DNA from: an uncultured Candidatus Saccharibacteria bacterium
GTDB taxonomy: Bacteria; Patescibacteriota; Saccharimonadia; Saccharimonadales; Saccharimonadaceae
Assembly: GCA_964545515.1 (NCBI GenBank)
Contig: CAZJFK010000001.1
Coordinates: 48,544-112,543, forward strand
DNA length: 64,000 nucleotides
Direction of reading: 5' to 3'
In this document: positions 1-64,000 of the stretch, piece by piece
Layout: every line of letters starts with the position of its first letter
How positions within the stretch are numbered: position 1 is the stretch's first letter
Made by a program: the position numbers and the translations under genes
Notes under the pieces: generated by a model
What the model was told of the DNA's origin: nothing
Databases searched by the model: none
What the model saw: the letters and a program-made list of their open reading frames with translations, nothing else

Positions 1-544
1 TGTGCGTGCGGGCATGGTGTTCTTTAATGTGCCGCAAGCTAACTTTTGGTATAGTCCTGAGTCGCTGATTGTAAGTCAAAACATCTTCACCTAGTAACTG
101 TTGAACTTTAGGCCAGAGCACCCTATTGTGGTTATTCAAAAAACCGGTCAGCTCACTCTTGACGTTACCTCGCTCAGCTTCAAGCTCCACGGAATTAAAT
201 CTCGGCTCACAAATCGATAAGCGTTGTAGCTCAAAAATCCTCTCCCACTCAAAATCAGCACAATCAGCAAGATATACCATACTAAGATCACTGGTGTATG
301 CGTTATGATAAGCACCATTTTTTGTAAACTCAGCTTCAAATTCATGTTCGCTCTTGAACTGTGAATTCGCACCAAACGCCATGTGCTCCATCATATGAGC
401 AGTTTCGTAAGTGTTTTTGCTCTTTACGTACCTATTGCCAGCTCTAAACTGAAACTGAAAACTCATCACGGTAGCACCGGGTACATCTATTAGTAAACCG
501 CGAGCACCGTTTTTGAGACGAACTTCCTCTACTGTGTGTTTCAT
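1..544 (-). CDS. M16 (pitrilysin/insulinase) family zinc peptidase, N-terminal part; gene runs off the left edge
   Basis: Manual minus-strand translation from ATG 544..542 gives MKHTVEEVRLKNGARGLLIDVPGATVMSFQFQFRAGNRYV...YETAHMMEHMAFG...ELEAERGNVKSEL, open to position 1. It carries the inverted-zincin HxxEH motif (HMMEH). It is absent from the ORF track because no stop lies in the window. The ATG overlaps the secA stop (ATGA). Confidence 0.8.
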   Translation of the reverse strand, partial: MKHTVEEVRLKNGARGLLIDVPGATVMSFQFQFRAGNRYVKSKNTYETAHMMEHMAFGANSQFKSEHEFEAEFTKNGAYHNAYTSDLSMVYLADCADFEWERIFELQRLSICEPRFNSVELEAERGNVKSELTGFLNNHNRVLWPKVQQLLGEDVLTYNQRLRTIPKVSLRHIKEHHARTH

Positions 545-3153
545 CGTCGATTTTTCTTGCGATTCTGACGCTTAGCCTTTTTCTTTTTGCGGGCTACATT
601 GCGGGCATGATTTTCATCACGATGCTTTGCAACCGAAAAATCATCATCACGGTTCTTTTCACCATCTAGGACTTCGTTAACTCCACGTTCAACTGAATTT
701 TCAGCCATACGAGTAAGCTCAGTCTCGTGATCTTCCTCACGCATAGCAGCAAAATCACTTGGGCGGACATGGATAATCGCGCCAATTACTTCGTTGCGTA
801 GAGTAGCCTGCAAACTATCAAATAGTTTAGTGCTCTCTGAGCGATATTCCACTAATGGATCTCGCTGACCAACCGAACGCCAGTGGATTCCCTCACGCAA
901 GTGCTGCATATTCTCCAAATGCTGCATCCAAAGTGTATCTAGAACCTGTATATAGACATCTCGCTCAATCTTGCGAGTGATCTCAGGCGTCAACTCTTCT
1001 TCCTTGGCCTTGTATAATTCATTAACTGCATCAAAAGCTTTTTTGATACGAGCCTTATCGTTCTTTTCGGCACCGATCGCCTTAATCTTGGCTTCATCTA
1101 TTGGAAAAGCGGCTTCAAATTCGTCGACAAATTTAGAATTACCCTTGGCTGGTAGGGCCACTAAATCGTTGACCCGCTCTTTGAGTAGGCGTCTGATCTC
1201 TGACTCAATATTATCGCCCTGCAAAATCTTGCGACGCATAACATACACCACGCGACGGTGACGATTAATCACGTCGTCGTACTGAACAACATTTTTACGA
1301 ATATCATAGTTGTAGCCCTCGACTCGCTTCTGAGCTGATTCGAGCGTTTTGGTAACCGCCTTGTTCTTGATAGGCGTCTCATCATCAACACCAAGACGAT
1401 TCATGAGACTAGCAATTCGTTCACCCTGGAAGATACGCATCAGGTCATCCTCAGTCGATACGTAGAATTGTGTATCACCTGGATCTCCCTGGCGACCACC
1501 ACGACCACGAAGCTGATTGTCAATTCGCCTAGATTCGTGTCGCTCCGAGCCGATTACTACCAAACCACCTAGTTCTTTTACACCCTTGCCTAGTTTGATA
1601 TCGGTACAACGACCGGCAATATTGGTCGCAAGTGTAATGGCACCCTTTTCGCCAGCTTTTTCTACAATCGCAGCTTCGCGTTCGTTATTCTTGGCGTTTA
1701 GGAGCTCATATTGGATACCTTCTTTTTTCAGATATGCAGCAATCATCTCGTTTTTGGCAATTGACCCACTACCAACAAGTACTGGGCGACCAGCCTCGTG
1801 ATATTCCTTGATAGCCCTAGCCACCGCCTTAAGCTTGCCAGCCTCGGTCTTGAATATCAAATCATCGTGATCTTTACGGGCGATTACACGATTCGGCGGA
1901 ATCTGAATAACATCCAAACTATAAATCTGCTGGAACTCCTCGGCCTCTGTAAATGCAGTACCGGTCATACCTGATAATTTAGTATACAAACGGAAATAGT
2001 TCTGGAAAGATACAGTAGCTAGTGTCATGCTTTCTTGAAGCACTGGAACTTGCTCTTTGGCCTCGATAGCCTGATGTAGACCCTCATTATAACGCCTACC
2101 TTGCATCAAACGACCGGTGTGTTCATCGACGATGATGACCTCACCATCATTTGTCACCACATAATCCTTGTCGCGTTTGAATAGAGTCTGGGCTTTGAGA
2201 GCTTGATCCATATGATACACCGAACGGATATAATCAGGGCTATACAGGTTCTTGATGCCTAGCATCTTTTGTACCTTTTCGACACCATCATCGCTAAGCG
2301 ACACCGTCTTGCGCTTTTCGTCTAGTACATAATCATCCGGAACTAATTTAGCCGCTATTTTGGCGAACTGATAATAGCTCTCTGGATTTTCGGCTGCTGG
2401 CGCACTAATAATTAACGGCGTACGTGCTTCGTCGATAAGGATAGAGTCGACTTCGTCAACAATCGCAAAGTTCAAATCACGCTGGCGCACGTCTTCAATG
2501 TCGTTTACCATGTTGTCGCGCAGATAATCAAAACCAAACTCATTATTTGTCCCATAAGTAATATCAGCCGCATAAGCTTCTTTGCGAGTAACTGGACGAA
2601 GCTTACGCATGCGTGCATCATCGTGCTTTTCGTTATCAAAATCAGGATCGTACAGATACGAAGCATCATTGATGATAACACCAGTCGACATGCCTAGGAA
2701 ATGATACAGCTCACCCATCCAACCAGCGTCACGCTGCGCTAGATAATCATTCACTGTAACCAAATGCACTCCCTTGCCACTTAGAGCATTCAAATACACG
2801 GGCAGCGTAGCAACCAGAGTTTTACCCTCACCAGTTTTCATCTCGGCGACATTACCCTCGTGTAGCACGATACCGCCCACAAGTTGCACATCGAAATGGC
2901 GCATGCCGAGCACACGGTCACTTGCCTCGCGCACTAATGCAAAGGCATCCGGTAAAACATCATCAAGAGTCGTGCCCTTTTTGTCGAGACGCTTCTTCAA
3001 GGCAGCAGTCTGCTTGCCAAGCTCGGTTTTATTCATTTTTTTATATTTGTCTTCTAGGGAATTGATAGCTTTGACTCGCTTATACAAGCCTTTTAGTATC
3101 TTTTTCTGTGGATCCCCGAATACTTTTGTAAGAACACCTTGTCTAGTAACCAT
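541..3153 (-). CDS. secA: Preprotein translocase ATPase SecA
   Basis: Full-length SecA-like translation (LTKVFGDPQKK..., MKTGEGKTLVATL Walker A, DEVDSILIDEARTPLIIS DEAD-like box, TNIAGRCTDIKLG motif VI). Start chosen at the internal ATG 3153 (MVTRQGVLTKVFG), preceded by GGGAGTAGGG. The ORF-track start 3177 is also possible. Confidence 0.95.
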   Translation of the reverse strand: MVTRQGVLTKVFGDPQKKILKGLYKRVKAINSLEDKYKKMNKTELGKQTAALKKRLDKKGTTLDDVLPDAFALVREASDRVLGMRHFDVQLVGGIVLHEGNVAEMKTGEGKTLVATLPVYLNALSGKGVHLVTVNDYLAQRDAGWMGELYHFLGMSTGVIINDASYLYDPDFDNEKHDDARMRKLRPVTRKEAYAADITYGTNNEFGFDYLRDNMVNDIEDVRQRDLNFAIVDEVDSILIDEARTPLIISAPAAENPESYYQFAKIAAKLVPDDYVLDEKRKTVSLSDDGVEKVQKMLGIKNLYSPDYIRSVYHMDQALKAQTLFKRDKDYVVTNDGEVIIVDEHTGRLMQGRRYNEGLHQAIEAKEQVPVLQESMTLATVSFQNYFRLYTKLSGMTGTAFTEAEEFQQIYSLDVIQIPPNRVIARKDHDDLIFKTEAGKLKAVARAIKEYHEAGRPVLVGSGSIAKNEMIAAYLKKEGIQYELLNAKNNEREAAIVEKAGEKGAITLATNIAGRCTDIKLGKGVKELGGLVVIGSERHESRRIDNQLRGRGGRQGDPGDTQFYVSTEDDLMRIFQGERIASLMNRLGVDDETPIKNKAVTKTLESAQKRVEGYNYDIRKNVVQYDDVINRHRRVVYVMRRKILQGDNIESEIRRLLKERVNDLVALPAKGNSKFVDEFEAAFPIDEAKIKAIGAEKNDKARIKKAFDAVNELYKAKEEELTPEITRKIERDVYIQVLDTLWMQHLENMQHLREGIHWRSVGQRDPLVEYRSESTKLFDSLQATLRNEVIGAIIHVRPSDFAAMREEDHETELTRMAENSVERGVNEVLDGEKNRDDDFSVAKHRDENHARNVARKKKKAKRQNRKKNRR

Positions 3154-3225
3154 ATAAAGCCCTACTCCCGCAGTCAATCAGTAAAATATTAAACTTATTA
3201 TACTCTATTCCAGCCAAAAATACAT

Positions 3226-3606
3226 CTACAAATCTGGATTTTTGTTGTTTTTTAAGTCAACGCGTGCGAAAACTTTTTGATGTAATTTTACAGTCTGATT
3301 TTCCGATTTATAACTCCTGAGAGTTGATACGAGTTTGGCCTCAACTATATCAATTGCAGCTAAAATATTGAGAGTTGAATCGCTTGCGCGAAAGGTCTTA
3401 CCATGAGGACCACGGATAGCTATACTAGCCTCGTATTTATTGCCGTGTCCACGATTAACCTCTTTTAGAGTTACCTCGATTTTAACATCATCACGAAAAG
3501 ACCTAGGAAAAAACTTATCCAGTTTACCAATTTTTTTGCGAACATATTTTAGCGTAGCCTCATCGGCCGTCAGTCTTACAGTTCTAATATTTATGCTATT
3601 TGTCAT
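3226..3606 (-). CDS. hpf: Ribosome hibernation factor (HPF/RaiA/YfiA family, short form)
   Basis: Translation MTNSINIRTVRLTADEATLKYVRKKIGKLDKFF...EVTL...ASIAI...AIDIVEAKL matches the sigma-54 modulation/S30EA fold pattern. It sits in the conserved position directly upstream of secA. SD GAGAGTGGA lies upstream. Confidence 0.8.
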   Translation of the reverse strand: MTNSINIRTVRLTADEATLKYVRKKIGKLDKFFPRSFRDDVKIEVTLKEVNRGHGNKYEASIAIRGPHGKTFRASDSTLNILAAIDIVEAKLVSTLRSYKSENQTVKLHQKVFARVDLKNNKNPDL

Positions 3607-3707
3607 AATATCTAATCCACTCTCAGTCTACCGCCTAATTCAAATTTGCGCTAGCCACGAGCTGCTGTATACTTAGGATAATTCAATCTAAATCAGAGAG
3701 GTTAATT

Positions 3708-4367
3708 ATGAGTGAATATATCCCTATGTTTTCACGTAGCGAAGAGGCTGGTATTGCACTAACCCCAGATGATGCCGAGCAAATTCTAAGTGTTGGTATC
3801 TCGACCGGTGGCATAGCCGAGATACGCATGGCCGAAAACAGCCCAAGTGCCCATATCGTAGCTACAACTATCGACATTGCCGGAGCAAAATTTGCCCAGG
3901 AATATATAGATCAAGCTGGATACAGCGATAGTATAGACGTCAAAATCGAAGACGTTACCGAACCCATGCCCTATGCCGACGAAACGTTCGACTACGTTTA
4001 TGCCAGACTAGTACTACACTACCTATCAAAACACGACCTTGCCACCGCGCTAAGCGGTTTGCATCGTGTCGTCAAAACAAAAGGCAAACTATTTACTGTT
4101 GTCAGATCAACCGATTGTCCCGATGCTAGACAAGCCGATTCGACATACAACCCGACAACTGGCTTTACTACCTGCACTGGCAAAAACGGTGACAAGTATT
4201 CGCGCTACTACCACAGCCCAGGGAGCATAGCCAATGCCATAGCCAGAGCTGGATTTAAAATAGATTCCCTAGACGCCTACGATGAACAGCTCTTTATTGA
4301 TTTCAAACGCACCGAAATAGCCGACCACACCGACAATGTGATTGAAGTTGTAGCCACCAAAGAATAA
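3708..4367 (+). CDS. Class I SAM-dependent methyltransferase (Methyltransf_11-like)
   Basis: Motif I-like ILSVGISTGGIAE and post-I/II pattern FDYVYARLVLHYL...GKLFTVV. SD GAGAGG lies 8 nt upstream of the ATG. Confidence 0.75.
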   Translation: MSEYIPMFSRSEEAGIALTPDDAEQILSVGISTGGIAEIRMAENSPSAHIVATTIDIAGAKFAQEYIDQAGYSDSIDVKIEDVTEPMPYADETFDYVYARLVLHYLSKHDLATALSGLHRVVKTKGKLFTVVRSTDCPDARQADSTYNPTTGFTTCTGKNGDKYSRYYHSPGSIANAIARAGFKIDSLDAYDEQLFIDFKRTEIADHTDNVIEVVATKE

Positions 4368-4386
4368 ACACCGCACAGCTTTATAG

Positions 4387-4881
4387 CTACGACAAAAGAT
4401 CGCTATAAATCATTGTAACTATTTCATCCTCAGTATGCGTTTCGTCTATGATTTTCTCATTTGAGATATTCAAATGATCCTTCTCGAGCCACCATCTACG
4501 CATAGCTTCTTCTCCAAACTCATGCTTATTTGGCTTCGTGCCGTGTCTATTTAGTGTTTCTTCGAACGGAATATCAAAATAATATACCGATGCGTTACCG
4601 TCAAATTCCTGCACAAGATTTGCTAACATCTCACCATTTACGGATGACTTTAATATACCCTCTATTATCACGTTGAAACCTATCTTCTTGCCATACATAG
4701 CCAGGTCATGAATTAGCTGAACCGTCGGATTACCACTATCATCTTTGACACCTAAAATATCTCGACGCACAACATCCTGTGATATAAGCATCGTCTCATA
4801 ACCAAGCTTCTGACGTAATTTCTTAGCAACGGTAGTCTTGCCACTACCAGAATTACCCCTGATAATGATAAGTTTTTGCAT
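4387..4881 (-). CDS. Small P-loop kinase-like protein (AAA_33 type), function unknown
   Basis: Walker A in IIIRGNSGSGKTTVAKKL, then ISQDVVRRDIL and IIEGIL, typical of the ~170-aa kinase family common in Firmicutes. It lies 14 nt downstream of serS. Confidence 0.75.
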   Translation of the reverse strand: MQKLIIIRGNSGSGKTTVAKKLRQKLGYETMLISQDVVRRDILGVKDDSGNPTVQLIHDLAMYGKKIGFNVIIEGILKSSVNGEMLANLVQEFDGNASVYYFDIPFEETLNRHGTKPNKHEFGEEAMRRWWLEKDHLNISNEKIIDETHTEDEIVTMIYSDLLS

Positions 4882-4895
4882 CTAGTATGTGCCCT

Positions 4896-6197
4896 CTATA
4901 AAGTTTCTCGTCCACCGAGATACGGCCGCAAAACTTCCGGAACGGATACGTTGCCGTCCTTGTCCTGACCATTCTCGATAATGGCAATCATGATACGACC
5001 GAGGGCAAAGGCTGTTGCATCATTGGTGTGTATTAATTCTAAATTGCCATCGCTACGACGAACGCGTGTCTTTAATCTTCGCGCCTGATAATCAGTCATA
5101 TAGTCAGCTGTATGTGTCTCGCGGTATTTATCCTGACCAGGCAACCAAGTCTCCATGTCTATACCACGAGCGTTTGGCTTACCAATATCGGCCGTACACT
5201 TCTGAATAACCTGATATGGCAACCCAAGAGTTTTCAAGAGATATTCTTGGATTGCTACAAATAGCAAATGTTCATTCAGGCCATTGTCACCAGTCGTGAA
5301 ACTCTCCATCTCGAGCTTATCAAACTGATGCATGCGCAGGATACCTTCCATGTCTTTGCCATAAGTACCAGCCTCGCGACGAAAACTCGTCGCATAACCA
5401 AGATAACGTATCGGCAGCTGCGACTCATCAAAAATCTCGTCAGCATGCATACTGCCGAGCACATGCTCAGCACTACCCTGCAACCACAAATCTTCATCTT
5501 CGATCTTGTAACGATCATCGCGCGGTTCAAGGCGATCCATCGCATCATATAGCTCAGTCCTAATCATCAGTGGCGGCAAAATCGGCACAAACGGTTTTAA
5601 TGATACATCTAGTCCCGAACCATCTGCGATTTCACGTAGTTTAGACTCATCACTAAGCGTATTTACCACAAAACTCACAATTGCTAATTGCAATTTCACA
5701 AGATCGCCTTTAATATAGGCGAACCTTGCACCCGAAACCTTAGCGGCACGGTTCTTATCGATCCAATCTCGCTGCTCGGCTATATCGTAATGATTGCGTG
5801 GCGCAAAATCAAATGATGGCTTATCACCAACTGTCTTGGCTACGACATTCTCATCCTCACTTGCACCATATGGCACATCACTGGCCGCCATATTTGGAAC
5901 TTTTTTAAACAGTTCCATAAATTTAGAATCTACATCGCTCAAATAGCCTTCACGTTCGGCAAGTTCGATTTTAATCTGCTTACCTTCATCGATCAGTGCT
6001 TGGTCGGGCCTGCCACCAGATTTCATCTTGCTGGAGTTTTGATTCCGCCTCTCACGCAACTCATCAACCTGCTGCTGCAACGAGCGCCTCTCCTCGTCAA
6101 GTGACAGTAACTCATTAATGTCTATATCATAGCCTTTATTTTTGGCATTTATAGCGACCGTTTCAGGGTTATCGCGAATTAAACGAATATCAATCAT
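4896..6197 (-). CDS. serS: Seryl-tRNA synthetase
   Basis: N-terminal coiled-coil arm (MIDIRLIRDNPE...RRSLQQQVDELRERRN) and class II core (FRREAGTYGKDMEGILRMHQFDKLE, TADIGKPNARGIDMETW). -10 TATACT lies 6 nt from the ATG. Confidence 0.95.
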   Translation of the reverse strand: MIDIRLIRDNPETVAINAKNKGYDIDINELLSLDEERRSLQQQVDELRERRNQNSSKMKSGGRPDQALIDEGKQIKIELAEREGYLSDVDSKFMELFKKVPNMAASDVPYGASEDENVVAKTVGDKPSFDFAPRNHYDIAEQRDWIDKNRAAKVSGARFAYIKGDLVKLQLAIVSFVVNTLSDESKLREIADGSGLDVSLKPFVPILPPLMIRTELYDAMDRLEPRDDRYKIEDEDLWLQGSAEHVLGSMHADEIFDESQLPIRYLGYATSFRREAGTYGKDMEGILRMHQFDKLEMESFTTGDNGLNEHLLFVAIQEYLLKTLGLPYQVIQKCTADIGKPNARGIDMETWLPGQDKYRETHTADYMTDYQARRLKTRVRRSDGNLELIHTNDATAFALGRIMIAIIENGQDKDGNVSVPEVLRPYLGGRETL

Positions 6198-6240
6198 ACA
6201 CTTAGTATAACAGATACAGAGTATGTCGTATATGACTTAT

Positions 6241-7518
6241 CTATTCAGTTCTCAGGGCTTCAATTGGATCGAGCTTGGCTGCTTTGCGGCTAGGGAAATA
6301 TCCAGCTACCACAGCAATTAACATCAACGATAGTATCAATATAACGCTATATAACGGCTTGAATACTAATAAATCAGTACCGGCGTCCAGGCTCAATTTA
6401 TCAGCGATTACCGGGTTAAACAGCTTGAACGGCACGGCAAGCATAGTACCAATCAATCCGCCCAAAAATCCTACCCAAGCAGCTTCGTATCTAAATAATT
6501 TAGCCACATCTTTGCTACGCATACCCAGAGCTTTCATCAGGCCGATCTGGCGAGTACGTTCCAACACCGATATGTACTGAGTGTTGATAATTCCAAATAC
6601 CGAAGCCAGGATCGCCAACGCGCCAAATCCAGCCACACCGCCCATAACTACATTGACGAATGTTAATAGTACTTTTTGGATATCTTGGAGCGAAAGCACA
6701 GAATAACCTTTGTCTTTGACGGCCGCCTGCACTACCTCTGGATTATGATTGTCAGCCACACGAACAGATAACGCATAGTACTCGGCACGATACTCTGATG
6801 GAGTCTGATAATTATATATCTCAGCCCCGTCATCGGGTGAAAGCCATATAGAATCAGTGTAGTGAAGCACGCTCTCAGATTCCTCGTCGACAGCTTGCAC
6901 TGTGTACGTGAAATCACGGGCATTATCGGTAGTAAGCGTACTGACACCAACACGTTTAGTGACATGAATTGTTATTTGCTGACCTACGGCACTTTTGGCA
7001 GATTTAAATCCAAGAGCCTCCAGATAATTATGCGAAAGTATAATACTACCTTTATCTGGTATATTATTTGTCAGCTTACCCGCAGCTAGCTTGATACTAG
7101 TCTGATCTACCTTAATGCTAAGGCTCGGGACATATTTTTTGCCATTTGGTCCCACCATATATTCAGCATCCACACTATACATAGGAGTGACAGACTCGAC
7201 ACCACTAACTTTTTTGATATTTTCAACGTCTTTACTTGATAGCGTATCTTGCGACGTAGCGGTATCTTCGGCACCATATTCACTAGGACCAGTTGATTTT
7301 TGCGATCCATCAGCGGCTTTTGGCATAACTGTTAGCATCCTAGAATCACCATTACTACTAATTAAATTAGAGGTGTATTCACCCGCACCGGTACCAGCAG
7401 CCAGGGCCAGCGTAATAGTAAATGCACCTACGCTAATCGCAATCGAGGTCAAAAAAGTTCGCATTTTGGCACGACGCAAATTACGCCCCGAACGTTTTAC
7501 AATATCAATCCGCCTCAT
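6241..7518 (-). CDS. ABC transporter permease, MacB/FtsX type
   Basis: N-terminal TM helix, large periplasmic-type domain, and a C-terminal FtsX 3-TM bundle (RTRQIGLMKALGMRSKDVAKLF...). ATGA overlap with the upstream ATPase gene. Confidence 0.85.
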   Translation of the reverse strand: MRRIDIVKRSGRNLRRAKMRTFLTSIAISVGAFTITLALAAGTGAGEYTSNLISSNGDSRMLTVMPKAADGSQKSTGPSEYGAEDTATSQDTLSSKDVENIKKVSGVESVTPMYSVDAEYMVGPNGKKYVPSLSIKVDQTSIKLAAGKLTNNIPDKGSIILSHNYLEALGFKSAKSAVGQQITIHVTKRVGVSTLTTDNARDFTYTVQAVDEESESVLHYTDSIWLSPDDGAEIYNYQTPSEYRAEYYALSVRVADNHNPEVVQAAVKDKGYSVLSLQDIQKVLLTFVNVVMGGVAGFGALAILASVFGIINTQYISVLERTRQIGLMKALGMRSKDVAKLFRYEAAWVGFLGGLIGTMLAVPFKLFNPVIADKLSLDAGTDLLVFKPLYSVILILSLMLIAVVAGYFPSRKAAKLDPIEALRTE

Positions 7519-8237
7519 AGTTGCACCTTCTTTCGCTCTGATTTTGGTTTTACGTCTGGCTTATTATTTTTGATACCTACGATATGGCCGTCTTTGATAG
7601 ATATTACGATATCGCATTTTTTGGCTATGTCATCATCATGAGTGACAATTATCAAAGTAGTTTTGTTCTTTTTATTATCACCAAAAAGTAGGTCTTCAAT
7701 CGCATCGCCGGTAGCACTATCAAGATTACCAGTCGGTTCGTCGGCAAATATAATCTTGGGGCTATTGACTATCGCCCTAGCAATCGCCAAGCGTTGTTTC
7801 TGGCCACCCGAAAGGTTCTTGGCTTTCTCGTGGACCTTATCACTGAGTTCAACGGCTTTTAAGGCGTTCAGAATCAAACTTTTGCGCTTGCCCTTAGGCA
7901 CGCGGGCAATTTCAAGCGGCAAACTGACGTTGTCATAACAAGTCTCGTTAGCATCGACAAAAAACGATTGAAAAACAAAACCCATCTCGGTTGCCCTAAA
8001 CTTATCGACAGCTTTTTGTTTGAGCTTCAAAATATCTTCACCATCAACCAGCACTTCACCACTGTCGGCTCTATCTAGCCCGCTAATCGTGTGCATAAGC
8101 GTCGATTTGCCACTACCCGATTTACCTATTATCGCTACACTGGCACCAGTTGGTAGCTCAAAACTAACATTCCTCAGTGCTGTAAACGTATTCTTCTTTT
8201 TACCGTACGTCTTCGAGACGTTTTTGACTTCTATCAC
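7515..8237 (-). CDS. ABC transporter ATP-binding protein (MacB/LolD-like)
   Basis: Walker A GKSGSGKST, signature LSGGQKQR, Walker B IIFADEPTGNLD. Confidence 0.92.
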   Translation of the reverse strand: MIEVKNVSKTYGKKKNTFTALRNVSFELPTGASVAIIGKSGSGKSTLMHTISGLDRADSGEVLVDGEDILKLKQKAVDKFRATEMGFVFQSFFVDANETCYDNVSLPLEIARVPKGKRKSLILNALKAVELSDKVHEKAKNLSGGQKQRLAIARAIVNSPKIIFADEPTGNLDSATGDAIEDLLFGDNKKNKTTLIIVTHDDDIAKKCDIVISIKDGHIVGIKNNKPDVKPKSERKKVQL

Positions 8238-8269
8238 TACCCCTCCTACTTGTATATATCTATTATAAC

Positions 8270-9889
8270 CTAATAATCGTCACTATCGTCATCGTTACCA
8301 AAAACTACCTTACCACAATTAGTAACCTTGTTTTCAACTGGTAATTTGGCATCATTATACGTATACTCACCCGAATTTACTCCATCAACATGGATGTAAT
8401 TCATATCGACGTCAGTCTCGGATGGGCACACACCTGCCTGATGAATATCAAGCACGTTTACAGTTCCAGCCTGAACACTAAAATTATTCTTAGCATCAAC
8501 AGTCAGAGACCTAACCGAACTGCCACTGACATCCATCAATCCACTACCTTGTACCGATAGCTTGTCATAACCACCCACGATATATGATACAGCCACATCC
8601 GAGCCGTTTGTCACACTCAATTCACCATCAGTTTTAGGACCCTCGTAATCCAAATATACCCCGTTATTATCAATTGACTTGAGCGCCGGCCCATAGATAG
8701 TTATCGATGGAGTAATATTATATCTATCACTTGGTGTCGGCAAAAACGTTTCAATATAAGCCACACCGTCCTTGATGCTCACATCAAGTCGCGTACCCGC
8801 GAGTCCCCTAGTTATATAACTAGACTTGTCTGGACTAGCCACGTATGTGATATCAACTGTCGCGTCACTATCCTTATCGCCAATCACAATGCCATTAACA
8901 GCACTAAATTCTTGGGGTAACACGGATTTATATTCGCGCGTCAATTTTTGCACCTCTTGATTGTTATAAGATGATTGGACAAATGTCACTCCGGCCACTA
9001 TTGCCACGGCAATAATCCCAGCAGTTATAATACCAATCAAACTAAACGCCGTTTTCCTAGTAAATTTCCTTGTGATAAACACATAACCAATCTGCGCCCA
9101 CATCAACATCAGCATAATCACACCAAATACTATGGTAGCCAAAACCATCCACGATACGGGTGAATCAAACCCATAAGCATCACTCAGCCACGCCGCCGGA
9201 TTAACTCTATTTACACCAAATATCACCGATATAATCACGCCGACAAAGGCCACAAATATACCAATCGCCACCAAAACGCTACCAATCCCAATCATCGTGC
9301 CTAATATCCGACTCAAAACTGGTATTTTATGACCAATTTTATCAACCGCCGATTCTCCCAGTTCGCGAATAGACCTAGCGTCGACAACTTTTCCCTCGAG
9401 CCGCAGCTTATCGCTAGCTGTCACCGCCGGAGGCACAATTAACCAGAGCACCAAATACAGCAGCGTGGCCACCCCAAACGACGCAAAAAGTAGCACGATA
9501 AATCCTAATCTCACCCAAGTTGCGTCGACTCTCAAATACTTAGCAATACCGCTCAACACACCACCGAGCAGCGCTCCGTCCAAATCACGATACAAAATTC
9601 GCCGCGACACATCACTTACGTCATCAATATCACTATCTCCGGTATCAAATTCATGCGGCTCACCTAATTGCTTGCGAATCGATGCCACGTCACTACTATC
9701 AATCACCCCGCCCGCATCTGTGCCACGAGCCTGCAATATCTCCGTAACACGTATTTCGATATCGCTATAAACATCGTCGTCGTTAATATATTTTTTGAGC
9801 TCATGTAAATATTTTTCTAAATCTTTTTTGGCCGCAACCTCTATTTCATACGGTGTCTTGGCGATATGTACCCTGGTAACTTCGTTCAT
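8270..9889 (-). CDS. PspC-domain membrane protein with a C-terminal beta-rich (putative adhesin/GIN-like) domain
   Basis: PspC motif LYRDLDGALLGGVLSGIAKYLRVDATWVRLGFIVLLF, several TM helices, then a repetitive beta-strand-like C-terminus (LSVTNGSDVAVSY...LSVQGSGLMDVSGSSVRSLTVDAKNNFSVQAG). Confidence 0.8.
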   Translation of the reverse strand: MNEVTRVHIAKTPYEIEVAAKKDLEKYLHELKKYINDDDVYSDIEIRVTEILQARGTDAGGVIDSSDVASIRKQLGEPHEFDTGDSDIDDVSDVSRRILYRDLDGALLGGVLSGIAKYLRVDATWVRLGFIVLLFASFGVATLLYLVLWLIVPPAVTASDKLRLEGKVVDARSIRELGESAVDKIGHKIPVLSRILGTMIGIGSVLVAIGIFVAFVGVIISVIFGVNRVNPAAWLSDAYGFDSPVSWMVLATIVFGVIMLMLMWAQIGYVFITRKFTRKTAFSLIGIITAGIIAVAIVAGVTFVQSSYNNQEVQKLTREYKSVLPQEFSAVNGIVIGDKDSDATVDITYVASPDKSSYITRGLAGTRLDVSIKDGVAYIETFLPTPSDRYNITPSITIYGPALKSIDNNGVYLDYEGPKTDGELSVTNGSDVAVSYIVGGYDKLSVQGSGLMDVSGSSVRSLTVDAKNNFSVQAGTVNVLDIHQAGVCPSETDVDMNYIHVDGVNSGEYTYNDAKLPVENKVTNCGKVVFGNDDDSDDY

Positions 9890-9897
9890 ATTAACTC

Positions 9898-10236
9898 CTA
9901 TAATTTCTTCAACGTTTTATTTAAACTGCTAATCTCGCTTGATACCGCATCGACAACCTCGATTCCATATTCAGTCGTCTTGTAATATTTGCGTGGCGGG
10001 CCCTGCTCACTCTCATGCCACTCATACGAAAGCAAGCCATCTTTGTAGAGACGACTAAGTAATGGGTACACCGTGCCCTCCACTACTACCATTTCGGCAG
10101 CACGCAGCTCATTAATAATATCGCTAGTATATTTTGCCTGGCCCGTGCATGTTTTGAGCACGCAATACACCAAAAAACCCTTACGCAATTGCGTCGAAAG
10201 TTGCTTGGCATATTCAGAGCTATTATTTTCTTTCAT
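9898..10236 (-). CDS. PadR family transcriptional regulator
   Basis: Winged-helix PadR signature YTSDIINEL...GTVYPLLSRLYKDGLLSYEWHESEQGPPRKYYKTTEYG. First gene of a co-directional 4-gene block. Confidence 0.88.
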   Translation of the reverse strand: MKENNSSEYAKQLSTQLRKGFLVYCVLKTCTGQAKYTSDIINELRAAEMVVVEGTVYPLLSRLYKDGLLSYEWHESEQGPPRKYYKTTEYGIEVVDAVSSEISSLNKTLKKL

Positions 10237-10242
10237 AGTTCT

Positions 10243-10271
10243 ATGTTATACATAGTACTATGAAATGTCAA
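10243..10271 (-). promoter_or_regulatory. padR promoter (TTGACA-17-TAACAT) with an embedded palindromic candidate operator
   Basis: The minus strand reads TTGACATTTCATAGTACTATGTATAACATAGAACT-ATG. The -35 is consensus and the spacer is 17 nt. The perfect 12-nt palindrome CATAGTACTATG (10251..10262) sits in the spacer. The -10 ends 6 nt before the ATG. Confidence 0.5.
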
Positions 10272-10332
10272 GTCTTTCAAATAAAAAATACTGATTTATT
10301 CTATATGACACGCTTCAAATATATACCAAAAT

Positions 10333-10358
10333 AAATAGCCCCAATCATGGGGCTATTT
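10333..10358 (-). terminator. Intrinsic terminator after the FMN reductase gene
   Basis: Hairpin AAATAGCCCC-aatcat-GGGGCTATTT, followed on the minus strand by a T-rich run. Confidence 0.75.
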
Positions 10359-10372
10359 AGAAACTATACCAA

Positions 10373-10909
10373 CTACTTATTTTCGACAAATTTCACAAAC
10401 GTATCAATATAAGTCTGTAATGATTCACGATATTCACCGACTACTTGGGCGTTTTCGTCTAGTTTGTTCTCGGCAAAGTTAAAATACAGCTCAGGCTGGC
10501 CCATCAATCGCACATTCAAAAACCCAGCAATAACACGTAGCGCAGCTTGGCCAACCGCAGTACCCACAGCTCCCCCGCTCGCACCGGAGATACCCATAGC
10601 TTTACCATTAAATGAATTTTCACCCCATGGGCGACTTAGCCAATCAATTGCGTTTTTGAGTACACCAGGAATACTACGATTATATTCAGGAGTCACAACC
10701 AGCACGCCATCGCTAGCCTCAACAATATCCTTCGCCTTGCGTACAGATTTATCCATACTATATTCATGATCAGCATTAAATAGCGGCAAATTAATGTCTA
10801 CGTACGTAAACTCTACCCCTTTGGGAGCCAAGGCCACTAGGTTATCGGCAAGTTTTTTATTCAGAGAATCTTTGCGTAAACTTCCAACAATAACGGCAAT
10901 TTTTGTCAT
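10373..10909 (-). CDS. NADPH-dependent FMN reductase family protein
   Basis: MTKIAVIVGSLRKDSLNKKLA...LVVTPEYNRSIPGVLKNAIDWLSRP is the flavodoxin-like FMN_red signature. Confidence 0.88.
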   Translation of the reverse strand: MTKIAVIVGSLRKDSLNKKLADNLVALAPKGVEFTYVDINLPLFNADHEYSMDKSVRKAKDIVEASDGVLVVTPEYNRSIPGVLKNAIDWLSRPWGENSFNGKAMGISGASGGAVGTAVGQAALRVIAGFLNVRLMGQPELYFNFAENKLDENAQVVGEYRESLQTYIDTFVKFVENK

Positions 10910-10989
10910 TCGTTTCCTTTCATTTATTACTATACTTAGTATAGCATGTGATAAATATCGCGTAAAGTGGGATTTCCATCGCTCAGCTC

Positions 10990-11018
10990 TTGACTTTTTA
11001 TAATTCTTATGCTAGTAT
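10990..11018 (+). promoter_or_regulatory. Sigma-70-type promoter of the acidic three-gene operon
   Basis: TTGACT (10990..10995), 17-nt spacer, TAGTAT (11013..11018). Confidence 0.55.
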
Positions 11019-11047
11019 GAATAACATAAACAAGGTCCACCACACCT

Positions 11048-12403
11048 ATGAGCAAACACGAACAACCACCAAAACATCAAGAATCTAGCGAAACTTCGGA
11101 TACACCTATTTATGACGCTATCCAAGAAGAAATACTAGCCAAAAATACACCCCAGCATTACAGTACTGCCGGTAAACATTCCGCCGACCGTATGTATTTT
11201 GGTGATGATACTCCTGGCAACAAACACGAATTAAAAGAAGATGGCAGCAACGCCGAATACAGCGTAGCAAGCATCATGAATCGTATCAAAAACGAAGATG
11301 AAGGTTTGTCTCGTTCGCTCGAAGGTTACGGATTTAGCAAACGTGAAGAAGAGGAAAAAGTCCAAGCGATCCTAAATAACGCAGAACTCACCCCAGAAGA
11401 CCGCGAAAACATGCTCAAAAGTGTTGAAAACGACAAGGTTGAAGCTTGGCGACAAAGTGTGCTCGACAAACGGGAAACAGGCATAGCTTCACCCGAAGAA
11501 GTCGAAGAAGAACTCCGCGCTGGCCCACCATGGCAACGGCAAAACACCCCTGCCCCCGCCGAAGCTCAGCCGGTCGACCAAGAAAATGAAGCCGATGAGC
11601 CAAAAACACCCGAAGCTCATGAAACTAGTAATGACAAAGAAGCCGAACGCGAATTTTTTGAAGCACTCGACAAAGAATTAGCCCTGCTAGTCAAAGATGG
11701 CAAAATTACCATCGAAGAAGCAGGCGCCAAGCGTATTCACGCTAGGCATATTCGCAACCTAGGTAGTCTATTTTCAGACGACCCAAGTGCCGATGCTCAT
11801 AAATTTGCGCTTGAAGGCATAGACTCCAAGCAAGAAAACCTAGATTCTACCCTAGGCGAGCTCAATGACGCCGTAAATAATCATGAAAACGAGACGAGTG
11901 GCGAAGTTGAAAGCGCTCTTAGCGATTTAGATGACGCCGTTAACGGCCCCGAAAAACACGAAACCAGTAGCGATGTCTTGGCCGCAATCGACGACCTAGA
12001 CACAGCGGTTAATCACCCCGAAAAATCAAATGACGTAGACGACACCGTCAATGACCTTGATGCTGCGGTAAATAACCCTACCGCAACAAGCGTCGATAAA
12101 TTAGTCGAAAGTAGCAAAGCAAATCCCGAGAAAAAACGTGGTTTACTAAGTAAAATCCGTGAACTAGCTAGCTTTTCTAAATTCCGCCGTGAAGGTCGTG
12201 TCAAGGCCAAGGAAACTATTCGTGAAAAACTAGCCCTGCGCAAAGAAACCAAAAAAGAAGCCAAAGAAGCAAGGGACATGGATTCATTCCTCGATAATCC
12301 TACACGATTTGGTTTTGCTCTACGCGAATGGGTTCGCCGTCACAAAGAAAAGCGATACAAAAAATTATCTCGTAGCGCTAGCCGACTCATGGAGGATAAG
12401 TAA
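11048..12403 (+). CDS. Hypothetical acidic protein with four ~20-aa DLDxAVN tandem repeats and a basic C-terminus
   Basis: Long ORF with no recognisable catalytic motif. Repeats ELNDAVNNHENE / DLDDAVNGPEKHE / DLDTAVNHPEKSN / DLDAAVNNPTAT fall at nt 11840..12076. TAATG overlap with the next ORF. Confidence 0.7.
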   Translation: MSKHEQPPKHQESSETSDTPIYDAIQEEILAKNTPQHYSTAGKHSADRMYFGDDTPGNKHELKEDGSNAEYSVASIMNRIKNEDEGLSRSLEGYGFSKREEEEKVQAILNNAELTPEDRENMLKSVENDKVEAWRQSVLDKRETGIASPEEVEEELRAGPPWQRQNTPAPAEAQPVDQENEADEPKTPEAHETSNDKEAEREFFEALDKELALLVKDGKITIEEAGAKRIHARHIRNLGSLFSDDPSADAHKFALEGIDSKQENLDSTLGELNDAVNNHENETSGEVESALSDLDDAVNGPEKHETSSDVLAAIDDLDTAVNHPEKSNDVDDTVNDLDAAVNNPTATSVDKLVESSKANPEKKRGLLSKIRELASFSKFRREGRVKAKETIREKLALRKETKKEAKEARDMDSFLDNPTRFGFALREWVRRHKEKRYKKLSRSASRLMEDK

Positions 12404-12711
12404 TGAATGACCAACAAATAATCACTCGCAAAGAAATCGAAGAACTAGACGTTGTACCAGTAGACTCCTTGGATGACGCCGTCAAAAAAGCCAACGACAG
12501 AGTTGATGAATTAATCGGAACCGAAGTAATAACATCACTCACGCCCGAGGACATTGAAGAGCTTGCCGACCTACAAGAATCCAGTAAAAGTACCGACGAA
12601 ATCGGTGACTGGATAGCCGAGCGAGTACCAGACTACGCAGAAATCATCGAAGACGCCCGCAACCTAGCCCTAGGTGATTTAGTCGACGAATATGACAAGG
12701 AGGAAGAATAA
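12403..12711 (+). CDS. Small acidic protein, paralogous to the 60590..61033 product (DUF5663-like as far as I recall)
   Basis: LTPEDIEELADLQESSKSTDEIGDWIAERVPDYAEIIEDA aligns with LSDQQLEEFEKIIDKDQGVIDAWIAVHAPNYQEDDIFKRM from the 60590 ORF. Translationally coupled on both sides. Confidence 0.65.
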   Translation: MNDQQIITRKEIEELDVVPVDSLDDAVKKANDRVDELIGTEVITSLTPEDIEELADLQESSKSTDEIGDWIAERVPDYAEIIEDARNLALGDLVDEYDKEEE

Positions 12712-12712
12712 A

Positions 12713-13135
12713 ATGGGTAGACATGAACGAGTAATGCCAGCTGGATATAATAACCCTGGTGAGAATAGCCCAAGCAATGAGCCGGAGCGCAGATTCACGG
12801 CGCCTGGTTTTGACGCACCCGACACTCAGGTCATAAACACGGCCGAAATACGCGAACGCCTACCCCGCCCCCAGGCAATAGTAGGCGAACAAGTCGTAGC
12901 TCGCACAGTACCACACCCCAATGCGATGAACCGTGTAACACAAGCTGACCTCGATGCCAGGTACGGACAAAGTCCTGCCCCTCAAAACTTGGCCGAACGC
13001 ATGCGAAGCATGGGTCCACGCGTCAACACAACTGCCGAGCTCACACGCAACCCCGATGGTAGTATTACGCGTACCGACGGCGGCAGTATTTATACATATC
13101 GATCTAAACTAGATCACCTAAACAACGATAAATAA
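12713..13135 (+). CDS. Hypothetical protein (140 aa)
   Basis: Start set at ATG 12713 (MGRHERVMPAGY...), preceded by AGGAGGAAG. The ORF-track start 12692 lies inside the previous gene. Confidence 0.6.
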   Translation: MGRHERVMPAGYNNPGENSPSNEPERRFTAPGFDAPDTQVINTAEIRERLPRPQAIVGEQVVARTVPHPNAMNRVTQADLDARYGQSPAPQNLAERMRSMGPRVNTTAELTRNPDGSITRTDGGSIYTYRSKLDHLNNDK

Positions 13136-13137
13136 CC

Positions 13138-13166
13138 AAAATCCCCCTACTCTCAAGGGGGATTTT
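13138..13166. terminator. Bidirectional intrinsic terminator between convergent genes
   Basis: AAAATCCCCC-loop-GGGGGATTTT, with A-run and T-run flanks, between the 12713 ORF (+) and lysS (-). Confidence 0.8.
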
Positions 13167-13180
13167 TATAGCACTGCCTA

Positions 13181-14686
13181 TTATAAATCTGGGTATATAG
13201 ATTTGGTTGTCTCGTCTAGCTCGTAGCGCAATTGCGGAAAAGTTACACCTTCGCGCGCCGTCACGCCCTCAAGCGACCAAAAAACTCGCTCCGAGAAACC
13301 TAGGCCACAAGCTGGCGGCATAGCATATTCAAGTGCCTCGACATAATCGATATCCATCATCTGAGCTTCGTCATCACCGGCATCGCGCATACTTTGCTGC
13401 TCGGCAAAACGATTATATTGATCAATTGGGTCATTTAGCTCACTAAACGCCTTACACATCTCGCTACCGCCGAATACCAGATTAAACTGCTCTGTGAGCT
13501 CAGGATTACCCGGCTGTACCTTGGCCAGGGGTTGCATAAATGTCGGCATATCCACGAGGAACATTGGTCCAGCTAGCGTCTTGCGATATTTTTTCCATAG
13601 TTTGTCTAGACTACGAATACGGTTATCAGTTTCTTCGACTTCGAGATTATTTTCCCTTAATTTGGCAGCTATATCCTCTATCGATGAGTTAAATACATCC
13701 ACGCCATACTGTTCACTCAGAACTTGCACGAAGCTAATCCTAGGAAAATGCTCGCCATCGGCACCGAAATCAACTTGCTGGCCGTTTGCCAGTGTAAACT
13801 GCCTAGTGCCCCAGGTATTGTCGACAATATAGCGAATCATTTGCTCTGTTAGCTCCATACCCTTTTCCCAGTCGGCGTACGCCCAGTACCACTCCATAGC
13901 CATATGCTCTGGTAAATGTTCTTCGCTGTAATTTTCGTTACGGAAACGTGGCCCAAGATCAAAAACCTTTTCATACCCCGATACAAGTAGGCGCTTCAAT
14001 GGTAATTCATGACTAATACGCAGGTAAAAATCACTATCCAAAGCATCCATATGAGTCACAAAAGGATTGGCATCAGCCCCACCGGCCGTAGCTTCAAGCA
14101 CTGGGTTATTTATCTCTATAAAATCACGGTCTGTCAAAAAATCACGAGTTGCTTTCCAGAACTTACTACGACGGATAAATCTATCACGTACGTCACTATT
14201 TACAGCAATATCGACATAGCGACGACGTAGGCGCTGCTCTTTGTCAGTAAATTCGGTCGGTAGCGGACGCAAACTCTTGGTTAGTAGCCTGAGTGTCTGC
14301 ACTCCAACAGATATCTCACCCGTCTTGGTCTTGATTACCTGACCGGTAGCCTCGACAAAATCACCACTATCAAGCAGTGGTAGCTGGCTCATGCCCAAAA
14401 TACCAGCGCCGGCGTCTAGTTCATGAACATCTGGTGCATGCAGAAACAGCTGCACTTGTCCAAATTGATCACGTAACACGATAAAAGCTAGCTTGCCAAA
14501 TTTGCGTAGACCCATAATACGCCCGGCTACAGTTACCGTGCTGCCCTCTAGCTCAGAGAATTTTTCGATAATTTCGGATGTTTTGTGTGTACGATGCGAA
14601 TCAGCAGGATAAGAATTAATACCGAGATCTTTGAGTTCGGCTAATTTACGGAGTCGTTCGTCACGATAATCTTTGAGTGTTGACAT
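13181..14686 (-). CDS. lysS: Lysyl-tRNA synthetase, class II
   Basis: OB anticodon-binding N-domain (VTVAGRIMGLRKFGKLAFIVLRDQFGQVQLF) and class II core (FIEINNPVLEATAGGADANPF, GPRFRNE, GLGFSERVF). Confidence 0.95.
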   Translation of the reverse strand: MSTLKDYRDERLRKLAELKDLGINSYPADSHRTHKTSEIIEKFSELEGSTVTVAGRIMGLRKFGKLAFIVLRDQFGQVQLFLHAPDVHELDAGAGILGMSQLPLLDSGDFVEATGQVIKTKTGEISVGVQTLRLLTKSLRPLPTEFTDKEQRLRRRYVDIAVNSDVRDRFIRRSKFWKATRDFLTDRDFIEINNPVLEATAGGADANPFVTHMDALDSDFYLRISHELPLKRLLVSGYEKVFDLGPRFRNENYSEEHLPEHMAMEWYWAYADWEKGMELTEQMIRYIVDNTWGTRQFTLANGQQVDFGADGEHFPRISFVQVLSEQYGVDVFNSSIEDIAAKLRENNLEVEETDNRIRSLDKLWKKYRKTLAGPMFLVDMPTFMQPLAKVQPGNPELTEQFNLVFGGSEMCKAFSELNDPIDQYNRFAEQQSMRDAGDDEAQMMDIDYVEALEYAMPPACGLGFSERVFWSLEGVTAREGVTFPQLRYELDETTKSIYPDL

Positions 14687-14735
14687 CCATACTATTATAC
14701 AACAATCACTACTGATACATAAGTGCTTATGGCTA

Positions 14736-14764
14736 TTGACTTATTACCTCTGTTATGATACTAT
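14736..14764 (+). promoter_or_regulatory. Sigma-70-type promoter of the orphan gene 14782..15708
   Basis: TTGACT (14736..14741), 17-nt spacer, TACTAT (14759..14764). Same layout as the 10990 promoter. Confidence 0.55.
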
Positions 14765-14781
14765 GTAAGTACGAGTAAAAA

Positions 14782-15708
14782 ATGCCACTAAAAACACCAA
14801 ATATCTTCAAAAAACGCAACCCGTCCGAATACTCTCAGGACAAACGAGCAAGAGCTGCATCTCTTGTTGGCAAAGAACTCTCTCTGCTCAATAAACTAGA
14901 GCTACGTAGGGCTAGCAATAAAATCACCAAAAACCTAGGTAAATCTGGCCTGCAAGGGCTGATGGCTACAATGGAGATTGCATCTGTAACTAAAAGTGAT
15001 CATGATATCACTAACGCCGAGCAGGCTCTCGATCAATATTTTCCAGTAGATGAAACTACTTCACCAAACTCCCAGCACGTAAACAAACAGAGTCACGATG
15101 AATTCAAGGCAGCACTCGCTTACACCCACGATAATCCAAGCGTAACCTTTGGACGCGCACTAACTCACGCCGAAGCCACAGGTGATGAGGCCAGGGGTCA
15201 AGACATCGAAGACCTGATTAGGCTTAGTCATGATCGGATGGATGAAATTCGCCGCGATGACGAAACCCACACCGCTGCCAACCCAGGTCGCGAAGAAGAA
15301 CGACGCACCATACGTAACCTAATCGACAGTCGCATAATAAAATATGCCGACAAAGACGAAGATAAACAAACCGAGGAATTCAACCAATTAATCGACTTCC
15401 TTTTCGGGCATTTCGCCAAGAGAGGCAACGAAGAATACAGAAAAAGACTAGATGGGTTGCTCAATTACATTAGCGTACTAGTACACAATAGTCGTCCCAC
15501 CGAGGGTTTTCAACCCAGCAAGAAATATATAGCTCTAACAGTATTTCAGGACATCTTAATGGATCGTATTATCGAAGAGTCTAGAATAGAAAACGAAAAC
15601 AACCGCCGCTTAGAAAAAGAGCGTCTAAAAAATGCCGGTCAAGATGCCGACGATGATAGTGGTACTGTAAAATACGACCCATTCGCAGACGAAGAAGAAA
15701 ATGAATAA
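14782..15708 (+). CDS. Hypothetical protein (308 aa), charged, no recognisable domain
   Basis: Stand-alone ORF with its own promoter and terminator. I recognise no motif. Confidence 0.65.
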   Translation: MPLKTPNIFKKRNPSEYSQDKRARAASLVGKELSLLNKLELRRASNKITKNLGKSGLQGLMATMEIASVTKSDHDITNAEQALDQYFPVDETTSPNSQHVNKQSHDEFKAALAYTHDNPSVTFGRALTHAEATGDEARGQDIEDLIRLSHDRMDEIRRDDETHTAANPGREEERRTIRNLIDSRIIKYADKDEDKQTEEFNQLIDFLFGHFAKRGNEEYRKRLDGLLNYISVLVHNSRPTEGFQPSKKYIALTVFQDILMDRIIEESRIENENNRRLEKERLKNAGQDADDDSGTVKYDPFADEEENE

Positions 15709-15730
15709 TCGCCGCTAATAAGCGGCGATT
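15707..15730. terminator. Bidirectional intrinsic terminator
   Basis: AATCGCCGC-taataa-GCGGCGATT between the convergent 14782 ORF and greA. Confidence 0.8.
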
Positions 15731-15751
15731 ATTCTATATCAAAATTTAGTG

Positions 15752-16201
15752 TTATCCTACCTTAACGATATCGTAGGTAACTTTACCGTTCTGAATAGAT
15801 ACGCTATCCCCAGCCTTTTTACCCATTAGTGCGCTACCGATTGGTGACTCATTGCTGACTTTGCCATTTGCTGGATCAGCTTCAACTGGACCAACAATAA
15901 AATATGTAACTGTCTTGCCCTTAAATTTAAGTTCCACAGTGCTACCAAGTTTTACAACGCTACTCTTAGAAGCCTTGATAAGGCTGGCATTTTGTAAGAT
16001 ATCTTCGATTTCGGCAATACGACTCTCAACAAGACCTTGCTCTTCGCGAGCAGCATCATATTCGGCATTTTCACTCAAATCTCCATAATCGCGAGCTTCG
16101 GCTATTTTGTCTGCTATTTCACCGCGGCGACCTTTAAGTTGATCGAGTTCTTGCTCTAGCTCTTTTTTGCCGGCGTCGGTAATCTGAAACTGTTTTTTCA
16201 T
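15752..16201 (-). CDS. greA: Transcription elongation factor GreA
   Basis: ITDAGKKELEQELDQLKGRRGEIADKIAEARDYGDLSENAEYDAAREEQ is the GreA coiled-coil signature. C-terminal FKBP-like domain present. SD AAAGAGGAAAA. Confidence 0.93.
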   Translation of the reverse strand: MKKQFQITDAGKKELEQELDQLKGRRGEIADKIAEARDYGDLSENAEYDAAREEQGLVESRIAEIEDILQNASLIKASKSSVVKLGSTVELKFKGKTVTYFIVGPVEADPANGKVSNESPIGSALMGKKAGDSVSIQNGKVTYDIVKVG

Positions 16202-16262
16202 ATATTTTCCTCTTTGTCGTCAAAAACTTTTAATTATAAGAAGCACTCACCCCCTCTTATAG

Positions 16263-17504
16263 TCATCTTAGTCTATCAAGAAGTTCATCTAGTGTCAATT
16301 CTTTCGTTTCGGCAGTTTGACGAGTGGTAAATTCGTATTTCTGAGCCTCTACCAGGCGATCGCTGACGGTGACACGATATGGTAATCCAATCAATTCAGC
16401 ATCGGCAAATTTAGTACCCGGACGCTCATCACGGTCATCATAAAGTACCTCGACACCCCGGCTAGTTAGTTCATCATATAGCTTATCTGCCTCGGCGCTG
16501 CCCTTTTCACCAATTGATACTAAATACACTTTGTACGGCGCAACCGCTTCGGGCCAGACAATACCTTTGTCATCAGAGAGAATCTCGACAATCGTACCCA
16601 TTAGTCGCGTGATACCGATACCGTACGATCCCATAAATACCGGAACTACCCGACCTTGATTATCGGTGTAGGTCAAATTAAACGGTTCAGAGAATTTATG
16701 CGCCAGTGAAAATATATTTCCAACCTCAATCGATTTTTTCTGCACAAGCCCACTGCGCTCCACTCCGAGATCAGCCAAAACTTCGTCGTTAAACACTTCT
16801 TCGTTAATCGCGATATTTTTTGCTTCATCGATATATATGATATCTTCGCCAGCATCAGACACCGCCTGAAACTCATGAGAATACTTCGCAAACGTCCCAC
16901 CCGAAGCAAACGTTATATAGGTCTTATCACCAATACCAACACGTTCAAAAACATTCCGATAAGCTACTTTCATGGCTTCATAGAACTCGTCATGCTGAGC
17001 TTTGTCCTGCGAAAAAGAATAAAGAGCTTTCCAATAAAACTCGCGTCCGCGCATAATACCCGACTTGCTCCGAAGCTCATTGCGAAAAATAGTTTTGAAA
17101 TCATAGAGATATAGTGGTAGGTCTTTGTACGATTTCACGTAGTTACGGACAATGTTTGAATATGCCTCTTCATTCGTAAATGACAAACCAAGTTCTGTAT
17201 CGTTTTTCAACTTCGTCTTAAACCAGTTGTCCACCACCTCGTCATCCCAACGATTTGTCGTCTCCCAAACTTCCTTGCTCTGCAGGGCTGAAGTTTTCAT
17301 CTGTACGCCACCGACTTTGTCCATTTCATCTTTGACGATAGCGACTAGTTTTTCGAGCACTCTATATCCGAGCGGCAACAGCGTATACACACCGGCCATC
17401 TCCTTGTAGACATAGCCCGCGCGTATCAAAAGCTGGGCATTGAGAGCCACTTCATCCGCTGGTGCAGTTTTGCTTGTTTTTGTAAATAATTCTGAACGAC
17501 GCAT
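16263..17504 (-). CDS. proS: Prolyl-tRNA synthetase, bacterial-type, lacking the INS editing domain (413 aa)
   Basis: MRRSELFTKTSKTAPADEVALNAQLLIRAGYV..., motif 2-like FRNELRSKSGIMRGREF, motif 3 GSYGIGITRLMG, and a C-terminal anticodon-binding domain. There is no ~180-aa insertion between motifs 2 and 3. Confidence 0.9.
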   Translation of the reverse strand: MRRSELFTKTSKTAPADEVALNAQLLIRAGYVYKEMAGVYTLLPLGYRVLEKLVAIVKDEMDKVGGVQMKTSALQSKEVWETTNRWDDEVVDNWFKTKLKNDTELGLSFTNEEAYSNIVRNYVKSYKDLPLYLYDFKTIFRNELRSKSGIMRGREFYWKALYSFSQDKAQHDEFYEAMKVAYRNVFERVGIGDKTYITFASGGTFAKYSHEFQAVSDAGEDIIYIDEAKNIAINEEVFNDEVLADLGVERSGLVQKKSIEVGNIFSLAHKFSEPFNLTYTDNQGRVVPVFMGSYGIGITRLMGTIVEILSDDKGIVWPEAVAPYKVYLVSIGEKGSAEADKLYDELTSRGVEVLYDDRDERPGTKFADAELIGLPYRVTVSDRLVEAQKYEFTTRQTAETKELTLDELLDRLR

Positions 17505-18299
17505 CTAACCTCCGATAAGTGGTGCGATAAATAATATATAGTATGCCACCCCGTTTTTAAACATATGCACTAGCACTCCTGCCCATATACTGCCAGTCAG
17601 GCTACGTAGTCCGCACAGGAATAGACTGAGTATAAATACGTTTACACTGACATTCCATTGCCAATGAGCTAATCCAAACAACAAACTCACTATAATAGCC
17701 GACAGTACCACTGGTATATACTTATTTAGTTTACCATATAGATACCCCCGAAAAACCGTCTCTTCGGCAATTGGTGCCAAAACTACCAGAGTAATAAAAG
17801 CCAAGACATTATCCATAGACGTACCAAAGGCCTTGAACCCGACATCTTGTGCTTGGTCAACCGGAAAACCAGGTATGAAATGTACCACCCCGTTAATCAC
17901 AACCGATGCAACAATCATATATACAATAAGCGTAACCGGAGCAAGACCGATATCGGTCCAAGTCATCAATCTATCTAGCCCTAGGTCCTTGTAATCAAAA
18001 TCTTTACTGCGACGATAAAGCATGGGCACAAATATAGCTATGCCTAGTGTCAAAACATAAATAACAAGGGCCTGGATAGTCTGGTAGACAGAATCTTTGA
18101 CGTAATTCTCGGGGTGTATATCCAGCCAACTCATGGTAATTAGTATGCCTATGACCACAAAAGTTGATACGATATAAGCAAAAGCTACCCATGCAGGTAA
18201 TATAATAGCCATACGCCACCTATAACGTCGCCCACCGTGATGCTTGCTTGGGCGGCTCTTCAAGACAGGTGCCAGTGGGTTATTTGATGATTTTTCCAA
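17505..18299 (-). CDS. CPBP family intramembrane glutamic endopeptidase (CAAX protease-like)
   Basis: Polytopic protein with EETVFRGYLY and FGLAHW motifs. Confidence 0.82.
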   Translation of the reverse strand: MEKSSNNPLAPVLKSRPSKHHGGRRYRWRMAIILPAWVAFAYIVSTFVVIGILITMSWLDIHPENYVKDSVYQTIQALVIYVLTLGIAIFVPMLYRRSKDFDYKDLGLDRLMTWTDIGLAPVTLIVYMIVASVVINGVVHFIPGFPVDQAQDVGFKAFGTSMDNVLAFITLVVLAPIAEETVFRGYLYGKLNKYIPVVLSAIIVSLLFGLAHWQWNVSVNVFILSLFLCGLRSLTGSIWAGVLVHMFKNGVAYYILFIAPLIGG

Positions 18300-19443
18300 T
18301 GTCAGCCACCGTTATAACTAAAACTAATATCATGAGGATTGAAAATCCTGTCGCCTGAATCTTTTCTTCGCGCTCTTTGGTGAGGTCTTTTTTGAACAGC
18401 CTAAAAACCGCCATAGTAAACCATCTACCCCCATCAAGTGCAGGAATCGGCAGAACATTCATGACGGCGAGAGCGATTGAGATCAAAGCCACCAATAGCA
18501 CAAAGAGTGTCAACCCAGCCTGAGTAGCCGCTGGGAATATTACACCCAAAATACCGACCGGTCCAGCCACACTATCACCAGCAGCAGCTATTTCACTATT
18601 TGCCCGAGCTACTTCGCTAGCATTACCAGTGACTTTGAGATACAGACCATTTGCCAGATTACCAATCATCGAGCCTAGTCCATGTAAAGTCTCCCAGGTC
18701 AATTGACCGGTCACAGCAAAACCAACAATCGGCGCCGACCACGTAGAACGTGTTTTCGATTGCTGACCCAAACCAGCGCCAAACACTACATCGGTCTCGG
18801 CGTGAGACTGCCTTAATTTCACACTAATAGTCTTGGTCTCGCCATCACGTGTATAGCGAATAGTCGTCTGTTCCCCCGCATGTTTACGAGTTAGATCGAT
18901 AAATTGCTGCGGATCATTAACGGATACGCCTGCAAAACTAACGATCTTGTCACCCGATTTCAAGCCAGCCTTGGCCGCCGGGTAGTTGTCTTTGATCTGT
19001 GTTAATTGCACTGGACCAGATACGGTCTTAGTATCACCCGACACCGTAAACTGATCATTAATCACTTGTGGTAGGCCTGTGATAGCTAGAATCGTGAGCA
19101 GTACTCCTGCCGTCATCCAGTTCATAAATACACCAGCGAGCAAAATCTTGGTCTTGACCCAAAAACTAGCCGCACCATAGTCACCCTTGCCAGTAGCGGC
19201 GTCATTCTCGCCTTGCAAACGTACAAAACCACCAAGCGGTAGCCAGTTAACGCTATACAATACATTTTTGCCGAGCACACTAGATTTGATCTTGCGGCCC
19301 CAGGCTTTGGGTGGAAACCCAATACCAAATTCCTCGACCTTCACGCCATTACGACGAGCTACTATACCGTGGCCCAACTCATGAATCGCCACCAAAAGCG
19401 TAAGCGCAATAAGACCGACGATTACCCCAATTAATATCGCCAT
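18280..19443 (-). CDS. rseP: RIP site-2 zinc metalloprotease RseP
   Basis: HELGHG in the first TM, a PDZ segment (AAKAGLKSGDKIVSFAG), and C-terminal NVLPIPALDGG. Confidence 0.92.
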   Translation of the reverse strand: MAILIGVIVGLIALTLLVAIHELGHGIVARRNGVKVEEFGIGFPPKAWGRKIKSSVLGKNVLYSVNWLPLGGFVRLQGENDAATGKGDYGAASFWVKTKILLAGVFMNWMTAGVLLTILAITGLPQVINDQFTVSGDTKTVSGPVQLTQIKDNYPAAKAGLKSGDKIVSFAGVSVNDPQQFIDLTRKHAGEQTTIRYTRDGETKTISVKLRQSHAETDVVFGAGLGQQSKTRSTWSAPIVGFAVTGQLTWETLHGLGSMIGNLANGLYLKVTGNASEVARANSEIAAAGDSVAGPVGILGVIFPAATQAGLTLFVLLVALISIALAVMNVLPIPALDGGRWFTMAVFRLFKKDLTKEREEKIQATGFSILMILVLVITVADIGKIIK

Positions 19444-19444
19444 A

Positions 19445-19999
19445 TTAAACCTTCAGAATATCCTGTTCTTTGGCCTTGAATACCACTTCTATCTTGTCTT
19501 GATATTCAGCGACTAACTTATCAATAGCTTTTTCGACTACCTTGTAATCATCTTCGCTGAGCGTCTTGGCATCTTTTTGGCGCTTAGCTTCCTGCAAAGC
19601 GTCCTGGCGAGCCTGACGCACTCCGATGCGCGCATCCTCAACCTTCTCGCCAGCCAATTTAACAATTTGCTTGCGACGTTCCTCTGTAAGGGGTGGCACG
19701 GGCACCCGCACTACTCGCCCATCGTCCGACGGATTCAAACCAAGCGCCTGATCATTACGAATAGCGGTCGATATGGCAGCAATATTAGCAGGATCAAACG
19801 GTGTCACTTGCAATAACTGTGGCTCTGGAGCCGTGACATTTGCCGTCTGATTAAGAGGCATCACTGTGCCATAAACTTCGACCTTGATGCCATCAAGCAT
19901 GCTAGGCTGAGCGCGGCCAGTCTGGACTTTGCGTAGCTCACTTTCAAAATGCTCCAAAGCAGCTGTCATTTTCAATTCATAAGGGTCTGTATCAAACAT
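19445..19999 (-). CDS. frr: Ribosome recycling factor
   Basis: LRKVQTGRAQPSMLDGIKVEVYG...IRNDQALGLNP...VRVPVPPLTEERR. Start set at MFDTDPYE (ATG 19999), preceded by GAAAGAGAGAG. The ORF-track start 20047 is upstream of the likely -10 (TATAAT). Confidence 0.92.
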   Translation of the reverse strand: MFDTDPYELKMTAALEHFESELRKVQTGRAQPSMLDGIKVEVYGTVMPLNQTANVTAPEPQLLQVTPFDPANIAAISTAIRNDQALGLNPSDDGRVVRVPVPPLTEERRKQIVKLAGEKVEDARIGVRQARQDALQEAKRQKDAKTLSEDDYKVVEKAIDKLVAEYQDKIEVVFKAKEQDILKV

Positions 20000-20112
20000 T
20001 ACTCTCTCTTTCTTTGGTTCTATTATACTACATTGCGACAGATACATAATTATGTTAAAATATGTATTAAGTGGTCATCCGACTACGGTTCTTTGCAGAG
20101 AGGATTTATATA

Positions 20113-20526
20113 GTGCTACTATCCACAGCCTCGACTGTTTTCTTCTGGATCGGAGTTGGTATCGCCGGCCTTGGTCTATTACTACTCGTCACCGTCATCG
20201 GCAACAGACGCCTCGATGAAGATGAACGTTTCGGCGGCGGCGCAATCGGTGTCGTCATGATGATTTTCGGTAGCGTCATATTCGGACTCATCGCACACGG
20301 CGGTATGAAAGCCCAAGACATCCAAGACGGTCTGTCGAGCCAAGGTTTCACGGTGGTATCGATTGATACCGACAGAAATCAAGCTACGGTAGTGAACGGT
20401 GACAAGCTCGTGGATGTCCAAGTCTACAAGACTGGCTACCCGCAGGCCTATCACGCCTATTTGGCCTGTCCGGTTGATTCCCAACTGACGGTGTCGACCG
20501 ACAACTGCGCCGCAGTTCCCAAATAA
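20113..20526 (+). CDS. Hypothetical small membrane protein (2 TM plus a soluble tail)
   Basis: Two hydrophobic helices. GTG 20113 is preceded by AGAGAGGA at about 8 nt. The ORF-track GTG 20071 is an alternative start. It occupies the slot where pyrH normally sits. Confidence 0.55.
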   Translation: MLLSTASTVFFWIGVGIAGLGLLLLVTVIGNRRLDEDERFGGGAIGVVMMIFGSVIFGLIAHGGMKAQDIQDGLSSQGFTVVSIDTDRNQATVVNGDKLVDVQVYKTGYPQAYHAYLACPVDSQLTVSTDNCAAVPK

Positions 20527-20540
20527 TCTCTCTAATCAAA

Positions 20541-20560
20541 AAGCTGGCCTAGGCCAGCTT
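20541..20560. terminator. Bidirectional intrinsic terminator (perfect 20-nt palindrome)
   Basis: AAGCTGGCCTAGGCCAGCTT, flanked by A- and T-runs, between the convergent 20113 ORF and tsf. Confidence 0.8.
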
Positions 20561-20579
20561 TTCAAATTGCAGACAAAAT

Positions 20580-21176
20580 TTATTCAGTCACGCCTAGTTC
20601 AATACGCTTGAACTGGCTGATACGAATATTCTCACCGCTGACAGCGATTTGCTCCTTGATACGAGCGTCGACAGTCTTGGTGTCATCTAGTACAAATGGC
20701 TGCTCGGCTAGTACTTGCTCGGCAAAATGCTTTTTGAGCTGGCCTTCGACGATTTTGTCGGCCATTTCAGCTGGCTTGCCCTTTAAGGCATCGCTTTCAA
20801 GTAGCTCTTTCTTCTTGGCTTCATAATCAGCCTCTGGAATATCTTCCATGGTAGAGTATTTTGGTGCAAAAGCCGCAACCTGCATAGCCATCTGGTGTGC
20901 AAATTCTTTGAATTCAGGCAGGCGTGCTACGAAATCAGTCTCGCAGTTTACTTCTACGACCACACCTATACGACCACCGTGTACGTAGCTTTCGATTAAG
21001 CCTTCACGAGTCTCGCGGTCGCCCTTTTTCTCGGCCTTAGTCAGACCTTTTTTGCGTAGAGCCTCAAGAGCCTTATCAAAATCACCCTCAGCTTCTACGA
21101 GAGCTTTTTTGGCGTCAGTCAAACCGATACCAGTTAGTTCTTTGAGTTTTTTAATATCTTCTACTGTAACTGCCAT
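20580..21176 (-). CDS. tsf: Elongation factor Ts (short form, 198 aa)
   Basis: UBA-like N-terminus IKKLKELTGIGLTDAKKALVEAEGDFDKALEALRKKG and core VEVNCETDFVAR. Confidence 0.93.
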   Translation of the reverse strand: MAVTVEDIKKLKELTGIGLTDAKKALVEAEGDFDKALEALRKKGLTKAEKKGDRETREGLIESYVHGGRIGVVVEVNCETDFVARLPEFKEFAHQMAMQVAAFAPKYSTMEDIPEADYEAKKKELLESDALKGKPAEMADKIVEGQLKKHFAEQVLAEQPFVLDDTKTVDARIKEQIAVSGENIRISQFKRIELGVTE

Positions 21177-21883
21177 TATTTAATCTCCTTATCCTTAGAA
21201 CCCTTACCCTCGGCAACTGCCTGGCCAAAGTAATCAAGTAACAGGCTCAGGCCTTTGATTGCATCATCATTACCTGGGATGGCATATTGCACAGGTGTTG
21301 GGTCGACATTGGTGTCAACAACACCTACTACTGGTACGCCGAGTACATTTGCCTCACGTACGGCATTTTTGTCAGTCAAAATATCTACTACTACTACGGC
21401 GCCAGGACGACCGTTTAGGTCTTTGATACCACCATATTTAGCATTAAGTTCAGCAATTTCTTCACTAAAACGCTGTACTTCTAGCTTGGAATAGCGTTTC
21501 TCTAGATCGCCACTTTCCATGCGTCGTTCTAGGTCTTTGAGCTTCTTGACTTGCTTGTTGACAGTGTTGGAATTAGTCAAGATACCACCGATCCAGCGCT
21601 CGGTGACGTACGGCTGGCCGTATTTTTCGGCAGTAGCCTTGACGATGTCTTTGGCTTGCTTTTTGGTACCAACAAATAATACCGCTTTGCCACTGGCGGC
21701 TACGCTAGTCAGAAAAGGTAGCGCCTTGTCGAGAGATTCGACGGTCTTTGTCAGATCGATGATATGACTATCCTGGCGTTTACTATGAATATATGGCGCC
21801 ATTTTAGGGTGCCAACGGCTCGTTTTGTGCCCAAAATGGACACCAGCTTCGAGCAAAGCTTTAATATCGACAGATACTGCCAT
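21176..21883 (-). CDS. rpsB: 30S ribosomal protein S2
   Basis: LLEAGVHFGHKTSRWHPKMAPYI... and VLFVGTKKQA, DTN..P. One-nucleotide overlap with tsf. Confidence 0.96.
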   Translation of the reverse strand: MAVSVDIKALLEAGVHFGHKTSRWHPKMAPYIHSKRQDSHIIDLTKTVESLDKALPFLTSVAASGKAVLFVGTKKQAKDIVKATAEKYGQPYVTERWIGGILTNSNTVNKQVKKLKDLERRMESGDLEKRYSKLEVQRFSEEIAELNAKYGGIKDLNGRPGAVVVVDILTDKNAVREANVLGVPVVGVVDTNVDPTPVQYAIPGNDDAIKGLSLLLDYFGQAVAEGKGSKDKEIK

Positions 21884-21967
21884 TAGATATTACTCCTTTT
21901 GCCTCACCACTTACCCTGAAATACAGGAGTATGTAAGTGGTTGTTTAATAAAATTTATAACTTATTG

Positions 21968-21996
21968 ATTGTAACAGAGGTAGCAAAATATGTCAA
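21968..21996 (-). promoter_or_regulatory. rpsB promoter, consensus TTGACA-17-TACAAT with TGn extension
   Basis: The minus strand reads TTGACATATTTTGCTACCTCTGTTACAAT. An 84-nt leader follows, containing hairpin CCACTTAC...GTAAGTGG and SD AAAGGAG. Confidence 0.65.
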
Positions 21997-22031
21997 ACGT
22001 ATACCCCAAATTGACCCGGTAGTATATACTT

Positions 22032-22571
22032 ATGCTTATGAAACGTCGGTCAAATATAATTTTTCGTAGCGTCGCCAACAAAATATCCATGTGGGCAGGT
22101 AGTCCAGGGGTATTTCTAGGTGCTATCGTTATCGTCGGCATCTGGGCATCATCTGGTCCTAGTGCTGGATATTCAAACACTTGGCAGCTTGTTATCAATA
22201 CCAGCACGACAATCGTGACATTTCTGATGGTGTTCCTTATCCAAAATACCCAGAATCGCGATGGCAAAGCCGTGCAGCTCAAACTCGACGAGCTACTACG
22301 CGTTACCAAAGGTGCACGCACCACCTATGTAGGGCTTGAAGACCTCAGTGACGATGATCTCGAAGAACTCGAAAAAGAATTCAAACTCTTAGCCCAAAGC
22401 CCGGGTACAGTCCGTGCTCTCAATAAGCTCCACGCCAAAATTGAGGCCGAAAACGTCCGCAGGTCTAGCCTACGTGATGCCGCCGCTAGAATGTTTCGCT
22501 ACACTCAATCAGTCGTCCCACCCCTACCCAGCTCGGGCAACAAATCAATCGACAAAGTAGTCAAAAAATAA
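22032..22571 (+). CDS. Low-affinity iron permease family protein (Fet4-like, PF04120-type)
   Basis: FRSVANKISMWAGSPGVFLGAIVIVGIWASSGP...TWQLVINTSTTIVTFLMVFLIQNTQNRDGKAVQLKLDELLR. The second ATG (22038) is an alternative start. Confidence 0.8.
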   Translation: MLMKRRSNIIFRSVANKISMWAGSPGVFLGAIVIVGIWASSGPSAGYSNTWQLVINTSTTIVTFLMVFLIQNTQNRDGKAVQLKLDELLRVTKGARTTYVGLEDLSDDDLEELEKEFKLLAQSPGTVRALNKLHAKIEAENVRRSSLRDAAARMFRYTQSVVPPLPSSGNKSIDKVVKK

Positions 22572-22587
22572 TATCTTCATCACCCCT

Positions 22588-22616
22588 TTGACAATCTATG
22601 CGTTTTTTTGTACAAT
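22588..22616 (+). promoter_or_regulatory. rpmE promoter TTGACA-17-TACAAT
   Basis: TTGACA 22588..22593, 17-nt spacer, TACAAT 22611..22616. This places the ORF-track start 22608 inside the promoter. Confidence 0.6.
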
Positions 22617-22625
22617 AGTCAGGAT

Positions 22626-22955
22626 ATGAAAAGCAGTATACACCCAGAAACATACCGACCAGTCGTATTTAGCGACGAACAGGCCGGATTTGCGTTTTTG
22701 ACGCAGTCAACTGCTACTAGCACTGATACCATCAAGTGGGAAGACGGCAACGAATACCCCCTAATCAAGGTTCATGTTAGTAGCGCATCTCACCCGTTCT
22801 TTACTGGTGAAGAAAAGATCATCGACACCGAAGGTCGTGTCGATAGGTTCAAGGCTCGTGCCGCAGCCGCCGAGGCTCGCCGCGAACAGCTGGCAAACAA
22901 AGCCAAAAAAGCCAAGGCTAACGCCACCAAAAAAGCCGAGACCAAAGACAAATAG
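22626..22955 (+). CDS. rpmE: 50S ribosomal protein L31, type B (no CxxC zinc knuckle), with a Lys/Ala-rich C-terminal tail
   Basis: [32 protein letters not shown]...[29 protein letters not shown]. There is no Cys pair. Confidence 0.9.
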
Positions 22956-22970
22956 TCTCATACTAAACCA

Positions 22971-22997
22971 AAATAGACCCCCATACGGGGTCTATTT
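22971..22997. terminator. Intrinsic terminator between convergent rpmE and the orphan operon
   Basis: AAATAGACCCC-catac-GGGGTCTATTT followed by TG/T-rich sequence. Confidence 0.8.
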
Positions 22998-22999
22998 TG

Positions 23000-24592
23000 T
23001 TATCGCCTACGGAAACGATCTTTCTGGGTTAATTTATATCGCTTGGTACGATATGGACGTACAATATTCGTCAGTGGCGGTAAGTCTCTGAGGGATCTCG
23101 GACGCTTTTGTCCATAGCCAATCTCATAAATTATAGAGTTAATCGAATTCTCGAAATCATAATCAACAGACGAGTGAAATCCAGATATATGTGCGCCATG
23201 AGTACTCTTTGGTGACTCATGAGCCTGATAATACGTACGAACTGGTATTTTAATCTTTGAATATTCATCGAAATACACCTCAGGATCCCTGACTTCAAGG
23301 CCACGAGTGACACGATCACGATTCGCCGTCACTAATTGAACTTCTATCGATTTCTTAAACTTAGGAAATTGATCCATTAGAGACTCGGCAACGATAGACA
23401 ACTGCGAGCCGCTAATAGTCCAGTCATCAAGTAATACTATTTTCAAATCTTTCGCATCAGTAACAGTTATATCCGATATATCTGTAATTAATCTGCCACT
23501 ATACTTTTCGGCATCTTCGTCAGAAAACTGAGCTAGAATATTATCCAAAAGATACTCGTCACTCTTGACCCTACCACCACCAGATTCGTAGCGTTTTGCA
23601 ATCTCACCGGCTAATACCAATATCTGCTGATCCGGATTATGATCAAGGAGTGCTCTCCAATAGGTGGCTATACCCCCGATGGCTTCTTTATATTCTTTGC
23701 GACCAATAAAAGTTAGATTTTCCTGTATACGCTGTGCCTTTTTGGACGTGTTATAATCCGCACTGAGTAACTTGCCGTACTCAATCGCTGTATCAAGGAA
23801 TTTGTTTAATCCAACTAGCATCTGATGCTCGGTCATAGACACTCGTTCTTCTCTGAGTATACGACCGTATCTATCACGTACGGGTCTTTTGTAACTAATA
23901 CGATTTTTGCGACTCTTGTCTTTGACCTGGTCTTTGAATCTTGGTGGCACCTTGACGGCATGATCAACTTCCATGCGCTCAATTAATTCATCGGGAGTTA
24001 GCTCCGCCTCTGGTTCCAGGGGCTCAATGGCAATATCATAGGAAGCTTCAGCTTCGTCCTGTTCTATCCTAGGATCACGCCTACGCCCCTTCATAGATGC
24101 AATAGTCTGCGAAGAACTAGGGGCCCACTCCTGAATAGTGTTAAACATCATGTCAGAAATAGATGAGTGAGATTTAGTATGTTTCACCTCCCCCAGAAGC
24201 TCCATTTCCCAATTCGCGAGTGGTGGTTCTATGTATTCACTAGCAGGCTCTGGATGTATGTATTGACTCATCAAGCTACTGAGAGCCTTTTCGCCCATAG
24301 CATGCTGTAATGAGTTTTCATGATAATGAGGCTTGATTATATCTTTGGTTTCGTTTTGATATAGAGACTTAGCCCAAGCAATGTAATTCGAGCTAAAACC
24401 AGATTCTTTTAAATGTTTCAGATGTTCTTCTACGCCAAAATATAAATCATTAGCAGCATATGCCTGCTCTTCTAACGCATACTCATCTGGCTTTTCATCA
24501 AGTGGATTTATATGAGCAGGATAAGCGATATGCGAATAAGGTGGCTGAGACTCATCCGAGTGTTGATTATCTAATTTAATAAATTCCGACAT
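23000..24592 (-). CDS. Hypothetical 530-aa protein with a C-terminal PRTase-like (PRPP-loop) domain
   Basis: KIVLLDDWTISGSQL (nt 23402..23443) fits the type I phosphoribosyltransferase PRPP loop (four hydrophobic residues, D-D, x-T-x-S-G-x). The N-terminal ~290 aa is charged and unrecognisable. The C-terminus is basic. Confidence 0.7.
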   Translation of the reverse strand: MSEFIKLDNQHSDESQPPYSHIAYPAHINPLDEKPDEYALEEQAYAANDLYFGVEEHLKHLKESGFSSNYIAWAKSLYQNETKDIIKPHYHENSLQHAMGEKALSSLMSQYIHPEPASEYIEPPLANWEMELLGEVKHTKSHSSISDMMFNTIQEWAPSSSQTIASMKGRRRDPRIEQDEAEASYDIAIEPLEPEAELTPDELIERMEVDHAVKVPPRFKDQVKDKSRKNRISYKRPVRDRYGRILREERVSMTEHQMLVGLNKFLDTAIEYGKLLSADYNTSKKAQRIQENLTFIGRKEYKEAIGGIATYWRALLDHNPDQQILVLAGEIAKRYESGGGRVKSDEYLLDNILAQFSDEDAEKYSGRLITDISDITVTDAKDLKIVLLDDWTISGSQLSIVAESLMDQFPKFKKSIEVQLVTANRDRVTRGLEVRDPEVYFDEYSKIKIPVRTYYQAHESPKSTHGAHISGFHSSVDYDFENSINSIIYEIGYGQKRPRSLRDLPPLTNIVRPYRTKRYKLTQKDRFRRR

Positions 24593-24607
24593 TTCGTTCT
24601 ACTCTAC

Positions 24608-25540
24608 CTAACGAATATGTGGCACCATAAGATGACGATATTGGTCCGGGTCCTGCAAGAATTCGTCTAGAGCTTTCACATCTTGATCCAAATTATTACT
24701 AGGCGGTTGATCTAGCTCTGATACATAATCACCAAACGCCATAGCTGCATATTTACGCTTCATGAGCTCAGCTGATTCATAGGCATCCTCGCCTTCGCGC
24801 ATCTCTGGCACCATATTACCGGTCGCCGTATCGCGCACGAGGCGCGACGGAGAGCTGGTAGTACCGGAAAATGTGTCTTCTAGGAAATGAACCGCCGGAT
24901 TGCCAGAGATACCTCGTGATAGTGCGTGCAAAAATTTATCCTGCCCATCATGAATATAGCCAGGTATATTTGGGTTGACTGATATCATATAGCGTAGTTC
25001 GGAGTGCGGTAAGGCCTTTTTTAATTCAGGTTCAATGCTGCCATACATACCAATATCAGCCACCAACGTAGGCTTTTCGCTATCCATACCGAGAGTTTTA
25101 CTAATATAACTATGTAAATCGTGAGGGTCCGAATTGTACATAAGCTTGCGAGTAAAATACGCATAAGCTAAATCATCTGGTTTTGCTTCATAAGAATCTG
25201 GAAATTTATCGAGTAGCGCCTTGGCCGCTTCGTACGCCCCGAGGCCATCTCGAGCCGCAAATATAACCTGACCCCCGCCAGCATCATGTAATAGCTCGCT
25301 CGCAAAACCGGCCACCACTGGGGCTAGTTTTTCCTTGGAGCGTATATATAATTCAAACGTATTGGCGGCAGCTTCGTGACGCTCGACCTCAGGTATCTTG
25401 TCTAGTAGCGGATCGGTCATTATATCTTCTAGACGGTGATCATTGATAGATAGCTCAGTAACATCAGAGACAGTATCGCTCATCTCGTGAGCGTCGTGGG
25501 GATATTTAGGACTATTTATAATGTTATGTGCGATTTTCAT
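24608..25540 (-). CDS. Hypothetical 310-aa protein
   Basis: Motifs VIFAARDGLGAYEA and LVADIGMYGSIEPELKK faintly recall the RDG / D-x-G-x-x-G pattern of an uncharacterised HAD-like hydrolase family. This is unverified. It lies 15 nt upstream of the 530-aa ORF. Confidence 0.65.
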   Translation of the reverse strand: MKIAHNIINSPKYPHDAHEMSDTVSDVTELSINDHRLEDIMTDPLLDKIPEVERHEAAANTFELYIRSKEKLAPVVAGFASELLHDAGGGQVIFAARDGLGAYEAAKALLDKFPDSYEAKPDDLAYAYFTRKLMYNSDPHDLHSYISKTLGMDSEKPTLVADIGMYGSIEPELKKALPHSELRYMISVNPNIPGYIHDGQDKFLHALSRGISGNPAVHFLEDTFSGTTSSPSRLVRDTATGNMVPEMREGEDAYESAELMKRKYAAMAFGDYVSELDQPPSNNLDQDVKALDEFLQDPDQYRHLMVPHIR

Positions 25541-25565
25541 TTTTGTTTTAAATGCTTATACTTAA

Positions 25566-25594
25566 ATTCTATCAGAAAATAGCTATTTTGTCAA
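25566..25594 (-). promoter_or_regulatory. Consensus promoter of the orphan two-gene operon
   Basis: The minus strand reads TTGACA (25594..25589), 17 nt, TAGAAT (25571..25566), then a 25-nt A-rich leader without an obvious SD. Confidence 0.6.
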
Positions 25595-25651
25595 TAATCT
25601 AACGTCGTATAACATGGGGCAAGGTGGATATGATATAATTTAATATAACAA

Positions 25652-26722
25652 ATGCCCAAAATATCACTGAATACTGATGAACTGTTAGCCGAGAAAAAAG
25701 AGCTCGGCGAATTTTTGGCTACACCAGATGCATATAGCGACCCGTCGTTTACAGCCAAAAACAAGCGGTTTTCAGAGCTAGATTCTATCATATCAACAGC
25801 GTCTAGGCGGGATACGCTCGAAAAAAACCTCTTAGAGGCCAAAGAACTAGCTACTGGTAGCGACGAATTAGCCGAACTCGCCAAGAGCGAAATCACCGAC
25901 ATCGAGCAGCAGCTTGAATCTATAGACAATGAACTTTTCATCATGCTAGCACCCAAAGACCCCAATGACGACAAAAACGTCATCATGGAAATCCGTGCTG
26001 GTGCTGGTGGCGATGAAGCTAGCCTATTTGCCGCCGAAATGTACCGACTATATCTACGTTACTGCGAAACTCATGGACTCAAAACTGAGCTCATAAGCGA
26101 AAGTGCTAACGACACCGGTGGCTACAAAGAAGTCGTCTTCAAAATCAGTGGGGACTCCCCGTATTCACGACTCAAATTCGAGAGTGGCGTTCACCGTGTC
26201 CAGCGTGTACCAGCCACCGAATCACAAGGTCGAATCCATACTAGCACTATCACCGTAGCCGTACTACCCGAGGCTGAGGAAGCCGATATTGAAATTAATC
26301 CTGGCGATTTGCGCATAGACATCTATCGAGCTAGTGGCCACGGCGGCCAGAGTGTCAACACTACTGACAGTGCCGTGCGTATCACTCACGTACCAAGTGG
26401 ACTAGTAGTCACCAACCAAGACGAAAAATCGCAAATCAAAAACAAAGAAAAAGCCATGAGCGTCCTGCGCTCACGACTGTTGCAGCAAAAGATTGATGAA
26501 GAAAACGCCAAACTTACTGCTGAGCGCCGCGGACTAATCGGCACAGGCGATCGCAGTGAAAAAATTCGTACCTACAATTTCCCACAAGACCGTATAACAG
26601 ATCATCGTATCAAATACAGCCGGTCTAGTATTCCGGCTGCAATGAATGGCGATATCGACGATATCATCGAGAATTTACAGGCCTACGAGCGCGAACTTGC
26701 AGCCCAAGATGCCGGTCTGTAA
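25652..26722 (+). CDS. prfA: Peptide chain release factor 1
   Basis: PAT tripeptide ([15 protein letters not shown]) and GGQ ([20 protein letters not shown]). The extended -10 TGATATAAT (25631..25639) lies 12 nt from the ATG. Confidence 0.96.
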
Positions 26723-26728
26723 TAAACG

Positions 26729-27169
26729 TTAAGCTAATTTATCTTCTGATTTATCAGCTTGTTCATCGATATATTTACTTGATTTATCGATAAATTCAAT
26801 AGTTTTGTCAAAAAACCCATGGTTTTCTGTTAGTAGCATATCAGCCGTAGTCAAATCATAGGCTTTTTCTATCTCAGACCGTGAGACATCCTGTCCGTCG
26901 CTATATTTACGTGCAATAGACCGACCAGCGTTCTCGGCTATATCATGTATTCGTTTGGCATCGGGACCCTCTGGGTGCGCCTCGACATAAGACTCGAGGT
27001 ATTTGCCTACTCGCCTATATCGAGCAGCCTTGGTGCGATTCCAATCACCGGCGCTTGCCATATCATGTGCCTTATCAATATCCGATACGGCATCAGGAAA
27101 ATGCTCTAAATATTGAATATTATTATCTGTAACTGGTTGCGATTCTTGAACTAAATGATGATTTTTCAT
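26729..27169 (-). CDS. Hypothetical protein (146 aa), paralogue of the next ORF
   Basis: Shares DIDKAHDMASAGDWNRTKAARYRR / DLTTADMLLTENHG with NIDRAHAMAEHGDGFRTISARLRR / DLSEADFALTESEG of the 27178 ORF. Confidence 0.6.
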   Translation of the reverse strand: MKNHHLVQESQPVTDNNIQYLEHFPDAVSDIDKAHDMASAGDWNRTKAARYRRVGKYLESYVEAHPEGPDAKRIHDIAENAGRSIARKYSDGQDVSRSEIEKAYDLTTADMLLTENHGFFDKTIEFIDKSSKYIDEQADKSEDKLA

Positions 27170-27177
27170 AATACGGC

Positions 27178-27663
27178 CTATTTTACACCTACATCGTAAT
27201 GTTCGCCACCCGCATCTTCCATATTCTGCGCTAGTTCTTCGGTACGCTTCACTTTGCCCATAATTATCTGGTGGGCTCCCATGACGTCACCTTCACTTTC
27301 GGTTAGTGCAAAATCAGCCTCAGATAAATCATCGCGTAATTCGGCGATTTGTTTGTTATCTTTGTCGGCATCAGCCTTGCGAATAGCATCAACATAACGC
27401 TTCTGCACCTCATTTTTAGGATCCATAGTTACTGTCAGATCCAAAAGTATATTAGACGCTCGACGCAATCTAGCCGATATCGTCCTAAATCCATCACCGT
27501 GCTCGGCCATAGCATGAGCTCGGTCAATATTTTCTTCTGGTCCGGGTACGTGACCGCTATGGAACCTGGTGTGTTTTTCTGGCATGTATTTTCCTGTTTG
27601 TTTATTTTGGTGGATTACGGTTTGATTATACTTTAAAAAGTCTATTTTGTCAATAGTGCTCAT
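27178..27663 (-). CDS. Hypothetical protein (161 aa, or 135 aa from ATG 27585), paralogue of the previous ORF
   Basis: See the shared motifs above. The internal ATG 27585 (MPEKHTRFH) is preceded by CAGGAAAA and may be the real start. Confidence 0.6.
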   Translation of the reverse strand: MSTIDKIDFLKYNQTVIHQNKQTGKYMPEKHTRFHSGHVPGPEENIDRAHAMAEHGDGFRTISARLRRASNILLDLTVTMDPKNEVQKRYVDAIRKADADKDNKQIAELRDDLSEADFALTESEGDVMGAHQIIMGKVKRTEELAQNMEDAGGEHYDVGVK

Positions 27664-27700
27664 GGTTTACGAAAACAATAATTAGTGCCATACTATCCCC

Positions 27701-28522
27701 ATGACGATTTCATCATGGATTGAGTCGGCAACTGCTATCCTAAAAGATAGCGGCATAGATTCGGCTCGCCTTGATGCAGAACTCCTACTTGCACACACTA
27801 TTCGGCGCCCCCGTACATATTTGCACGCCCATGGTAGTGATGAAATTGAACCCCAGCACCTAGATGTTGCCGATGCCAGGCTAGAACTCCGTCGTAACCG
27901 CACTCCACTAGCTTATATCGTAGGCCACAAAGAATTCTATGGTCGGCGATTCAAGACCACACCCTCAGCCCTAATACCTAGGCCTGAAAGTGAAGCAATC
28001 ATCGAAATACTAACCGAGCTAGTGCCCAAAACTCTCCTCAATTCACCCTACCAAGTGACGCTAGTTGATGTCGGAACTGGTACGGGCTGCTTAGGTATTA
28101 CCGCCAAACTTGAATACCCCGTGCTAGATGTTACCCTGGTCGATATCGATGTCCATACCCTCAACCTAGCCAACGAAAATGCCGAGATACTATCGGCTGA
28201 CGTACATTTAATCAAAAACGACCTACTAAAAGGCTTCATTACTAAAATTGACTACATAATCGCCAATCTACCCTACGTCGATAGCTCCTGGGAAGTTAGC
28301 CCCGAAACAGAATCCGAACCAAGCGGAGCGCTATACGCTAGCGATGGAGGATTAGCGCTAATCTACAAACTTATTGATCAAGCAACAACCCTACTATCAG
28401 CAAATGGCTACCTAATATTAGAATCTGATATACGTCAACATGGCGATATCATCAAATACGCACTTGCGGCCGGGCTAAAACACTTAGAGACTCGCGGTTT
28501 AATTACGGTATTTAGCCGTTAA
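27701..28522 (+). CDS. prmC: Release factor glutamine N5-methyltransferase PrmC/HemK
   Basis: HemK N-domain (RLDAELLLAHTIRRPRTYLHAH, PLAYIVGHKEFYGRRF), SAM motif VDVGTGTGCLGI, and catalytic tetrad present as NLPY. TGcCATACT lies 6 nt from the ATG. Confidence 0.9.
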   Translation: MTISSWIESATAILKDSGIDSARLDAELLLAHTIRRPRTYLHAHGSDEIEPQHLDVADARLELRRNRTPLAYIVGHKEFYGRRFKTTPSALIPRPESEAIIEILTELVPKTLLNSPYQVTLVDVGTGTGCLGITAKLEYPVLDVTLVDIDVHTLNLANENAEILSADVHLIKNDLLKGFITKIDYIIANLPYVDSSWEVSPETESEPSGALYASDGGLALIYKLIDQATTLLSANGYLILESDIRQHGDIIKYALAAGLKHLETRGLITVFSR

Positions 28523-29712
28523 TTACTACTATATTCAACGAGAGTGACAGTAACAGTCCGATTATGACCGTCACGCAGCAAAGTTAGTTTCACCTTATCT
28601 CCGACAGCGTATTCCGAAACCAAACTAGACAAACTACCCTTGGTGCCAACTTCTAAGTCGCCAACCTTAGTGATGACGTCGCCATCCTTGATACCGGCCT
28701 GGTCCGCAGGACTACCTTCAACGACACTATTAGTATTGTCATCACTAGTTATATATGCGCCCCTGGTGACTGATAGTTTATACTTCTTGGCAAGCTGAGG
28801 AGTAAGGCCGACATAACGCACGCCCAGATACCCCTTTGCAACCTTGCCATCCCGAAGTAACGTTTTGATGAGACCTTTGGCGGAATTGATAGGTATAGCA
28901 AAACCTATACCTTGCGCGCCCTGAGCGACGGCTGTATTGATACCGATAATCTGACCAGCCAGATTGACAAGTGGACCGCCCGAGTTACCCGGATTTATAG
29001 CGGCATCTGTTTGGAGCAAATCGGTCAGACTCTCGACTTGATTGTCCTCACTCTGAGCTGTAACTGGCCTACCGACCCCTGATATAATACCGCTAGTTAC
29101 AGTATTTTGATATTCACCAAGCGAATTACCGATAGCAATGACGTTTTGCCCGATACGTACCGAGCTAGAATCACCTAGCGTCACCGGGACGAAATTCTTG
29201 GCACCTGTAACCTTCAAAAAAGCTAAATCATTGAGCGGATCAGTGCCAATTAGTTTGACATTGCTATATTCAGTGCCGTCACTAGTCATAACCGATATAC
29301 TACTACTGCCCGATACGACGTGTTTATTGGTCAAGATATAGCCACTTTTGCTCAAAATCATACCACTACCCGCCCCAGTATTCGTTTGGGTTCCAAAAAA
29401 CGTCTGACTCGTACCCTTAGTTATAATAGACACGACACTTGTACCAACTTTATTGGCAACGGCGGCTATGTTTTCTTCGCCCTCGCTCACTATAGCATTG
29501 CCGTCTTTGGCACCAAAATGATTAATTGTAGTCGTCTCGCTTAGTTTATACGCCAAAAAACCACCCCCTAGCCCTACGATAAAACATAACACCACGAGTA
29601 GTGTCGAGCTAATAAACTGTTTCGTTGGATGCACCTTGCGACCGCGACTGACGGCTTTATATGTGGAGCTACGGCCCACACGAGATTCGTTTTGTTTCCT
29701 ATCCTTTTCCAT
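28519..29712 (-). CDS. HtrA/DegP-like trypsin-fold serine protease with N-terminal TM anchor and one PDZ domain
   Basis: Catalytic His (LTNKHVV), Asp (DLAFLKV) and Ser (GNSGGPLVN). PDZ segment PADQAGIKDGDVITKVG. Confidence 0.92.
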   Translation of the reverse strand: MEKDRKQNESRVGRSSTYKAVSRGRKVHPTKQFISSTLLVVLCFIVGLGGGFLAYKLSETTTINHFGAKDGNAIVSEGEENIAAVANKVGTSVVSIITKGTSQTFFGTQTNTGAGSGMILSKSGYILTNKHVVSGSSSISVMTSDGTEYSNVKLIGTDPLNDLAFLKVTGAKNFVPVTLGDSSSVRIGQNVIAIGNSLGEYQNTVTSGIISGVGRPVTAQSEDNQVESLTDLLQTDAAINPGNSGGPLVNLAGQIIGINTAVAQGAQGIGFAIPINSAKGLIKTLLRDGKVAKGYLGVRYVGLTPQLAKKYKLSVTRGAYITSDDNTNSVVEGSPADQAGIKDGDVITKVGDLEVGTKGSLSSLVSEYAVGDKVKLTLLRDGHNRTVTVTLVEYSSN

Positions 29713-29760
29713 ATACCACCAAGTTTACATTTGCTATCTTACAGAGAGCTTAACCATTAT

Positions 29761-30543
29761 TTATTGGCTTGGCGCACCAAAACCAACGAATATAACGACC
29801 ACGAGAGCTAACACAAAAATTATAGGTAGTAGAACGTCATTCACCATGATTTTTTCGTGACGATGCTGCGATACATAGAGTTTTTCAGCCAAAAAACTAA
29901 GTGCTATTAATATGAAGCTTATTTGTGGCACACGCAAACCAGCCATAAACGGCAGCTCATAAGCGATAGTCCAATGATAAAAAAGCCACGCCAACTCGGC
30001 GCAGACCAAACCCCAGACAAGACTTAGGAATTTAACGTTTTTCTCAGAACGCGAAGCCAATACGTGACTAGCCGACGAGTATCCAATAATCCATATTAGG
30101 AATACGTATAGAACCGACCACCACGAGTAAGCAACGCTTGTTACGGCCATTGAACCAACAAATATAGCAGCACCAGCTTGCATAGATACGTAGATTTTAC
30201 GCGAAGCTGGTTTGAGCAATAATAGCCATAATGCATAAAATAGCGTGATAATTACTTGTGCATTAAAATCACCCTGAGCTGATTGTCCCGCCAAATATAT
30301 TAGAGTAAGCGTACTAACACTAACCGTCACATCGACTAAATTAGATTCGATATGTTTGTACCAAAACCTCGGTCGGACCGCCAAGACTCGCCATTTACTG
30401 AGGAATATTAACGCCAAACCTCCCCACATCGTGCCAGTTATCACTGTCACGGCCAGAATAGCAGCAGCGAGCCCTAAATTCAGTACTACATAAATAGTCT
30501 CGCTAATTGCAGTTCGTCTTTTGACTGTACGAAGTAACTCCAT
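29761..30543 (-). CDS. Hypothetical polytopic membrane protein (about 8 TM)
   Basis: Uniformly hydrophobic 260-aa ORF between the HtrA-like and LCP genes. No motif recognised. Confidence 0.65.
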   Translation of the reverse strand: MELLRTVKRRTAISETIYVVLNLGLAAAILAVTVITGTMWGGLALIFLSKWRVLAVRPRFWYKHIESNLVDVTVSVSTLTLIYLAGQSAQGDFNAQVIITLFYALWLLLLKPASRKIYVSMQAGAAIFVGSMAVTSVAYSWWSVLYVFLIWIIGYSSASHVLASRSEKNVKFLSLVWGLVCAELAWLFYHWTIAYELPFMAGLRVPQISFILIALSFLAEKLYVSQHRHEKIMVNDVLLPIIFVLALVVVIFVGFGAPSQ

Positions 30544-30562
30544 ATCTACCTAATTATAGCAT

Positions 30563-32257
30563 TTAATCCGTCTTGGTCGGTTGTGGACCGATGACTATCA
30601 CAAATTGTACAGTATCATCGACGCTAATCGGTGGATTCTTAGTAGATATAGATACCTTGTAGCGCTTAGCCAGGGCCGCCGCTGTGGCCGGACTCTTTGA
30701 GCCAATCTTGTATATTGCGTAGCGAGCCTTGATCTTGGTCGGAGAATCACCAGTATCAACTACATTGTAGCCGGCCTCTGTTAGTTTGTCGGCCTCGGTG
30801 CCAGCTACACCAGGCTCACCAGAGCCATTAAGTACCACTATGGCAGCCGCCTCACGCGTCACTGGACTTGAATTTAATTGCTTGTTTACATACGCACGAA
30901 GCTCACCATATTCATACAAACCAGCAGCTGGTTGCACAACACTCTGGCCGCTAACCATGCCAGTCGACATCATGGACTGTTCTTTGTCATTAAGTGCGAT
31001 AGACTGTATTTTGTCACTAGGAATATCCTTCGCAAGCGACACCAAGGTACGAATTTCTTTGGCTTCAAAAGTCGTACGAAGATTATTACCAAGAGCATTG
31101 ATAATCGATGTCACCTTACCAAAATCAGACAGCACACCTGCACTCAGAGCCTTTTTCTGCAAGGCGACTAGTATCTTGCGTTGGTTGTTTTCACGGTCGA
31201 AATTAGACTGAACGAGACCCCATGTGGGCGACGAATCACCCCTAGCCTGGGCTAGGTACAATATATGCTCGGCGTCTAGTACGTTTGGACCGGCCGGCAA
31301 ATCAATGAAGTGACCGCGAGGAGGGCACCTCTTTAAACGCTCAGCGTAACTAACCCGCCAATCACCGACACCACACTTCCAATCAAAATTGCTGTCCATA
31401 ATACTACCTGGCGCTACACCAGCAGGAGTAGGTCCATCACCCTCTATATTTATAGTCAGATGGCCGCCAACAGCCTTTACTAGATCGCGCATAACTGTGT
31501 AATTGACATTTACACCATACTGAATATCGAGACCGAAGATATCGCCTATGAAATCAGCTGTTTTAAGTAAAGCCTTGCGGTCTTCTTCGACACCCTCTTT
31601 ATTATCATGAACACAACTATAATAGGCGTTAATCTTGCCCACGTAGCCTGATGGACAGGCCCGAGAATACTGTACATACAAATCACGCGGAATACTAATC
31701 ATATAAGCGTTCTTTTTCTTTTGATTGATACTAACAATCATCATGGAATCAGTTAAATTAGCACCCTCGTGCCCAGGGTCGTCTTCGGATGTACCTAGAA
31801 TCAAAATATTACTGCGACCATTGGCGTCTTCTTTGAGTGGTGCATTTTGAAAAAGCCCCAGAAGATTACCTTTGAATATATTGCCGCTAGCAAGTATCAA
31901 ATTTACCGCAAAATACCCGCCATAGCCTAGGCCACCAATCAATAAAATAATACCGAGCCATTTTAATATACGCTTTTTGCCAAATTTACGCTTGAGCTTA
32001 GGAGCTTTACGTGGCTTGGATTTACTACGGTCCTCTTGGTCTTCGTACTCGATATCACGAAGTGAAGCATCTATCTCAGCACGACTAATACTACTCTGAG
32101 TTGGACGTGGTGGCTGTTTTTTGGATCTAGCCTCATCTTCCTTGGTAGAAATGCCCTGCAAAATATCTGGATCTTTTTCGCCAGAGATAGCACCGCCTAC
32201 ACGCCTGCCTGGCTGTCGGGGTACAAAACCTTCCATAGATGTCGGTCGTCTCGCCAT
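30563..32257 (-). CDS. LCP (LytR-CpsA-Psr) family protein with a C-terminal LytR_C-like domain
   Basis: Basic cytoplasmic tail, TM helix, LCP core (NILILGTSEDD...NLTDSMMIVSI...ISIPRD), and a C-terminal VVLNGSGEPGVAG segment. Confidence 0.88.
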   Translation of the reverse strand: MARRPTSMEGFVPRQPGRRVGGAISGEKDPDILQGISTKEDEARSKKQPPRPTQSSISRAEIDASLRDIEYEDQEDRSKSKPRKAPKLKRKFGKKRILKWLGIILLIGGLGYGGYFAVNLILASGNIFKGNLLGLFQNAPLKEDANGRSNILILGTSEDDPGHEGANLTDSMMIVSINQKKKNAYMISIPRDLYVQYSRACPSGYVGKINAYYSCVHDNKEGVEEDRKALLKTADFIGDIFGLDIQYGVNVNYTVMRDLVKAVGGHLTINIEGDGPTPAGVAPGSIMDSNFDWKCGVGDWRVSYAERLKRCPPRGHFIDLPAGPNVLDAEHILYLAQARGDSSPTWGLVQSNFDRENNQRKILVALQKKALSAGVLSDFGKVTSIINALGNNLRTTFEAKEIRTLVSLAKDIPSDKIQSIALNDKEQSMMSTGMVSGQSVVQPAAGLYEYGELRAYVNKQLNSSPVTREAAAIVVLNGSGEPGVAGTEADKLTEAGYNVVDTGDSPTKIKARYAIYKIGSKSPATAAALAKRYKVSISTKNPPISVDDTVQFVIVIGPQPTKTD

Positions 32258-32340
32258 AAATACTTATTCTACTATACAGAATTTTTATGCTTATGAATAG
32301 ATTGTAGTATGGAGATTTTAAGTATTTTACTATATATTAG

Positions 32341-32946
32341 GTGGAAGTGAACGAATTAAAAAACACAAAATTTCTCTGGTTAAAAGATTTCATCAGCCTA
32401 TTACTATTTATCTTGGCAGTAATCGTTGGTACGTTGCTGATTAACACTTATGTTTTTCGTAGTTTTAGCGTCTCGGGGCCAAGCATGGAAAAAACCCTAT
32501 ACACCGGTGATCGATTAATCGTCGATCGGGTGCCCGTCACCTGGGCACAGCTACGTAATCAATCTTATGTGCCTCCGCGCGGGCAAGTGATTGTATTCAA
32601 AAACCCACAATTTACAAGTGGTAGCCCCGACGAATACATCGTAAAACGAGTGATTGGCCTCCCTGGTGAACGAGTGGTGCTCAAAGATGGTCATTTCACC
32701 GTCTACAACCACGATAATCCCAATGGATTTAACCCAGATGACAATAATCACGGCGAACCAGGCAGCCCTACCAGTGGTACTGGCGACTGGACCGTCCCAA
32801 CAGGCACACTATTCGTTAGTGGCGACCACCGCCAAGGCAATTATTCATATGACTCACGTAGCGGTTTAGGTTTTATACCCCTGTACGATGTAGTTGGTCC
32901 AGTCAGCGTACGGATATTTCCGTTTACCGAAATGCGATTTTTCTAG
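32341..32946 (+). CDS. lepB: Signal peptidase I
   Basis: Catalytic Ser box SGPSMEKTL, KRVIGLPGE, and GDHRQGNYSYDSR. GTG start. Confidence 0.9.
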   Translation: MEVNELKNTKFLWLKDFISLLLFILAVIVGTLLINTYVFRSFSVSGPSMEKTLYTGDRLIVDRVPVTWAQLRNQSYVPPRGQVIVFKNPQFTSGSPDEYIVKRVIGLPGERVVLKDGHFTVYNHDNPNGFNPDDNNHGEPGSPTSGTGDWTVPTGTLFVSGDHRQGNYSYDSRSGLGFIPLYDVVGPVSVRIFPFTEMRFF

Positions 32947-32947
32947 A

Positions 32948-33817
32948 TTAACCTAGTTTTTGCTCAATTGATTTTAGCTCTGATTCACTCTTGAAACGAA
33001 TTACTATCTGACCGCCGCCCTTGCTGTTAGTCCGAACAGACACTTCATCGGTGCCCAAACGGCTACGCCAATGCTTTGCGACAGGGCTATCGACAGTGGA
33101 CTTAGCTAACTTTTTGACAGGTTTTTTGCCTTTTAGATCAACAACGTACTGCTCGATTTGACGAGCACTCCATCCTTCGTTGATGATACGCGGCAAAATA
33201 GTTGTCACAATATCGTCACTAGCACCCACTAGTGGCCTAGCTTGTCCCTCTGTTAAGCTGCCGTCCTCTAGCGCACTACGAGCCTCCACGGGCAGCCTAA
33301 GTAGACGCATGGTATTACTAATACTGCTAGCAGATTTGCCACCAACACGTTTGCCGATTTCATCGAGCGATAGATTGAACTGATCGCGAAGTTTCAGATA
33401 AGCCGTAGCTGTTTCGAGCGGGCTCAAATCACGTCGCTGTACGTTCTCGATGAGCGACACCTCTAATTTACGCTGACCGTCCATAGTACGTACAAGTGCT
33501 GGGACTGTCTTAAGTCCAGCTAGCTTAGATGCACGATAACGCCGCTCACCAGCAACAATTTCAAACTTATCACCAGTAGCTACGACGACAATCGGCTGCA
33601 AGACACCATGCTCTTTGATAGATGCCGCTAGCTCCCCCAGGGCTACTTCGTCGAATTTACGCCTGGGCTGGTCAGGATCGGCCTGAACATCACTAAGTTT
33701 GAGCTCGCGGAGCTGGCTAATTTTGCCATCTTGCGAAGCAGTAGGATCAAGTGACTCCTCGATAAGTTCAGTTGGTATCAGCGAATCAAAGCCTCGCCCC
33801 AGGCCCCTACTAATCAT
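32948..33817 (-). CDS. parB: Chromosome partitioning protein ParB
   Basis: GLGRGFDSLIP, QPRRKFD, GVLQPIVV, IVAGERRYRA, HTH segment. Confidence 0.95.
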   Translation of the reverse strand: MISRGLGRGFDSLIPTELIEESLDPTASQDGKISQLRELKLSDVQADPDQPRRKFDEVALGELAASIKEHGVLQPIVVVATGDKFEIVAGERRYRASKLAGLKTVPALVRTMDGQRKLEVSLIENVQRRDLSPLETATAYLKLRDQFNLSLDEIGKRVGGKSASSISNTMRLLRLPVEARSALEDGSLTEGQARPLVGASDDIVTTILPRIINEGWSARQIEQYVVDLKGKKPVKKLAKSTVDSPVAKHWRSRLGTDEVSVRTNSKGGGQIVIRFKSESELKSIEQKLG

Positions 33818-34590
33818 TACGCCTTGCCCTCGATTCTATCAATAATTTCCTTGGTAACTGATTTATAGGCCCTAGCACCTTTGCTCCATTTATCATACGC
33901 CCCTACTGGCTCACCGTGGCTAGGAGCCTCAGCTAAACGAATATTACGTGGAATTGTAGTGTCAAATACCTTGGCTGCAAAATATTTTTTGATTTCAGCG
34001 TGCACTTGATTGCTCAAAGTTGTGCGGCTGTCCATCATAGTAGGCAGCACACCGAGTAGTTCGACGCTAGGATTCATAGCCTTCCTGACCAATTTCATGG
34101 TTTCGAGTAACTGACCGAGGCCTTCTAGGGCATAAAATTCAGCTTGCACTGGTAGTAACACATATTTGGCGGCTATCAGGCCATTAACCGTGAGCAAGCT
34201 CAGACTAGGTGGGCAATCGATGATCATATAGTCATACTCACCAGCCAGCGGAGCTAGGGATTCTTTGAGTCGAGTAAATTTACGCTGGGCACTACCTAGC
34301 TCGGCCTCAGTATTAGCCAGATGAGCAGTTGTCGGTAGTAGTGATAAATTTTTGTGTTCAGTCTTCATTATCACTTCGCTAGCAGGTACTTCACCTAGTA
34401 AAACTTCGCTAATTGTCGATTCTAACTTGACCTTATCTACACCCAAACCGCTCGAAGCATTGCCCTGAGGATCAAGATCAACTAGTAAGACGCGCTTCTT
34501 GGATTTTGCTAAATAATAGGCCACATTAACAGCCGTGGTTGTCTTGCCGACACCGCCCTTTTGATTAGTTACAGCGATTACATGCGCCAC
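33817..34590 (-). CDS. parA: Chromosome partitioning ATPase ParA/Soj
   Basis: Deviant Walker A NQKGGVGKTTTAVN, DLDPQGN, IIDCPPS. Confidence 0.95.
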   Translation of the reverse strand: MAHVIAVTNQKGGVGKTTTAVNVAYYLAKSKKRVLLVDLDPQGNASSGLGVDKVKLESTISEVLLGEVPASEVIMKTEHKNLSLLPTTAHLANTEAELGSAQRKFTRLKESLAPLAGEYDYMIIDCPPSLSLLTVNGLIAAKYVLLPVQAEFYALEGLGQLLETMKLVRKAMNPSVELLGVLPTMMDSRTTLSNQVHAEIKKYFAAKVFDTTIPRNIRLAEAPSHGEPVGAYDKWSKGARAYKSVTKEIIDRIEGKA

Positions 34591-34651
34591 TAGTTATACC
34601 CTCGCTTCATCTAGCCTAATTATAGCATGAGCGTAGACTAACACCCAACAA

Positions 34652-34677
34652 AAATCCCCGCCAGCTAGCGGGGATTT
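34652..34677 (-). terminator. Intrinsic terminator directly after rplU
   Basis: AAATCCCCGC-cagcta-GCGGGGATTT. It separates rplU from parA. Confidence 0.75.
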
Positions 34678-34680
34678 AAG

Positions 34681-34986
34681 TTACTTTATAGATGTTATTT
34701 CAATCTGTGAGTATTTTTGGCGATGCCCGTTTTCTTTGTGGACACGCTTTTTAGACTTGTAACGAATAATGCGGAGCTTGTCGCCCTTTACAAGTGGCTC
34801 GACAACCTTTGCACTAACCTTTACGCCCTTAACAACAGGGGTACCGACTTCGGTTTTATCGCCGTCGATAGTTAAAAGTGCATCAAGAGTGAGCTCTTTT
34901 GTTCCTTCCGGGAGGAGGTCCACCAGGAGGGTCTCTTTTTCGGTGACTACATACTGCTTGCCACCAACCTTGACTACTGCTTTCAT
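34681..34986 (-). CDS. rplU: 50S ribosomal protein L21
   Basis: MKAVVKVGGKQYVVTEKETLLVDLL...KLRIIRYKSKKRVHKENGHRQKYSQIEI. Confidence 0.95.
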   Translation of the reverse strand: MKAVVKVGGKQYVVTEKETLLVDLLPEGTKELTLDALLTIDGDKTEVGTPVVKGVKVSAKVVEPLVKGDKLRIIRYKSKKRVHKENGHRQKYSQIEITSIK

Positions 34987-35017
34987 AATTTCCTTTGTTT
35001 AATTATCAATCTAATAG

Positions 35018-35046
35018 ATTGTAACAGATATGGGCTGGATTTTCAA
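35018..35046 (-). promoter_or_regulatory. rplU promoter TTGAAA-17-TACAAT with TGn extension
   Basis: The minus strand reads TTGAAAATCCAGCCCATATCTGTTACAAT. A 31-nt leader with SD AAAGGAAA follows. Confidence 0.6.
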
Positions 35047-35049
35047 GGC

Positions 35050-35874
35050 CTAACGCTGCACAACGATTGAATTATTGGCATGCAGCCACCCATGTACATT
35101 ACCGCAGTCCATAAATTCACCCGTCGTAGGGATGACCATCACCTGCTGCCCCTGTATGGCGGCGTGCTTCATGGGCTCGATAATATAAAATTCACCCGAA
35201 ACATCAAGTTGAGCATAATTATAAATTGCCGTCAGCATGTCGTAATTGAACAAATATTTACTAATATTAATCTGGTTACTAGGTGCCGTAGCCGGATCGG
35301 GACGCTCTATCACACCTTGAAAAGCCCCAGTGTCTTCGCTAAAATCAATCACACCATAACGCCCAACTTGATCCTGTGGAACAGTGGTCGATAGCATACT
35401 ACTGATACCCTCGGGCGTAGATTCTATCATGCGCTTAATCTCACTACTGCCGTCACGATTGTAGACAAAATCATCGCCACTAACTACTACAACAGATTCG
35501 CCCTTTTGGATAAACTGATACACTAGCGCAGGTGGAATAGCCGTGCCATATTTGCCGTTGGCGTCTTGTTCAATTATTTTGAATATTACCCCAGTTGGTG
35601 GATGTACCAGCTCCAGCATGTCTTGTTTTTTGTTGTATGTCAAAAACTCATTGAGCCGCTCATTCTCCATATAGTAATCACGGATCTGAGTACTTCCTTT
35701 GTTCACAACGATAAATATCTCGCTGATACCCGCCTTGACGATATCACGCACGATGTAATCTATCAGAGGTCTGTTGCCGATAGGAAGCATAGCTTTGTCG
35801 ATTGTCTTAGTAATAGGTAAGCGTCTGGTACCCCAGCCTGCTGCCGATATAATTGCTTTTGTTACTACTGCCAT
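35050..35874 (-). CDS. Sugar-phosphate nucleotidyltransferase (UTP-glucose-1-phosphate uridylyltransferase/GalU-like)
   Basis: N-terminal KAIISAAGWGTRRLPITKTIDKAMLPIGNRPLIDYIV (GxGTRxLPxTK signature). Confidence 0.8.
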   Translation of the reverse strand: MAVVTKAIISAAGWGTRRLPITKTIDKAMLPIGNRPLIDYIVRDIVKAGISEIFIVVNKGSTQIRDYYMENERLNEFLTYNKKQDMLELVHPPTGVIFKIIEQDANGKYGTAIPPALVYQFIQKGESVVVVSGDDFVYNRDGSSEIKRMIESTPEGISSMLSTTVPQDQVGRYGVIDFSEDTGAFQGVIERPDPATAPSNQINISKYLFNYDMLTAIYNYAQLDVSGEFYIIEPMKHAAIQGQQVMVIPTTGEFMDCGNVHGWLHANNSIVVQR

Positions 35875-35894
35875 TTGTATCTCCTTGCCCTATA

Positions 35895-36830
35895 TTATAT
35901 CTGACCACCCGTATATAGCGCTACTATCATAATTGCTAGCACCGTTAAGCCCGAGGCTTTGTATAACGCCTGGTGGTATCGCCAAGATTGGCGCACTGGT
36001 TGCGGTAGTTTTTTGCGATTAATATACGTCACGAGCGACACTACGGCTGCAAATAATACCAATATAACCGAACCAAGTACCGCCGGTGTCATACTCTGTA
36101 ACGCTAAGCCGAATTGCGACATAAAACTCATATTAGCACCGACAATCGGAGCCTCGGTAATAGGCGTGGGCGTCAGACTAACGCCAGCAACAACTGGAGC
36201 TGGCCGTGATCCATACATGGCCACTATCAGTGTCGTGGGCTCACCGTCGAGTACTCCATCTACCACAGCAAAGCCTACGTCAGTGTAGTGTTTGTTCAAA
36301 ATATTTGCCCGGTGCTTGGGCGAGGCCATCCATGCGGCTAGCGTGGAATTGGCCGATGAAAAGTTTTTGGCCAAATTTTCACCTGCATAGTCATAATCAT
36401 AGCCTGCTTTGCTAAACCATACCCAAGGAGTGACGCCACTAGGTGACACGTGAGCCCAATATTGGTGATTAAACATATCGTGAGCTTTCATGGCGGCGGC
36501 TTTGGATAGAGCAGTATTGGAAACTAACGGTTTGTAACCATTGCCAGCTCGCTGAGCATTGGTGTCATCTAGCAGGTGAGTAGTACTAATCGGCTGCTGA
36601 ACACCCAAAACCGACCCACTATGGAGCCAATTAGAGCCAAATATCAACGCTAGAACCACTAATATAAGTAACGCCAAGCCATACCATCGCACTAAATGTG
36701 GACGATAATTATTCTTTTTGTGCGGAACAACAGCCATCTTAACGTGGCGGCGCATATGCTTACGGGTAATCGCCGCTTTTTTGCGGACAGCTACTGGCTT
36801 TTTGATTGATTTCTTTTTGGTATTTGACAT
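35895..36830 (-). CDS. CAP/SCP (PR-1-like, YkwD-type) domain protein with TM segments
   Basis: YWAHVSPSG...YAGENLAKNF...AWMASPKHRANIL is the CAP signature. An N-terminal basic region plus TM, and a C-terminal hydrophobic region. Confidence 0.82.
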   Translation of the reverse strand: MSNTKKKSIKKPVAVRKKAAITRKHMRRHVKMAVVPHKKNNYRPHLVRWYGLALLILVVLALIFGSNWLHSGSVLGVQQPISTTHLLDDTNAQRAGNGYKPLVSNTALSKAAAMKAHDMFNHQYWAHVSPSGVTPWVWFSKAGYDYDYAGENLAKNFSSANSTLAAWMASPKHRANILNKHYTDVGFAVVDGVLDGEPTTLIVAMYGSRPAPVVAGVSLTPTPITEAPIVGANMSFMSQFGLALQSMTPAVLGSVILVLFAAVVSLVTYINRKKLPQPVRQSWRYHQALYKASGLTVLAIMIVALYTGGQI

Positions 36831-36874
36831 AGTGGTGGTACTACTAATGCTTAGTATACCAAATCTACAAATAA

Positions 36875-36900
36875 AAGCGAGAGGTGTATCACCTCTCGCT
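36875..36900 (-). terminator. Intrinsic terminator after the giant surface-protein gene
   Basis: AAGCGAGAGGTG-tat-CACCTCTCGCTT, followed by TTTATTT on the minus strand. Confidence 0.8.
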
Positions 36901-36936
36901 TATTTTGCGTGTTAGTTTGTAGGAGCGGTCAGACTC

Positions 36937-39900
36937 TTATACGTTTGCTCGGCTAGCTTTTAGCTTGCGGCGAGTGAATTCTTCGACTGCAATTACTACG
37001 ATAATCATAGGAATCCAGTAGTACCAGCAGACGCCTAGGAATTTGAAGCAACCATCAGTTTTGTGTGTTGCTGCACCAGCAACCTTGCTTTCTTTGGCAG
37101 TAGAACCGCCGTCATCATCTGATACGCTACCGGCATCGTCGGTAGCACCCTGCACATCACCATCGTCGACAGCTACATTGCTAAACCCATTGTTATCACC
37201 ATCTGAATCACCGGAATTAGAACCACCGTTATCCTGATTACCGTCGTCGTTGTTGTCAACAACTGGTTTTGTGTATGTGAAACTAAATGTCTTGGTAGTC
37301 ACATTGCCAGATCGGTCAGTGGCAGTTAGCGTAAACTTGTAGTCGCCCTCAACCGTTACAGTAAACAGTGGATTAAGCGCGCTTGGGTCGCTAACTACAT
37401 TGCTGTCGATATCAGGATTAGCGCTATCGCCTACCCATACGTAAGTGTTACCTGTTTGACTAGGGTCACCGTCTTCATCAGTCAGGCTTGGCTGAATAGT
37501 ACCAGCGCCAGTTACTACGCCAGTTTCATCACCAGTGATATTTGGACCAGTGTTGTCGATAGTAAAGCTGATTACCTTGGTAGAATTTGCGTCTTTGTTA
37601 CCATTATTACCACCTAGGGCGCTAGCTTCGTCACGAGCTTCAAGTTTGACAGTATATAGACCATCACCGTCAAGGGTAAATAACTCTTGGTCGCTAAACG
37701 TAGTTTGGTTATTTACCTGGCGTGGTGATACTACGGATGTAGTAATGTCAGTACCATCCTTGGTAACTGTTACATAGTAATGGAACACGTTATCATCTTG
37801 GATACTAGCTTTGATGTTTACAGGTCCTTGTAGGGTCTGTCCGTCTAGTGACGAACCAAGAGTCACAACAGGTGCCGTTGAGTCATATACCATGTACATC
37901 CAGTCGCTCCACTCACTTACGTTACCGGCTGCGTCTACGGCTTGTACGCGAAATGCGTCAGTACGATCTGTTGGTGGTAACCAGTTTTTGATTGTGCTAT
38001 CAACAGATGCGTCAGTACCGCTAATGGTAGTATGGTAGCCGCCAAGTGATTCGTAGTTGTAGTGATCGACGACTTCGCTGTTGCCATTTACATCAAGTGT
38101 TACAGGATTCCACTGTGGATACACAGCCTGGCGCTTGATAAGCACTGGTATAGAGCTTAGTGCGTAGGTGTGATTGTCGTTTACTGCAAACAGTTTCAAA
38201 CCATCTGGTTGTGCAGGATTAGTGTTGTCGATAGTCAAGGTAAATGGACCAGCTTCATTGCCAGCTGCATCGTATGCGTAGATCTTGTAAGTACCCTCAC
38301 CTAGCCAGCTTAGACCCTTGTAATTTTTGCCTGGCACAACGTTTGTCCACTCAGTTACAAACGTACCGTCTTCTTTGGTAACTTTTATCTTTGAGATATG
38401 ATCATCAGTTGCTTCAATTTCGGGTTTTTGCGCACTGCTAGCTGTCGCGCCGTCATTCAGATAGGTACCCGTCCTGTTGTCGGTATAGTTTCGATTAATC
38501 TCTACCTTAAGTACAGGAGCATCGTTGTCTATCGCGAATGTGCGAACAGCAGTAGCGGCAGTATGTCCAACGAGGTCTTTTGAACCAACCTTTAGTGTAT
38601 ATGCACCGTTTGGTAAGCCAGCTAAATCACAAGTAGTCGACCAGCTAGTTCCAGATACATTGTTGGTCTTCCATAAACAAGTATTGTTTGCAGGATGTTC
38701 ACCATTAGGACCAGTCAGGTGTACTACTACCGTGCTTAGATCTGCAGCATCTATAGCCTCTATAGTTACGGAAGTATTATTGTTAACTACGGCACCATTT
38801 GTAGATGGATTAGTTATCTTGACTACAGACTCTTCGTTATCAAGAGTGAATTTATAGGCATTTGTACTAGACTTACCAAAGCCACCGTCGGCTAGGTAGT
38901 AGTTAGAATCCTTATTACTTAGTGCGTCAACCAGCCTAAAGTACAAACTGATATCACTATAAGTCTTATTGGCAAAGAAACTAGGTACGTAGCTTGCGCT
39001 ACTAGTGTCGGTACGATTAGTTAGATCGATATGTGCCATGTATTTATTAGTTACAGCATCTACAAGCTCTACCTTAGTCCAGCCAGTTGCTGGCGGACCT
39101 GCGAATCCAGGGATACGGAAACCAATTTCAGATCCAACTAGTTTCAATGGCTCATCGGTAGTAAACGTTACGTCTAACTTCCCGCCATTTAATAGTGAGC
39201 TGGTATAGTTTACTCCGTTGTCCGTGATTATATTACTCAGAGTAACGTTTGTAGCCACTGGAGCAGTATTGTCAATTGATACGCTCTTGAACAAAGGAGT
39301 GTTGTGGTTCAACACACCATCTGCACCTTGCGCCAATATACAGTAGCTGCCGTCCAGAGAGCTCGTATCAAGTGTTGCCGTATAATGACCGTCCACTAGT
39401 GTGCCATTTACGGTATATGCGCTCGATAGTGCCGGAAGATTATTCTTACACTCACCAGAGCTATTCTGGTCTGCTAGCCAAAACTTAACACCTGCTACGC
39501 CACTAGCAACGTCGTTCACAATTGGATCATCGGCATCGACAGATATTTGCAAAGTCTTCGATACTAAGCTTGGCGCAACTAAGTTCGTCAGTACTGGTTT
39601 TTTGCCATCAACATGTAATTCTTGGTTATCAATGCGATAATAGTTTCCGATGTTATCGTATACACGGACAGCCAGTGCATAAACGCTGCCGTCTTGGACA
39701 TCGTTTACGTTACTACAAAGATCCTCAACATTGAAAGTTTTAGTAAGTGTGTTACCTACGAAATTAGCGTTAGTCCAGCCATTACATTCGTTCTTCTGAC
39801 TAAATTTACCGTTTGATTCTTTATTTAACCTAAATACAATCCATTTAACATTATCAACACCGCTACCAATACCATCATCAGGATTAGACACGGTGAATTT

Positions 39901-41121
39901 GACGTTATCACCGGGTCGTACATAACGAACACCGTCAATAAGCTTACCGCCAGTGACTGTTAAACTTGCAGTGGGTGCAGTACGGTCAACCATAAAGCTG
40001 TCGCTAGAACTAGTAGTAGTATTGCCGGCGTAATCAGTAAAGACCGCGATGAACTTATGTGTTCCATCTGATAATCCATCCCAAAGTGTCTGGTTATTCG
40101 TATTCTTTGTATCAAAATTCTTGTGATCGCTTGTTAGTGTCCACACGAGATTCTCTGGGGTTACTGAATCTATGTATACAGACTTAGTCGTCCCAACTTC
40201 AGATGTAATTGGACGGACGTGGAAGCCCTGATCAGTACCATAAACAGTCAGAGGCTGCAGCTGCCATGTGACAGTAGGAGCAGTGCTATCGATAGTAAAC
40301 TTCCAAGCATCACTCCATGGTCCTACATTACCAGAGGCATCAGTATATCGAACCTTCCAATAGTAATCACCATCCTCTAGGTCGTTGCCAGGAACTGGAG
40401 TTGAACTACCGACCCTACCGCTACCGTTGTAATTAGGAACGGTCCATACGTAACCGCCATCAGTCCAAACCTCATCTTTATGCTCTGCCTTAGTGACACC
40501 GTATTCAAATGTCACTGGACTAGCATCAGATGGTGCAGTCCAAGAAAAGCCCATATCCCTCAGCGTGCCCATGTTGAGAACGCTACCGTCAGTAGGACTT
40601 GGATTAGTGGCCTGACCGGGAGCAGTCGTGTCACTTGTTACAAGATTAACCGTCTCGTTGAGAACGCGCTCACCCTCTGTGGTGTTGATAGTGGCAGACA
40701 AGTTGATAGGAAAAGTTCCAACCGTATCTGATTTCAAGTAGAATGATCCGTCTACTTTATCCAAAAATGAAGAGTTAACGGTCTTAGACGAGTCCCAATT
40801 TGTCGAATCCGTCGAAACCTCAGCCCCACCAGTAGCCGTAGCTGTAATTGCAGCACTACCTAAACTTACGTGAAAATCATTCCACCCACCAAACAATGAT
40901 TTAAACTCTACAAATGTATATAGTGAGCCGACGCCGCTACCAGCTTCCGTATGAACGACACTAGCCGATGGCGTTAGTTGATATGTAGTAAGCGGCAATG
41001 CATTTGCTGTTTGTGCTGACACCAGTGGTGCTAATGAGCTTACTGCCAATACTGCCGACATAAAGCCGAGCGTGCTACGCTTAAATATATTTGAAATTCC
41101 CTTTGTCAGTCTTAAAGACAT
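36937..41121 (-). CDS. Giant (~1394 aa) secreted Ig-like-repeat surface protein with acidic linker and C-terminal TM anchor
   Basis: Start set at ATG 41121 (MSLRLTKGISNIFKRSTLGFMSAVLAVSSLAPLVSAQTANA, a signal peptide) with SD AAGGGAGAG. There are at least 10 domain boundaries marked by D-(N/S/R)-T-(A/G/N)-P (IDSTAPTV, VDRTAPTA, IDNTAPVA, IDNDAPVL, IDNTNPAQ, YDSTAPVV, IDNTGPNI). A D/N/G/S-rich linker is followed by WYYWIPMIIVVIAV and a basic tail. Confidence 0.85.
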   Translation of the reverse strand: MSLRLTKGISNIFKRSTLGFMSAVLAVSSLAPLVSAQTANALPLTTYQLTPSASVVHTEAGSGVGSLYTFVEFKSLFGGWNDFHVSLGSAAITATATGGAEVSTDSTNWDSSKTVNSSFLDKVDGSFYLKSDTVGTFPINLSATINTTEGERVLNETVNLVTSDTTAPGQATNPSPTDGSVLNMGTLRDMGFSWTAPSDASPVTFEYGVTKAEHKDEVWTDGGYVWTVPNYNGSGRVGSSTPVPGNDLEDGDYYWKVRYTDASGNVGPWSDAWKFTIDSTAPTVTWQLQPLTVYGTDQGFHVRPITSEVGTTKSVYIDSVTPENLVWTLTSDHKNFDTKNTNNQTLWDGLSDGTHKFIAVFTDYAGNTTTSSSDSFMVDRTAPTASLTVTGGKLIDGVRYVRPGDNVKFTVSNPDDGIGSGVDNVKWIVFRLNKESNGKFSQKNECNGWTNANFVGNTLTKTFNVEDLCSNVNDVQDGSVYALAVRVYDNIGNYYRIDNQELHVDGKKPVLTNLVAPSLVSKTLQISVDADDPIVNDVASGVAGVKFWLADQNSSGECKNNLPALSSAYTVNGTLVDGHYTATLDTSSLDGSYCILAQGADGVLNHNTPLFKSVSIDNTAPVATNVTLSNIITDNGVNYTSSLLNGGKLDVTFTTDEPLKLVGSEIGFRIPGFAGPPATGWTKVELVDAVTNKYMAHIDLTNRTDTSSASYVPSFFANKTYSDISLYFRLVDALSNKDSNYYLADGGFGKSSTNAYKFTLDNEESVVKITNPSTNGAVVNNNTSVTIEAIDAADLSTVVVHLTGPNGEHPANNTCLWKTNNVSGTSWSTTCDLAGLPNGAYTLKVGSKDLVGHTAATAVRTFAIDNDAPVLKVEINRNYTDNRTGTYLNDGATASSAQKPEIEATDDHISKIKVTKEDGTFVTEWTNVVPGKNYKGLSWLGEGTYKIYAYDAAGNEAGPFTLTIDNTNPAQPDGLKLFAVNDNHTYALSSIPVLIKRQAVYPQWNPVTLDVNGNSEVVDHYNYESLGGYHTTISGTDASVDSTIKNWLPPTDRTDAFRVQAVDAAGNVSEWSDWMYMVYDSTAPVVTLGSSLDGQTLQGPVNIKASIQDDNVFHYYVTVTKDGTDITTSVVSPRQVNNQTTFSDQELFTLDGDGLYTVKLEARDEASALGGNNGNKDANSTKVISFTIDNTGPNITGDETGVVTGAGTIQPSLTDEDGDPSQTGNTYVWVGDSANPDIDSNVVSDPSALNPLFTVTVEGDYKFTLTATDRSGNVTTKTFSFTYTKPVVDNNDDGNQDNGGSNSGDSDGDNNGFSNVAVDDGDVQGATDDAGSVSDDDGGSTAKESKVAGAATHKTDGCFKFLGVCWYYWIPMIIVVIAVEEFTRRKLKASRANV

Positions 41122-41185
41122 ATAAAACACTCTCTCCCTTACAGCACAGCCCACTCTGCACAACACACACTTTGTTATTGATACT

Positions 41186-41214
41186 ATACTACCACATATT
41201 GACAAATTTGTAAA
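41186..41214 (-). promoter_or_regulatory. Promoter of the giant surface-protein gene
   Basis: The minus strand reads TTTACA (41214..41209), 17 nt, TGG-TAGTAT (41191..41186). About 60-nt leader. Confidence 0.5.
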
Positions 41215-41311
41215 TAGTTTATGTAGATAGTAAACTGCTCTGTTCTGTAATAAATATCATTCTAAGCATGTCCACTTTTTACTGGGATTGTGAGCGTGTA
41301 ATATTAATTAC

Positions 41312-41833
41312 ATGGAAAAGTTTGAGGGATCCAAAAACAAGTCGTATATCGAATATCCATACATGCCCACCGAGGGCGAGATAGTATATGTGAGTGCCGA
41401 CAACGAATATTTGGTACTAGCCAAAGAATTCGCACGCGAATTTTCGCTCGACAAAAACATGCCCAATGCCAGTGTCATCGTGCGCGACGGCCAGGTGCTA
41501 GGAATTGGTGCCAACGGTAGCGATTACCACGACAATAATGGTTGTGAGCGCGTACGCCAAGAGATACCAACAGGCCAAGGCTACGAGCTATGCGAGGGCT
41601 GCCACCCCAAAAACCACGGTGAACAATCAGCTATCAATAATACTCTGGCTCAGTATCCTGACCTGGATTTGAGCGGCGCCGAAGTGTATTTATGGGGCCA
41701 CTGGTGGTGCTGCGAGAGTTGCTGGCAAGCAATGCTAACCCAAGGTATCACCAAAGTATACTTAGTCGATGGCAGCGAGCGACTATTTAACCGCGAAAGC
41801 CCCGATAATATTATCGGGCATCAATTCGACTAA
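41312..41833 (+). CDS. dCMP/cytidine deaminase family zinc protein (ComEB-like)
   Basis: NASVIVRDGQVLGIGANG, an H-x-E motif as HGEQSAI, and a C-x-x-C motif as CCESCWQAM. Confidence 0.75.
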   Translation: MEKFEGSKNKSYIEYPYMPTEGEIVYVSADNEYLVLAKEFAREFSLDKNMPNASVIVRDGQVLGIGANGSDYHDNNGCERVRQEIPTGQGYELCEGCHPKNHGEQSAINNTLAQYPDLDLSGAEVYLWGHWWCCESCWQAMLTQGITKVYLVDGSERLFNRESPDNIIGHQFD

Positions 41834-41856
41834 AATCCCCTAACCTACCTACAAGC

Positions 41857-41888
41857 CCGAGCCTAAGTGCAAACTTGGCTCGGTTTTT
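41857..41888 (+). terminator. Intrinsic terminator after the deaminase gene
   Basis: CCGAGCC-loop-GGCTCGG followed by TTTTT. Confidence 0.7.
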
Positions 41889-41958
41889 AATAGACCAGTT
41901 ATATTAAATTAAAAAAATAATAGCACCATACTAAATGGTGCTATATGAGTCGGAAGAA

Positions 41959-42348
41959 TTACTGCATGCTCTCCAAATATGCTTGATATGCCGCATTGGC
42001 ACTACGAAGATCCTCGACAGCCCAGGCGTACATACGCCTGACTTGGTCATAATTACCGAGTGACATCTCCAAACTACCGAGCAGCATCGTGACGTATTCA
42101 TGATCATAGGTGGGATCATCGACGACTTCCAAGTTGCCCTTGTTCATCAATTCGTTCCACAGACTAGTGATACTGGCGATATCCTTGCGGGCATCGCTAC
42201 GAGCCGTAGCAAGTTCACGACCGGCTTTTGCCAGCTCAGTCTGCGCATTACTGACACACTGAAGTAATTCGGCACGGCGAGCCACATCATCAGCTCGCAT
42301 CGTCTCTTGATCAGCCTCGATTATTGCCGCCAATTCTTGCATATCCAT
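41959..42348 (-). CDS. Hypothetical all-helical 129-aa protein
   Basis: SD GAGGAGA upstream. Heptad-like, Ala/Glu/Arg-rich sequence. No motif recognised. Confidence 0.6.
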   Translation of the reverse strand: MDMQELAAIIEADQETMRADDVARRAELLQCVSNAQTELAKAGRELATARSDARKDIASITSLWNELMNKGNLEVVDDPTYDHEYVTMLLGSLEMSLGNYDQVRRMYAWAVEDLRSANAAYQAYLESMQ

Positions 42349-42524
42349 ACATATCTCCTCGAAGAACGAATCACACCGGGTTGTGCGATTACATTACATA
42401 CCATAACATATAAGTCTAAGATTATCAATATCGTAATCTAGGTCATACAAAAAATATCACCATGGGTATATAATAAGATTACTACTGTTGCGAGGTACAG
42501 CAGTTGAGCACATTAGGAGGTATT

Positions 42525-42833
42525 ATGTATTGGCTGATGGCTTTATCCGTTATCATCATGCCCATCATGGCACTAGTTGTCGTATTTGCTTATGAAGTTG
42601 GTAGATATCATCTAGATAGTCACAAAGGACGATTTGCCATGCGGCCTACAACTGGCAATATCATCACGACGACAGTTGTGGCACTGATATCGATCGCTTT
42701 ATGTGCAGGACTAGGTCTATTGGTCCTACACCTTTTTGCGCCCGTCGGCTTGACTGCCGCCGTCTATGCAATCCTGTGGATACTGTCGGCAATCATGTCA
42801 CTCTACATTGCTATGAATGCCAGTAGTGCATAA
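42525..42833 (+). CDS. Hypothetical small membrane protein (3 TM)
   Basis: ATG 42525 (MYWLMALSVIIMPIMALVVVF...) is preceded by TAGGAGG. The ORF-track TTG start 42504 is less likely. Confidence 0.6.
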   Translation: MYWLMALSVIIMPIMALVVVFAYEVGRYHLDSHKGRFAMRPTTGNIITTTVVALISIALCAGLGLLVLHLFAPVGLTAAVYAILWILSAIMSLYIAMNASSA

Positions 42834-42840
42834 TCCCCAC

Positions 42841-42870
42841 ACAGGAGAGAACCTAACCTCTCCTGTTTTC
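42841..42870 (+). terminator. Intrinsic terminator
   Basis: ACAGGAGAG-aacctaac-CTCTCCTGT followed by TTTC. Confidence 0.75.
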
Positions 42871-43134
42871 AAATTCAGAGCCTAAAAAACTAAAATACAC
42901 CGAGTAATTGACATAGCACAAGCGATATGATATCTTGGAGGTGTTCCCGTCCAAACGGAACAAACACCACAACAAACACAAACAGGGGGATAATGATGCA
43001 TAGCAGAATTATCGACAGGGATACCAACCTAATGTATCCAGCACGGGATATCCATGGAGCCACAGCCAAAGAATCCGCCGTCTGCAACGACGACACATAA
43101 CTATGAGAAATTGATTAATTACTCCTCTGAGTAA

Positions 43135-43530
43135 TTATTTTTTATTTTTCTTTCCTTTGTCCTCGCGGTCGTGAATGTCCCTATGATTCAGACCATAATA
43201 ATGAGCCATCTCATGCCAAATCGTGCGTTTGATTTGCTCGAAAAGTTCGCTTTCACTATGCACTACACGTAAAATCGAGTGCTTGAATAGCGTAATTTTG
43301 TCGGGAGTCATCGCCGCCCAGGTATTTCCCCGCTGCGTAAGCGGTATGCCCTCATATAATCCGAGGAGCACCATGCCATCACGTATTTTCATACGCTGGA
43401 TTTGCTCTGGTGTAGGATTATCGGCCATGGTTATGACAACGTTTTCTAACCCCTTAATATACTCTTGGGGTAGCTCATCCATTGCCCTTGTGATGAGCGT
43501 ATCGAACTCAGCGTCACTAATATCATTCAT
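43135..43530 (-). CDS. Zincin-like metallopeptidase family protein (Zincin_1/DUF1025-type)
   Basis: LLGLYEGIPLTQRG...ITLFKHSI...IKRTIWHEMAHYYGL (HExxH). Confidence 0.82.
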   Translation of the reverse strand: MNDISDAEFDTLITRAMDELPQEYIKGLENVVITMADNPTPEQIQRMKIRDGMVLLGLYEGIPLTQRGNTWAAMTPDKITLFKHSILRVVHSESELFEQIKRTIWHEMAHYYGLNHRDIHDREDKGKKNKK

Positions 43531-43557
43531 ATAGTTACTATACTATATATAGTAATA

Positions 43558-43764
43558 TTAGTCATTCTCGAAAGTAAACCAATCGGGATCTTTTTCGATG
43601 TCTTTGACTATCTTATTCCAACTAGCCGTCAGGTCTTCTTCGCTGACGTCTTCTAGGGTATCAAAAGCCTCTGGCTCGCTTTGCTCGGCCTCCATGGCTT
43701 CACGCAGCCCATCGCCATACGGGTCTGGTGTATCAAACTGTATTTTTTTGTTAAATATATTCAT
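43558..43764 (-). CDS. Hypothetical small acidic protein (68 aa)
   Basis: Co-directional, 27 nt upstream of the metallopeptidase gene. D/E-rich. Confidence 0.5.
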   Translation of the reverse strand: MNIFNKKIQFDTPDPYGDGLREAMEAEQSEPEAFDTLEDVSEEDLTASWNKIVKDIEKDPDWFTFEND

Positions 43765-43845
43765 ATTTGTGTTTTATTAGTTTATGTGTTCATAATAGCA
43801 TAAGAATCATAAAATGTCAATAATCAGGTATGGTACACTAGTGTT

Positions 43846-44274
43846 ATGCAAGCTGTAAACCATTCACTAGCCGGGGCGATTGTAGCAGTTATAGTACCAG
43901 CGCCACTCGTACCAATAGCCGCCATAGCTAGCCATTACCTACTAGATATGACGCCACATTTCGGCAATCATCCGACGATTCACCCGTGGACATACAAATT
44001 CAAGGTCTGGCTAGTAGCCGATGCCATACTGTGCGTAGTTGCCCTACTATACGCCATGGCGCTGCAACCAAACCACTGGTTTATCATCGGTGTTGGAGCG
44101 TTTTTTGGGGCGGCACCTGATCTGCTATGGATATGGAATGGCAAGGGCCCACGCTGGTTCAAAAAGTTCAGCCACTGGGCATCTGTAATCCAATGGGGCG
44201 AACGACCAGACGGCTGGATTTTAGAGCTATTCTATACGCTGATGATGGTAATTACCCTATATCTACTAGCTTAG
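43846..44274 (+). CDS. Hypothetical membrane protein (4 TM)
   Basis: Hydrophobic ORF. The extended -10 TGGTACACT (43831..43839) ends 6 nt before the ATG. Confidence 0.6.
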   Translation: MQAVNHSLAGAIVAVIVPAPLVPIAAIASHYLLDMTPHFGNHPTIHPWTYKFKVWLVADAILCVVALLYAMALQPNHWFIIGVGAFFGAAPDLLWIWNGKGPRWFKKFSHWASVIQWGERPDGWILELFYTLMMVITLYLLA

Positions 44275-44846
44275 ACGTGAGGCTTAGACACATAACGATT
44301 ACCAGTGATATAGAACCGCCAAGGTGTGTCCTGGGCCCTAGATATGCCAACACGTGGACCGGCAGTTATAGCACTATCTGGTAATGGCAGCTGAGGCACT
44401 AGTTTCAGGGGCGCCTCATGCAAATCATGGCCACGAAAAGTAAAATCTATACCCAGTGCACTGGTGAGCTTAGCAGGACCGTTGGTGGTATTAATACCCT
44501 TCATGCCACGATGTACCTCTATAACATCAATACCATCAAGCGGTTCGACAGCCCTAATTAGAACACCCGCACCGTGTCCAGTCTGGCCAGTAACAATATT
44601 GGCGCAATAATGCATACCATAGGTAAAATACACATACAAATAGCCATACGGGCCAAACATCACCTTGGTACGCTCTGTCTGGCCACGATAGCTATGGCTG
44701 GCTTCGTCAAACTGATCGTAAGCCTCGACCTCAACGATACGCACTCGCACCCTAGACCCGTCATCAAACACACGCTCCAATTCACAGCCAAGTAGTAGCG
44801 GCGCAACCTCCCACGATGGTACGTCTAGAAAACTAAAATCATCCAC
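44271..44846 (-). CDS. DNA-3-methyladenine glycosylase (Mpg/AAG family)
   Basis: IVEVEAY...DEASHSYRGQTERTKVMFGPYGYLYVYFTYGMHYCANIV...GAGVLIRAVEP. Confidence 0.9.
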   Translation of the reverse strand: MDDFSFLDVPSWEVAPLLLGCELERVFDDGSRVRVRIVEVEAYDQFDEASHSYRGQTERTKVMFGPYGYLYVYFTYGMHYCANIVTGQTGHGAGVLIRAVEPLDGIDVIEVHRGMKGINTTNGPAKLTSALGIDFTFRGHDLHEAPLKLVPQLPLPDSAITAGPRVGISRAQDTPWRFYITGNRYVSKPHV

Positions 44847-44849
44847 CCT

Positions 44850-47747
44850 CTAAGCCTTTTGCAGGTAAATAACTAGCTCAGTATCCTCGACCTTGGCGGT
44901 AGTATTGTAACTATATTCGAGCTCCGTTATCTCACTAGCCAGTGTCTCGGTGGCTATAACTTCACTGTATTCCTCGATAGCCTGCGCTAGCTCACTATCA
45001 TCGGTGGAGAGCGACAAAGATATGCGATCATCGACGTTGAGCCCTGCGCTCTTGCGCGCGGCCTGCACGTGACGCACGACTTCGCGCATCAGACCTTCGC
45101 GCCTAAGCTCTGGCGTGATTTCAAAATCAAGTGAGACCTCGTCACTACCGGATTTCACCTCTTTGACATTGAGCTCTTCTCGGAGTATATCCTCAAAATC
45201 AAACGTCTCACCCAATTTCGGCACAGTGACGCTCGCTAACGGCTGGCGAATCTTGACTCTCTCGCGAGCACGCAAACTAAGTGCTTGATTGACATATTCG
45301 CGTACCGCTTCCATCTCGTTTAGAGTAGCTTCGTCGACACTATAATTAGCTGGCCAATTTAGTAGATGTACCGATTCGTTACCACCACCTAAATTCTGAT
45401 ACAATTCCTCAGACAAAAATGGCGTAAACGGCGCCAACAGGACCGACAGTTTGAGTAGTACATAGTGCAGAGTACGATATGCGTCAGATTTATCGCCATC
45501 GTCTTCGCTTTTCCAGAAACGGCGGCGCGAGCGACGCACGAACCAATTACTCGCATCCTCGATAAAAGGCAAGAACTCGCTCAGTGCTACTGGTATATTA
45601 TATTCATCCATATGCTTAGTCACGTGCTGATTTAGCTGATGAAGACGTGATACAACCCATTTATCAAGCGGGTTAGTCAGGTCATCAGGATTGAGCGTAA
45701 ACGGCTTAGTGGGGTCAAATTCCCAACCATCGACTTCGGCATACATAGTAAAGAAATCGTACATATTCCAAATCATCGTCAGTTTACGCGCTACATCACC
45801 TACATCTTTGTCCTGCAGGGCAAAATCTTCGCCATTTAATAGCGGGCTACTGAGTAGCAAGAAACGCAAAGAATCGGCGCTAAATTTGTCCATCAACTCA
45901 TTTGGATCAGTATAGTTGCCGTAGCTTTTGCTCATCTTGCGACCATCGTTACCAGCTACGATACCGGTAGTTACGACATTTTTGAACGGAGACTCACCAA
46001 ACAAACCGACACTCACTACGTGCATATAGTAGAACCACGCGCGCACCTGACCAATGTATTCAACCACGAAATCACCTGGGAAATTGGCCTCAAATTTATC
46101 TTTGTTTTCGAATGGATAATGGAATTGCGCAAATGGCATACTGCCACTCTCAAACCAACCATCGAGAACCTTGTCGATGCGTTTGTAATGCACGCCGTCG
46201 CGGTCAAATTCGATATCATCCACCCATGGGCGATGATAATCATCAAGCTCTACGCCACTTAGCTCTTTCAACTCAGCGTAGCTACCGACAACTATTTGCT
46301 GTTTGTTGCCATCGTCGTCTACACCCTCCCATACTGGCATGGCCGTCGCCCAAAATCTGTCACGGCTGAGATTCCAATCTGGCGCTTGTTCGATATTTTT
46401 CTCGAAACGTCCATGTTTGAGATGCTCGGGGAACCAGTTAATCTGCTCATCGTTTTTGCCAAGCATCAATTCTTTTTGCCCCTGTACATCGAAAAACCAG
46501 CTAGGGTGTGCACGATACATGAGGCGCGTCCCACAGCGGTGACAGTGCGGGTAACTGTGGCGAATATACTCAATCTTCCAGACAATGCCACGTTCATGTA
46601 GAGCCTTGGCTATCGTCTTGTTGATTTCCCAGACGTTTTCACCCTCCCAGTCGGTCTGATCATATAGACCGTTTTCATCAATGACATGAACGACTGGTAT
46701 TTTGTTTGCCTTGGCTAGCTCAAAGTCCTCCTCGCCATAGGCTGGCGCAATATGAACTATCCCAGTACCGCTATCTAGGGTCACATAATCCGCATGCCAA
46801 ACTTGATGTGCGTTTTCGCCACGATTCTCGCCCATAAGTGGCTCGTAATGTAGTCCTACGAGGCGAGAGCCATCCATTTCTTCGAGCAATTTATATTCTA
46901 AGACATTGTGCTTTTCATCGGTCAGAACTTTTTCGAGTAAATCCCTGGCTATGATAAATTGCTCACCAGCGACTTCAACGCGAGAATATACCTCGTCTTT
47001 GTTGACAGCAAGCGCCGTGTTCGCGGGGAGCGTCCATGGTGTTGTGGTCCAAGCTAGCATATAAACGGGGTCGTTTGATTCCGTCTCACCATAATCAGTA
47101 AGCTTGAATTTAGTATAGACACTGGGATCAGTAACATCCTGATACGCACCAGCGTCCATGGTGACTTCGGCTTTACTGAGCGGAGTTGCGTCACGCGTAC
47201 AATACATGAGTACTCGCTCACCTTCGTAAATCTTGCCTTTGCCATGAAGCTCCTTGAAAGCCCACCAGATAGACTCCATGTATTCTTTGTCCATAGTCTT
47301 GTAGGCATGATCCATGTCGACCCAGCGACCAATACGGTCAATCGTATCATTCCAGAGACTACTCGTCTGTACCATGTTGTCACGAGCGGTCGTAATGTAT
47401 TCTTCGAGACTGATTTTCGTACCGATATCACGACGGTCTTTGATACCTAGCTTTTTCTCGGTGAAAACCTCAGCCGGTAGACCATGGCAATCCCAGCCCC
47501 ATACGCGCTCTACGCGTTTGCCCTGCATAGTCTGATAGCGAGGTACGGCGTCTTTGACGATACTACTCAGTAGCGTACCATGATGTGGCACGCCAGTGAT
47601 GAACGGTGGGCCATCGTAAAATACGTAAGCATTATCAACTGGTCGCTGCTCAACTGATTTTTCAAACGTACCGGCGGTCTTCCAGCGTTTCACCCAATCT
47701 TTTTCATATTCTAGCGCCCGACGACGTGAATTTGCTTTAAATTTCAT
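44850..47747 (-). CDS. ileS: Isoleucyl-tRNA synthetase (type 2-like N-terminus)
   Basis: YVFYDGPPFITGVPHHGTLL (HIGH variant), CP1 editing domain, RKMSKSYGN (KMSKS). SD GAGGAG lies 7 nt upstream, inside the preceding micro-ORF. Confidence 0.96.
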   Translation of the reverse strand: MKFKANSRRRALEYEKDWVKRWKTAGTFEKSVEQRPVDNAYVFYDGPPFITGVPHHGTLLSSIVKDAVPRYQTMQGKRVERVWGWDCHGLPAEVFTEKKLGIKDRRDIGTKISLEEYITTARDNMVQTSSLWNDTIDRIGRWVDMDHAYKTMDKEYMESIWWAFKELHGKGKIYEGERVLMYCTRDATPLSKAEVTMDAGAYQDVTDPSVYTKFKLTDYGETESNDPVYMLAWTTTPWTLPANTALAVNKDEVYSRVEVAGEQFIIARDLLEKVLTDEKHNVLEYKLLEEMDGSRLVGLHYEPLMGENRGENAHQVWHADYVTLDSGTGIVHIAPAYGEEDFELAKANKIPVVHVIDENGLYDQTDWEGENVWEINKTIAKALHERGIVWKIEYIRHSYPHCHRCGTRLMYRAHPSWFFDVQGQKELMLGKNDEQINWFPEHLKHGRFEKNIEQAPDWNLSRDRFWATAMPVWEGVDDDGNKQQIVVGSYAELKELSGVELDDYHRPWVDDIEFDRDGVHYKRIDKVLDGWFESGSMPFAQFHYPFENKDKFEANFPGDFVVEYIGQVRAWFYYMHVVSVGLFGESPFKNVVTTGIVAGNDGRKMSKSYGNYTDPNELMDKFSADSLRFLLLSSPLLNGEDFALQDKDVGDVARKLTMIWNMYDFFTMYAEVDGWEFDPTKPFTLNPDDLTNPLDKWVVSRLHQLNQHVTKHMDEYNIPVALSEFLPFIEDASNWFVRRSRRRFWKSEDDGDKSDAYRTLHYVLLKLSVLLAPFTPFLSEELYQNLGGGNESVHLLNWPANYSVDEATLNEMEAVREYVNQALSLRARERVKIRQPLASVTVPKLGETFDFEDILREELNVKEVKSGSDEVSLDFEITPELRREGLMREVVRHVQAARKSAGLNVDDRISLSLSTDDSELAQAIEEYSEVIATETLASEITELEYSYNTTAKVEDTELVIYLQKA

Positions 47748-48012
47748 CGCTATACTCCTCTCCTAGTTCACCCTTAGTACGACGCTCAATCGGAGTGGTC
47801 TCTGGCAATACATCATCCATATCCAAATCATACATAGCTGCTAGGGTTAATATCTCACCTAGTAGGTCGTTGTCATCAAACTCAGACTCATCCAGCAAAT
47901 AGTCTAGATCTTCATCTACACCCGATTCATGTAATCGCCCCACGACAAGTTCGCGGTCTAGTTTTGGTTCGAGGCTCTGCTCCGGATTTGATTGTGGTGA
48001 AAATTCGCTCAT
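47737..48012 (-). CDS. Hypothetical very acidic 91-aa protein, overlapping ileS by 11 nt
   Basis: ATGA overlap with the upstream 61-aa ORF. Its 3' end carries the ileS SD. Confidence 0.45.
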   Translation of the reverse strand: MSEFSPQSNPEQSLEPKLDRELVVGRLHESGVDEDLDYLLDESEFDDNDLLGEILTLAAMYDLDMDDVLPETTPIERRTKGELGEEYSDEI

Positions 48013-48194
48013 TTCATCTCTCTTTCTATTAAATGTAGTGCTATTTTTAGTGCAGCTATCCGTCTACTGAGTAGTGTTTGCTGCGATTGACCAAGCTTCG
48101 GCATGTCTATTTTTTCGCATTTTTTCAGTGTCGATAGGAGCGCTCTATGTGCTTCATCGAGCTCATGATTGGTATATAGTTTTTCGGATTCCAT
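48009..48194 (-). CDS. Hypothetical helical 61-aa protein
   Basis: The ATG is preceded by GAAAGG at 6 nt. First ORF after the T-box-like leader. Confidence 0.45.
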   Translation of the reverse strand: MESEKLYTNHELDEAHRALLSTLKKCEKIDMPKLGQSQQTLLSRRIAALKIALHLIEREMK

Positions 48195-48214
48195 CGTCTA
48201 CCTTTCGTTTCTAT

Positions 48215-48414
48215 AAATAAAAACCACTTCTTTTGTCTGTCAGAATCCCGATATATCAGGACGGTACCATCTGACTTCCAAAAGAAGTGATTCTTTGGCT
48301 CTTTATTGTTCGCTTTGACGTAGCGTTCACGCCCGGTTCTACTTTCTTTTGAATTTCTTCCGGGGGCTCGTGGGTGATAGCCACTTAACGCCTGTAATCT
48401 ACAAGCGAACGCCT
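48215..48414 (-). promoter_or_regulatory. T-box-like tRNA-sensing leader (candidate Ile specifier) upstream of the micro-ORFs and ileS
   Basis: The minus strand reads GUCAGA-UGGUACC-G-UCCUGA-UAUA-UCGGGA-U-UCUGAC (48239..48275). This is helix A1, a 7-nt UGGNACC bulge, hairpin A2, and the A1 3' strand, as in T-box antiterminators. The bulge reads UGGU. An outer 11-bp stem (48225..48235 with 48279..48289) is followed by GGUUUUUAUUU. An upstream hairpin GUGG-CUAUCAC-CCAC (48370..48384) presents AUC-A. Confidence 0.5.
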
Positions 48415-48420
48415 ACGTAT

Positions 48421-48429
48421 ATTATAGCA
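48421..48429 (-). promoter_or_regulatory. Extended -10 promoter (TGCTATAAT) driving the T-box-like leader
   Basis: The minus strand reads TGCTATAAT, immediately upstream of the leader. Confidence 0.5.
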
Positions 48430-48435
48430 TTTAAT

Positions 48436-49062
48436 TTAAGCAAATAAAGCTTTACCGAATTTGATAAACACTAGTCCAACCATAGCCACTAGCCACAGAG
48501 CAACTATGAATTTGTCCCAATCCTTATCTAGGAATTTTTCAATTGATTTCTGAGTAGATTTTTTGAAATCAAAAGTATTGAGGCGTAGATTGTAGTGTGT
48601 AATCGCTGCAAATAGCACCGTCATACTTGTTGTAACTGTCAGACACCAAGGACAAAGTACCTGAATCACATAAACACTACTGAAAAACAGCCAATAAGCG
48701 AAGACCACGCCTAAAACTAAGCCAGTCTGCATGGCTATCAAGAACCATTTAGGAAAAGTAACGCGTGATAGGCCTAGCACCGCAAACGCCAGTATAACCG
48801 GGAATCCCATAAGACCTATGAGCATATTCGGAAAACCAAATAAACTAGCTTCGTTGGTCTGCATGACAGTTCCACAATTAAGAACTAGGTTAAACGAGCA
48901 GCTAAGTACTGCATCAGGGTTTTTGAGAACAGTAATTTCGTCGACAGTAAGTACAAATGAGGCTAATAAACCTACTAACCCAAACAATAAAAATGTACCG
49001 AAAACCCATATACGCGATTCTTCTTGTTTGACCAGATCTTTACCAAAAATTTTGCTAAACAT
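48436..49062 (-). CDS. Vitamin K epoxide reductase (VKOR) family protein
   Basis: 4-5 TM helices, loop cysteine pair (LSCSFNLVLNC) and active-site CPWC. Confidence 0.82.
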   Translation of the reverse strand: MFSKIFGKDLVKQEESRIWVFGTFLLFGLVGLLASFVLTVDEITVLKNPDAVLSCSFNLVLNCGTVMQTNEASLFGFPNMLIGLMGFPVILAFAVLGLSRVTFPKWFLIAMQTGLVLGVVFAYWLFFSSVYVIQVLCPWCLTVTTSMTVLFAAITHYNLRLNTFDFKKSTQKSIEKFLDKDWDKFIVALWLVAMVGLVFIKFGKALFA

Positions 49063-49312
49063 AGTAACTCACCTCATCTATTAGTGGGAATGGGGTTCCT
49101 CTCCACAACTCCCTTAGTTGACCATCATCCTTTGTCGCAACAATAGTTGGATATTCTACGACATCATATAATCTACAAAATTCAGCACCATCGACCGAAT
49201 CTGGATCAATCACTTTGATTTCCTTGCCGGTACGATATGTAAATTCTTTCAGATAGCCTTCTACCTCAGCCCTATGCTCACTAGCTTGCCTGTAAACAAT
49301 CGATAGCGCCAT
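49055..49312 (-). CDS. Small thioredoxin-fold-like protein without a CxxC motif
   Basis: YDVVEYPTIVATKDDGQLRELWRG resembles the C-terminal half of thioredoxins. There is only one Cys. 8-nt overlap with the VKOR gene. Confidence 0.5.
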   Translation of the reverse strand: MALSIVYRQASEHRAEVEGYLKEFTYRTGKEIKVIDPDSVDGAEFCRLYDVVEYPTIVATKDDGQLRELWRGTPFPLIDEVSYYV

Positions 49313-49314
49313 GA

Positions 49315-49770
49315 CTATTTGTTATTTTTCTCTCGACGAGTCTTTAGAATTGCCTCAAATTCGTCTAGTGTTTTGAACTCGAAATACACGCTCGCAAAAC
49401 GTACGTAAGCGACTTCGTTGCACTTCGCCAATTCATCCAAAACCAAATCTCCGATAGATTTAGATGGGACTTCAGATTCGCCTATGTCATGAACACCCTC
49501 AACAACATTGGCCACGATCTTTTCGATGTCACCCTCGTCCTCAAAAAACTTTCCAACAGAATTGGTAATAGCACTCTCGAGCTTCGCACGATCAAATAAT
49601 TCGCGTTTGCCGTCTTTTTTGATAACAGCTATATTTGATTTTTCGATACGCTCATAAGTAGTAAAACGACGTCCATCTGGCGCTTCGCGACGGCGACGAA
49701 TAGTGATACCGTCACCCACTTCACGAGATTCAATGACTCGACTGTCGCCAATATTAATAGGCTTGCTCAC
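49315..49770 (-). CDS. nrdR: NrdR-like transcriptional regulator (ATP-cone) lacking the zinc-ribbon cysteines
   Basis: DSRVIESREVGDGITIRRRREAPDGRRFTTYERI and EVPSKSIGDLVLDELAKCNEVAYVRFASVYFEFKTLDEF match NrdR. The positions of the usual CxxC...CxxC are PINI...APDG. Confidence 0.8.
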   Translation of the reverse strand: MSKPINIGDSRVIESREVGDGITIRRRREAPDGRRFTTYERIEKSNIAVIKKDGKRELFDRAKLESAITNSVGKFFEDEGDIEKIVANVVEGVHDIGESEVPSKSIGDLVLDELAKCNEVAYVRFASVYFEFKTLDEFEAILKTRREKNNK

Positions 49771-49776
49771 TGTATT

Positions 49777-51015
49777 CTACTCCTTGTCGTCTTCTTTTTT
49801 GGAATCATCTTCATGGCCGTGTTTTTTGCGGCGGCGCCTCAAAAATGCTGGAACATCTGATTCATCTTCTTCGACTACTGGTTCGTCTGGTGTATCCCAG
49901 ATATTCTGATTAGGCTCATCTGCAAACGAAGCCTCTGGATCAGGAGTATCAAGATTCATATCAACACCCGCCATTTCTTCTTCGCTAATACCTAGATTCT
50001 CCACTTGGTGTACACGGTCTGCATCTGGATCGAGCGATACTTCTTCGCGGTCATAAAATCCGTTATCAAAACCAGTTGCAATAACCGTGATAACCAATTC
50101 ATCCTCGAGGTCTGGTTTCAACGTAGCACCAAAGATAATATTGGCATCTGGCGACACAGCACTAGTGATAATTTCGGCAGCCTCTTGAATCTCACTCATG
50201 CTCATGTCGTAGCCACCAGTGACATTAAATAGCACACCCTTGGCTCCATCGATAGATACCTCTATCAATGGAGATTCAATGGCTTGCTGTGCAGCTTGTG
50301 CGGCTCGATCATCCCCACTAGCACGACCAATGCCCATCAGGGCACTACCGGCATTACTCATAATAGCCTTGACGTCAGCGAAGTCGAGATTGATAAGACC
50401 ATGCTCGGTGATAAGCTCAGAAATACCCTGAACACCCTGACGCAATACATCATCGGCGATTTTAAAAGTCTCGAGTAGCGGAGTACGCCTATCAATCGTC
50501 TGCAATAGACGGTCGTTAGGGATAGTAATAAGAGTATCTACCTGACGACTCAGTTTATTAATAGCCCAATCGGCATTTACCCGACGCTTTTCGCCCTCAA
50601 AACTAAACGGCTTAGTAGCTACACCTACTACCAATATGCCAAGCTCACGGGCAACTTCGGCGACTATATAACCAGCGCCAGAACCAGTACCACCACCGGC
50701 ACCAATTGTGACAAATACCATGTCGGCACCCTCGAGTGATTTACTAATTTCATCCCTAGATTCATTGGCAGCTGCTTCACCAACTGTTGGATCGGCACCA
50801 GCGCCCAAACCACCTGTGGTTTCCTTGCCTAGGTGAATTTTGATATCAGCTTTACTATTATGCAAAGCCTGAGCGTCTGTGTTCATTGCAATAAACTGAA
50901 CACCAGATAGCCCTGCTTCTTTCATGCGATTTACAGCGCTACCTCCAGCGCCACCAACGCCAACAACTTTAATGCTAGCAAAGGTTTGAATATCACTTGG
51001 TGTAATTTCCGGCAT
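49777..51015 (-). CDS. ftsZ: Cell division GTPase FtsZ
   Basis: [37 protein letters not shown], and C-terminal DVPAFLRRR followed by a charged extension. Confidence 0.97.
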
Positions 51016-51077
51016 AGCTACTCCCTATACTTTATTCATATATAAGTATACCACCTACTGCCGCTATAATACGAGAG

Positions 51078-52310
51078 CTAAACACTAAATCGTCTAAAAA
51101 ATTTCTTCAATTTTTTGCTAGTCTGTTTTGCAGACTTATTATTCTTGGACTTAGATGAATCAAAATTATTATTTGTGTTCACGTCCATATGCATCAACCC
51201 TACGGCGACAGCGTATTCTGGCTTTTCGGTGTTTTCAGTAACACCGCTCACACCCGATGCACGTCCAACCTTAACGGCCAGTCCTAAACTATGCTTGGTA
51301 TATTCGGCGATGTCTTTTAGGTTAGCGCCACCACCGGTGATTACGATACCGCTTGGTAGTTTGGCATACCTACCGGCCTTTTTGAATTCCTTGGTGATCA
51401 GTTCGAAGAGCTCTTCAAGCCGAGCATCGATGATTTCATATACATCAGCACGCGAAAATTCCAAAGTTTCTTTATCTAACTTGATAGACACAGTCTCGCT
51501 ACCTGTCTGCGGTAATGCCGAGCCATGAGTAATTTTAACCTTTTCGGCTATCTCAGGGTCAGTTTTGAGACCTATCGCTAGATCATTGGTTATATTAGCA
51601 CCCCCAACAGGGATAACACTCGTATATTGCAAATCGCCTTCCTCGTAAATAGCCACGCCAGTAGTAGATGCACCTAGGTCTATAACTGCAACGCCGTTTT
51701 CCATCTGTGACTCCGTAAGCACAGCCCTAGCTGCTGCAACTACCGATGGAACTATATTGTTTACAGATACCTTCACTATATCCATCGTATTATTGAGTGC
51801 TGCAACTTGCGGAACCATAGCCGATACGACGTTAGCATTAATTTCTAGCCTAGTACCAGTCATATTGATGGGATTACGTATACCTGGTTGGCCATCTAGG
51901 CGATATTCGTGTGGAACAACATTTAAAACTTCACGGTTAGCGGGAACTTTGCCCATAGTAGCAACTTCTTCTAGACGCAATATATCCTCGCCCGATACCA
52001 CATGGTCAACAGAACTCACGGCAACCATACCATCGGTGGACGTGCTAAGTATATGAGATCCATTGATATTAACCGAAGCACCAGCTACCTGGTAGCCGCT
52101 CATGTGCTCGGCACTATTTAGAGACTCATCGATAGCCTGAGCGGGTCCGTTTACATTGACAATCGAGCCCTTGCGAAGACCGCTACTCTTTGCCTCTCCT
52201 GTACCGATAATAGAAATTAATCCAGATGTACCATCGACATGACCGACAACACACTTAACAGTATCGGTGCCTATGTCTATACCAACCGCGTACTGAGATT
52301 GTTCCTGCAT
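51078..52310 (-). CDS. ftsA: Cell division protein FtsA
   Basis: Actin-fold motifs VGIDIGTDTVKCVVG, VIDLGASTTGVAIYE, GIVITGGGANL, and a C-terminal amphipathic KKLKKFFRRFSV. TATAAT lies 6 nt from the ATG. Confidence 0.95.
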   Translation of the reverse strand: MQEQSQYAVGIDIGTDTVKCVVGHVDGTSGLISIIGTGEAKSSGLRKGSIVNVNGPAQAIDESLNSAEHMSGYQVAGASVNINGSHILSTSTDGMVAVSSVDHVVSGEDILRLEEVATMGKVPANREVLNVVPHEYRLDGQPGIRNPINMTGTRLEINANVVSAMVPQVAALNNTMDIVKVSVNNIVPSVVAAARAVLTESQMENGVAVIDLGASTTGVAIYEEGDLQYTSVIPVGGANITNDLAIGLKTDPEIAEKVKITHGSALPQTGSETVSIKLDKETLEFSRADVYEIIDARLEELFELITKEFKKAGRYAKLPSGIVITGGGANLKDIAEYTKHSLGLAVKVGRASGVSGVTENTEKPEYAVAVGLMHMDVNTNNNFDSSKSKNNKSAKQTSKKLKKFFRRFSV

Positions 52311-52359
52311 AACTATATTATAAATATAAAACTGGTTTTTGAACAGGCTTATGGCAATT

Positions 52360-53121
52360 CTACAAAGAAGTTAGAATTTCCGCCCCTGTTTCGGTAATCA
52401 AAACCGTGTGTTCAAAATGTGCCGCAAGACTACCATCACGTGTAGATATCGTCCATCCATCGCTACGATCAGTAATAGTCTGATCGCCGCCAAGGGTTGC
52501 CATAGGCTCAATAGCAATCGTATCTCCAGCGGATAATCTCGTGCCGCTACCCTGGAAACCATAATTTGGTACATCAGGGGGCATATGCATTTCTAACCCA
52601 ACTCCATGACCCACTAAGTCACGAATTATACCTAATTTACCGTCAGCCAAAACCTTTTCTACTGCGGCACCTATATCACCCGTGGTAGTTCCAGTACCAC
52701 TAATAGCATCGATACCGGCATATAAACTACGCTCTGTAATCGACAAAAGGTGCTTGACGGCCCCACTTGGTTTTTCACCTATCACAACCGTTATAGCGCT
52801 ATCAGTTTTCATTCCCTTATAGGTAATTACTAGATCAAACCCCACAATATCACCAACCTCAAACGGTATGTCATTTGGTACACCGTGCACAATAGCATCA
52901 TTGACGCTTATACAAATAACACCCGGAAAATCAGGTACCGGTTCGCGATAAGTAGCAGTGGCGCCGTGACGAATAATTTCTTTGGCCACCCAGGAATCGA
53001 TATCGAGGCCAGTCATACCGGGCTGCACATATTCACGTAGATCGTGCAAGATAGCGGCAAGTTTTTTGCCACATTCGCGCATAGCTACTAGCTGCTCAGG
53101 TGTTTTTACGGGCTGGCTCAT
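52360..53121 (-). CDS. map: Methionine aminopeptidase, type I
   Basis: Pita-bread fold metal ligands (GFDLVITYKGMKTDSA, GHGVG, IEPM, FEHTVLIT). Confidence 0.94.
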   Translation of the reverse strand: MSQPVKTPEQLVAMRECGKKLAAILHDLREYVQPGMTGLDIDSWVAKEIIRHGATATYREPVPDFPGVICISVNDAIVHGVPNDIPFEVGDIVGFDLVITYKGMKTDSAITVVIGEKPSGAVKHLLSITERSLYAGIDAISGTGTTTGDIGAAVEKVLADGKLGIIRDLVGHGVGLEMHMPPDVPNYGFQGSGTRLSAGDTIAIEPMATLGGDQTITDRSDGWTISTRDGSLAAHFEHTVLITETGAEILTSL

Positions 53122-53666
53122 CCAATCAAACCATACGCCTGTAATTCTTCGACTATTCTATCGTGTACTTGGCCGACTTTGCCGACACCATCGATATGAA
53201 CTACCGGCGCGCCTTCTTTGGTGAGGTATGTAAGTATAGGATATATTTCTGTCCTATAAATCTTAAGCCGTTCGTCGATAGCATCGGGAGTATCATCTAC
53301 CCTACCGCGAACCTTTAAGCGCTCCAATAGCTCACTCTTGGGCACTTCGAGCACTATCACTAATTTTATATCACGACCATGATGCGCGGATTTTTCGACA
53401 AGCCACTTAGCCTGAGTCATCTCGCGAGGATAACCATCCAAAATAACATTATTGACATCCTTAGATCGCTTGATAGCATCAGTCATAAGCTCGTTAACCT
53501 TTTGAGAATCAACCAACTGCCCAGTTTGCATTGACTCAATGATATCCATATCGCGAGTATCTCGCAGTAATTGGCCAGCACTAATCCATCGCCAACCCTC
53601 GCGCGCAGCTAAAATCTGCCCCTGGACACTCTTACCTGCACCAGCTGGGCCAAAAAATACTATCAT
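53118..53666 (-). CDS. adk: Adenylate kinase (short lid, no zinc)
   Basis: P-loop FFGPAGAGKSVQG, ISAGQLLRD, ILDGYPR. Confidence 0.9.
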   Translation of the reverse strand: MIVFFGPAGAGKSVQGQILAAREGWRWISAGQLLRDTRDMDIIESMQTGQLVDSQKVNELMTDAIKRSKDVNNVILDGYPREMTQAKWLVEKSAHHGRDIKLVIVLEVPKSELLERLKVRGRVDDTPDAIDERLKIYRTEIYPILTYLTKEGAPVVHIDGVGKVGQVHDRIVEELQAYGLIG

Positions 53667-53674
53667 TTTTTCTC

Positions 53675-54127
53675 CTAGTTTAGTTTTTCTTTTACTATTT
53701 TCGCTATCAATGCGCCATCAGCACTAAGTCCAACTTTTTGCTTGACTGCACCTATAACTTGACCCATCATTTGAGGACCATCTGCGCCTAAGTCGGCTAT
53801 AACTACATCAATTATCTCGGCAAGTTCAGAGTCATCTAGTTGATCTGGTAAATATTTGCTTAAAACATCTAACTCAGATTGCTCTACCTCAGCAAGTTCC
53901 GGACGACCATTTTCTTCATAAACAGCGATGCTCTCTTTGCGTTTTTTGACTTCACGAGCAATAATTTCTTCGATTTCTGAATCACTTAAACCTTCGTCGC
54001 GCTTACCGCGAGCCACCTCGACATCCAATATTGCGGCTTTTAGATTACGTAAAGTATCACCAACAAGACGATTACCGCCCAGAAGGGCGGTTTTCATGTC
54101 CTCTTGTATAGCGTCCTTCAACGCCAT
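53675..54127 (-). CDS. GatB/YqeY domain protein
   Basis: LKAAILDVEVARGK...VKKRKESIAVYEENGRPELAEVEQSELDVLSKYLP...GPQMMGQVIGAVK. Confidence 0.9.
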   Translation of the reverse strand: MALKDAIQEDMKTALLGGNRLVGDTLRNLKAAILDVEVARGKRDEGLSDSEIEEIIAREVKKRKESIAVYEENGRPELAEVEQSELDVLSKYLPDQLDDSELAEIIDVVIADLGADGPQMMGQVIGAVKQKVGLSADGALIAKIVKEKLN

Positions 54128-54131
54128 AGGA

Positions 54132-54347
54132 TTAACGAATCCCCAGGCGAATCTTGGCTAGTTTTTCAGCCTTACGCTCTTTGCGAATAATAGCCTTGTT
54201 ACGACGCTCAGTCTTGCTAAGACCCTTAGTAAAACGCATAGAAGCCTTAGCCTCAGCCAAAACTCCGCTCTGAATAACTCGCCTATTGAAACGACGAATA
54301 ATATTTTCGTTCGCTTCTTCCTCGTGTTTTCTTGTTACTTGTACCAT
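54132..54347 (-). CDS. rpsU: 30S ribosomal protein S21
   Basis: IIRRFNRRVIQSGVLAEAK...ERRNKAIIRKERK. Basic 71-aa protein directly upstream of yqeY, a conserved pairing. Confidence 0.88.
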   Translation of the reverse strand: MVQVTRKHEEEANENIIRRFNRRVIQSGVLAEAKASMRFTKGLSKTERRNKAIIRKERKAEKLAKIRLGIR

Positions 54348-54354
54348 ATAGCAA

Positions 54355-54383
54355 ATTGTAACAGATATAGTATCAAATTACAA
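54355..54383 (-). promoter_or_regulatory. rpsU promoter TTGTAA-17-TACAAT with TGn extension, 7 nt from the ATG
   Basis: The minus strand reads TTGTAATTTGATACTATATCTGTTACAAT-TTGCTAT-ATG. Confidence 0.6.
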
Positions 54384-54397
54384 GTGAAATCAGCTCT

Positions 54398-56089
54398 CTA
54401 TTTGACGTGTTTTACGTGCAATAAGCGACCCTCTAAACTACGCCGCCCATTCCATTCGTTAATACTCGGATGGAACCATACATCTATTTGATCATCGACA
54501 ATAAAATCCCTGTCCGTAGGGGCACTAAACCAAATCAACTTTATACTCCTATTCATATCGTCAGAAACGGTTAGTTTGAGGTGCGACTTTTCAACTCCAA
54601 GCCATGCTAGGTCTTGAATAAATAAGTTGTTCAATCGAATAATAGGCTCTTTGTTACCTGAACCAAAAGGCTCCATCCGAGACAGCTCCTCGACTGATTC
54701 TATGTCCAATAAATCAAGCCCATACACCACATCTTCTTGGGGTAAAAGTAAACTTGCCTGATCTTTTATACTAAGTGAATCATAAAATTTATTCACCCCT
54801 AGGCGAAACGCATCGATATTGTCAGCGGGCAAGGTCACCCCAGCCGCTAGCTTATGTCCACCGCCTTTGATAATAATATCGTCACAGGACCGTATAGCGT
54901 CAGCTGCGCTAAAATCTCCGAAGCTTCGAGCCGATCCTTTGGCCTCATCGCCCATTATTTCAAGCACAAAAGCTGGCTTATGGAACCTCTCCATAATCTT
55001 TGCAGCCACTATACCAATCACTCCGTGATTCCATCCCTCGCCAGCCAAAACTAGTACACTAGAATCTAAAAATTCACTCGCTTGGGTCATAGCTTCTTTA
55101 TATATAGCGTTTTGTATTGATTTTCTTGAAGTATTAAATACATCAAGTTTTCTTGCAATTCTATGAGCTTCTTCTAATTTATCTGCTGTCAAAAGTTGCA
55201 ATGTATACTCAGCTGTTTCTAGCCTACCAGAAGCATTCATTCGAGGCCCCAAACGAAATCCTAGTGCAGATGAGTCAATTTGACCGGTGTTAATATCTGC
55301 AACTTTCATGAGTGCACGCAAACCATTACGCCTGGTTTTTTCCAAGACTTTCAAGCCCCAGTACACATTAGTTCTATTTTCATCTGTAAGATTTACAACG
55401 TCACAAACAGTACCGAGAGCTACTAAGTCCAGAAGCCACTTCTCCTGACCCTTGGGCAACCCGGGTATTTTTTGTTGCAAAGCCTGCACTAACTTAAACG
55501 CTACTCCAACACCTGGCAAATCCAAAAATGGATAAATCTTGCCACTCATTTTAGAATTTTGCTTCAATATATAATCTTCATATTCGTCTGGATAATCAGC
55601 TAATAGACGTTTTGGATTTATAACGGCCACAGCTGGCGGCTGAACCTTGGCGACATTATGATGATCGGTAACTATTACATCTAAGCCAAGACTGTTGGCT
55701 AGGGAAATCTCTTGTTCACTCAGGCTGCCACAGTCAACAGTAATCATTAATGTCGCTCCACCCTCTGCAACCTTGCGTACGGCATCAGTTGTCAACCCAT
55801 ATCCTTCGACAAACCTATTAGGTATATAGGCAGATACACCCTGAAACCCAAAGCTACCCAGTGCATCAATTAATACAGTCGTGGCCGTTAAACCATCGAT
55901 GTCATAATCACCGTATATTGTAATTTGTTCACCTGCCTCGTAGGCCGCGACTAATCTATCGACTGCTTGCTGCATGTCTGGCAGCAAAAAGGGATTATGT
56001 GACATTGCATCATAATCTGGTTGCAAATAAGAATCACGAAAGGCGCCCGTAATACCGCGCGCCGATAATATATCGTCTAATAGGCTCAT
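54398..56089 (-). CDS. recJ: Single-stranded-DNA-specific exonuclease RecJ
   Basis: DHH motifs (YGDYDIDGLT, VDCGS, VTDHHN) and DHHA1 (GGGHKLAAG). Confidence 0.94.
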   Translation of the reverse strand: MSLLDDILSARGITGAFRDSYLQPDYDAMSHNPFLLPDMQQAVDRLVAAYEAGEQITIYGDYDIDGLTATTVLIDALGSFGFQGVSAYIPNRFVEGYGLTTDAVRKVAEGGATLMITVDCGSLSEQEISLANSLGLDVIVTDHHNVAKVQPPAVAVINPKRLLADYPDEYEDYILKQNSKMSGKIYPFLDLPGVGVAFKLVQALQQKIPGLPKGQEKWLLDLVALGTVCDVVNLTDENRTNVYWGLKVLEKTRRNGLRALMKVADINTGQIDSSALGFRLGPRMNASGRLETAEYTLQLLTADKLEEAHRIARKLDVFNTSRKSIQNAIYKEAMTQASEFLDSSVLVLAGEGWNHGVIGIVAAKIMERFHKPAFVLEIMGDEAKGSARSFGDFSAADAIRSCDDIIIKGGGHKLAAGVTLPADNIDAFRLGVNKFYDSLSIKDQASLLLPQEDVVYGLDLLDIESVEELSRMEPFGSGNKEPIIRLNNLFIQDLAWLGVEKSHLKLTVSDDMNRSIKLIWFSAPTDRDFIVDDQIDVWFHPSINEWNGRRSLEGRLLHVKHVK

Positions 56090-56391
56090 TGAACGTCAGA
56101 GCTTACTGAGCGCTTCGACCTTGCAGCATGTTGCTGTGATTTGATTACTATGCTTTGTAACTCTTTGAATATAGCAAACTGTTTATTTGTAAAGTAAATC
56201 TTCGTGTTGCCCTGTTTTTCACTTTTCAAGAAACCTACCTTTTCAAGTTTTTTAAGCTCACGTTGGATATTACCTGGATCTTCTTTGATTAATTTGGCAA
56301 GTCCACGAACGTGCGTCTTAAAGTCAGGGTATTTTGCATACACCACAACAATTTTGCGCCTAACTCTCGATGTAATAAAAACGTCTAACAT
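56086..56391 (-). CDS. Small winged-helix (ArsR/MarR-like) transcriptional regulator
   Basis: HVRGLAKLIKEDPGNIQRELKKLEKVGFLKSEKQGNTKIY. 4-nt overlap with recJ. SD AGGGAGAA. Confidence 0.75.
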   Translation of the reverse strand: MLDVFITSRVRRKIVVVYAKYPDFKTHVRGLAKLIKEDPGNIQRELKKLEKVGFLKSEKQGNTKIYFTNKQFAIFKELQSIVIKSQQHAARSKRSVSSDVQ

Positions 56392-56473
56392 ATTCTCCCT
56401 GTGGTGCTTAGTTGCTACCCGTTATTACTATCTATACTACACTTTCTTACAACACTTTTCAAGCATTAATGAG

Positions 56474-57133
56474 TTATCGCCAGTTTAAGACAATCTGACT
56501 AATTTTGGCAACAGTATCTTCGCGTGAAGGAACATCATTTTGATCATAATAGTGATCAGTGTCTAGATAATTCTCCTTAACATCTACAATATGTAGCTCA
56601 TCAGCTATCAAGTGAACTTTATCAACAATCGCCACGCTAGCGATAGGCGCGGCTATCACTAGTTTTTCAATTCTAATTGGCTTCAAAAAATCCATAGCAA
56701 CATCTATTTCAGTGACATCATGAAGTCCGTCGCTTACCAATATTACCGTATGGTCCTGTAATAAATCCCTATCTATCGTGCCACCATCCCCTATGAGCCG
56801 ATTTATTTTATGAAAAGCCTCTCGTTTGCGCTCTTCAAAATAACCGTGCAAATCAGTAGAATAACCGTCTATTTCACTTTGCGACATATTACTATTAGTC
56901 GTGAACTGTCCGCTCTGCGATACCGCACCGAGCATCTGGCCCTCACCAGGAACCTCTACGCCTTCAGACACGAGCAATGTCAAAACACAGTGTAACCTCT
57001 CTGCAATAGGCTCGGCAACCACGACCGCACCATCCCCAAGCGCAACGATAGCAACGTTCTCATATCTATAAGCGTCCACGAGGTCACGAGATAATTGCTC
57101 ACCCGCCTCGGCCCGACTGTGGAAATACATCAT
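56474..57133 (-). CDS. Phosphoribosyltransferase-like protein (COG1926-type) with a degenerate PRPP loop
   Basis: MMYFHSRAEAGEQLSRDL...VAIVALGDGAVVVAEPIAERL...HTVILVSDGLHDVTEIDVA. Start set at ATG 57133, because family members begin at the FxxRxxAG segment. Confidence 0.7.
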   Translation of the reverse strand: MMYFHSRAEAGEQLSRDLVDAYRYENVAIVALGDGAVVVAEPIAERLHCVLTLLVSEGVEVPGEGQMLGAVSQSGQFTTNSNMSQSEIDGYSTDLHGYFEERKREAFHKINRLIGDGGTIDRDLLQDHTVILVSDGLHDVTEIDVAMDFLKPIRIEKLVIAAPIASVAIVDKVHLIADELHIVDVKENYLDTDHYYDQNDVPSREDTVAKISQIVLNWR

Positions 57134-57141
57134 ACATACCA

Positions 57142-57149
57142 AGTATAAT
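57142..57149. promoter_or_regulatory. Overlapping back-to-back -10 elements serving the PRT-like gene (-) and priA (+)
   Basis: The plus strand has TATAAT at 57144..57149, 7 nt before ATG 57157. The minus strand has TATACT at 57147..57142, 8 nt before ATG 57133. Confidence 0.5.
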
Positions 57150-57156
57150 GTATTAT

Positions 57157-59097
57157 ATGTATTATTTCGAGGTTGCACCGACAAAAATAATCCGGATCGA
57201 TAAATATAAGTTTACGTATAGTAGTGCTTTTGATTTGGGTATTGGCTCTGTGGTCAAAATCGAAATTGGAAAATTGAATATTACAGGGGTAGTTATCAAA
57301 AAAGTTTCAGAACCTAAATTTGCTACCAAAGAAATTCAAAGTGTTATATACGATAACGCTATCCCCGAAGCCCTAATACAAACCGCCTTATGGACAGCTA
57401 AATACTATGGCACCCATGAAAGCGCAGCACTAAATCTACTTCTACCAAGAGGTATCACAAAAAAACGACGGCCTCAATCAAGTCGAATAGTTAACAAAAT
57501 ACGGCAAAAAGACGACAATATCCAGTTAACCAAAGATCAAAAGCAAGCAATCGACACTATATCCAAAGCAAACGGCACCGTACTCCTACACGGTATCACC
57601 GGATCCGGCAAAACAGAAGTATATATCAAATCCGCCCAACAAGTGCTAGAATCAGGCAAATCCGTCATACTACTTGTGCCAGAAATAGCCCTAACCACCC
57701 AAATAGTCGATGATTTTACTCATAATTTTGATAACGTCATACTAACGCACTCAATGCAGACAGAGGCGGAGCGCCATATCTCATGGCTTAGTGCCATGAA
57801 TAGCGCTGAACCAGCTATCATAATCGGACCGCGCTCAGCCCTCTTTATGCCAATTAAAAATATTGGTCTAATTGTCATAGATGAGGAACACGAACCAAGC
57901 TACAAACAAGAACAATCGCCTAGATACTCGGCACTGCGTGTTGCCAGCGTATTAGCATCGCACAGCAAAGCCAAGTTAGTCCTAGGCAGTGCAACACCCT
58001 CAATTACTGATTATTACCTAGCCAAATCAACAAATAGCCCCATAGTACAGATGCTAAGCACGGCCAAAAAATCTACCAAACCAACTACTCACGTAGTGAA
58101 TATGACTAATCGCGCCCTATTCAAACGACATAGATTTTTATCGGACAAACTCCTCAATAATATAGAATCGGTCCTAGCAAGTGATAAACAGGTCTTGATC
58201 TTCCACAATCGCCGAGGCAGCGCAAGTGTTACGCTATGCCAGAATTGCGGATGGCAAGCTTCGTGCCCCAAATGCTTCGTGCCCTTAATCCTTCATGCCG
58301 ACCAACACAAACTACAATGTCACATCTGTACACATAGCGTATCCGTCCCAACAAGCTGCCCATCATGCCAAAGTGTGGACATAGTCTTCAAAGGCATCGG
58401 TACGAAATTAATCGACTCGGAATTATCCAAAATATTCCCCGAGGCTAATATCGGCCGCTTCGACGGGGACGTTGATTCAAACAACAGGCTCAACAAACGT
58501 TACGATGATATATATAGCGGCAAGATAAATATAATAATTGGCACACAGGTCGTAGCAAAAGGTTTAGATCTACCAAATCTCCAACTCGTAGGTGTCATTC
58601 AAGCTGATTCCGGTATCAATCTGCCAGATTATTCCGCCGAGGAACGAAACTTCCAGCTACTATCGCAGGTAGTTGGACGAGTTGGCCGTGACCATGAAGC
58701 GACTACTGTAATTGCCCAGAGTTATCGCCCAGAGCAACCCTCGGTGGTATATGGGCTATCTCAGGACTACGATAGTTTCTATCAATACTGCCTAGCTGAA
58801 AGACAGCGTGCCAAATTCCCTCCTTTTACATTCCTCCTGAAACTAACTTGCATCTACAAGACTGAAGCTTCTGCTATAAACAACTCAAAAGCACTAGTTA
58901 AAGACCTTCGAAGTAAATTCAAAAGGGATATTGAAGTCTTGGGTCCAGTGCCGGCGTTTTACGAGCGCGGCGACAATACGTACAGATGGCAAGTTTATAT
59001 TAAATCAACCAAGAGACAAAACCTGCTCAATATAGTAGAATGTCTGCCCAAAACACACTGGCAATTCGAAATAGACCCAACCAGTATGCTAAGCTAA
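57157..59097 (+). CDS. priA: Primosomal protein N' (replication restart helicase PriA)
   Basis: MYYFEVAP... N-terminus, Walker A GITGSGKTEVY, DEEH box, and a Cys-rich zinc region CQNCGWQASCPKC...CHIC...CPSC. Confidence 0.94.
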   Translation: MYYFEVAPTKIIRIDKYKFTYSSAFDLGIGSVVKIEIGKLNITGVVIKKVSEPKFATKEIQSVIYDNAIPEALIQTALWTAKYYGTHESAALNLLLPRGITKKRRPQSSRIVNKIRQKDDNIQLTKDQKQAIDTISKANGTVLLHGITGSGKTEVYIKSAQQVLESGKSVILLVPEIALTTQIVDDFTHNFDNVILTHSMQTEAERHISWLSAMNSAEPAIIIGPRSALFMPIKNIGLIVIDEEHEPSYKQEQSPRYSALRVASVLASHSKAKLVLGSATPSITDYYLAKSTNSPIVQMLSTAKKSTKPTTHVVNMTNRALFKRHRFLSDKLLNNIESVLASDKQVLIFHNRRGSASVTLCQNCGWQASCPKCFVPLILHADQHKLQCHICTHSVSVPTSCPSCQSVDIVFKGIGTKLIDSELSKIFPEANIGRFDGDVDSNNRLNKRYDDIYSGKINIIIGTQVVAKGLDLPNLQLVGVIQADSGINLPDYSAEERNFQLLSQVVGRVGRDHEATTVIAQSYRPEQPSVVYGLSQDYDSFYQYCLAERQRAKFPPFTFLLKLTCIYKTEASAINNSKALVKDLRSKFKRDIEVLGPVPAFYERGDNTYRWQVYIKSTKRQNLLNIVECLPKTHWQFEIDPTSMLS

Positions 59098-59118
59098 TCT
59101 GTTATAATATAGTAAACG

Positions 59119-59694
59119 ATGAAAAAAGAAGATATTATAACACTCCCCAATGAGCGCCTAAGAAAAAGGTCTGCTCGAATTCGAACTATCTCGGATGAGG
59201 TAAAACAAACAATCAAAGACATGACTAATGCTGCTATTGATTGGGAAAATTCACGACCGCATGAAATCAGTGCAGCACTTGCAGCTATTCAAGTCGACCG
59301 TCTCGAACGTATCGTTATTATTAGAAGTGACTTCGATGACAAAGAGTCCCAAGATTTCACCGCACTAATTAACCCTGAAATAGTAAAGTACGAGGGTGAG
59401 ATTATTAATGATTACGAAGGATGCCTAAGCGTCAAAGACGTCTACGGCAAAGTTCCAAGATATTCAAAAATTAGAGTAAAAGCCCTAGATACCAGTGGTG
59501 AACCTATCCGTCTACGCGCCGAAGGATTCCTAGCCAGAGTCATCCAGCACGAAGTAGATCATACAAACGGCATCGTATTTGTAGATCATATCAAAGACGA
59601 TCATAGCGCATTTTATAGGCTCGACAGCAATGGAGAGCTTGAACAACTAGATTATGATAAACATATAGCAAATAGTGATCTCTTTAATGAATAA
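59119..59694 (+). CDS. def: Peptide deformylase
   Basis: Motif 2 EGCLS and motif 3 QHEVDH. Motif 1 is divergent (SAALAAIQV). Confidence 0.9.
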   Translation: MKKEDIITLPNERLRKRSARIRTISDEVKQTIKDMTNAAIDWENSRPHEISAALAAIQVDRLERIVIIRSDFDDKESQDFTALINPEIVKYEGEIINDYEGCLSVKDVYGKVPRYSKIRVKALDTSGEPIRLRAEGFLARVIQHEVDHTNGIVFVDHIKDDHSAFYRLDSNGELEQLDYDKHIANSDLFNE

Positions 59695-60586
59695 AATTGT
59701 CTTTTTCGGCACAGAGGATTTTAGCCTAATTACACTAAAAGCGCTGGTCAATGCCAATCTACCAGTTACTGCCGTTATTACAAAACCCGATACCCCGAAG
59801 GGCCGTGGCCACATCATGACACAACCCTTGGTAAAATCATTCGCCCTAGAACACGGCATTACCGTCTGGCAACCACAACGATTGACCGACATCGCAGATG
59901 ATATCAAGAAGCTAGATAGTCCAATTGGCATATTAGTAAGCTACGGCAAAATCATCCCGCAATCCATAATAGATCTTTTCACTCCCGGAATTATCAACGT
60001 CCATCCCTCAATGCTTCCGAAATATCGGGGGCCTTCTCCAATTGAAGCGGCTATCCTAAATGGCGATCCAGAAACAGCCGTAAGTATCATGCGACTCTCC
60101 GCCGCTATGGATGCGGGACCAGTATATGGCTACACTCCCCTTGAACTTACCGGTACAGAAACACGAGCTAGTCTATATGAAAAGCTTGGTGAAATCGGAG
60201 CTCAGACCCTATTAAAATTGCTACCTCTGATAATCAATGGTGAAGCAACTGACATAAATCAAGATGATACACTCGCTAGCTACTGCAAACTTATAACAAA
60301 AAAGGATGGGATTATCGACTGGAACAAGCCGGCCGCACAAATTGAGCGTGAGATACGCGCCTACGCTGGATGGCCAGGTAGTCGAACGTCTATCATAGGT
60401 ATAGATTCAATAATTACCCGTGCAAGCGTCGTGAGTATGGGCCACGCAGCCCCAGGCGAAACTAAAATTGATGACAATCATCTATACGTAAGTACTTCTC
60501 AGGATTGGCTTGAGATCCTAGCACTCAAACCTATCGGCAAAAAAGAAATGCCCGCAAAGGCATTTCTATCTGGATACAATAGATAA
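59687..60586 (+). CDS. fmt: Methionyl-tRNA formyltransferase
   Basis: MNKIVFFGTEDFS, HPSMLPKYRGPSPIE. Start chosen at ATG 59687, overlapping the def stop. Confidence 0.93.
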   Translation: MNKIVFFGTEDFSLITLKALVNANLPVTAVITKPDTPKGRGHIMTQPLVKSFALEHGITVWQPQRLTDIADDIKKLDSPIGILVSYGKIIPQSIIDLFTPGIINVHPSMLPKYRGPSPIEAAILNGDPETAVSIMRLSAAMDAGPVYGYTPLELTGTETRASLYEKLGEIGAQTLLKLLPLIINGEATDINQDDTLASYCKLITKKDGIIDWNKPAAQIEREIRAYAGWPGSRTSIIGIDSIITRASVVSMGHAAPGETKIDDNHLYVSTSQDWLEILALKPIGKKEMPAKAFLSGYNR

Positions 60587-60589
60587 AAC

Positions 60590-61033
60590 TTATGCAGCCT
60601 GGCCATCATTCGATGAACCGTCCAAAATAGCATCTTTGTTAGATGTAATCTCAGACTTAAGCTCATCTAGAACTGCCTTTACCACGTCGCGATAATCAGG
60701 TCGATTTACTTCAAGCCATTTAGTAGCCACAAATTCGCTCTTTAGATTTGGATCAGATGCATCTAAATTTAATGCTTGTTGCATGCGCTTAAATATATCA
60801 TCTTCCTGATAATTAGGTGCGTGAACAGCAATCCAAGCGTCAATCACACCCTGATCCTTATCGATAATCTTTTCAAACTCCTCTAACTGCTGGTCACTTA
60901 AACCATCAGATAGACGCGTACCTACCCTGAGTTCTAGCTCTTCATAGATGTGTTGCAAAAATGCTTTTTTCTGGTCTTCAGGCATACTATCTAAACCGAT
61001 ATCAGCCAAAAACTTGTCGTCTAATTGAAACAT
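60590..61033 (-). CDS. Small acidic protein (DUF5663-like as far as I recall), paralogue of 12403..12711
   Basis: MFQLDDKFLADIGLDSMPEDQKKAFLQHIYEELELRVG... The shared segment is described under the 12403 feature. Confidence 0.65.
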   Translation of the reverse strand: MFQLDDKFLADIGLDSMPEDQKKAFLQHIYEELELRVGTRLSDGLSDQQLEEFEKIIDKDQGVIDAWIAVHAPNYQEDDIFKRMQQALNLDASDPNLKSEFVATKWLEVNRPDYRDVVKAVLDELKSEITSNKDAILDGSSNDGQAA

Positions 61034-61078
61034 GCTATCTCCTTACCATTATAGTATACACCATAATGTACACTATGC

Positions 61079-62854
61079 TTATGATAATTTTCTTTTTACA
61101 AGCTCTCTTGTGAATAAATTAAGTGTATCACCTATTTCGACAGTAATCTTCTTAGATGTCTTCATGCTCAGCCCACACATCTCACCCTCAAATACGTCTT
61201 TGGCTTCTTGTTTTTCGCGTTGAACACTCTCTATTTCGACTTCGGCTACCTGTTCGTCACCACGCATTAACCTAGCTAATACACCCGCAGTAACTTTGCC
61301 GGATTTTACCTCACCACCAGCTATCACCATGTCCTTTAAGGTCCTAAATACGCCCTTAATCTCTAAGCTTCCGACCTCAGTTTCGACAACCTCTGGTTCC
61401 AATAATTTCTCCATAGATTGCTTGGCATCATCTAATAGCTCATAAATTACCTTATATAGACGCACCTCGACACGGTCATGCGTAGCCACTCTTTTCACGG
61501 ACGCAGGTAAATCAACATTAAAACCATATATTATCGTTTCTTCATCGGCCGCAAGTCGCACGTCATTTTCCGATATATTACCGACACCACTGCTAAGAAT
61601 ATGCACCGTGACACCTTCGCCGGTATTTAGAAGCTTCAAGCTATCTATTACGGACGTCAATGAACCCTGTACGTCAGCCCTGACTATGACGTTGAAACTC
61701 TTATCTTCGTGTTTTTGTGTCATTAATTTTAGCAAATCCGCGCCAGTAACATTAGTAGTAGCTGCCGCTTTTTCTTCATTGATACGGGCATCACCACTTA
61801 ATTTACGAGCTTCTTTTTCGTTAGATACAACCGTAAATGAATCACCAAACTTAGGTAACTCCTTAAACCCAGTAATAGTGACAGGAGTAGACGGTTTTGC
61901 TTCTTTGAGTGTCTTGTTCTTAAAATCAAGCAAGGTACGAACCTTACCGTAAGTCGTGCCAGCCACTAGATAGCTAGACGGCTTCAAAACACCTTGCTCT
62001 ATTAATAGACTTACAACTGAGCCCTTTCCCTGCTCCATGTGCGACTCGATAACCAGTCCCTCTGCTGGTACATCAACATCGGCTCGTAGATCTTCCATAT
62101 CTGCAACCAAAAGTACCATATCTAATAACTTGTCCAGATTCTGACCAGTCTTAGCACTTACTTCCACCATGATCGTATCTCCACCCCATTCTTCTGGATT
62201 GAGACTATGTTCTGATGCGAGCTGAGTCTTTACGAGCTGCGGATTAGCGGTCTCTTTATCCATTTTATTGATAGCGATCACAATCTTGGCGTTGGCACTA
62301 CGTGCAAACCTAATAGCTTCGATCGTCTGCGGTTTAACGCCATCGTCGGCTGCAACAACTATAACAACAACGTCTGTTAAGGCTGCCCCGTGTTGCCTAA
62401 GTGCCGCAAATGCCTCGTGCCCCGGTGTATCAAGCAAAGTTATAAGTCGTCCGCTCCGCTCTGCCTGATATGCTGAAATGTGCTGAGTTATACCGCCAGC
62501 CTCATCATCAGTGGTCTTCTTGTCTAATATGGCATCGAGAAGACTAGTTTTACCATGGTCAACATGACCCATGACCGCCACGATAGGCGGACGAGTAACC
62601 GCACGATCTGAATTGACATGCAACTTACGAGACGAACCAGCGGTTGTCGATACATCCTTACGCTCAATCTCAGCATCTACACCCAATTCGTCTATGATTA
62701 TCTGAGCTGTTTCAAAATCAATACGCTGATTAATAGTAGCAGCTATACCGTTTTTGAATAACTCCCCAATAAGATCCGTAACAGGTATATTGAGCGCATC
62801 GGCTAGTTCGCTAACTGTTATAGAGTCGGCTATCTTGATAACTTTCTCTGCCAT
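61079..62854 (-). CDS. infB: Translation initiation factor IF-2 (short N-terminus, 591 aa)
   Basis: G-domain [24 protein letters not shown], followed by the C1/C2 domains. Confidence 0.96.
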
Positions 62855-62925
62855 AATACGCTCTCCTTATCTGTTACATGTTGTTACCTAAACATCAATC
62901 GTTGTATTAGTAACGTCTTTTATAC

Positions 62926-63993
62926 TTATTTTTTGCCGCTTAGGCTAAGAGATATTTTACGATTCTCTTTGTCTATATCAAGAATCTTGAACTTCTTTTT
63001 GTCGTTAAGAGTAAATACCTTCTCTGGATCAGCGTCTTCGCCACCTAGCTCACTAACATGGACCAAAGCTTCAACGGCAGGACTGATCTGAATAAACGCA
63101 CCAAATGGAGTGATCCTAGTAACAATACCCTCAATGGTCTCACCAACTTTGAATTTATCTACTTCATCAAGCCATGGATCCTGAGTTAGCTGCTTGATAG
63201 ATAGGCTCAGGCGATCCTTATCAATAGATATAATCTTGGCCTCAACTATTTCACCAGACTTCACGTAATCAGATGGATTGCTTACTCGCTCCCAGCTAAT
63301 TTCGCTAATATGAATCAAGCCTTCAATACCATCAACGTTCACGAATACACCATAGTCTACTACACCGGTAACAACTCCCTTAACAGTGTCTCCGATCTTT
63401 AAGCTCTCGAAACGCTTTGCTAGACCATCTTTGACGGCCTCTTTTTCACTAAATATTAGTTTATTAGCCTTGCGATCGCTATCTAGAACGCGAACCTTTA
63501 ATTCTTTGCCCACAAGAGAATTAAGACGCTGCAAGATCTCATCTTTGTCGCTACTACTAACCCTAGGATAGTGTTCAGCAGAAAGCTGCGATACCGGCAG
63601 GAAGCCGCGCACGCCTTCGTATTCAACCAGCATACCACCACGATTAGCATCATAAGGAACCACTTCTATGATTTCCCCAGCCTCTTGCTTGGCGGCAATT
63701 TCTTCCCAACCCTTGTCCTTCACGGCCTTGCGCAAACTCAAAAGTGAGTAACCATTATCCAGCTCAGGATCTACAACACTAGCTGTAACTTCGTCGCCAA
63801 TAGACAGAGAACGAGAAGAACCAACTTCACGCCTAGGTACAAACCCTACTCCCTGAGCACCTAGATCAACTAGAACCTCGTGTTTTTTGAGAGATAGTAT
63901 TTGACCAGTTATTGTCTCTCCGGCAATTAATTGTTTGACGCTTGTTTCTGATTCAGCCAACAAGTCGTCCATTGTTATTGTGGCATTAGCCAT
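62926..63993 (-). CDS. rpsA: 30S ribosomal protein S1 (four S1 domains, 355 aa)
   Basis: Repeated S1 OB-fold units (GETITGQILSL..., GEIIEVVPYD...GFLPVSQLS, GDTVKGVVTGVVDYGVFVNV...GLIHISEIS, GETIEGIVTRITPFGAFIQI...ALVHVSEL). Confidence 0.93.
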   Translation of the reverse strand: MANATITMDDLLAESETSVKQLIAGETITGQILSLKKHEVLVDLGAQGVGFVPRREVGSSRSLSIGDEVTASVVDPELDNGYSLLSLRKAVKDKGWEEIAAKQEAGEIIEVVPYDANRGGMLVEYEGVRGFLPVSQLSAEHYPRVSSSDKDEILQRLNSLVGKELKVRVLDSDRKANKLIFSEKEAVKDGLAKRFESLKIGDTVKGVVTGVVDYGVFVNVDGIEGLIHISEISWERVSNPSDYVKSGEIVEAKIISIDKDRLSLSIKQLTQDPWLDEVDKFKVGETIEGIVTRITPFGAFIQISPAVEALVHVSELGGEDADPEKVFTLNDKKKFKILDIDKENRKISLSLSGKK

Positions 63994-64000
63994 AAGTCTT

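Follow-up and report, generated by a model that had tools for sequence, protein, structure and literature searches.

The window, a stretch of 64,000 nucleotides from a Saccharimonadales (Saccharibacteria) chromosome, contains two open reading frames (ORFs) on the minus strand, gene A (24608..25540, 310 amino acids) and gene B (23000..24592, 530 amino acids, ending in TAA). A spacer of 15 nucleotides (24593..24607) separates the TAG stop of A from the start codon of B. The unit lies between rpmE (22608..22955) and prfA (25652..26722), both on the plus strand, and an iron permease gene is a further neighbor. An earlier note, made from the sequence, had described two ORFs 15 nucleotides apart between rpmE and prfA, and its ORF coordinates proved exact. 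All features of the two genes given below are on the minus strand.

The ATG of A is preceded, 25 nucleotides 5', by a promoter-like, TG-extended site, TTGACA-17-TAGAAT (25566..25594), which was identified solely by its match to the consensus, at 11 of 12 positions. Two such near-consensus matches were found in the 3.5 kb scanned, the second being 5' of rpmE, and promoter-like sites as a class were not enriched in the scan (8 observed versus 9.4 expected). Directly 3' of the TAA of B is a terminator-like hairpin (22969..22999) with a 13-bp stem, a dG of -22.1 kcal/mol and z = -5.9 versus shuffled sequences; a T-run looked for 3' of the hairpin was absent. The hairpin sits between the convergent B and rpmE genes and is probably common to them, terminating both. 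The self-contained unit of the earlier note, with a consensus promoter and a 3' hairpin (placed in the note at 22971..22997), was recovered. No promoter or terminator was detected between A and B in the scan, from which we infer that they are co-transcribed as a two-gene operon; the earlier description as an operon of two genes stands, while the word "orphan" attached to it does not.

Both genes are real, as each has clusters of homologous proteins (more than 130 for B and 47 for A, E <= 1e-3) and a confident AlphaFold model (pLDDT 92.8 for B and 90.6 for A). Neither a signal peptide nor a transmembrane segment was found in A or B, a search of the region against Rfam gave no match, and no secretion, mobile-element, or known defence genes were found near the unit. 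Profile searches matched neither protein to a characterised housekeeping family, in line with the earlier note.

Residues 1 to 184 of B (24041..24592) form a hypervariable acidic N-terminal extension with a net charge of -16. Among the relatives this segment is covered by P0002 only, and it is unalignable across the family, in which the first residue of the conserved core lies between 57 and 645 and the extension ranges from 0 to approximately 540 residues. This hypervariable acidic N terminus probably sets the target or partner of B. Residues 185 to 292 (23717..24040) make up a family-specific subdomain of a beta-hairpin and helices, which is conserved in alignment A1, is confidently modelled, and probably contributes to the "hood," which makes up the acceptor site. 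About 290 N-terminal residues had previously been described as charged and unrecognisable; this holds for approximately the first 184, while residues 185 to 292 are conserved and confidently folded.

Residues 293 to 480 (23153..23716) are the type I phosphoribosyltransferase (PRTase) core, which is PRTase-CE-like. The C-terminal two-thirds of B has a type I PRTase fold, including the Rossmann-like core of parallel beta-strands with helices on either side that is seen in HPRT, OPRT, and PyrR. In a Foldseek search of the PDB, B matched PyrR (4p80, E 3.2e-4) and dozens of HPRTs at probabilities of 0.9 to 1.0, with moderate TM(target) values of 0.4 to 0.53. The PyrR and HPRT matches at a probability of approximately 1 support the earlier statement that the C-terminal part of B is PRTase-like and carries a PRPP loop. 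B shares the core fold and the PRPP loop with HPRT, PyrR, and UPRT but has no detectable sequence-level similarity to them, and its hood is much larger. The Pribosyltran family (PF00156) and the NCBIfam salvage-enzyme models gave no match to B.

PRTase-CE fits the core of B better than any other family. This domain (PF24390) was defined in phage and conjugative-element/plasmid polyvalent proteins by Iyer et al. 2017 (PMC5512222). B itself matched PF24390 at 13.6 bits (E 0.064), below the gathering threshold of 27 bits. The model was matched at E <= 0.01 by 19 of 46 B relatives (best E 3.6e-7), and precomputed PF24390 matches were present in P0026, P0100, P0106, P0112, P0120, and other relatives, several of which pass the Pfam threshold. 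Since B is below the cut-off while its relatives match, B is predicted to be a divergent PRTase-CE-type type I PRTase, in a subfamily at the edge of the PF24390 model. The DD motif is kept, and a phage "PRTase-CE domain-containing protein" ranked at the top, among the best viral fold matches of B. The giant-virus fold matches span 314 to 348 columns, exceeding the PRTase core of approximately 190 residues. Unlike the described PRTase-CE domains, B is encoded on the chromosome of a CPR (Candidate Phyla Radiation) bacterium with housekeeping neighbors and does not belong to a MuF or polyvalent protein; it also has the family-specific N-terminal subdomain, an RPYR motif near the C terminus, and the variable N-terminal extension. 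Neither the A nor the B family was found in IMG/VR viral contigs, and a PHROG search with B gave no match.

The predicted PRPP-binding loop of B, IVLLDDWTISGSQ, comprises residues 385 to 397 (23402..23440) within KIVLLDDWTISGSQL, which corresponds to residues 384 to 398 (23399..23443). The earlier note was right about the loop and placed it at 23402..23443, one codon short. The loop fits the type I PRTase pattern of a hydrophobic run, two acidic residues, and a small-residue phosphate cradle. D390 and W391 are invariant, and D389, S394, G395, and Q397 are at least 90% conserved. The pattern DDWTISGxQ, searched as a regular expression, occurs in 116 of 120 B relatives, indicating that the DD-x-T-x-SG loop is conserved. 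Residues 481 to 530 (23003..23152; net charge, +10) carry RPYR, a motif that is invariant (R512, Y514), together with a basic tail, RPYRTKRYKLTQKDRFRRR, whose last 20 residues have a net charge of +9, as expected from the highly basic tail reported before. A net charge of at least +3 in the last 25 residues is seen in approximately 66% of B relatives.

Protein A is predicted to be a stand-alone domain of the gPRT/CriT superfamily, a PRPP-dependent ribose-5-phosphate transferase. The enzymes compared were the gPRTs of Thermobacillus composti (7SHG) and Klebsiella O4/O7 and CriT of H. influenzae Bcs3 (8A0C/8A0M). The best matches of the A model in the PDB were to Bcs3 (8a0m/8a0c; E 2.6e-5 to 1.4e-4, probability 1.0), and six Bcs3 chains were the only fold matches at E <= 1e-3, with moderate TM(query) values of 0.47 to 0.49 over 367 to 389 aligned columns. 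A thus has the gPRT fold, in which helical bundles flank a PRTase-like alpha/beta catalytic core. A broad A-family profile matched 7shg_A (E 7.3e-5) at residues 301 to 528, the C-terminal gPRT half of this ribofuranosyltransferase, and paired RDG with FLSREGE and DxGxxG(S/T) with VDVGWKGTI. The correspondence of A to the CriT region of Bcs3 is derived from this profile alignment and the Bcs3 domain map, the Foldseek output being without the aligned Bcs3 region. Characterised gPRT/CriT members bind PRPP-Mg and move ribofuranose-5-phosphate to an acceptor hydroxyl. At least eight distant A relatives are fusions of an N-terminal HAD and a C-terminal A domain, keeping the HAD (PRP phosphatase) plus gPRT architecture of the PRP-gPRT enzymes (PMC11127046).

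The RDG and D-x-G-x-x-G-S motifs that had been reported for the 310-amino-acid protein are both there and highly conserved. They had been taken as faintly HAD-like, which would pair a HAD-like hydrolase (A) with a PRTase-domain protein (B), and the same motifs do occur in proteins annotated as "HAD superfamily hydrolase" (P0285). In P0285-type proteins, however, HAD is a separate N-terminal domain, and RDG and DxGxxGS are in the C-terminal gPRT-like domain. A matched no family of the HAD superfamily, whose Rossmannoid fold has a DxD nucleophile motif, a squiggle, and a flap, in Pfam or NCBIfam at E <= 1, and its Foldseek matches did not include HAD structures. The same two libraries revealed no HAD domain in B or elsewhere in the operon, HAD fusions being confined to distant relatives. 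The gPRT domain generally comes together with a HAD phosphatase in one protein and for that reason often bears the annotation "HAD hydrolase," which probably explains the faint resemblance noted earlier. The motifs are those of a gPRT/CriT-type domain, and the profile, fold, HAD-A fusion, and 7SHG evidence rules out A as a HAD protein. A hydrolase acting beside a PRTase-domain protein is thus extremely improbable.

The conserved residues of A (R97/D98, T130/R131, D162..G167-S168, and E221) keep the order and the loops of CriT. The ordered motifs common to A and gPRT/CriT (R-D/E-G, T/S-R, an acid plus a Gly-rich cradle, and a helix Glu) come after strands 1, 2, and 3 and then in the following helix. 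The mapping onto CriT draws on the order of the motifs, on secondary structure, and on a partial HMM alignment, in which HMMER aligned two motifs to 7SHG. ARDG at residues 96 to 99 (25244..25255), in which R97 and D98 are invariant (alignments A2 and A4), is the proposed counterpart of CriT loop 1 (S678-R679-D680), which binds the PPi beta-phosphate and ribose (PMC10299916). T130-R131 (25148..25153), directly after strand 2, with R131 invariant and T130 at least 90% conserved (alignment A2), would correspond to CriT S707/R708, which function in phosphate binding and ribose positioning (PMC10299916). DIGMYGS at residues 162 to 168 (25037..25057) is the proposed counterpart of CriT loop 3, comprising E818 plus the 5-phosphate cradle of 821-825/T825 (PMC10299916). 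D162 and G167 do not vary, conservation of G164 reaches at least 90% (alignment A4), and S168 is conserved; among close relatives 46 of 47 have DxGxxGS, and among distant ones 118 of 136. Together with RDG (residues 97 to 99), this motif ranks among the most conserved positions of A. HFLEDTFSG at residues 218 to 226 (24863..24889) is proposed to supply the general-base Glu, equivalent to CriT E874, and a phosphate-binding Ser, a placement based on secondary structure and the roles of the CriT residues (PMC10299916). In alignment A4, E221 is invariant and conservation of D222 and G226 is at least 90%; HFLED was found in every one of the 47 close relatives. A would accordingly carry a split "DD-equivalent" acidic pair, as D680 and E818 do in CriT, and the phosphate-binding residues. 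Unlike the gPRT/CriT enzymes, A stands alone, with no fused or adjacent PRP/HAD phosphatase, and its similarity to them is visible at the profile level only. A also has 310 residues, compared with approximately 445 in CriT, and reduced helical bundles.

LicD, a phosphotransferase family characteristic of pathways for teichoic acid and capsule, is the fusion partner of one distant A relative. One HAD-A fusion gene adjoins the gene of an LGFP-repeat wall protein, and an LCP ligase gene lies approximately 5 kb from the A/B unit within the window. A may then be a glycan ribofuranosyl-5-phosphate transferase for a wall polysaccharide or teichoic-acid-like polymer, with B as an accessory or priming PRPP enzyme or unrelated, and the characterised gPRT/CriT enzymes all act on glycans or ribitol-phosphate polymers (PMC10299916, PMC11127046). 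This role is nevertheless unlikely. The operon, flanked by rpmE and prfA, contains no glycosyltransferase, flippase, ABC exporter, or phosphatase, and by the known mechanism the 5-phosphate would stop chain extension in the absence of a PRP phosphatase. Unlike gPRT/CriT, A is outside glycan and capsule loci; its partners in Saccharibacteria, by pairing or fusion, are PRTase-CE proteins or giant proteins of no recognised family and not glycan enzymes. Non-glycan neighbors, in the rpmE/prfA setting, were also found for A in relatives L004, L012, and L014. The patchy distribution of A and B likewise argues against glycan synthesis.

A and B are adjacent at four of eight informative loci, and the order A then B, with a gap of 0 to 80 nucleotides, was found in the window, L003/L004, L014, and L025. 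The two domains are also fused, as B-A in P0168, P0172, and P0173 and as A-PRTase-CE in P0206 and P0213. Both domain orders are thus seen among the fusions, and the combination of a gPRT-like with a PRTase-CE domain turns up repeatedly in other lineages. A Melainabacteria-labelled metagenome-assembled genome (MAG) has an ankyrin-PRTase-CE gene near an HAD-A gene. A occurs without B at L012, L007, L008, and L021, and B without A at L001 and L015. In the complete genome CP064995 (L012), A is at the same position, and no B was detected within approximately 8 kb of it. The pair is co-conserved and syntenic in part of the lineage, as the earlier note had proposed to check, and the linkage is not universal. 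Since linkage is not obligatory, each protein must work alone or with other partners. The A/B pairing, recurring as neighbors and fusions, is previously undescribed.

B is widespread in Saccharibacteria, with abundant clusters of hundreds of member sequences. This abundance, the reduced genome of the lineage, and the type I PRTase fold nearest to HPRT and PyrR would suit a divergent purine or pyrimidine PRTase in an organism without de novo nucleotide synthesis, with A as a co-transcribed passenger. The earlier note had considered a role in nucleotide salvage. In a close relative, however, seven B paralogs are arranged in tandem, with N termini that cannot be aligned; these arrays and the patchy distribution make plain salvage unlikely. 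HPRT, PyrR, and UPRT have neither such paralog arrays nor fusions with gPRT-like domains. The failure of PF00156 and the NCBIfam salvage models to match B, its extra conserved subdomains, an N terminus that varies from 0 to approximately 540 residues, and the failure to detect B within approximately 8 kb of A in CP064995 also argue against salvage, and we regard a salvage PRTase with a passenger as very unlikely.

The best match of B in PADLOC was PRTase_III-A, the retron type III-A PRTase, at a weak E value of 0.0042. B has its type I PRTase core in common with the Retron-Eco11 PRTase and ShosT, as well as a similar PRPP loop that closes with SGxQ; LLDDWTISGSQ in B is comparable to ILTDTIGSGNQ, the motif of the Eco11 effector (PMC12746101). 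Retron-Eco11 lowers the PRPP pool by depletion (PMC12746101), ShosT disrupts purine metabolism (PMC11961720), and by analogy B could act likewise. B would then be a PRPP-depleting or purine-disrupting toxin, neutralised by A or by the small acidic helical protein of approximately 200 amino acids that is encoded 3' of B at the loci without A. Unlike in these systems, no reverse transcriptase, noncoding RNA (ncRNA), or DprA-like ShosA was found around the unit, B lacks a wHTH domain, and the Gx14PNNxP retron motif occurs in 0 of 120 B relatives. Seven-copy tandem arrays are atypical of defence systems, the intact catalytic-type motifs of A suit an enzyme better than an inhibitor, and no defence island or mobile genes flank the unit. 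A toxin-antitoxin or defence system is thus quite unlikely.

We slightly favor, as a whole, the explanation that A and B are two different predicted PRPP-dependent phosphoribosyl transferases that act together in an accessory role, in host interaction or inter-genomic conflict. With PRPP as the donor, B would phosphoribosylate a nucleophile, which could be a base-like small molecule or lie on a macromolecule; alternatively, B would do no more than consume PRPP. A would transfer ribose-5-phosphate onto a hydroxyl of the same acceptor or of the product of B. Because the unit contains no HAD phosphatase, the product would retain its 5-phosphate or 5-phosphates. An accessory role in host interaction or conflict, rather than salvage or ordinary glycan synthesis, is the most likely one; the seven tandem B paralogs, the prfA-rpmE-rpsB interval, which differs between genomes, and arrays of A-like paralogs that Protochlamydia, an amoeba symbiont, has in an ORFan island were counted toward it, as were the definition of PRTase-CE in phage and plasmid polyvalent proteins (PMC5512222) and the PRPP depletion or purine disruption caused by related defence PRTases (PMC12746101, PMC11961720). 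With no signal peptide and no secretion, mobile, or defence genes, the case for an effector or conflict role is circumstantial. The nucleotide- or PRPP-targeting effector of the earlier note is possible.

A more specific form, which is doubtful though conceivable, is that A and B constitute a PRPP-driven modification or signalling system of episymbiotic and intracellular bacteria, such as Saccharibacteria, Protochlamydia, and the ankyrin-bearing MAG. The two enzymes together would attach one ribose-5-phosphate, or two, to a target. The product might be a di-ribosyl nucleotide of the pRib-AMP type or a phosphoribosylated host nucleic acid or protein. The target would be picked by the N terminus of B, or by the ankyrin repeats in the MAG, and the multi-copy arrays would be the mark of an arms race with the bacterial host.

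The gPRT group was defined in 2022-23, solely for glycans, and we know of no substrate of PRTase-CE. Both domains of the pair come from enzyme groups that were recognised recently and are poorly understood. The repeated adjacency and fusion of A and B, the lack of a phosphatase, and the non-glycan loci suggest PRPP-dependent chemistry with a non-glycan acceptor. With the pair, PRTase-CE acquires a defined partner that could be of help in finding its substrate. Saccharibacteria are ultra-small parasitic bacteria, obligate episymbionts that rely on their bacterial host for nucleotides. In such episymbionts, a family of PRPP enzymes that is multi-copy and evolves fast is a testable candidate for host manipulation or conflict.

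The window is a housekeeping part of a Saccharimonadales (Saccharibacteria, Patescibacteria) chromosome with about 44% G+C, containing frr, tsf, rpsB, rpmE, prfA, prmC, secA, aminoacyl-tRNA synthetase genes, recJ, priA, and infB. Gene A (310 aa; 24608..25540, minus strand) is followed, after a spacer of 15 nt, by gene B (530 aa; 23000..24592, minus strand), both as intact ORFs. A sigma-70-like site with a TG extension, which agrees with the consensus at 11 of 12 positions, ends 25 nt upstream of the ATG of A, and a 13-bp hairpin (dG -22.1 kcal/mol, z -5.9) lies directly 3' of the stop codon of B, opposite the convergent rpmE. The two genes are likely co-transcribed. The anatomy of the unit described in the earlier note (two ORFs, a 15-nt gap, a promoter, and a terminal hairpin) was correct on re-examination. 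Its description of the proteins as orphans was wrong, as there are more than 130 homologous clusters for B and 47 for A; the named homologues of both are solely Candidatus Saccharibacteria/Saccharimonadales records. Neither an Rfam family at the gathering threshold nor a tRNA gene was detected anywhere in the 64-kb window (1..64000), and with zero Rfam matches a riboswitch or other RNA element, such as a PRPP riboswitch, was rejected. No mobile or defence neighbours were found around the unit.

Between rpsB and rpmE lies a gene (22032..22571, plus strand) of the low-affinity iron permease family (PF04120, E = 5.6e-47). It is missing from this slot in three loci from relatives (L001, L012, and L014), and the gene content of the prfA-rpmE-rpsB interval therefore differs in every genome examined. 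Between prfA and prmC, two adjoining small ORFs of 146 aa (26729..27169, minus strand) and 161 aa (27178..27663, minus strand) are paralogs of one another (32% identity over 122 aa, E = 2.9e-7), with no significant Pfam or NCBIfam family (E ≥ 0.07) and no PADLOC match. This pair is another lineage-specific insertion in an otherwise housekeeping interval. Elsewhere in the window, the product of a gene at 36937..41205 (minus strand) has 1422 aa and bacterial Ig-like domains (Big_13 and Big_3_3) and is probably a surface protein.

The relatives of B can be aligned from about residue 185 through the C terminus, and the model of residues 184 to 530 is confident (pLDDT 92.8). The conserved part of B begins at about residue 185 according to both the family alignment and the model, and not after some 290 unrecognisable residues as had been supposed. 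Residues 1 to 184 are acidic, with a net charge of -16, and are common to just one close relative; across the family, the start of the conserved core varies between residues 57 and 645. The central part of the model matched type I phosphoribosyltransferases (PRTases), namely, PyrR (4p80, E = 3.2e-4) and many HPRTs, with a probability of about 1 and a TM(target) of 0.4 to 0.53, which agrees with the PRT-like fold proposed in the earlier note. The sequence profile of B gave no match in the PDB. The most conserved element is the PRPP loop IVLLDDWTISGSQ, in which D390 and W391 are invariant. The DD-x-T-x-SG loop anticipated in that note was indeed conserved, with a DDWTISGxQ-type loop present in 116 of 120 relatives. 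Further invariant positions are S344 (in K343-S-D), R367, G471, and R512 and Y514 (in RPYR), and H473 and D477 (in G-x-HSSVDYDF) are kept in at least 90% of relatives.

The sole sequence-level family for B in Pfam is PRTase-CE (PF24390). The window protein itself reached only E = 0.064, and 19 of 46 relatives matched at E ≤ 0.01 (best, 3.6e-7), several with precomputed matches. PRTase-CE corresponds to a PRTase that occurs in polyvalent proteins of phages and plasmids; its role was described as "somewhat enigmatic" by Iyer et al. (PMC5512222). B resembles type I PRTases in its predicted mode of action and is a borderline member of PRTase-CE. It does not belong to the retron, ShosT, ComFC, or salvage PRTases. 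PADLOC matched it weakly to the PRTase of retron III-A (E = 0.0042). Membership in the retron or ShosTA systems was rejected because their partners and motifs are missing, and a housekeeping PRTase or ComFC was rejected in the absence of any Pribosyltran or NCBIfam match. The best viral fold matches of B were giant-virus proteins (314 to 348 columns) and a phage "PRTase-CE domain-containing protein." Two uncharacterised giant-virus proteins of 380 to 405 aa in BFVD, A0A481Z462 (Pithovirus LCPAC102) and A0A1V0SB71 (Catovirus CTV1), match the B model at E = 1.4e-5. They may share its extended predicted architecture, since the aligned columns exceed the PRTase core alone. A phage origin of A and B was rejected, with zero PHROG matches and zero IMG/VR relatives.

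No family in Pfam, NCBIfam, PADLOC, or PHROG matched A. Its model is confident (pLDDT 90.6), and the only PDB fold matches at E ≤ 1e-3 were six chains of Bcs3, the multi-enzyme of the Haemophilus influenzae type b capsule (E = 2.6e-5 to 1.4e-4, probability 1.0). The family profile of A matched the "ribofuranosyl transferase" of T. composti (7SHG) at E = 0.021, and at 7.3e-5 when distant relatives were added; FlARDG is aligned with FLSREGE and vDiGfyGsi with VDVGWKGTI, both in the C-terminal half of 7SHG. A strict pattern search of GTDB yielded 3 loci, and an exhaustive profile search yielded 622 relatives of A. At least eight of these carry a HAD domain at the N terminus and the A domain at the C terminus, exactly the PRP-gPRT architecture (HAD phosphatase partner and glycan phosphoribosyltransferase) of PRPP-dependent ribofuranosyltransferases (PMC11127046; PMC11231755), and one relative is fused with LicD.

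Four conserved elements were recognized in A. A96-R97-D98, T130-R131, and D162-x-G-x-x-G-S168 follow strands 1, 2, and 3, respectively, and E221 lies in the helix that comes next. Even when the alignment is broadened, R97, D98, D162, G167, and E221 do not vary. In CriT, the ribose-5-phosphate transferase domain of Bcs3, the ribose and the beta-phosphate of pyrophosphate are bound by S678, R679, and D680 of loop 1; S707, R708, and R712 serve in phosphate binding and ribose positioning; E818 and the 821-825/T825 cradle of loop 3 bind ribose and the 5-phosphate; and E874 is the proposed general base (Bcs3 paper). The fold search gives no residue alignment, and we therefore only infer that the conserved elements of A correspond to these PRPP-binding residues. 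A is probably a minimal representative of the gPRT/CriT superfamily that stands alone, and its predicted PRPP site is apparently intact. The HAD-like affinity suggested for A in the earlier note was not borne out, as neither Pfam nor NCBIfam gave a HAD match and no HAD structure was among the fold matches; its motifs sit in the gPRT-like domain. The suggestion can probably be traced to the occurrence of these motifs in proteins named HAD hydrolases for their fused phosphatase domain.

A is directly followed by B in the window, L003/L004, L014, and L025. In L003/L004, from another Saccharimonadales genome, the gap is 5 nt and the surrounding genes are unrelated to those of the window. Contigs of 3603, 4536, 13535, and 2482 nt, the same size in the A and B match lists, suggest further pairs. 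The two domains are also fused, in B-A order in P0168, P0172, and P0173 and as A-PRTase-CE in P0206 and P0213, which lie in tandem adjoining accA and queC. In L009 (CABHPA010000148.1; 365..5669), a MAG that bears the label Melainabacteria, the first gene encodes an 828-aa ankyrin-repeat and PRTase-CE protein, followed by a 238-aa protein and a 630-aa HAD (S6PP/Cof-type) and A-domain protein. The association here has three parts, among them the phosphatase which the Saccharibacteria pair lacks. Comparison of the A and B profiles by hhalign gave a probability of 0.1%, which shows that the two are not paralogs. Co-conservation of the two genes held in that pairs and fusions recur, but the two can also be found apart: L007, L008, L021, and L012 contain A and no B, and L015 and L001 contain B and no A. 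In L012 (complete genome CP064995), A occupies the prfA-rpmE slot as it does here and is followed by an unrelated 321-aa ORFan. No Pfam families were found in the flanking unknown proteins of the relatives' loci. About 4 kb upstream of the pair in L003/L004, a 725-aa fusion of adenylosuccinate lyase (Lyase_1, ASL_C) and HAD hydrolase (586..2763) is an unusual purine-salvage fusion.

L001 (ENA ERZ27267672 k141_357372; also GCA_023262335.1 JALRBE010000022.1), a close relative with 85% identical prfA, has seven tandem B paralogs of 407 to 531 aa between rpmE and rpsB (2996..14851), interspersed with two copies of a protein of about 200 aa and a BtpA-family (PF03437) gene. This 19-kb locus lacks A. 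Directly 3' of B where A is missing, a family of small acidic proteins of 191 to 217 aa was found (L001 8985..9590 and 12085..12660; L015 9364..10017), with BLAST E values of 5e-8 and 6e-5 between genomes and no Pfam match. Its members may serve B as an alternative partner, as a chaperone, or as an immunity protein.

The A domain is also found at the extreme C terminus of giant saccharibacterial proteins of 1100 to 1900 aa (L011/L028, L022, L023, and L027), among them the 1857-aa P0171 (L011/L028 8001..13574). These had no signal peptide, no transmembrane segment, and no Pfam match in the remainder; hydrophobic N termini and transmembrane segments were likewise looked for and not found in A and B. 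At L021 268..3981, this combination is split between two genes, the first encoding 929 aa and the second, an A gene, 308 aa. Candidatus Protochlamydia naegleriophila (LN879502.1, around PNK_0682; L016 1312..8977) has three tandem proteins with A-like domains (409, 932, and 658 aa) in an island of ORFans without Pfam match, adjoining a gene that gave a faint signal for a ubiquitin hydrolase (UCH). The region has the look of an amoeba-symbiont effector island.

The unit has two distinct PRPP-type active-site signatures and no phosphatase. B would move ribose-5-phosphate from PRPP onto a nucleophile that its enlarged hood, together with the N-terminal region, would bind; alternatively, it may simply use up PRPP in the manner of the Retron-Eco11 effector (PMC12746101). 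A would add ribose-5-phosphate to a hydroxyl of the same acceptor or of the product of B, and the final product would keep its phosphate. We consider it somewhat probable that A and B act jointly, and place greater confidence in the fold and family assignments of the two proteins. A resembles gPRTs in its predicted mode of action but differs from them in that both the coupled phosphatase and the glycan locus are missing.

An accessory role in conflict or host interaction is put forward tentatively, over salvage or ordinary wall synthesis, because of the hypervariable N termini and paralog arrays of B, the variation of the prfA-rpmE-rpsB slot between genomes, the ankyrin and ORFan-island contexts in symbionts, and the pedigree of PRTase-CE in conflict systems. 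The support is circumstantial, since a secretion signal, mobile or defence neighbours, and viral copies (IMG/VR) were all not found. No description of a gPRT-like domain paired with PRTase-CE was found in the searchable literature, nor was any literature on PRTase-CE by name or tying Saccharibacteria to this family. The interest of the A-B unit is that its substrate and role are amenable to testing.

Follow-up and report, generated by a model that had tools for sequence, protein, structure and literature searches.

The largest gene in the 64,000-nucleotide stretch of DNA analyzed here (the window) lies intact on the minus strand and encodes a secreted, Ig-like, stalked, membrane-anchored protein of 1394 residues (Table 1). 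An earlier note, written from the sequence alone, had described a protein of this kind, and the observation holds: the protein is real, it is about as long as stated when read from the ATG at 41121, and its open reading frame is the largest among those of the window. An identical protein, P0001, is present in an NCBI-derived collection. The longest possible reading frame (36937..41205, minus strand) starts at a TTG and would give 1422 residues; this start was rejected, as it falls inside a promoter-like site and the orthologue P0036 begins at the same ATG (MSL...). Of the span first given, 36937–41214, the beginning is correct, and 41214 is the noncoding first base of the −35 hexamer.

The gene had been credited with its own promoter and terminator. 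The terminator, a strong one, stands and begins 35 nt past the stop codon. The promoter is a well-placed promoter-like site in a region where such sites are no more numerous than chance would give, so only its position and extended −10 make it credible. The window has a further promoter-like element, a repeated one, with the same TGnTAGTAT type of −10.

Table 1. Coordinates of the gene, its expression signals, and the parts of its product
Feature	Coordinates	Strand	Description
Promoter-like site TTTACA-17 nt-TAGTAT	41186..41214	-	TG extended -10; ~65 nt upstream of ATG
Shine-Dalgarno-like AAGGGAGAGAG	41130..41140	-	8 nt before ATG 41121, read from sequence
CDS	36937..41121	-	1394 aa + stop codon 36937-36939
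Signal peptide	40999..41121	-	aa 1-41: basic n-region, hydrophobic core 16-36, A-N-A cleavage motif
Module 1, putative membrane-distal tip domain	40618..40998	-	aa 42-168, AF2 pLDDT below 50
Module 2, FN3/Ig-like, W-rich C-terminal motif	40276..40617	-	aa 169-282, AF2 pLDDT 50-90
Module 3, highly conserved single-copy Ig-like	39973..40275	-	aa 283-383, AF2 pLDDT 86-97
Module 4, beta-sandwich, Cys446/Cys469 pair	39595..39972	-	aa 384-509, AF2 pLDDT 72-88
Module 5, Ig-like, Cys558/Cys594 pair	39259..39594	-	aa 510-621, AF2 pLDDT 71-95
Module 6, conserved 143-aa beta module	38830..39258	-	aa 622-764, AF2 pLDDT 87-97
Module 7, Big_7/Big_13 Ig-like, Cys815/Cys831 pair	38515..38829	-	aa 765-869, AF2 pLDDT 72-90
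Module 8, Ig-like	38215..38514	-	aa 870-969, Big_13 0.0072, AF2 partly confident
Module 9, FN3-like by similarity to module 2	37870..38214	-	aa 970-1084, AF2 pLDDT below 50
Module 10, Ig-like	37543..37869	-	aa 1085-1193, AF2 pLDDT 50-87
Module 11, PKD/Big_13-like	37261..37542	-	aa 1194-1287, first part of conserved 3' end
Acidic D/N/G/S stalk	37066..37260	-	aa 1288-1352, composition
C-terminal anchor cassette	36940..37065	-	aa 1353-1394: GC-FKFLGV-CWYYW-IP motif, TM helix, basic tail TRRKLKASR
Intrinsic terminator	36875..36901	-	perfect 12-bp stem (7 G-C pairs), 3-nt loop, T-run

Architecture and fold of the protein

Signal peptide and topology were assigned by rules from sequence features. 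The N-terminus carries 4 K/R in residues 1–15, an 18-residue hydrophobic core (16–36), and A-N-A before LP; conservation with P0004 and P0002 picks up again just after A-N-A (LP[LF]T.Y), in agreement with the cleavage site first proposed. At the other end, residues 1288–1357 are 64% D/N/G/S with a net charge of −14, as expected of the low-complexity acidic stalk that had been described. The claimed single transmembrane (TM) helix appears at about 1358–1379, in the stretch 1358–1382, which holds the sole hydrophobic 19-mer besides the signal peptide and is followed by the basic TRRKLKASR. The tail motif, GC-x5-G-x-CWYYW, is related to GLAWYWW...RRR and has no match among Pfam or NCBIfam models; in relatives, this W-rich tail alternates with FILTED and LPXTG anchors. 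LPxTG itself is absent from the 1394-residue protein, as the earlier note had said.

Between signal peptide and stalk, the strict boundary motif D-[NSR]-[TD]-[AGN]-P occurs 7 times (residues 278, 379, 617, 865, 965, 1080, and 1189) and 4 boundaries are degenerate (164 SDTTAP, 505 VDGKKP, 760 LDNEES, and 1283 YTKPV). Together, they mark off 11 modules of 94–143 residues each, which bears out the claim of at least 10 beta-rich modules with a recurring boundary. Over the whole protein, the Pfam models Big_13 (6.8e-17) and Big_3_3 (1.5e-11) both exceed the gathering score, and module 7 adds Big_7 (6.1e-06; 27.2 bits versus a cut-off of 24.1); these domain models back the Ig-like assignment. Big_13 also matches module 2 (1.8e-05, with Ig_Rha78A_N at 5.1e-05) and module 11 (1.8e-04; InlK_D3 and PKD match it weakly). 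The cadherin-like alternative goes no further than a resemblance of the boundary motif, as no cadherin model matches.

AlphaFold2 models are all-beta, which agrees with the proposed modules; the N-terminal module and module 9 fall below a pLDDT of 50. At probability 1.0, Foldseek matched adhesin arrays of tandem Ig-like, FN3, and MG domains; hits at this probability were the BIg domains of SiiE, GhpA, the extender of MpIBP, the MG arrays of alpha-2-macroglobulin, and RbmA. TM-scores are low (0.1–0.5), so these matches support the fold class alone and not homology to a particular adhesin. Cysteines are paired inside modules 4, 5, and 7, and the window contains a VKOR gene; both fit an extracytoplasmic location.

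These modules are Ig-like but, contrary to the initial description, not true repeats. A search of the gene for DNA repeats and tandem repeats found none, and similarity between modules is detectable only for pairs 2-9 (Z = 10.6), 8-10 (Z = 6.7), 2-3, 2-7, and 3-7; modules 1, 4, 5, and 6 have no similar partner within the protein. Module 1 matches nothing in Pfam or PDB and is common only to P0004 (76%), P0002 (44%), and P0104 (39%). Neither this module nor module 9 matches a Pfam, PDB, or PHROG family of known function, and no ligand-binding domain was identified in the protein. Module 3, with the signature WQLQP...HVRPITSEVGT...DYAGN...IDRTAP, is present in 26 of 45 homologues, one copy each, at 58–80% identity, and an exhaustive HMMER search added 13 proteins with a full-length match. 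Module 6 has 9 homologues at 50–74% identity and no match by sequence in Pfam or PDB.

A mosaic ectodomain in a conserved slot

The named relatives are Candidatus Saccharibacteria or Saccharimonadales, which fits the epibiont origin inferred at the outset. No full-length homologue was found among them; instead, the best match differs by part. The signal peptide is closest to that of the positional orthologue P0037 (76%), module 1 to P0004 (76%), module 2 to P0002 (70%), module 3 to P0003 (80%), module 6 to P0037 (74%), and module 9 to P0038 (59%). Both stalk (91%) and anchor cassette (95%) match P0036 best; module 5 is 66% identical to this protein, and the module order is permuted relative to it. 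Lateral module exchange fits these data, because module 1 is closer to the P0004 lineage than are the flanking CAP (~53%) and NTP_transferase (66%) proteins.

The gene occupies a conserved slot, with the order Zincin_1/dCMP deaminase, gene, CAP, NTP_transferase, L21, and ParAB. In related genomes, the slot proteins are 1170, 870, 867, 847, 1255, and at least 558 residues long. The slot is empty in 3 genomes (L005, L006, and L008), so not every genome requires the protein at this locus. Absence from relatives, which the earlier note would have counted against its reading, is thus found in part; it does not refute that reading, because these genomes are more distant and other loci carry members of the family. 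Pfam confirms the neighbors that had been taken to mark an envelope neighborhood (CAP, NTP_transferase, S26 signal peptidase, LCP, and HtrA-like). As a pointer to function, they are weak, because the stretch is conserved core genome that also holds ParAB, L21, IleRS, and FtsZ.

Comparison of close strains, proposed earlier as a check on variability, revealed replacement of the ectodomain-coding DNA in 2 genome pairs. Between the window and L014, flanking proteins are 95–98% and flanking DNA 83–86% identical; DNA identity ends 3 codons into the gene and is back at about residue 1150 (37672). Between L023 and L015, the flanks share 97.4–98.9% of nucleotides, about 2.5 kb of ectodomain lacks similarity, and identity is back in the last ~48 codons. 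In both pairs, the C-terminal end is the only part of the gene retained. With its outer part swapped wholesale between close relatives in a conserved slot, the protein is a candidate, open to test, for recognizing hosts or surfaces. Hypervariability could equally stem from phage or host-defense escape rather than ligand switching.

A probable adhesin-like fibril and its alternatives

The architecture is well supported, and we read it as a membrane-anchored, strain-variable adhesin-like fibril with a role in surface contact, with a probability of about 0.6. The product would be a type I membrane protein exported through Sec by a bacterium of the Saccharibacteria (Saccharimonadia): the signal peptide would be cleaved, the Trp/Tyr-rich C-terminal helix would stay in the cytoplasmic membrane with the basic tail inside, and a disordered acidic stalk of ~65 residues would cross the wall zone. 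The 11 heterogeneous Ig-like, FN3-like, and PKD-like beta-sandwich modules would form a fibril, by rough estimate ~40 nm long, with the family-restricted module 1 at its distal tip. Recombination would have built the ectodomain as a mosaic from a module pool common to Saccharibacteria surface proteins. The cassette exchanged at the slot runs from the upstream region to the conserved 3' end that encodes the anchor, so that close strains have different ectodomains on the same anchor. Most likely, the fibril binds a host-cell or matrix ligand and thereby adds to host or partner specificity, host attachment being one of the two roles suggested in the earlier note. Essential envelope proteins that carry FN3, VCBS, and dockerin domains have been proposed as adhesins in the naturally competent Southlakia epibionticum (PMC10633639), and a related CPR bacterium has extracellular Ig-like pilus proteins anchored by C-terminal TM helices (10.64898/2026.03.03.709456).

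The anchor could be read differently: the W-rich cassette might act as a genuine sorting signal, in the manner of LPXTG/sortase or PEP-CTERM/exosortase, from which a putative enzyme removes the helix and links the protein covalently to wall or glycopolymer, with V-x-G-(A/T)-(S/T) in the stalk as processing or attachment sites. The layout of motif, hydrophobic helix, and basic cluster is that of known sorting signals; the tail is conserved across proteins with otherwise unrelated ectodomains and occupies the position of a curated FILTED or LPXTG anchor in homologous proteins. The stalk motif, present twice here (DVQGATD and KVAGAAT), is ~80-fold enriched beside the tail in the stalks of tail-bearing relatives, but it was defined only after data inspection, and the tail profile is too short for a database survey. 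An LCP ligase is encoded in the window, and L001 has a sortase gene 2 genes upstream of the slot; yet the window contains no sortase, and no enzyme is common to the other contexts examined. Moreover, WYWW either begins the helix or falls within it, and in tail A another WW marks the inner end, so the tail resembles an aromatic-belt TM anchor that needs no processing. We consider a sorting signal unlikely, while giving it more weight than the alternatives that follow.

Those alternatives concern function. The protein might be mainly a structural envelope component, an S-layer-like lattice or a spacer or fibril coat, rather than a specific adhesin. It is predicted to be a long rod carried by a stalk that spans the wall, Foldseek hits include the HPI S-layer of Deinococcus and the matrix scaffold RbmA, and the single-copy gene, with its strong promoter-like site and terminator, adjoins the envelope-biogenesis genes LCP, S26, HtrA, and CAP. 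However, no SLH domain was found, nor any other domain known for S-layer anchoring or lattice formation, some relatives have an empty slot, and the ectodomain is replaced between strains with 97–99% identical flanks. Lattice proteins are usually conserved within species, and we regard this role, which the earlier note had also entertained, as improbable. Escape might instead drive the variability, the protein being a phage receptor or host-defense target whose primary function could be anything surface-exposed. Wholesale replacement on a conserved anchor, the pattern seen here, is what surface molecules under negative frequency-dependent selection typically show. Hosts are able to sense Saccharibacteria and mount defenses against them (PMC13622651), which counts in favor of escape, but no phage record shows similarity, and escape and the adhesin reading could both hold; as the principal explanation, we judge it the least probable of all.

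Comparison with known systems

The proposed adhesin-like fibril has its closest structural counterparts in the BIg-repeat adhesins (Salmonella SiiE, the Marinomonas MpIBP extender, and Aureispira GhpA), its best Foldseek matches (2yn5, 6xi3, and 9fly/9flu). Shared features are a fibril of ~100-residue Ig-like beta-sandwich modules, Asp-rich boundaries between modules, and matches to the Big_13 and Big_3_3 models. Those adhesins are Gram-negative, use type I or other secretion, and have near-identical tandem repeats and C-terminal RTX/secretion signals, whereas the protein described here has a Sec signal peptide, heterogeneous modules, and a C-terminal TM anchor. LPXTG/sortase-anchored proteins of the MSCRAMM type share the signal peptide, Ig-like modules, low-complexity stalk, and C-terminal motif, helix, and basic tail, and LPXTG anchors do occur in relatives that bear module 3 (P0081 matches TIGR01167). 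In contrast, the present protein has no LPXTG or similar motif, no sortase accompanies it in the window, and its conserved GC-x5-G-x-CWYYW sits inside the helix.

Nearer in descent are the FILTED proteins (NCBIfam NF052597) of the same Saccharibacteria family, which share modules with it, for example module 3 (P0014 and P0093) and module 6 (P0039 and P0040). At the position of the W-rich tail, FILTED forms a different kind of membrane-associated C-terminus; it spans ~110 residues with 2 hydrophobic segments, whereas the tail described here has a single helix, a W-rich motif, and no FILTED match. By description, the protein can also be likened to SEML1_0890 (FN3) and SEML1_0891 (VCBS) of Southlakia epibionticum, which share phylum, compartment, beta-sandwich ectodomains, and a proposed role in host contact (PMC10633639). 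The same holds for the Pam pilus accessory proteins of Mycosynbacter, of the same phylum and compartment, which are C-terminally TM-anchored, Ig-like, and proposed to act in host contact; Pam proteins form pili by donor-strand exchange, whereas the protein described here would be a fibril made of a single polypeptide (10.64898/2026.03.03.709456).

Gene, signals and modules

The gene is an intact minus-strand reading frame and, as the earlier note stated, the biggest of the 64-kb window. Judging by sequence, its functional start is an ATG that gives the 1394 aa already claimed for the product. This ATG is preceded by AAGGGAGAGAG, an upstream TTG start falls within a promoter-like site (TTTACA-17-TG-TAGTAT), and the closest orthologue begins with the same MSL codons, nucleotide identity with its locus extending to 41112. 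A perfect 12-bp hairpin and T-run lie 35 nt past the stop codon, in agreement with the claim that the gene has its own promoter and terminator. A 32-nt promoter-like element, TTGACTTTTTATAATTCTTATGCTAGTATGAA, of the same TGnTAGTAT -10 type, occurs twice in the window at 91% identity, and a common ATTGTAACAGATAT motif has a shorter copy, ATTGTAACAGA. Across the whole 64 kb (1-64000), scans found neither a tRNA gene nor an Rfam family that reaches gathering score.

Positions of the features discussed, in the window unless a locus of a relative is named
Feature	Position	Strand
Promoter-like site of the big gene	41214..41186	-
Open reading frame of the big gene	36937..41205	-
ATG start	41121	-
Signal-peptide hydrophobic stretch	residues 16-36	-
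Module 3	39973-40275	-
Acidic stalk, residues 1288-1357; part with stalk motifs	37066-37260	-
C-terminal hydrophobic stretch	residues 1358-1382	-
CAP-domain gene	35895-36830	-
IleRS gene	44850-47747	-
TTGACTTTTTATAATTCTTATGCTAGTATGAA element	10990-11021	+
TTGACTTTTTATAATTCTTATGCTAGTATGAA element, second copy	43789-43820	inverted
ATTGTAACAGATAT motif	near 35019; near 54356	
ATTGTAACAGA copy	near 21968	
Slot stretch with differing ectodomain-coding DNA, L023	5933-8455	
Slot stretch with differing ectodomain-coding DNA, L015	9860-12470	
Sortase gene, L001	8457-9101	
CAP-domain gene after P0045, L022	11892-12899	

Only two stretches of the protein contain hydrophobic 19-mers. The N-terminal one follows a basic n-region and precedes A-N-A/LP, consistent with the predicted signal peptide and its AQTANA/LP site; the C-terminal one precedes TRRKLKASR, as expected of the transmembrane helix and basic tail described earlier, and the D/N/G/S stalk before it is 64% D/N/G/S with a net charge of -14. 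Cysteine pairs are each intra-module (446/469, 558/594, 815/831) or intra-tail (1358/1365), which, together with a VKOR gene in the window, fits an extracytoplasmic protein. Across the family, no fewer than two signal-peptide types are conserved, '...ALVAQPMYGLVASQVANA' and '...FVLAVSTLTAAVPFILS..A.A'. That of P0036, the closest positional orthologue, belongs to the former; that of the window protein is unlike both and nearest to the signal peptide of the homologue P0037.

The earlier note had described at least ten Ig-like or cadherin-like repeats delimited by a boundary motif. The delimitation stands: 7 strict and 4 degenerate occurrences mark off 11 modules of 94-143 aa. The modules are heterogeneous, not true repeats; significant similarity is restricted to some module pairs, the gene contains no tandem DNA repeats, and searches for direct or inverted repeats of at least 30 nt involving it returned only chance-level matches of 30-38 nt at 74-77% identity. 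The Ig-like part of the claim also stands. Over the whole protein, Big_13 (PF19077; 62.3 bits, 4 stretches, 6.8e-17) and Big_3_3 (PF13750; 44.6 bits, 2 stretches, 1.5e-11) exceed their gathering cut-off of 27; scored singly, modules 2 and 3 fall slightly below it (25.6-26.6), and Big_7 passes on module 7 alone (27.2 against 24.1). The cadherin-like part does not hold, as no cadherin family appeared among models up to E 1; the IDNTAP boundary bears only a resemblance to the cadherin DxNDNAP motif.

Structure prediction agrees with the Ig-like assignment. AlphaFold2 was run on two segments, aa 38-520 and aa 505-1294, with alignments assembled from homologous fragments, and gave all-beta models with mean pLDDT of 68 and 73.5, respectively. 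The beta-sandwich fold is predicted confidently for modules 3-8, 10, and 11: pLDDT reaches 86-97 in modules 3, 5, and 6 and is moderate to good in modules 4, 7, 10, and 11, against values below 50 in module 9 and in module 1, the N-terminal tip. Foldseek against PDB matched tandem Ig-like, FN3, and MG arrays with probability 1.0, among them SiiE BIg domains, GhpA, the MpIBP extender, bacterial alpha-2-macroglobulin, the Deinococcus HPI S-layer, and RbmA. The TM-scores, low as one would expect for flexible multidomain rods, establish the fold class alone; at that level, the confidently modelled modules are Ig-like beta-sandwiches. Sequence searches of the PDB, run with the full protein and with module 1, 3, and 6 profiles, returned nothing meaningful, the PHROG match (phrog_11157) is a family without known function, and tblastn found no match in 50,697 phage records. 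The earlier description of the protein is correct and its interpretation structurally supported.

A proposed tryptophan-rich C-terminal anchor

C-termini were classified in 59 family proteins. Tail A, [FL]GL[AG]WYWW - helix - WW - RRR, is found in 21 proteins, with 3 more A-like; tail B, GC-x5-G-x-C-W-Y-[WY]-[WY]-(x)-x-P - helix - basic, in 13, including the window protein. The remainder are FILTED-like with two hydrophobic segments (10), LPXTG-like (4; for example LPNTG in P0081 and LASTG in P0069 and P0013), or other or truncated (8). From tails A and B we propose a W-rich anchor class, for which there is no curated family: G-x-x-W-Y-[WY]-[WY] opening the C-terminal hydrophobic helix, then a basic cluster, with a Cys pair (C-x6-C-W) added in variant B. 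In these tails G, W, and Y are invariant and R nearly so, and the window tail, GCFKFLGVCWYYWIPMIIVVIAVEEFTRRK, falls within the definition.

NCBIfam recognizes FILTED (NF052597, at least 40 bits) in the relatives P0014, P0093, and P0040 and LPXTG_anchor (TIGR01167) in P0081; tails A and B match no NCBIfam or Pfam model. FILTED matches neither the tail nor the whole window protein. As the earlier note held, the window protein has no LPxTG: LPXTG_anchor is unmatched and there is no LP.T[GAS] within the last 60 aa, although the hydrophobic segment and basic tail of the LPXTG-protein layout are present. Literature searches on the tail motif, on 'FILTED domain', and on Patescibacteria sorting signals returned no relevant description. 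A 43-column tail profile matched none of 5.8 billion proteins at E <= 1e-3, the profile being too short and hydrophobic for significance. The W-rich cassette thus takes the place that curated anchors have in homologous proteins and is covered by no curated model. The simplest mechanism would be an unprocessed type I transmembrane anchor with aromatic belts at the interfaces.

Stalks upstream of these tails carry one to three copies of a motif, [VIL]-[LKAQE]-G-x-[STQAD]-[TDS], seen as DVQGATD and KVAGAAT in the window stalk and as VLGAxT, VKGAS, or VEGxST elsewhere. It is present within ~110 aa before the W-rich tail in 26 of 33 tail-bearing proteins, and its density, on a post hoc definition, is 1.07 per 100 aa in stalks versus 0.013 in bodies (~80-fold).

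Ectodomain replacement at a conserved slot

The gene occupies a conserved position, or slot, in the order IleRS - purine DNA glycosylase - ... - Zincin_1 - (dCMP deaminase) - [gene] - CAP - NTP_transferase - L21 - ParA - ParB - S26 - LCP - ... - HtrA. The envelope neighbors named in the earlier note (CAP, NTP_transferase, S26 signal peptidase, LCP, and HtrA-like) are all present, along with VKOR, Zincin_1, and dCMP deaminase. The occupant varies in size: the 1394-aa window protein and P0036 (1170 aa, locus L014) have tail B, and tail A is found in P0037 (870 aa, L015), P0002 (867 aa, L001), P0004 (847 aa, L023), and slot ORFs of 1255 aa in L003 and at least 558 aa in L004. The slot is empty, with no protein, in L005, L006, and L008.

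The window and L014 share 95-98% identity in their flanking proteins and 83-86% in their flanking DNA. Inside the gene, DNA similarity ends three codons past the ATG and restarts at around codon 1150, and the sole similarity between these breakpoints is a 69% patch over module 6. At the protein level, stalk and tail have their best match in P0036 (91% and 95%, blastp), identity over aa 747-1393 is 46% overall, and module order is permuted. The loci L023 and L015 come from near-identical genomes (flanks 97.4-98.9% identical in nucleotides), yet they differ by ~2.5 kb of ectodomain-coding DNA without similarity; identity is lost ~120 nt before the start codon and regained in the last ~48, tail-coding codons. 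What has been replaced is the cassette that separates a conserved upstream region from a conserved anchor-coding end, and such replacement occurs at or near the species level.

Several observations concern the neighborhood itself. The window IleRS shares only 71% identity with its L014 counterpart, against 85-98% for its neighbors (NTP_transferase 97.8%, CAP 95.2%); recombination, or replacement of the IleRS allele, may explain this mosaic divergence. The membrane-anchored CAP-domain protein is encoded immediately downstream of the big gene, is retained despite the empty slot in L005 and L008, and also follows the family member P0045 in another context (BIG-CAP-CYTH-NYN). In L001, the slot protein, whose tail is W-rich A, not LPXTG, has a sortase gene two genes upstream.

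The window protein is itself a mosaic. A word-indexed search found the identical NCBI-derived protein and no other full-length homologue, and relatives with names are Candidatus Saccharibacteria or Saccharimonadales. The best match differs by part: P0037 for the signal peptide (76%) and module 6 (74%), P0004 for module 1 (76%), P0002 for module 2 (70%), P0003 for module 3 (80%), and P0038 for module 9 (59%). Module 1 is closer to P0004 than are the flanking proteins of the same lineages (CAP ~53%, NTP_transferase 66%), which argues for lateral module exchange. Module 3 is present as a single copy per protein in 26 of 45 homologues at 58-80% identity and is combined with anchors of four different types. 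Its profile, searched exhaustively with HMMER, returned 5106 representatives at E <= 1e-3. Full-length matches occur solely in proteins of ~465-1600 aa and one 140-aa fragment, 13 of them new beyond the earlier set, and mark module 3 as specific to the family; giant proteins of 2-8 kaa match just the terminal D-x-AGN...IDxTxP segment, 10-40 times each, so the boundary motif characterizes a very large Ig-like superfamily in general. Module 3 also occurs in P0081, P0069, P0080, and P0013, with LPXTG-type anchors and Ala/Glu/Pro/Val-rich linkers; the gene context of P0081 (locus L020, 47% GC) is richer in regulatory and metabolic genes.

Proposed role and comparison with known systems

How ultrasmall epibiotic Saccharibacteria recognize and hold their hosts is the question on which this locus may bear. 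To our knowledge, the known players in Saccharibacteria host attachment are limited to type IV pili and a few putative adhesins. The Sec-type N-terminus, the single C-terminal helix with its basic tail, and the Ig-like modules suggest the following arrangement. Signal peptidase, of which an S26 member is encoded nearby, would cleave after A41, the C-terminal helix would anchor the protein with its tail inside, and the acidic stalk would cross the wall zone. The eleven modules would extend as a fibril estimated at ~40 nm, module 1 forming its tip, and the ectodomain may contact a ligand carried by another cell or by a matrix. The adhesin function is unproven; it is proposed by analogy to BIg adhesins, from strain-level variability, and from reports on Saccharibacteria. 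Their epibiotic growth reportedly requires several adhesin-like proteins of the envelope, and they are reported to have natural competence, which makes some of them genetically tractable (PMC10633639), and in a related CPR bacterium extracellular Ig-like proteins are anchored by C-terminal transmembrane helices (10.64898/2026.03.03.709456).

We tentatively propose, with a probability of roughly 0.3, that the slot is a recombination-driven specificity-cassette locus, in which competence swaps ectodomains and with them the attachment target, and that the W-rich tail and the V-x-G-(A/T)-(S/T) stalk motifs form an undescribed lineage-specific sorting or anchoring signal parallel to LPXTG and FILTED. 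It is doubtful, though compatible with the adhesin reading, that the W-rich tail is a processed sorting signal: no linked enzyme emerged in the window or in the relatives' contexts examined, the tail-gene contexts of P0023, P0015, and P0045 share no enzyme, and the 64-kb window encodes no sortase (TLxTC scan; tblastn with the L001 sortase). A structural or S-layer-like component, which would make the window protein an ordinary Ig-like surface protein, is unlikely; its sole S-layer link is the fold-level match to Deinococcus HPI, and no SLH or S-layer model appeared in the Pfam or NCBIfam results. Escape from phage or host defence as the driver of ectodomain variability is likewise compatible with the adhesin reading and seems to us the least probable of these explanations.

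The analysis provides three practical handles: an easily located conserved slot whose surface-exposed product differs even at 97-99% flank identity, an anchor cassette without a Pfam or NCBIfam model that, as an HMM, could list the surface proteome, and a conserved single-copy module 3.

Two further known systems were compared. No template/variable repeat pair lies near the gene, so it is not a DGR target, and a tandem-repeat mechanism is likewise out. With no RTX model match and no tandem DNA repeats, the protein is not an RTX, type I-secreted giant adhesin; such adhesins have C-terminal RTX repeats, a T1SS signal, and near-identical tandem repeats, whereas the window protein carries a Sec signal at its N-terminus and a transmembrane helix at its C-terminus. 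The window protein is of a familiar kind, the Ig-like surface fibrils of bacteria, and what sets it apart is its uncatalogued W-rich anchor cassette and the cassette-like replacement of ectodomains at a conserved slot.

Follow-up and report, generated by a model that had tools for sequence, protein, structure and literature searches.

T-boxes are the textbook RNAs that read the charge state of tRNA, and to our knowledge all described T-boxes switch by unzipping an antiterminator or an antisequestrator. A leader upstream of an isoleucyl-tRNA synthetase gene (ileS) in an uncultured Candidatus Saccharibacteria bacterium raises the question of how such an RNA could switch if its terminator encloses the antiterminator instead of excluding it. 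This arrangement had been proposed in a first-pass annotation of a 64,000-nt stretch of the genome, which is the window referred to here and to which all positions belong. Is the leader a T-box, is the enclosing arrangement a conserved one, and which strand would then carry the signal? The source genome is 875 kb in 48 contigs, with an estimated completeness of 97%.

The leader and the operon behind it

All of the features described here are on the minus strand. The 241-nt gap that houses the leader separates a VKOR-family gene (48436-49062) from a 61-aa open reading frame (ORF61, 48009-48194), and the ORF list has no frame of 50 aa or more overlapping this gap on either strand. The leader elements that had been listed between 48215 and 48432 are all present at their positions; one string, given as 'GGUUUUUAUUU', included the final G of the arm two times. 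The folding energy of the 221-nt leader is -69.7 kcal/mol, compared with -46.4 +/- 4.4 kcal/mol for shuffled sequences (z = -5.3; 0/200 shuffles as good), and its minimum-energy fold is exactly the nested hairpin.

At the upstream end, TGCTATAAT (48421-48429) is a candidate extended -10 promoter element, and judging by its position we would expect transcription to start about 7 nt downstream of it. Inspection of the sequence upstream of TGCTATAAT found no good -35 element, and a consensus promoter scanner does not have TGCTATAAT in its list because the -35 is weak. In the minimum-energy fold, a hairpin CGCUUGUA-GAU-UACAGGCG (48392-48410) abuts Stem I. Many relatives likewise have 5' hairpins adjoining Stem I, and these show a slight gain in stability over shuffles (-4.9 versus -3.7 kcal/mol).

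Stem I is ultrashort (48365-48392 in the Rfam alignment), consisting of GGC/GCC pairs, a K-turn-like internal loop GUUAAG/CGA and the specifier hairpin GUGG-CUAUCAC-CCAC (48370-48384), whose 7-nt loop displays AUC (48376-48378) and then A. The long Stem I with a distal tRNA-elbow platform is absent; what stands in its place is a 4-bp hairpin on a short base. The alignments place Stem II next (CCCGG/CCGGG, 48332-48364), with the S-turn motifs GAAGAAA and AGUAGAA, of which the GUAGA shows no variation in alignment A2, and after it a IIA/B pseudoknot (48311-48331) in which the loop of IIA (CGU-GAACGCU-ACG) pairs through its CGCU with a downstream AGCG.

Then follows a purine string AAGAG of the form RRRxG (48299-48303) directly 5' of Stem III (CCAAAGAA-UCAC-UUCUUUUGG, 48278-48298), which has eight pairs and one bulged U. 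An AA linker (48276-48277), invariant in alignments A2 and A4, joins Stem III to the antiterminator (48239-48275), so that the RRRxG-Stem III-AA flanks are present here as AAGAG-Stem III-AA; the UAAGYGC around the purines (alignment A5) and the AA are conserved in relatives. The antiterminator itself has helix A1 (GUCAGA at 48270-48275 with UCUGAC at 48239-48244), the 7-nt T-box bulge UGGUACC (48263-48269) and the A2 hairpin G-UCCUGA-UAUA-UCGGGA-U (48245-48262), which is closed at its base by a G-U pair that 57 of 99 relatives have as well.

The strand CACUUCUUUUG (48279-48289), made up of 3 nt of the Stem III loop and the 3' arm of Stem III, is at the same time the 5' arm of the terminator. 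Its partner is the terminator 3' arm CAAAAGAAGUG (48225-48235), a near-copy of the Stem III 5' arm that is extended to pair with the Stem III loop as well, and after one G comes the U-run UUUUUAUUU (48215-48223). The pairing of CACUUCUUUUG with CAAAAGAAGUG is seen both in the sequence and in the minimum-energy fold, and the 11-bp outer stem said to enclose the antiterminator is therefore there.

The first gene of the operon, ORF61, has no family match, nor does the second, an acidic 91-aa frame (ORF91, 47737-48012) that overlaps both of its neighbours. In one relative (L047), a 65%-identical copy of ORF91 is located directly upstream of ileS. The third gene is ileS (44850-47747), coding for a 965-aa type-2 isoleucyl-tRNA synthetase with Pfam matches to tRNA-synt_1 (6e-114), Anticodon_1 and, at the C-terminus, DUF5915. 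The operon had been taken to end in ileS; it contains ileS but continues beyond it, because a methylpurine-DNA glycosylase gene (mpg) starts 3 nt farther on. The order is ORF61-ORF91-ileS-mpg, and neighbouring genes overlap or abut.

Family membership, conservation and the tRNA partner

At gathering thresholds, Rfam gave no match in the whole 64,000-nt window. A permissive search with the Rfam T-box model (RF00230) aligned the leader end to end at 48238-48397, with 37.4 bits and E = 1.3e-6, and this is the only such match in the genome. The score lies below the gathering cut-off of 93 bits, so the Rfam check suggested in the first-pass annotation came out in favour of a T-box by alignment and E-value and against it by cut-off. 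In the alignment, 78 Stem I positions of the model give way to the 7-nt loop.

We built a covariance model (R1) on six related leaders, and it found one copy each in at least 332 of the order's 401 genomes, so that 212 of 255 genera are represented; these counts are lower bounds because strict filters were used. Among the 80 closest IleRS loci named Candidatus Saccharibacteria or Saccharimonadales, 79 have an R1 copy upstream of ileS on the same strand, and most of the copies at ileS loci end about 40 nt ahead of the start codon. The specifier loop reads NNAUCAN in 76 of these 79 relatives, and the bulge reads UGGUACC in 68 of them. With the end-to-end alignment to RF00230, the covariation of the helices across the 79 relatives and the position upstream of ileS in 79/80 loci, the description of this region as a T-box-like leader stands.

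In the 79 ileS relatives, the seven helices taken together are 91.9% paired, compared with 75% in shuffles and 27-46% for slid pairs, and 29 of the 34 pairs have changed on both sides. The Stem I hairpin is 98.7% paired, with all four pairs changed on both sides, and Stem II is 95% paired, with changes on both sides in all five pairs of the stem base. IIA is 88% paired. The IIB pseudoknot is 71.5% paired and all four of its pairs have changed on both sides, in an alignment that was not fitted to IIB. Stem III is 98% paired (alignment A3). A1 is 99.8% paired, both in the 79 relatives and in a 99-sequence alignment of the terminator state, and A2 is 88% paired in the former and 96% in the latter; both helices have many compensatory changes. 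Aligning the regions upstream of ileS had been proposed as a check of covariation in A1, A2 and the outer stem, and all three covary.

ARAGORN found no tRNA-Ile(GAU) in the 64,000-nt window or in the whole assembly, and BLAST with a same-genus tRNA did not find in the assembly the Ala(UGC)-Val(UAC)-Ile(GAU) cluster of relatives. Because the genome's own assembly is without tRNA-Ile(GAU), we took the partner tRNA from relatives. In a complete genome of the same genus and in six other relatives, tRNA-Ile has the anticodon GAU in the loop CUGAUAA, and A73-CCA at its 3' end. The proposal to check the genome's own tRNA-Ile was thus answered in part: the gene is absent from this assembly, and the anticodon and discriminator base are the anticipated ones in the same-genus genome. 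AUC matches the GAU anticodon of all seven genomes and ileS is downstream, in agreement with its reading as an isoleucine specifier. The claim that the variable U of the bulge pairs with A73 holds as far as the A73 of the same seven genomes goes and does not hold as a rule for relatives. We had expected the variable base of the bulge to covary with the discriminator base, and this was ruled out by relatives with UGGAACC or UGGCACC that keep A73. The N:73 pair is preferred, not obligatory.

The enclosing terminator

The terminator of a canonical T-box takes its 5' strand from the 3' halves of A1 and A2 (PMC7583486). We found no complement to these halves (UCGGGAUUCUGAC) downstream of them in this leader. 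The terminator pairs the 3' strand of Stem III and retains A1 and A2 inside, and it is exclusive with Stem III rather than with the antiterminator. The OFF state, as modelled by folding, is most likely a single long hairpin comprising the 11-bp outer stem, a 3x3 internal loop and the intact A1-bulge-A2, with Stem III unfolded. Its 11-bp covarying stem ends 1 nt ahead of UUUUUAUUU and makes a putative intrinsic terminator, which a simple terminator scanner omits because the 'loop' of the hairpin is a 43-nt structured insert. This stem and its U-run are found in place of a translational platform that would sequester a Shine-Dalgarno sequence, and the Shine-Dalgarno region of ORF61 is outside every conserved pairing.

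The layout of relatives was classed by a script that folded the stretch from Stem III to the U-run. The enclosing layout was found in 30/30 of the best matches in the order, in 10/10 lower-scoring matches in the order and in 78/79 IleRS relatives. The minimum-energy fold keeps A1 in 72 of the 78 enclosing relatives, and the U-run begins 12-16 nt past the 3' end of A1 in 102 of 112 relatives.

A model of the discriminator and terminator (R2) yielded the alignment of 99 sequences on which the two competing helices can be compared. The terminator has an advantage in alignment A5, because the fit was made to its structure and not to Stem III. In the 99 sequences, 11 of the 12 aligned pairs of the outer stem have changed on both sides and 93-94% are paired, compared with 32-49% in slid controls, and 0/500 shuffles do as well. 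On the same 99 sequences, Stem III has nine aligned pairs, of which eight have changed on both sides, and is 91% paired, again with 0/500 shuffles as good. The outer stem spans all nine 3' positions of Stem III and three bases of its loop. As both the outer stem and Stem III covary, the strand that they share has two mutually exclusive covarying partners. Two claims of the first-pass annotation are upheld by this result, namely that the terminator encloses the antiterminator instead of excluding it, and that an upstream hairpin, which is Stem III, competes for the 5' arm of the outer stem.

The energies of the two helices are in keeping with such a competition. The duplex of the two terminator arms has a mean of -14.0 kcal/mol when both arms come from the same sequence, compared with -8.2 kcal/mol when they are combined between sequences, and Stem III alone has a mean of about -7 kcal/mol. 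The OFF fold of our leader is more stable than its ON fold by 12 kcal/mol, and the barrier along the direct path between them is estimated at 8 kcal/mol; the same estimate in 105 relatives has a median of 6.1 kcal/mol. Taking the fold, its conservation, the covariation of the competing helices and the match to tRNA-Ile together, we consider it nearly certain that the leader is a T-box riboswitch for tRNA-Ile with a nested terminator fold that captures a strand of Stem III.

R1 also found matches in 80 of 301 sampled genomes of the phylum, and we classified the terminator layout of 58 matches outside the order. The enclosing layout was found in 26 of these, including both ileS and valS leaders as judged by downstream ORFs and loops. 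In another 15 the terminator is either canonical or a separate hairpin of its own, seven have no U-run within 45 nt, and the layout of the other ten was ambiguous. In several of the seven leaders without a U-run, the 3' strand of A1 includes CCUC that can pair with a downstream GAGG, which from the sequence resembles the translational design of Actinobacteria. Where other Patescibacteria have the enclosing layout, Stem III is only 2-3 bp long, so competition between secondary structures alone is insufficient in these leaders, and a greater part must there be played by tertiary docking or by the tRNA as a direct obstacle.

Proposed mechanism and relation to known T-boxes

We think it likely that the leader is a tRNA-Ile-sensing T-box that attenuates ORF61-ORF91-ileS(-mpg) by strand exchange at Stem III. 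Decoding would fall to the AUC in its 7-nt loop, with the S-turn of Stem II and the IIA/B pseudoknot in support. Sensing would fall to the purine string, Stem III, AA, A1, UGGUACC and A2, with the bulge predicted to pair with the 3' ACCA of tRNA-Ile. The 3' arm CAAAAGAAGUG would act as a decoy that copies the 5' arm of Stem III, pairing with the loop and 3' strand of Stem III, and the whole would make up a three-strand attenuator of Stem III 5' arm, shared strand and decoy 3' arm, the receptor for the tRNA end being looped out between the last two. When tRNA is absent or charged, the more stable outer stem (about -14 kcal/mol) would displace Stem III (about -7 kcal/mol), and we infer that the polymerase would then stop at the U-run. 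Uncharged tRNA-Ile (GAU, A73) would bind and lock Stem III and the purines onto the bulge/NCCA duplex, and this docking of Stem III may be what blocks the strand exchange, the shared strand being withheld and retained until RNA polymerase has passed.

The RRRxG-Stem III-AA segment has been described as an integral part of the aminoacylation sensor (PMC7583486). The ileS T-box of M. tuberculosis is the nearest relative known, and in single-molecule experiments on it, a tRNA mimicking the charged form keeps its pairing with the bulge, the linker comes undocked and Stem III shifts away (PMC12647780), a behaviour that by analogy fits the docking of Stem III suggested here. In transcriptional T-boxes, a long Stem I is generally required so that the tRNA is captured quickly (PMC7583486), and set against the ultrashort Stem I of this leader, the kinetics within a short decision window weaken the proposed mechanism.

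Uncharged tRNA could also act on the same nested hairpin directly, since the bulge remains displayed there. Bound to the bulge at the apex of the forming hairpin, it would keep the outer stem, sterically or topologically, from closing or from acting on the polymerase. Stem III would then count solely as a component of the tRNA-binding pocket, and its overlap with the terminator arm would be incidental to the tight AA linker. The intact bulge and A1/A2 of the OFF fold speak for this possibility, as do the enclosing terminators of other Patescibacteria, where a Stem III of 2-3 bp offers scant competition at the level of secondary structure. We nevertheless regard it as unlikely for this leader, given that the terminator 5' arm always covers the Stem III segment and that its 3' arm imitates the 5' arm of Stem III, that an outer stem of 11-12 bp sets the bound tRNA far from the base of the hairpin, and that the charge signal is tied to Stem III docking (PMC12647780).

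A role other than termination, in which the leader acts mainly on translation or mRNA stability or is a decaying relic with a leaky constitutive terminator or a stabilising hairpin, is in our judgement very improbable. The ultrashort-Stem-I T-boxes that have been described are mostly translational (PMC7583486), and some relatives in the Patescibacteria lack a U-run and could pair CCUC of the A1 3' strand with GAGG. Against such a role are the regular position of the U-run 12-16 nt past A1 (102/112 relatives) and the ORF61 Shine-Dalgarno region, which takes part in no conserved pairing, and the element is not a relic, given the strong selection, both purifying and compensatory, on its specifier, bulge and helices. 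Four relatives in the order (L003, L004, L010 and L051) form a canonical terminator from the A1/A2 3' halves, and the lineage is thus able to build one, but with no downstream segment complementary to UCGGGAUUCUGAC here, A1 kept in 72/78 enclosing folds and A1 99.8% paired on the terminator-state alignment, we find it scarcely credible that A1 and A2 likewise come apart in the true OFF state by way of a pairing missed by the energy model and the scripts.

Under the proposed strand exchange at Stem III, A1-bulge-A2 may be a static receptor of the tRNA 3' end that never unfolds, the signal passing only through docking and undocking of Stem III. We lean towards this reading for the Saccharibacteria and many other Patescibacteria, in which it would define a third kind of T-box platform.

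The short specifier stem-loop had been likened to that of actinobacterial ileS T-boxes, and the likeness proves to cover the whole decoding domain. As far as the M. tuberculosis and M. smegmatis element is covered in the two sources we drew on (Sherwood et al. 2015 via PMC7583486; structure 6UFG via PMC12647780), it has in common with our leader an AUC with a purine after it in the loop of a small hairpin, a Stem I that lacks the distal elbow platform, the Stem II S-turn, the IIA/B pseudoknot, a purine-flanked Stem III, UGGNACC and a type-2 ileS as its target. It is translational in these accounts, with a sequestrator formed by the A1/A2 3' strands and the Shine-Dalgarno sequence, whereas here a putative terminator is formed from the Stem III 3' strand and A1/A2 stay intact. 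The phylum is also different, the short-Stem-I ileS class being actinobacterial and this leader belonging to the Patescibacteria (Saccharibacteria).

With the T-boxes of Firmicutes such as Bacillus subtilis tyrS and glyQS (RF00230), the leader shares its place ahead of an aminoacyl-tRNA synthetase gene, the predicted specifier-anticodon and bulge-NCCA pairings, a default-OFF terminator, putative in our leader, that is stabler than the ON fold and a U-run directly after the hairpin. Theirs have a long Stem I with an elbow platform, in contrast to the Stem I with a 7-nt loop found here, and their terminator 5' strand comes from the A1/A2 3' halves, while that of our leader is located upstream of A1, in Stem III. 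The decoding half thus has its match in the actinobacterial ultrashort-Stem-I ileS class, the output is a putative intrinsic terminator as in Firmicutes, and the strand predicted to be exchanged belongs to neither.

Helix P1 of the pbuE adenine riboswitch is stabilised by its ligand and shares a strand with the terminator in an ON-type switch. The proposed mechanism is similar in that a weak ligand-stabilised helix, here Stem III, would compete with a stronger terminator for one strand, with a kinetic decision during transcription. It differs in that the ligand is a tRNA whose charge state is read and in that the stabilised helix would be a docking neighbour rather than the helix that pairs with the ligand.

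Among the papers that we searched, none was found on T-boxes together with Saccharibacteria, the candidate phyla radiation (CPR) or Patescibacteria, and neither the T-box review (PMC7583486) nor the TBDB preprint mentions such a layout or these phyla. These leaders fall below the cut-off of the Rfam model, so the one riboregulator of aminoacylation that can be recognised in these reduced CPR genomes is left without an annotation.

The conserved, predicted exchange of Stem III next to a folded antiterminator supports, on independent evolutionary grounds, the redefinition of 2019 that made Stem III a part of the aminoacylation sensor, and the leader offers a simple system for separating the binding of the tRNA end from signal transduction. 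As a putative terminator with an ultrashort Stem I, it runs counter to the rule of thumb by which a long Stem I is required in T-boxes of the terminator type. If the antiterminator is indeed a static receptor, then T-boxes that are independent of the tRNA elbow can work co-transcriptionally.

Surroundings of the predicted ileS T-box

Directly 5' of the ultrashort Stem I of the predicted tRNA-Ile T-box, and abutting it, is an 8-bp hairpin, CGCUUGUA-GAU-UACAGGCG (window 48392-48410, minus strand). A hairpin occupies the same position in many relatives, but taken together these hairpins exceed shuffled sequences in stability only slightly (-4.9 vs -3.7 kcal/mol). On the other side of Stem I, the A-rich 5' arm of Stem III (48291-48298, minus strand) is complementary to the U-run (48215-48223, minus strand), and in the minimum-energy fold this arm, once displaced, is predicted to be able to lengthen the terminator hairpin to ~17 bp.

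Between the T-box and ileS we noted two small ORFs of 61 and 91 amino acids on the minus strand (47737-48194), with overlapping stop and start codons, and neither had a match in a Pfam search. The product of the 91-aa ORF is very acidic, and a 65%-identical copy lies directly upstream of ileS at L047, the T-box leader locus of a relative; no copy of the 61-aa ORF was found among the relative loci compared.

Bulge bases and tRNAs

The bulge is UGGAACC in the ileS leaders of four related genomes (G031, L136; G043, L139; G593, L146; CP011211.1, L049) and UGGCACC in that of a fifth (G067, L144). In all four genomes checked (G031, G593, G067 and CP011211.1) the tRNA-Ile(GAU) has A73, so the leaders of these four, with A or C as the variable bulge base, lack the Watson-Crick pair expected between that base and the discriminator.

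A tRNA-Ala(UGC)-tRNA-Val(UAC)-tRNA-Ile(GAU) cluster present in relatives was not found anywhere in the source assembly. The assembly has three CAU tRNAs, one of which is the initiator, judging from its C1-A72 mismatch, and another of which may be the lysidine tRNA-Ile2.

Further T-box-like leaders

Two further T-box-like leaders were observed within the order. The first (L005, G024) is downstream of a tRNA gene. Its bulge is UGGAACC, its terminator is a long, separate hairpin rich in AU, and the next ORF begins MNEDQLYAMRHSLAHI. The second (L009, G039) has CAC in a small loop, the bulge UGGGACC and no clear terminator found in the leader, features on which it may sense tRNA-His.

In other Patescibacteria, five leaders (L141, L151, L154, L155 and L160) have GUC within the specifier loop and ValRS-like ORFs downstream. 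They also have terminators that enclose the antiterminator, and their Stem III is only a 2-3-bp mini-hairpin (e.g., CCACGUGG or CCGCACGG), which the terminator arm takes in entirely. Four T-box matches from one Patescibacteria family (L170, L176, L178 and L179) are without a U-run; in these the 3' strand of A1 is CCUCGC, followed by GCGAGGUCAU...AUGGAG, an arrangement that resembles a canonical sequestrator of the translational type, where the antisequestrator strand would be paired with GAGG of the Shine-Dalgarno sequence.
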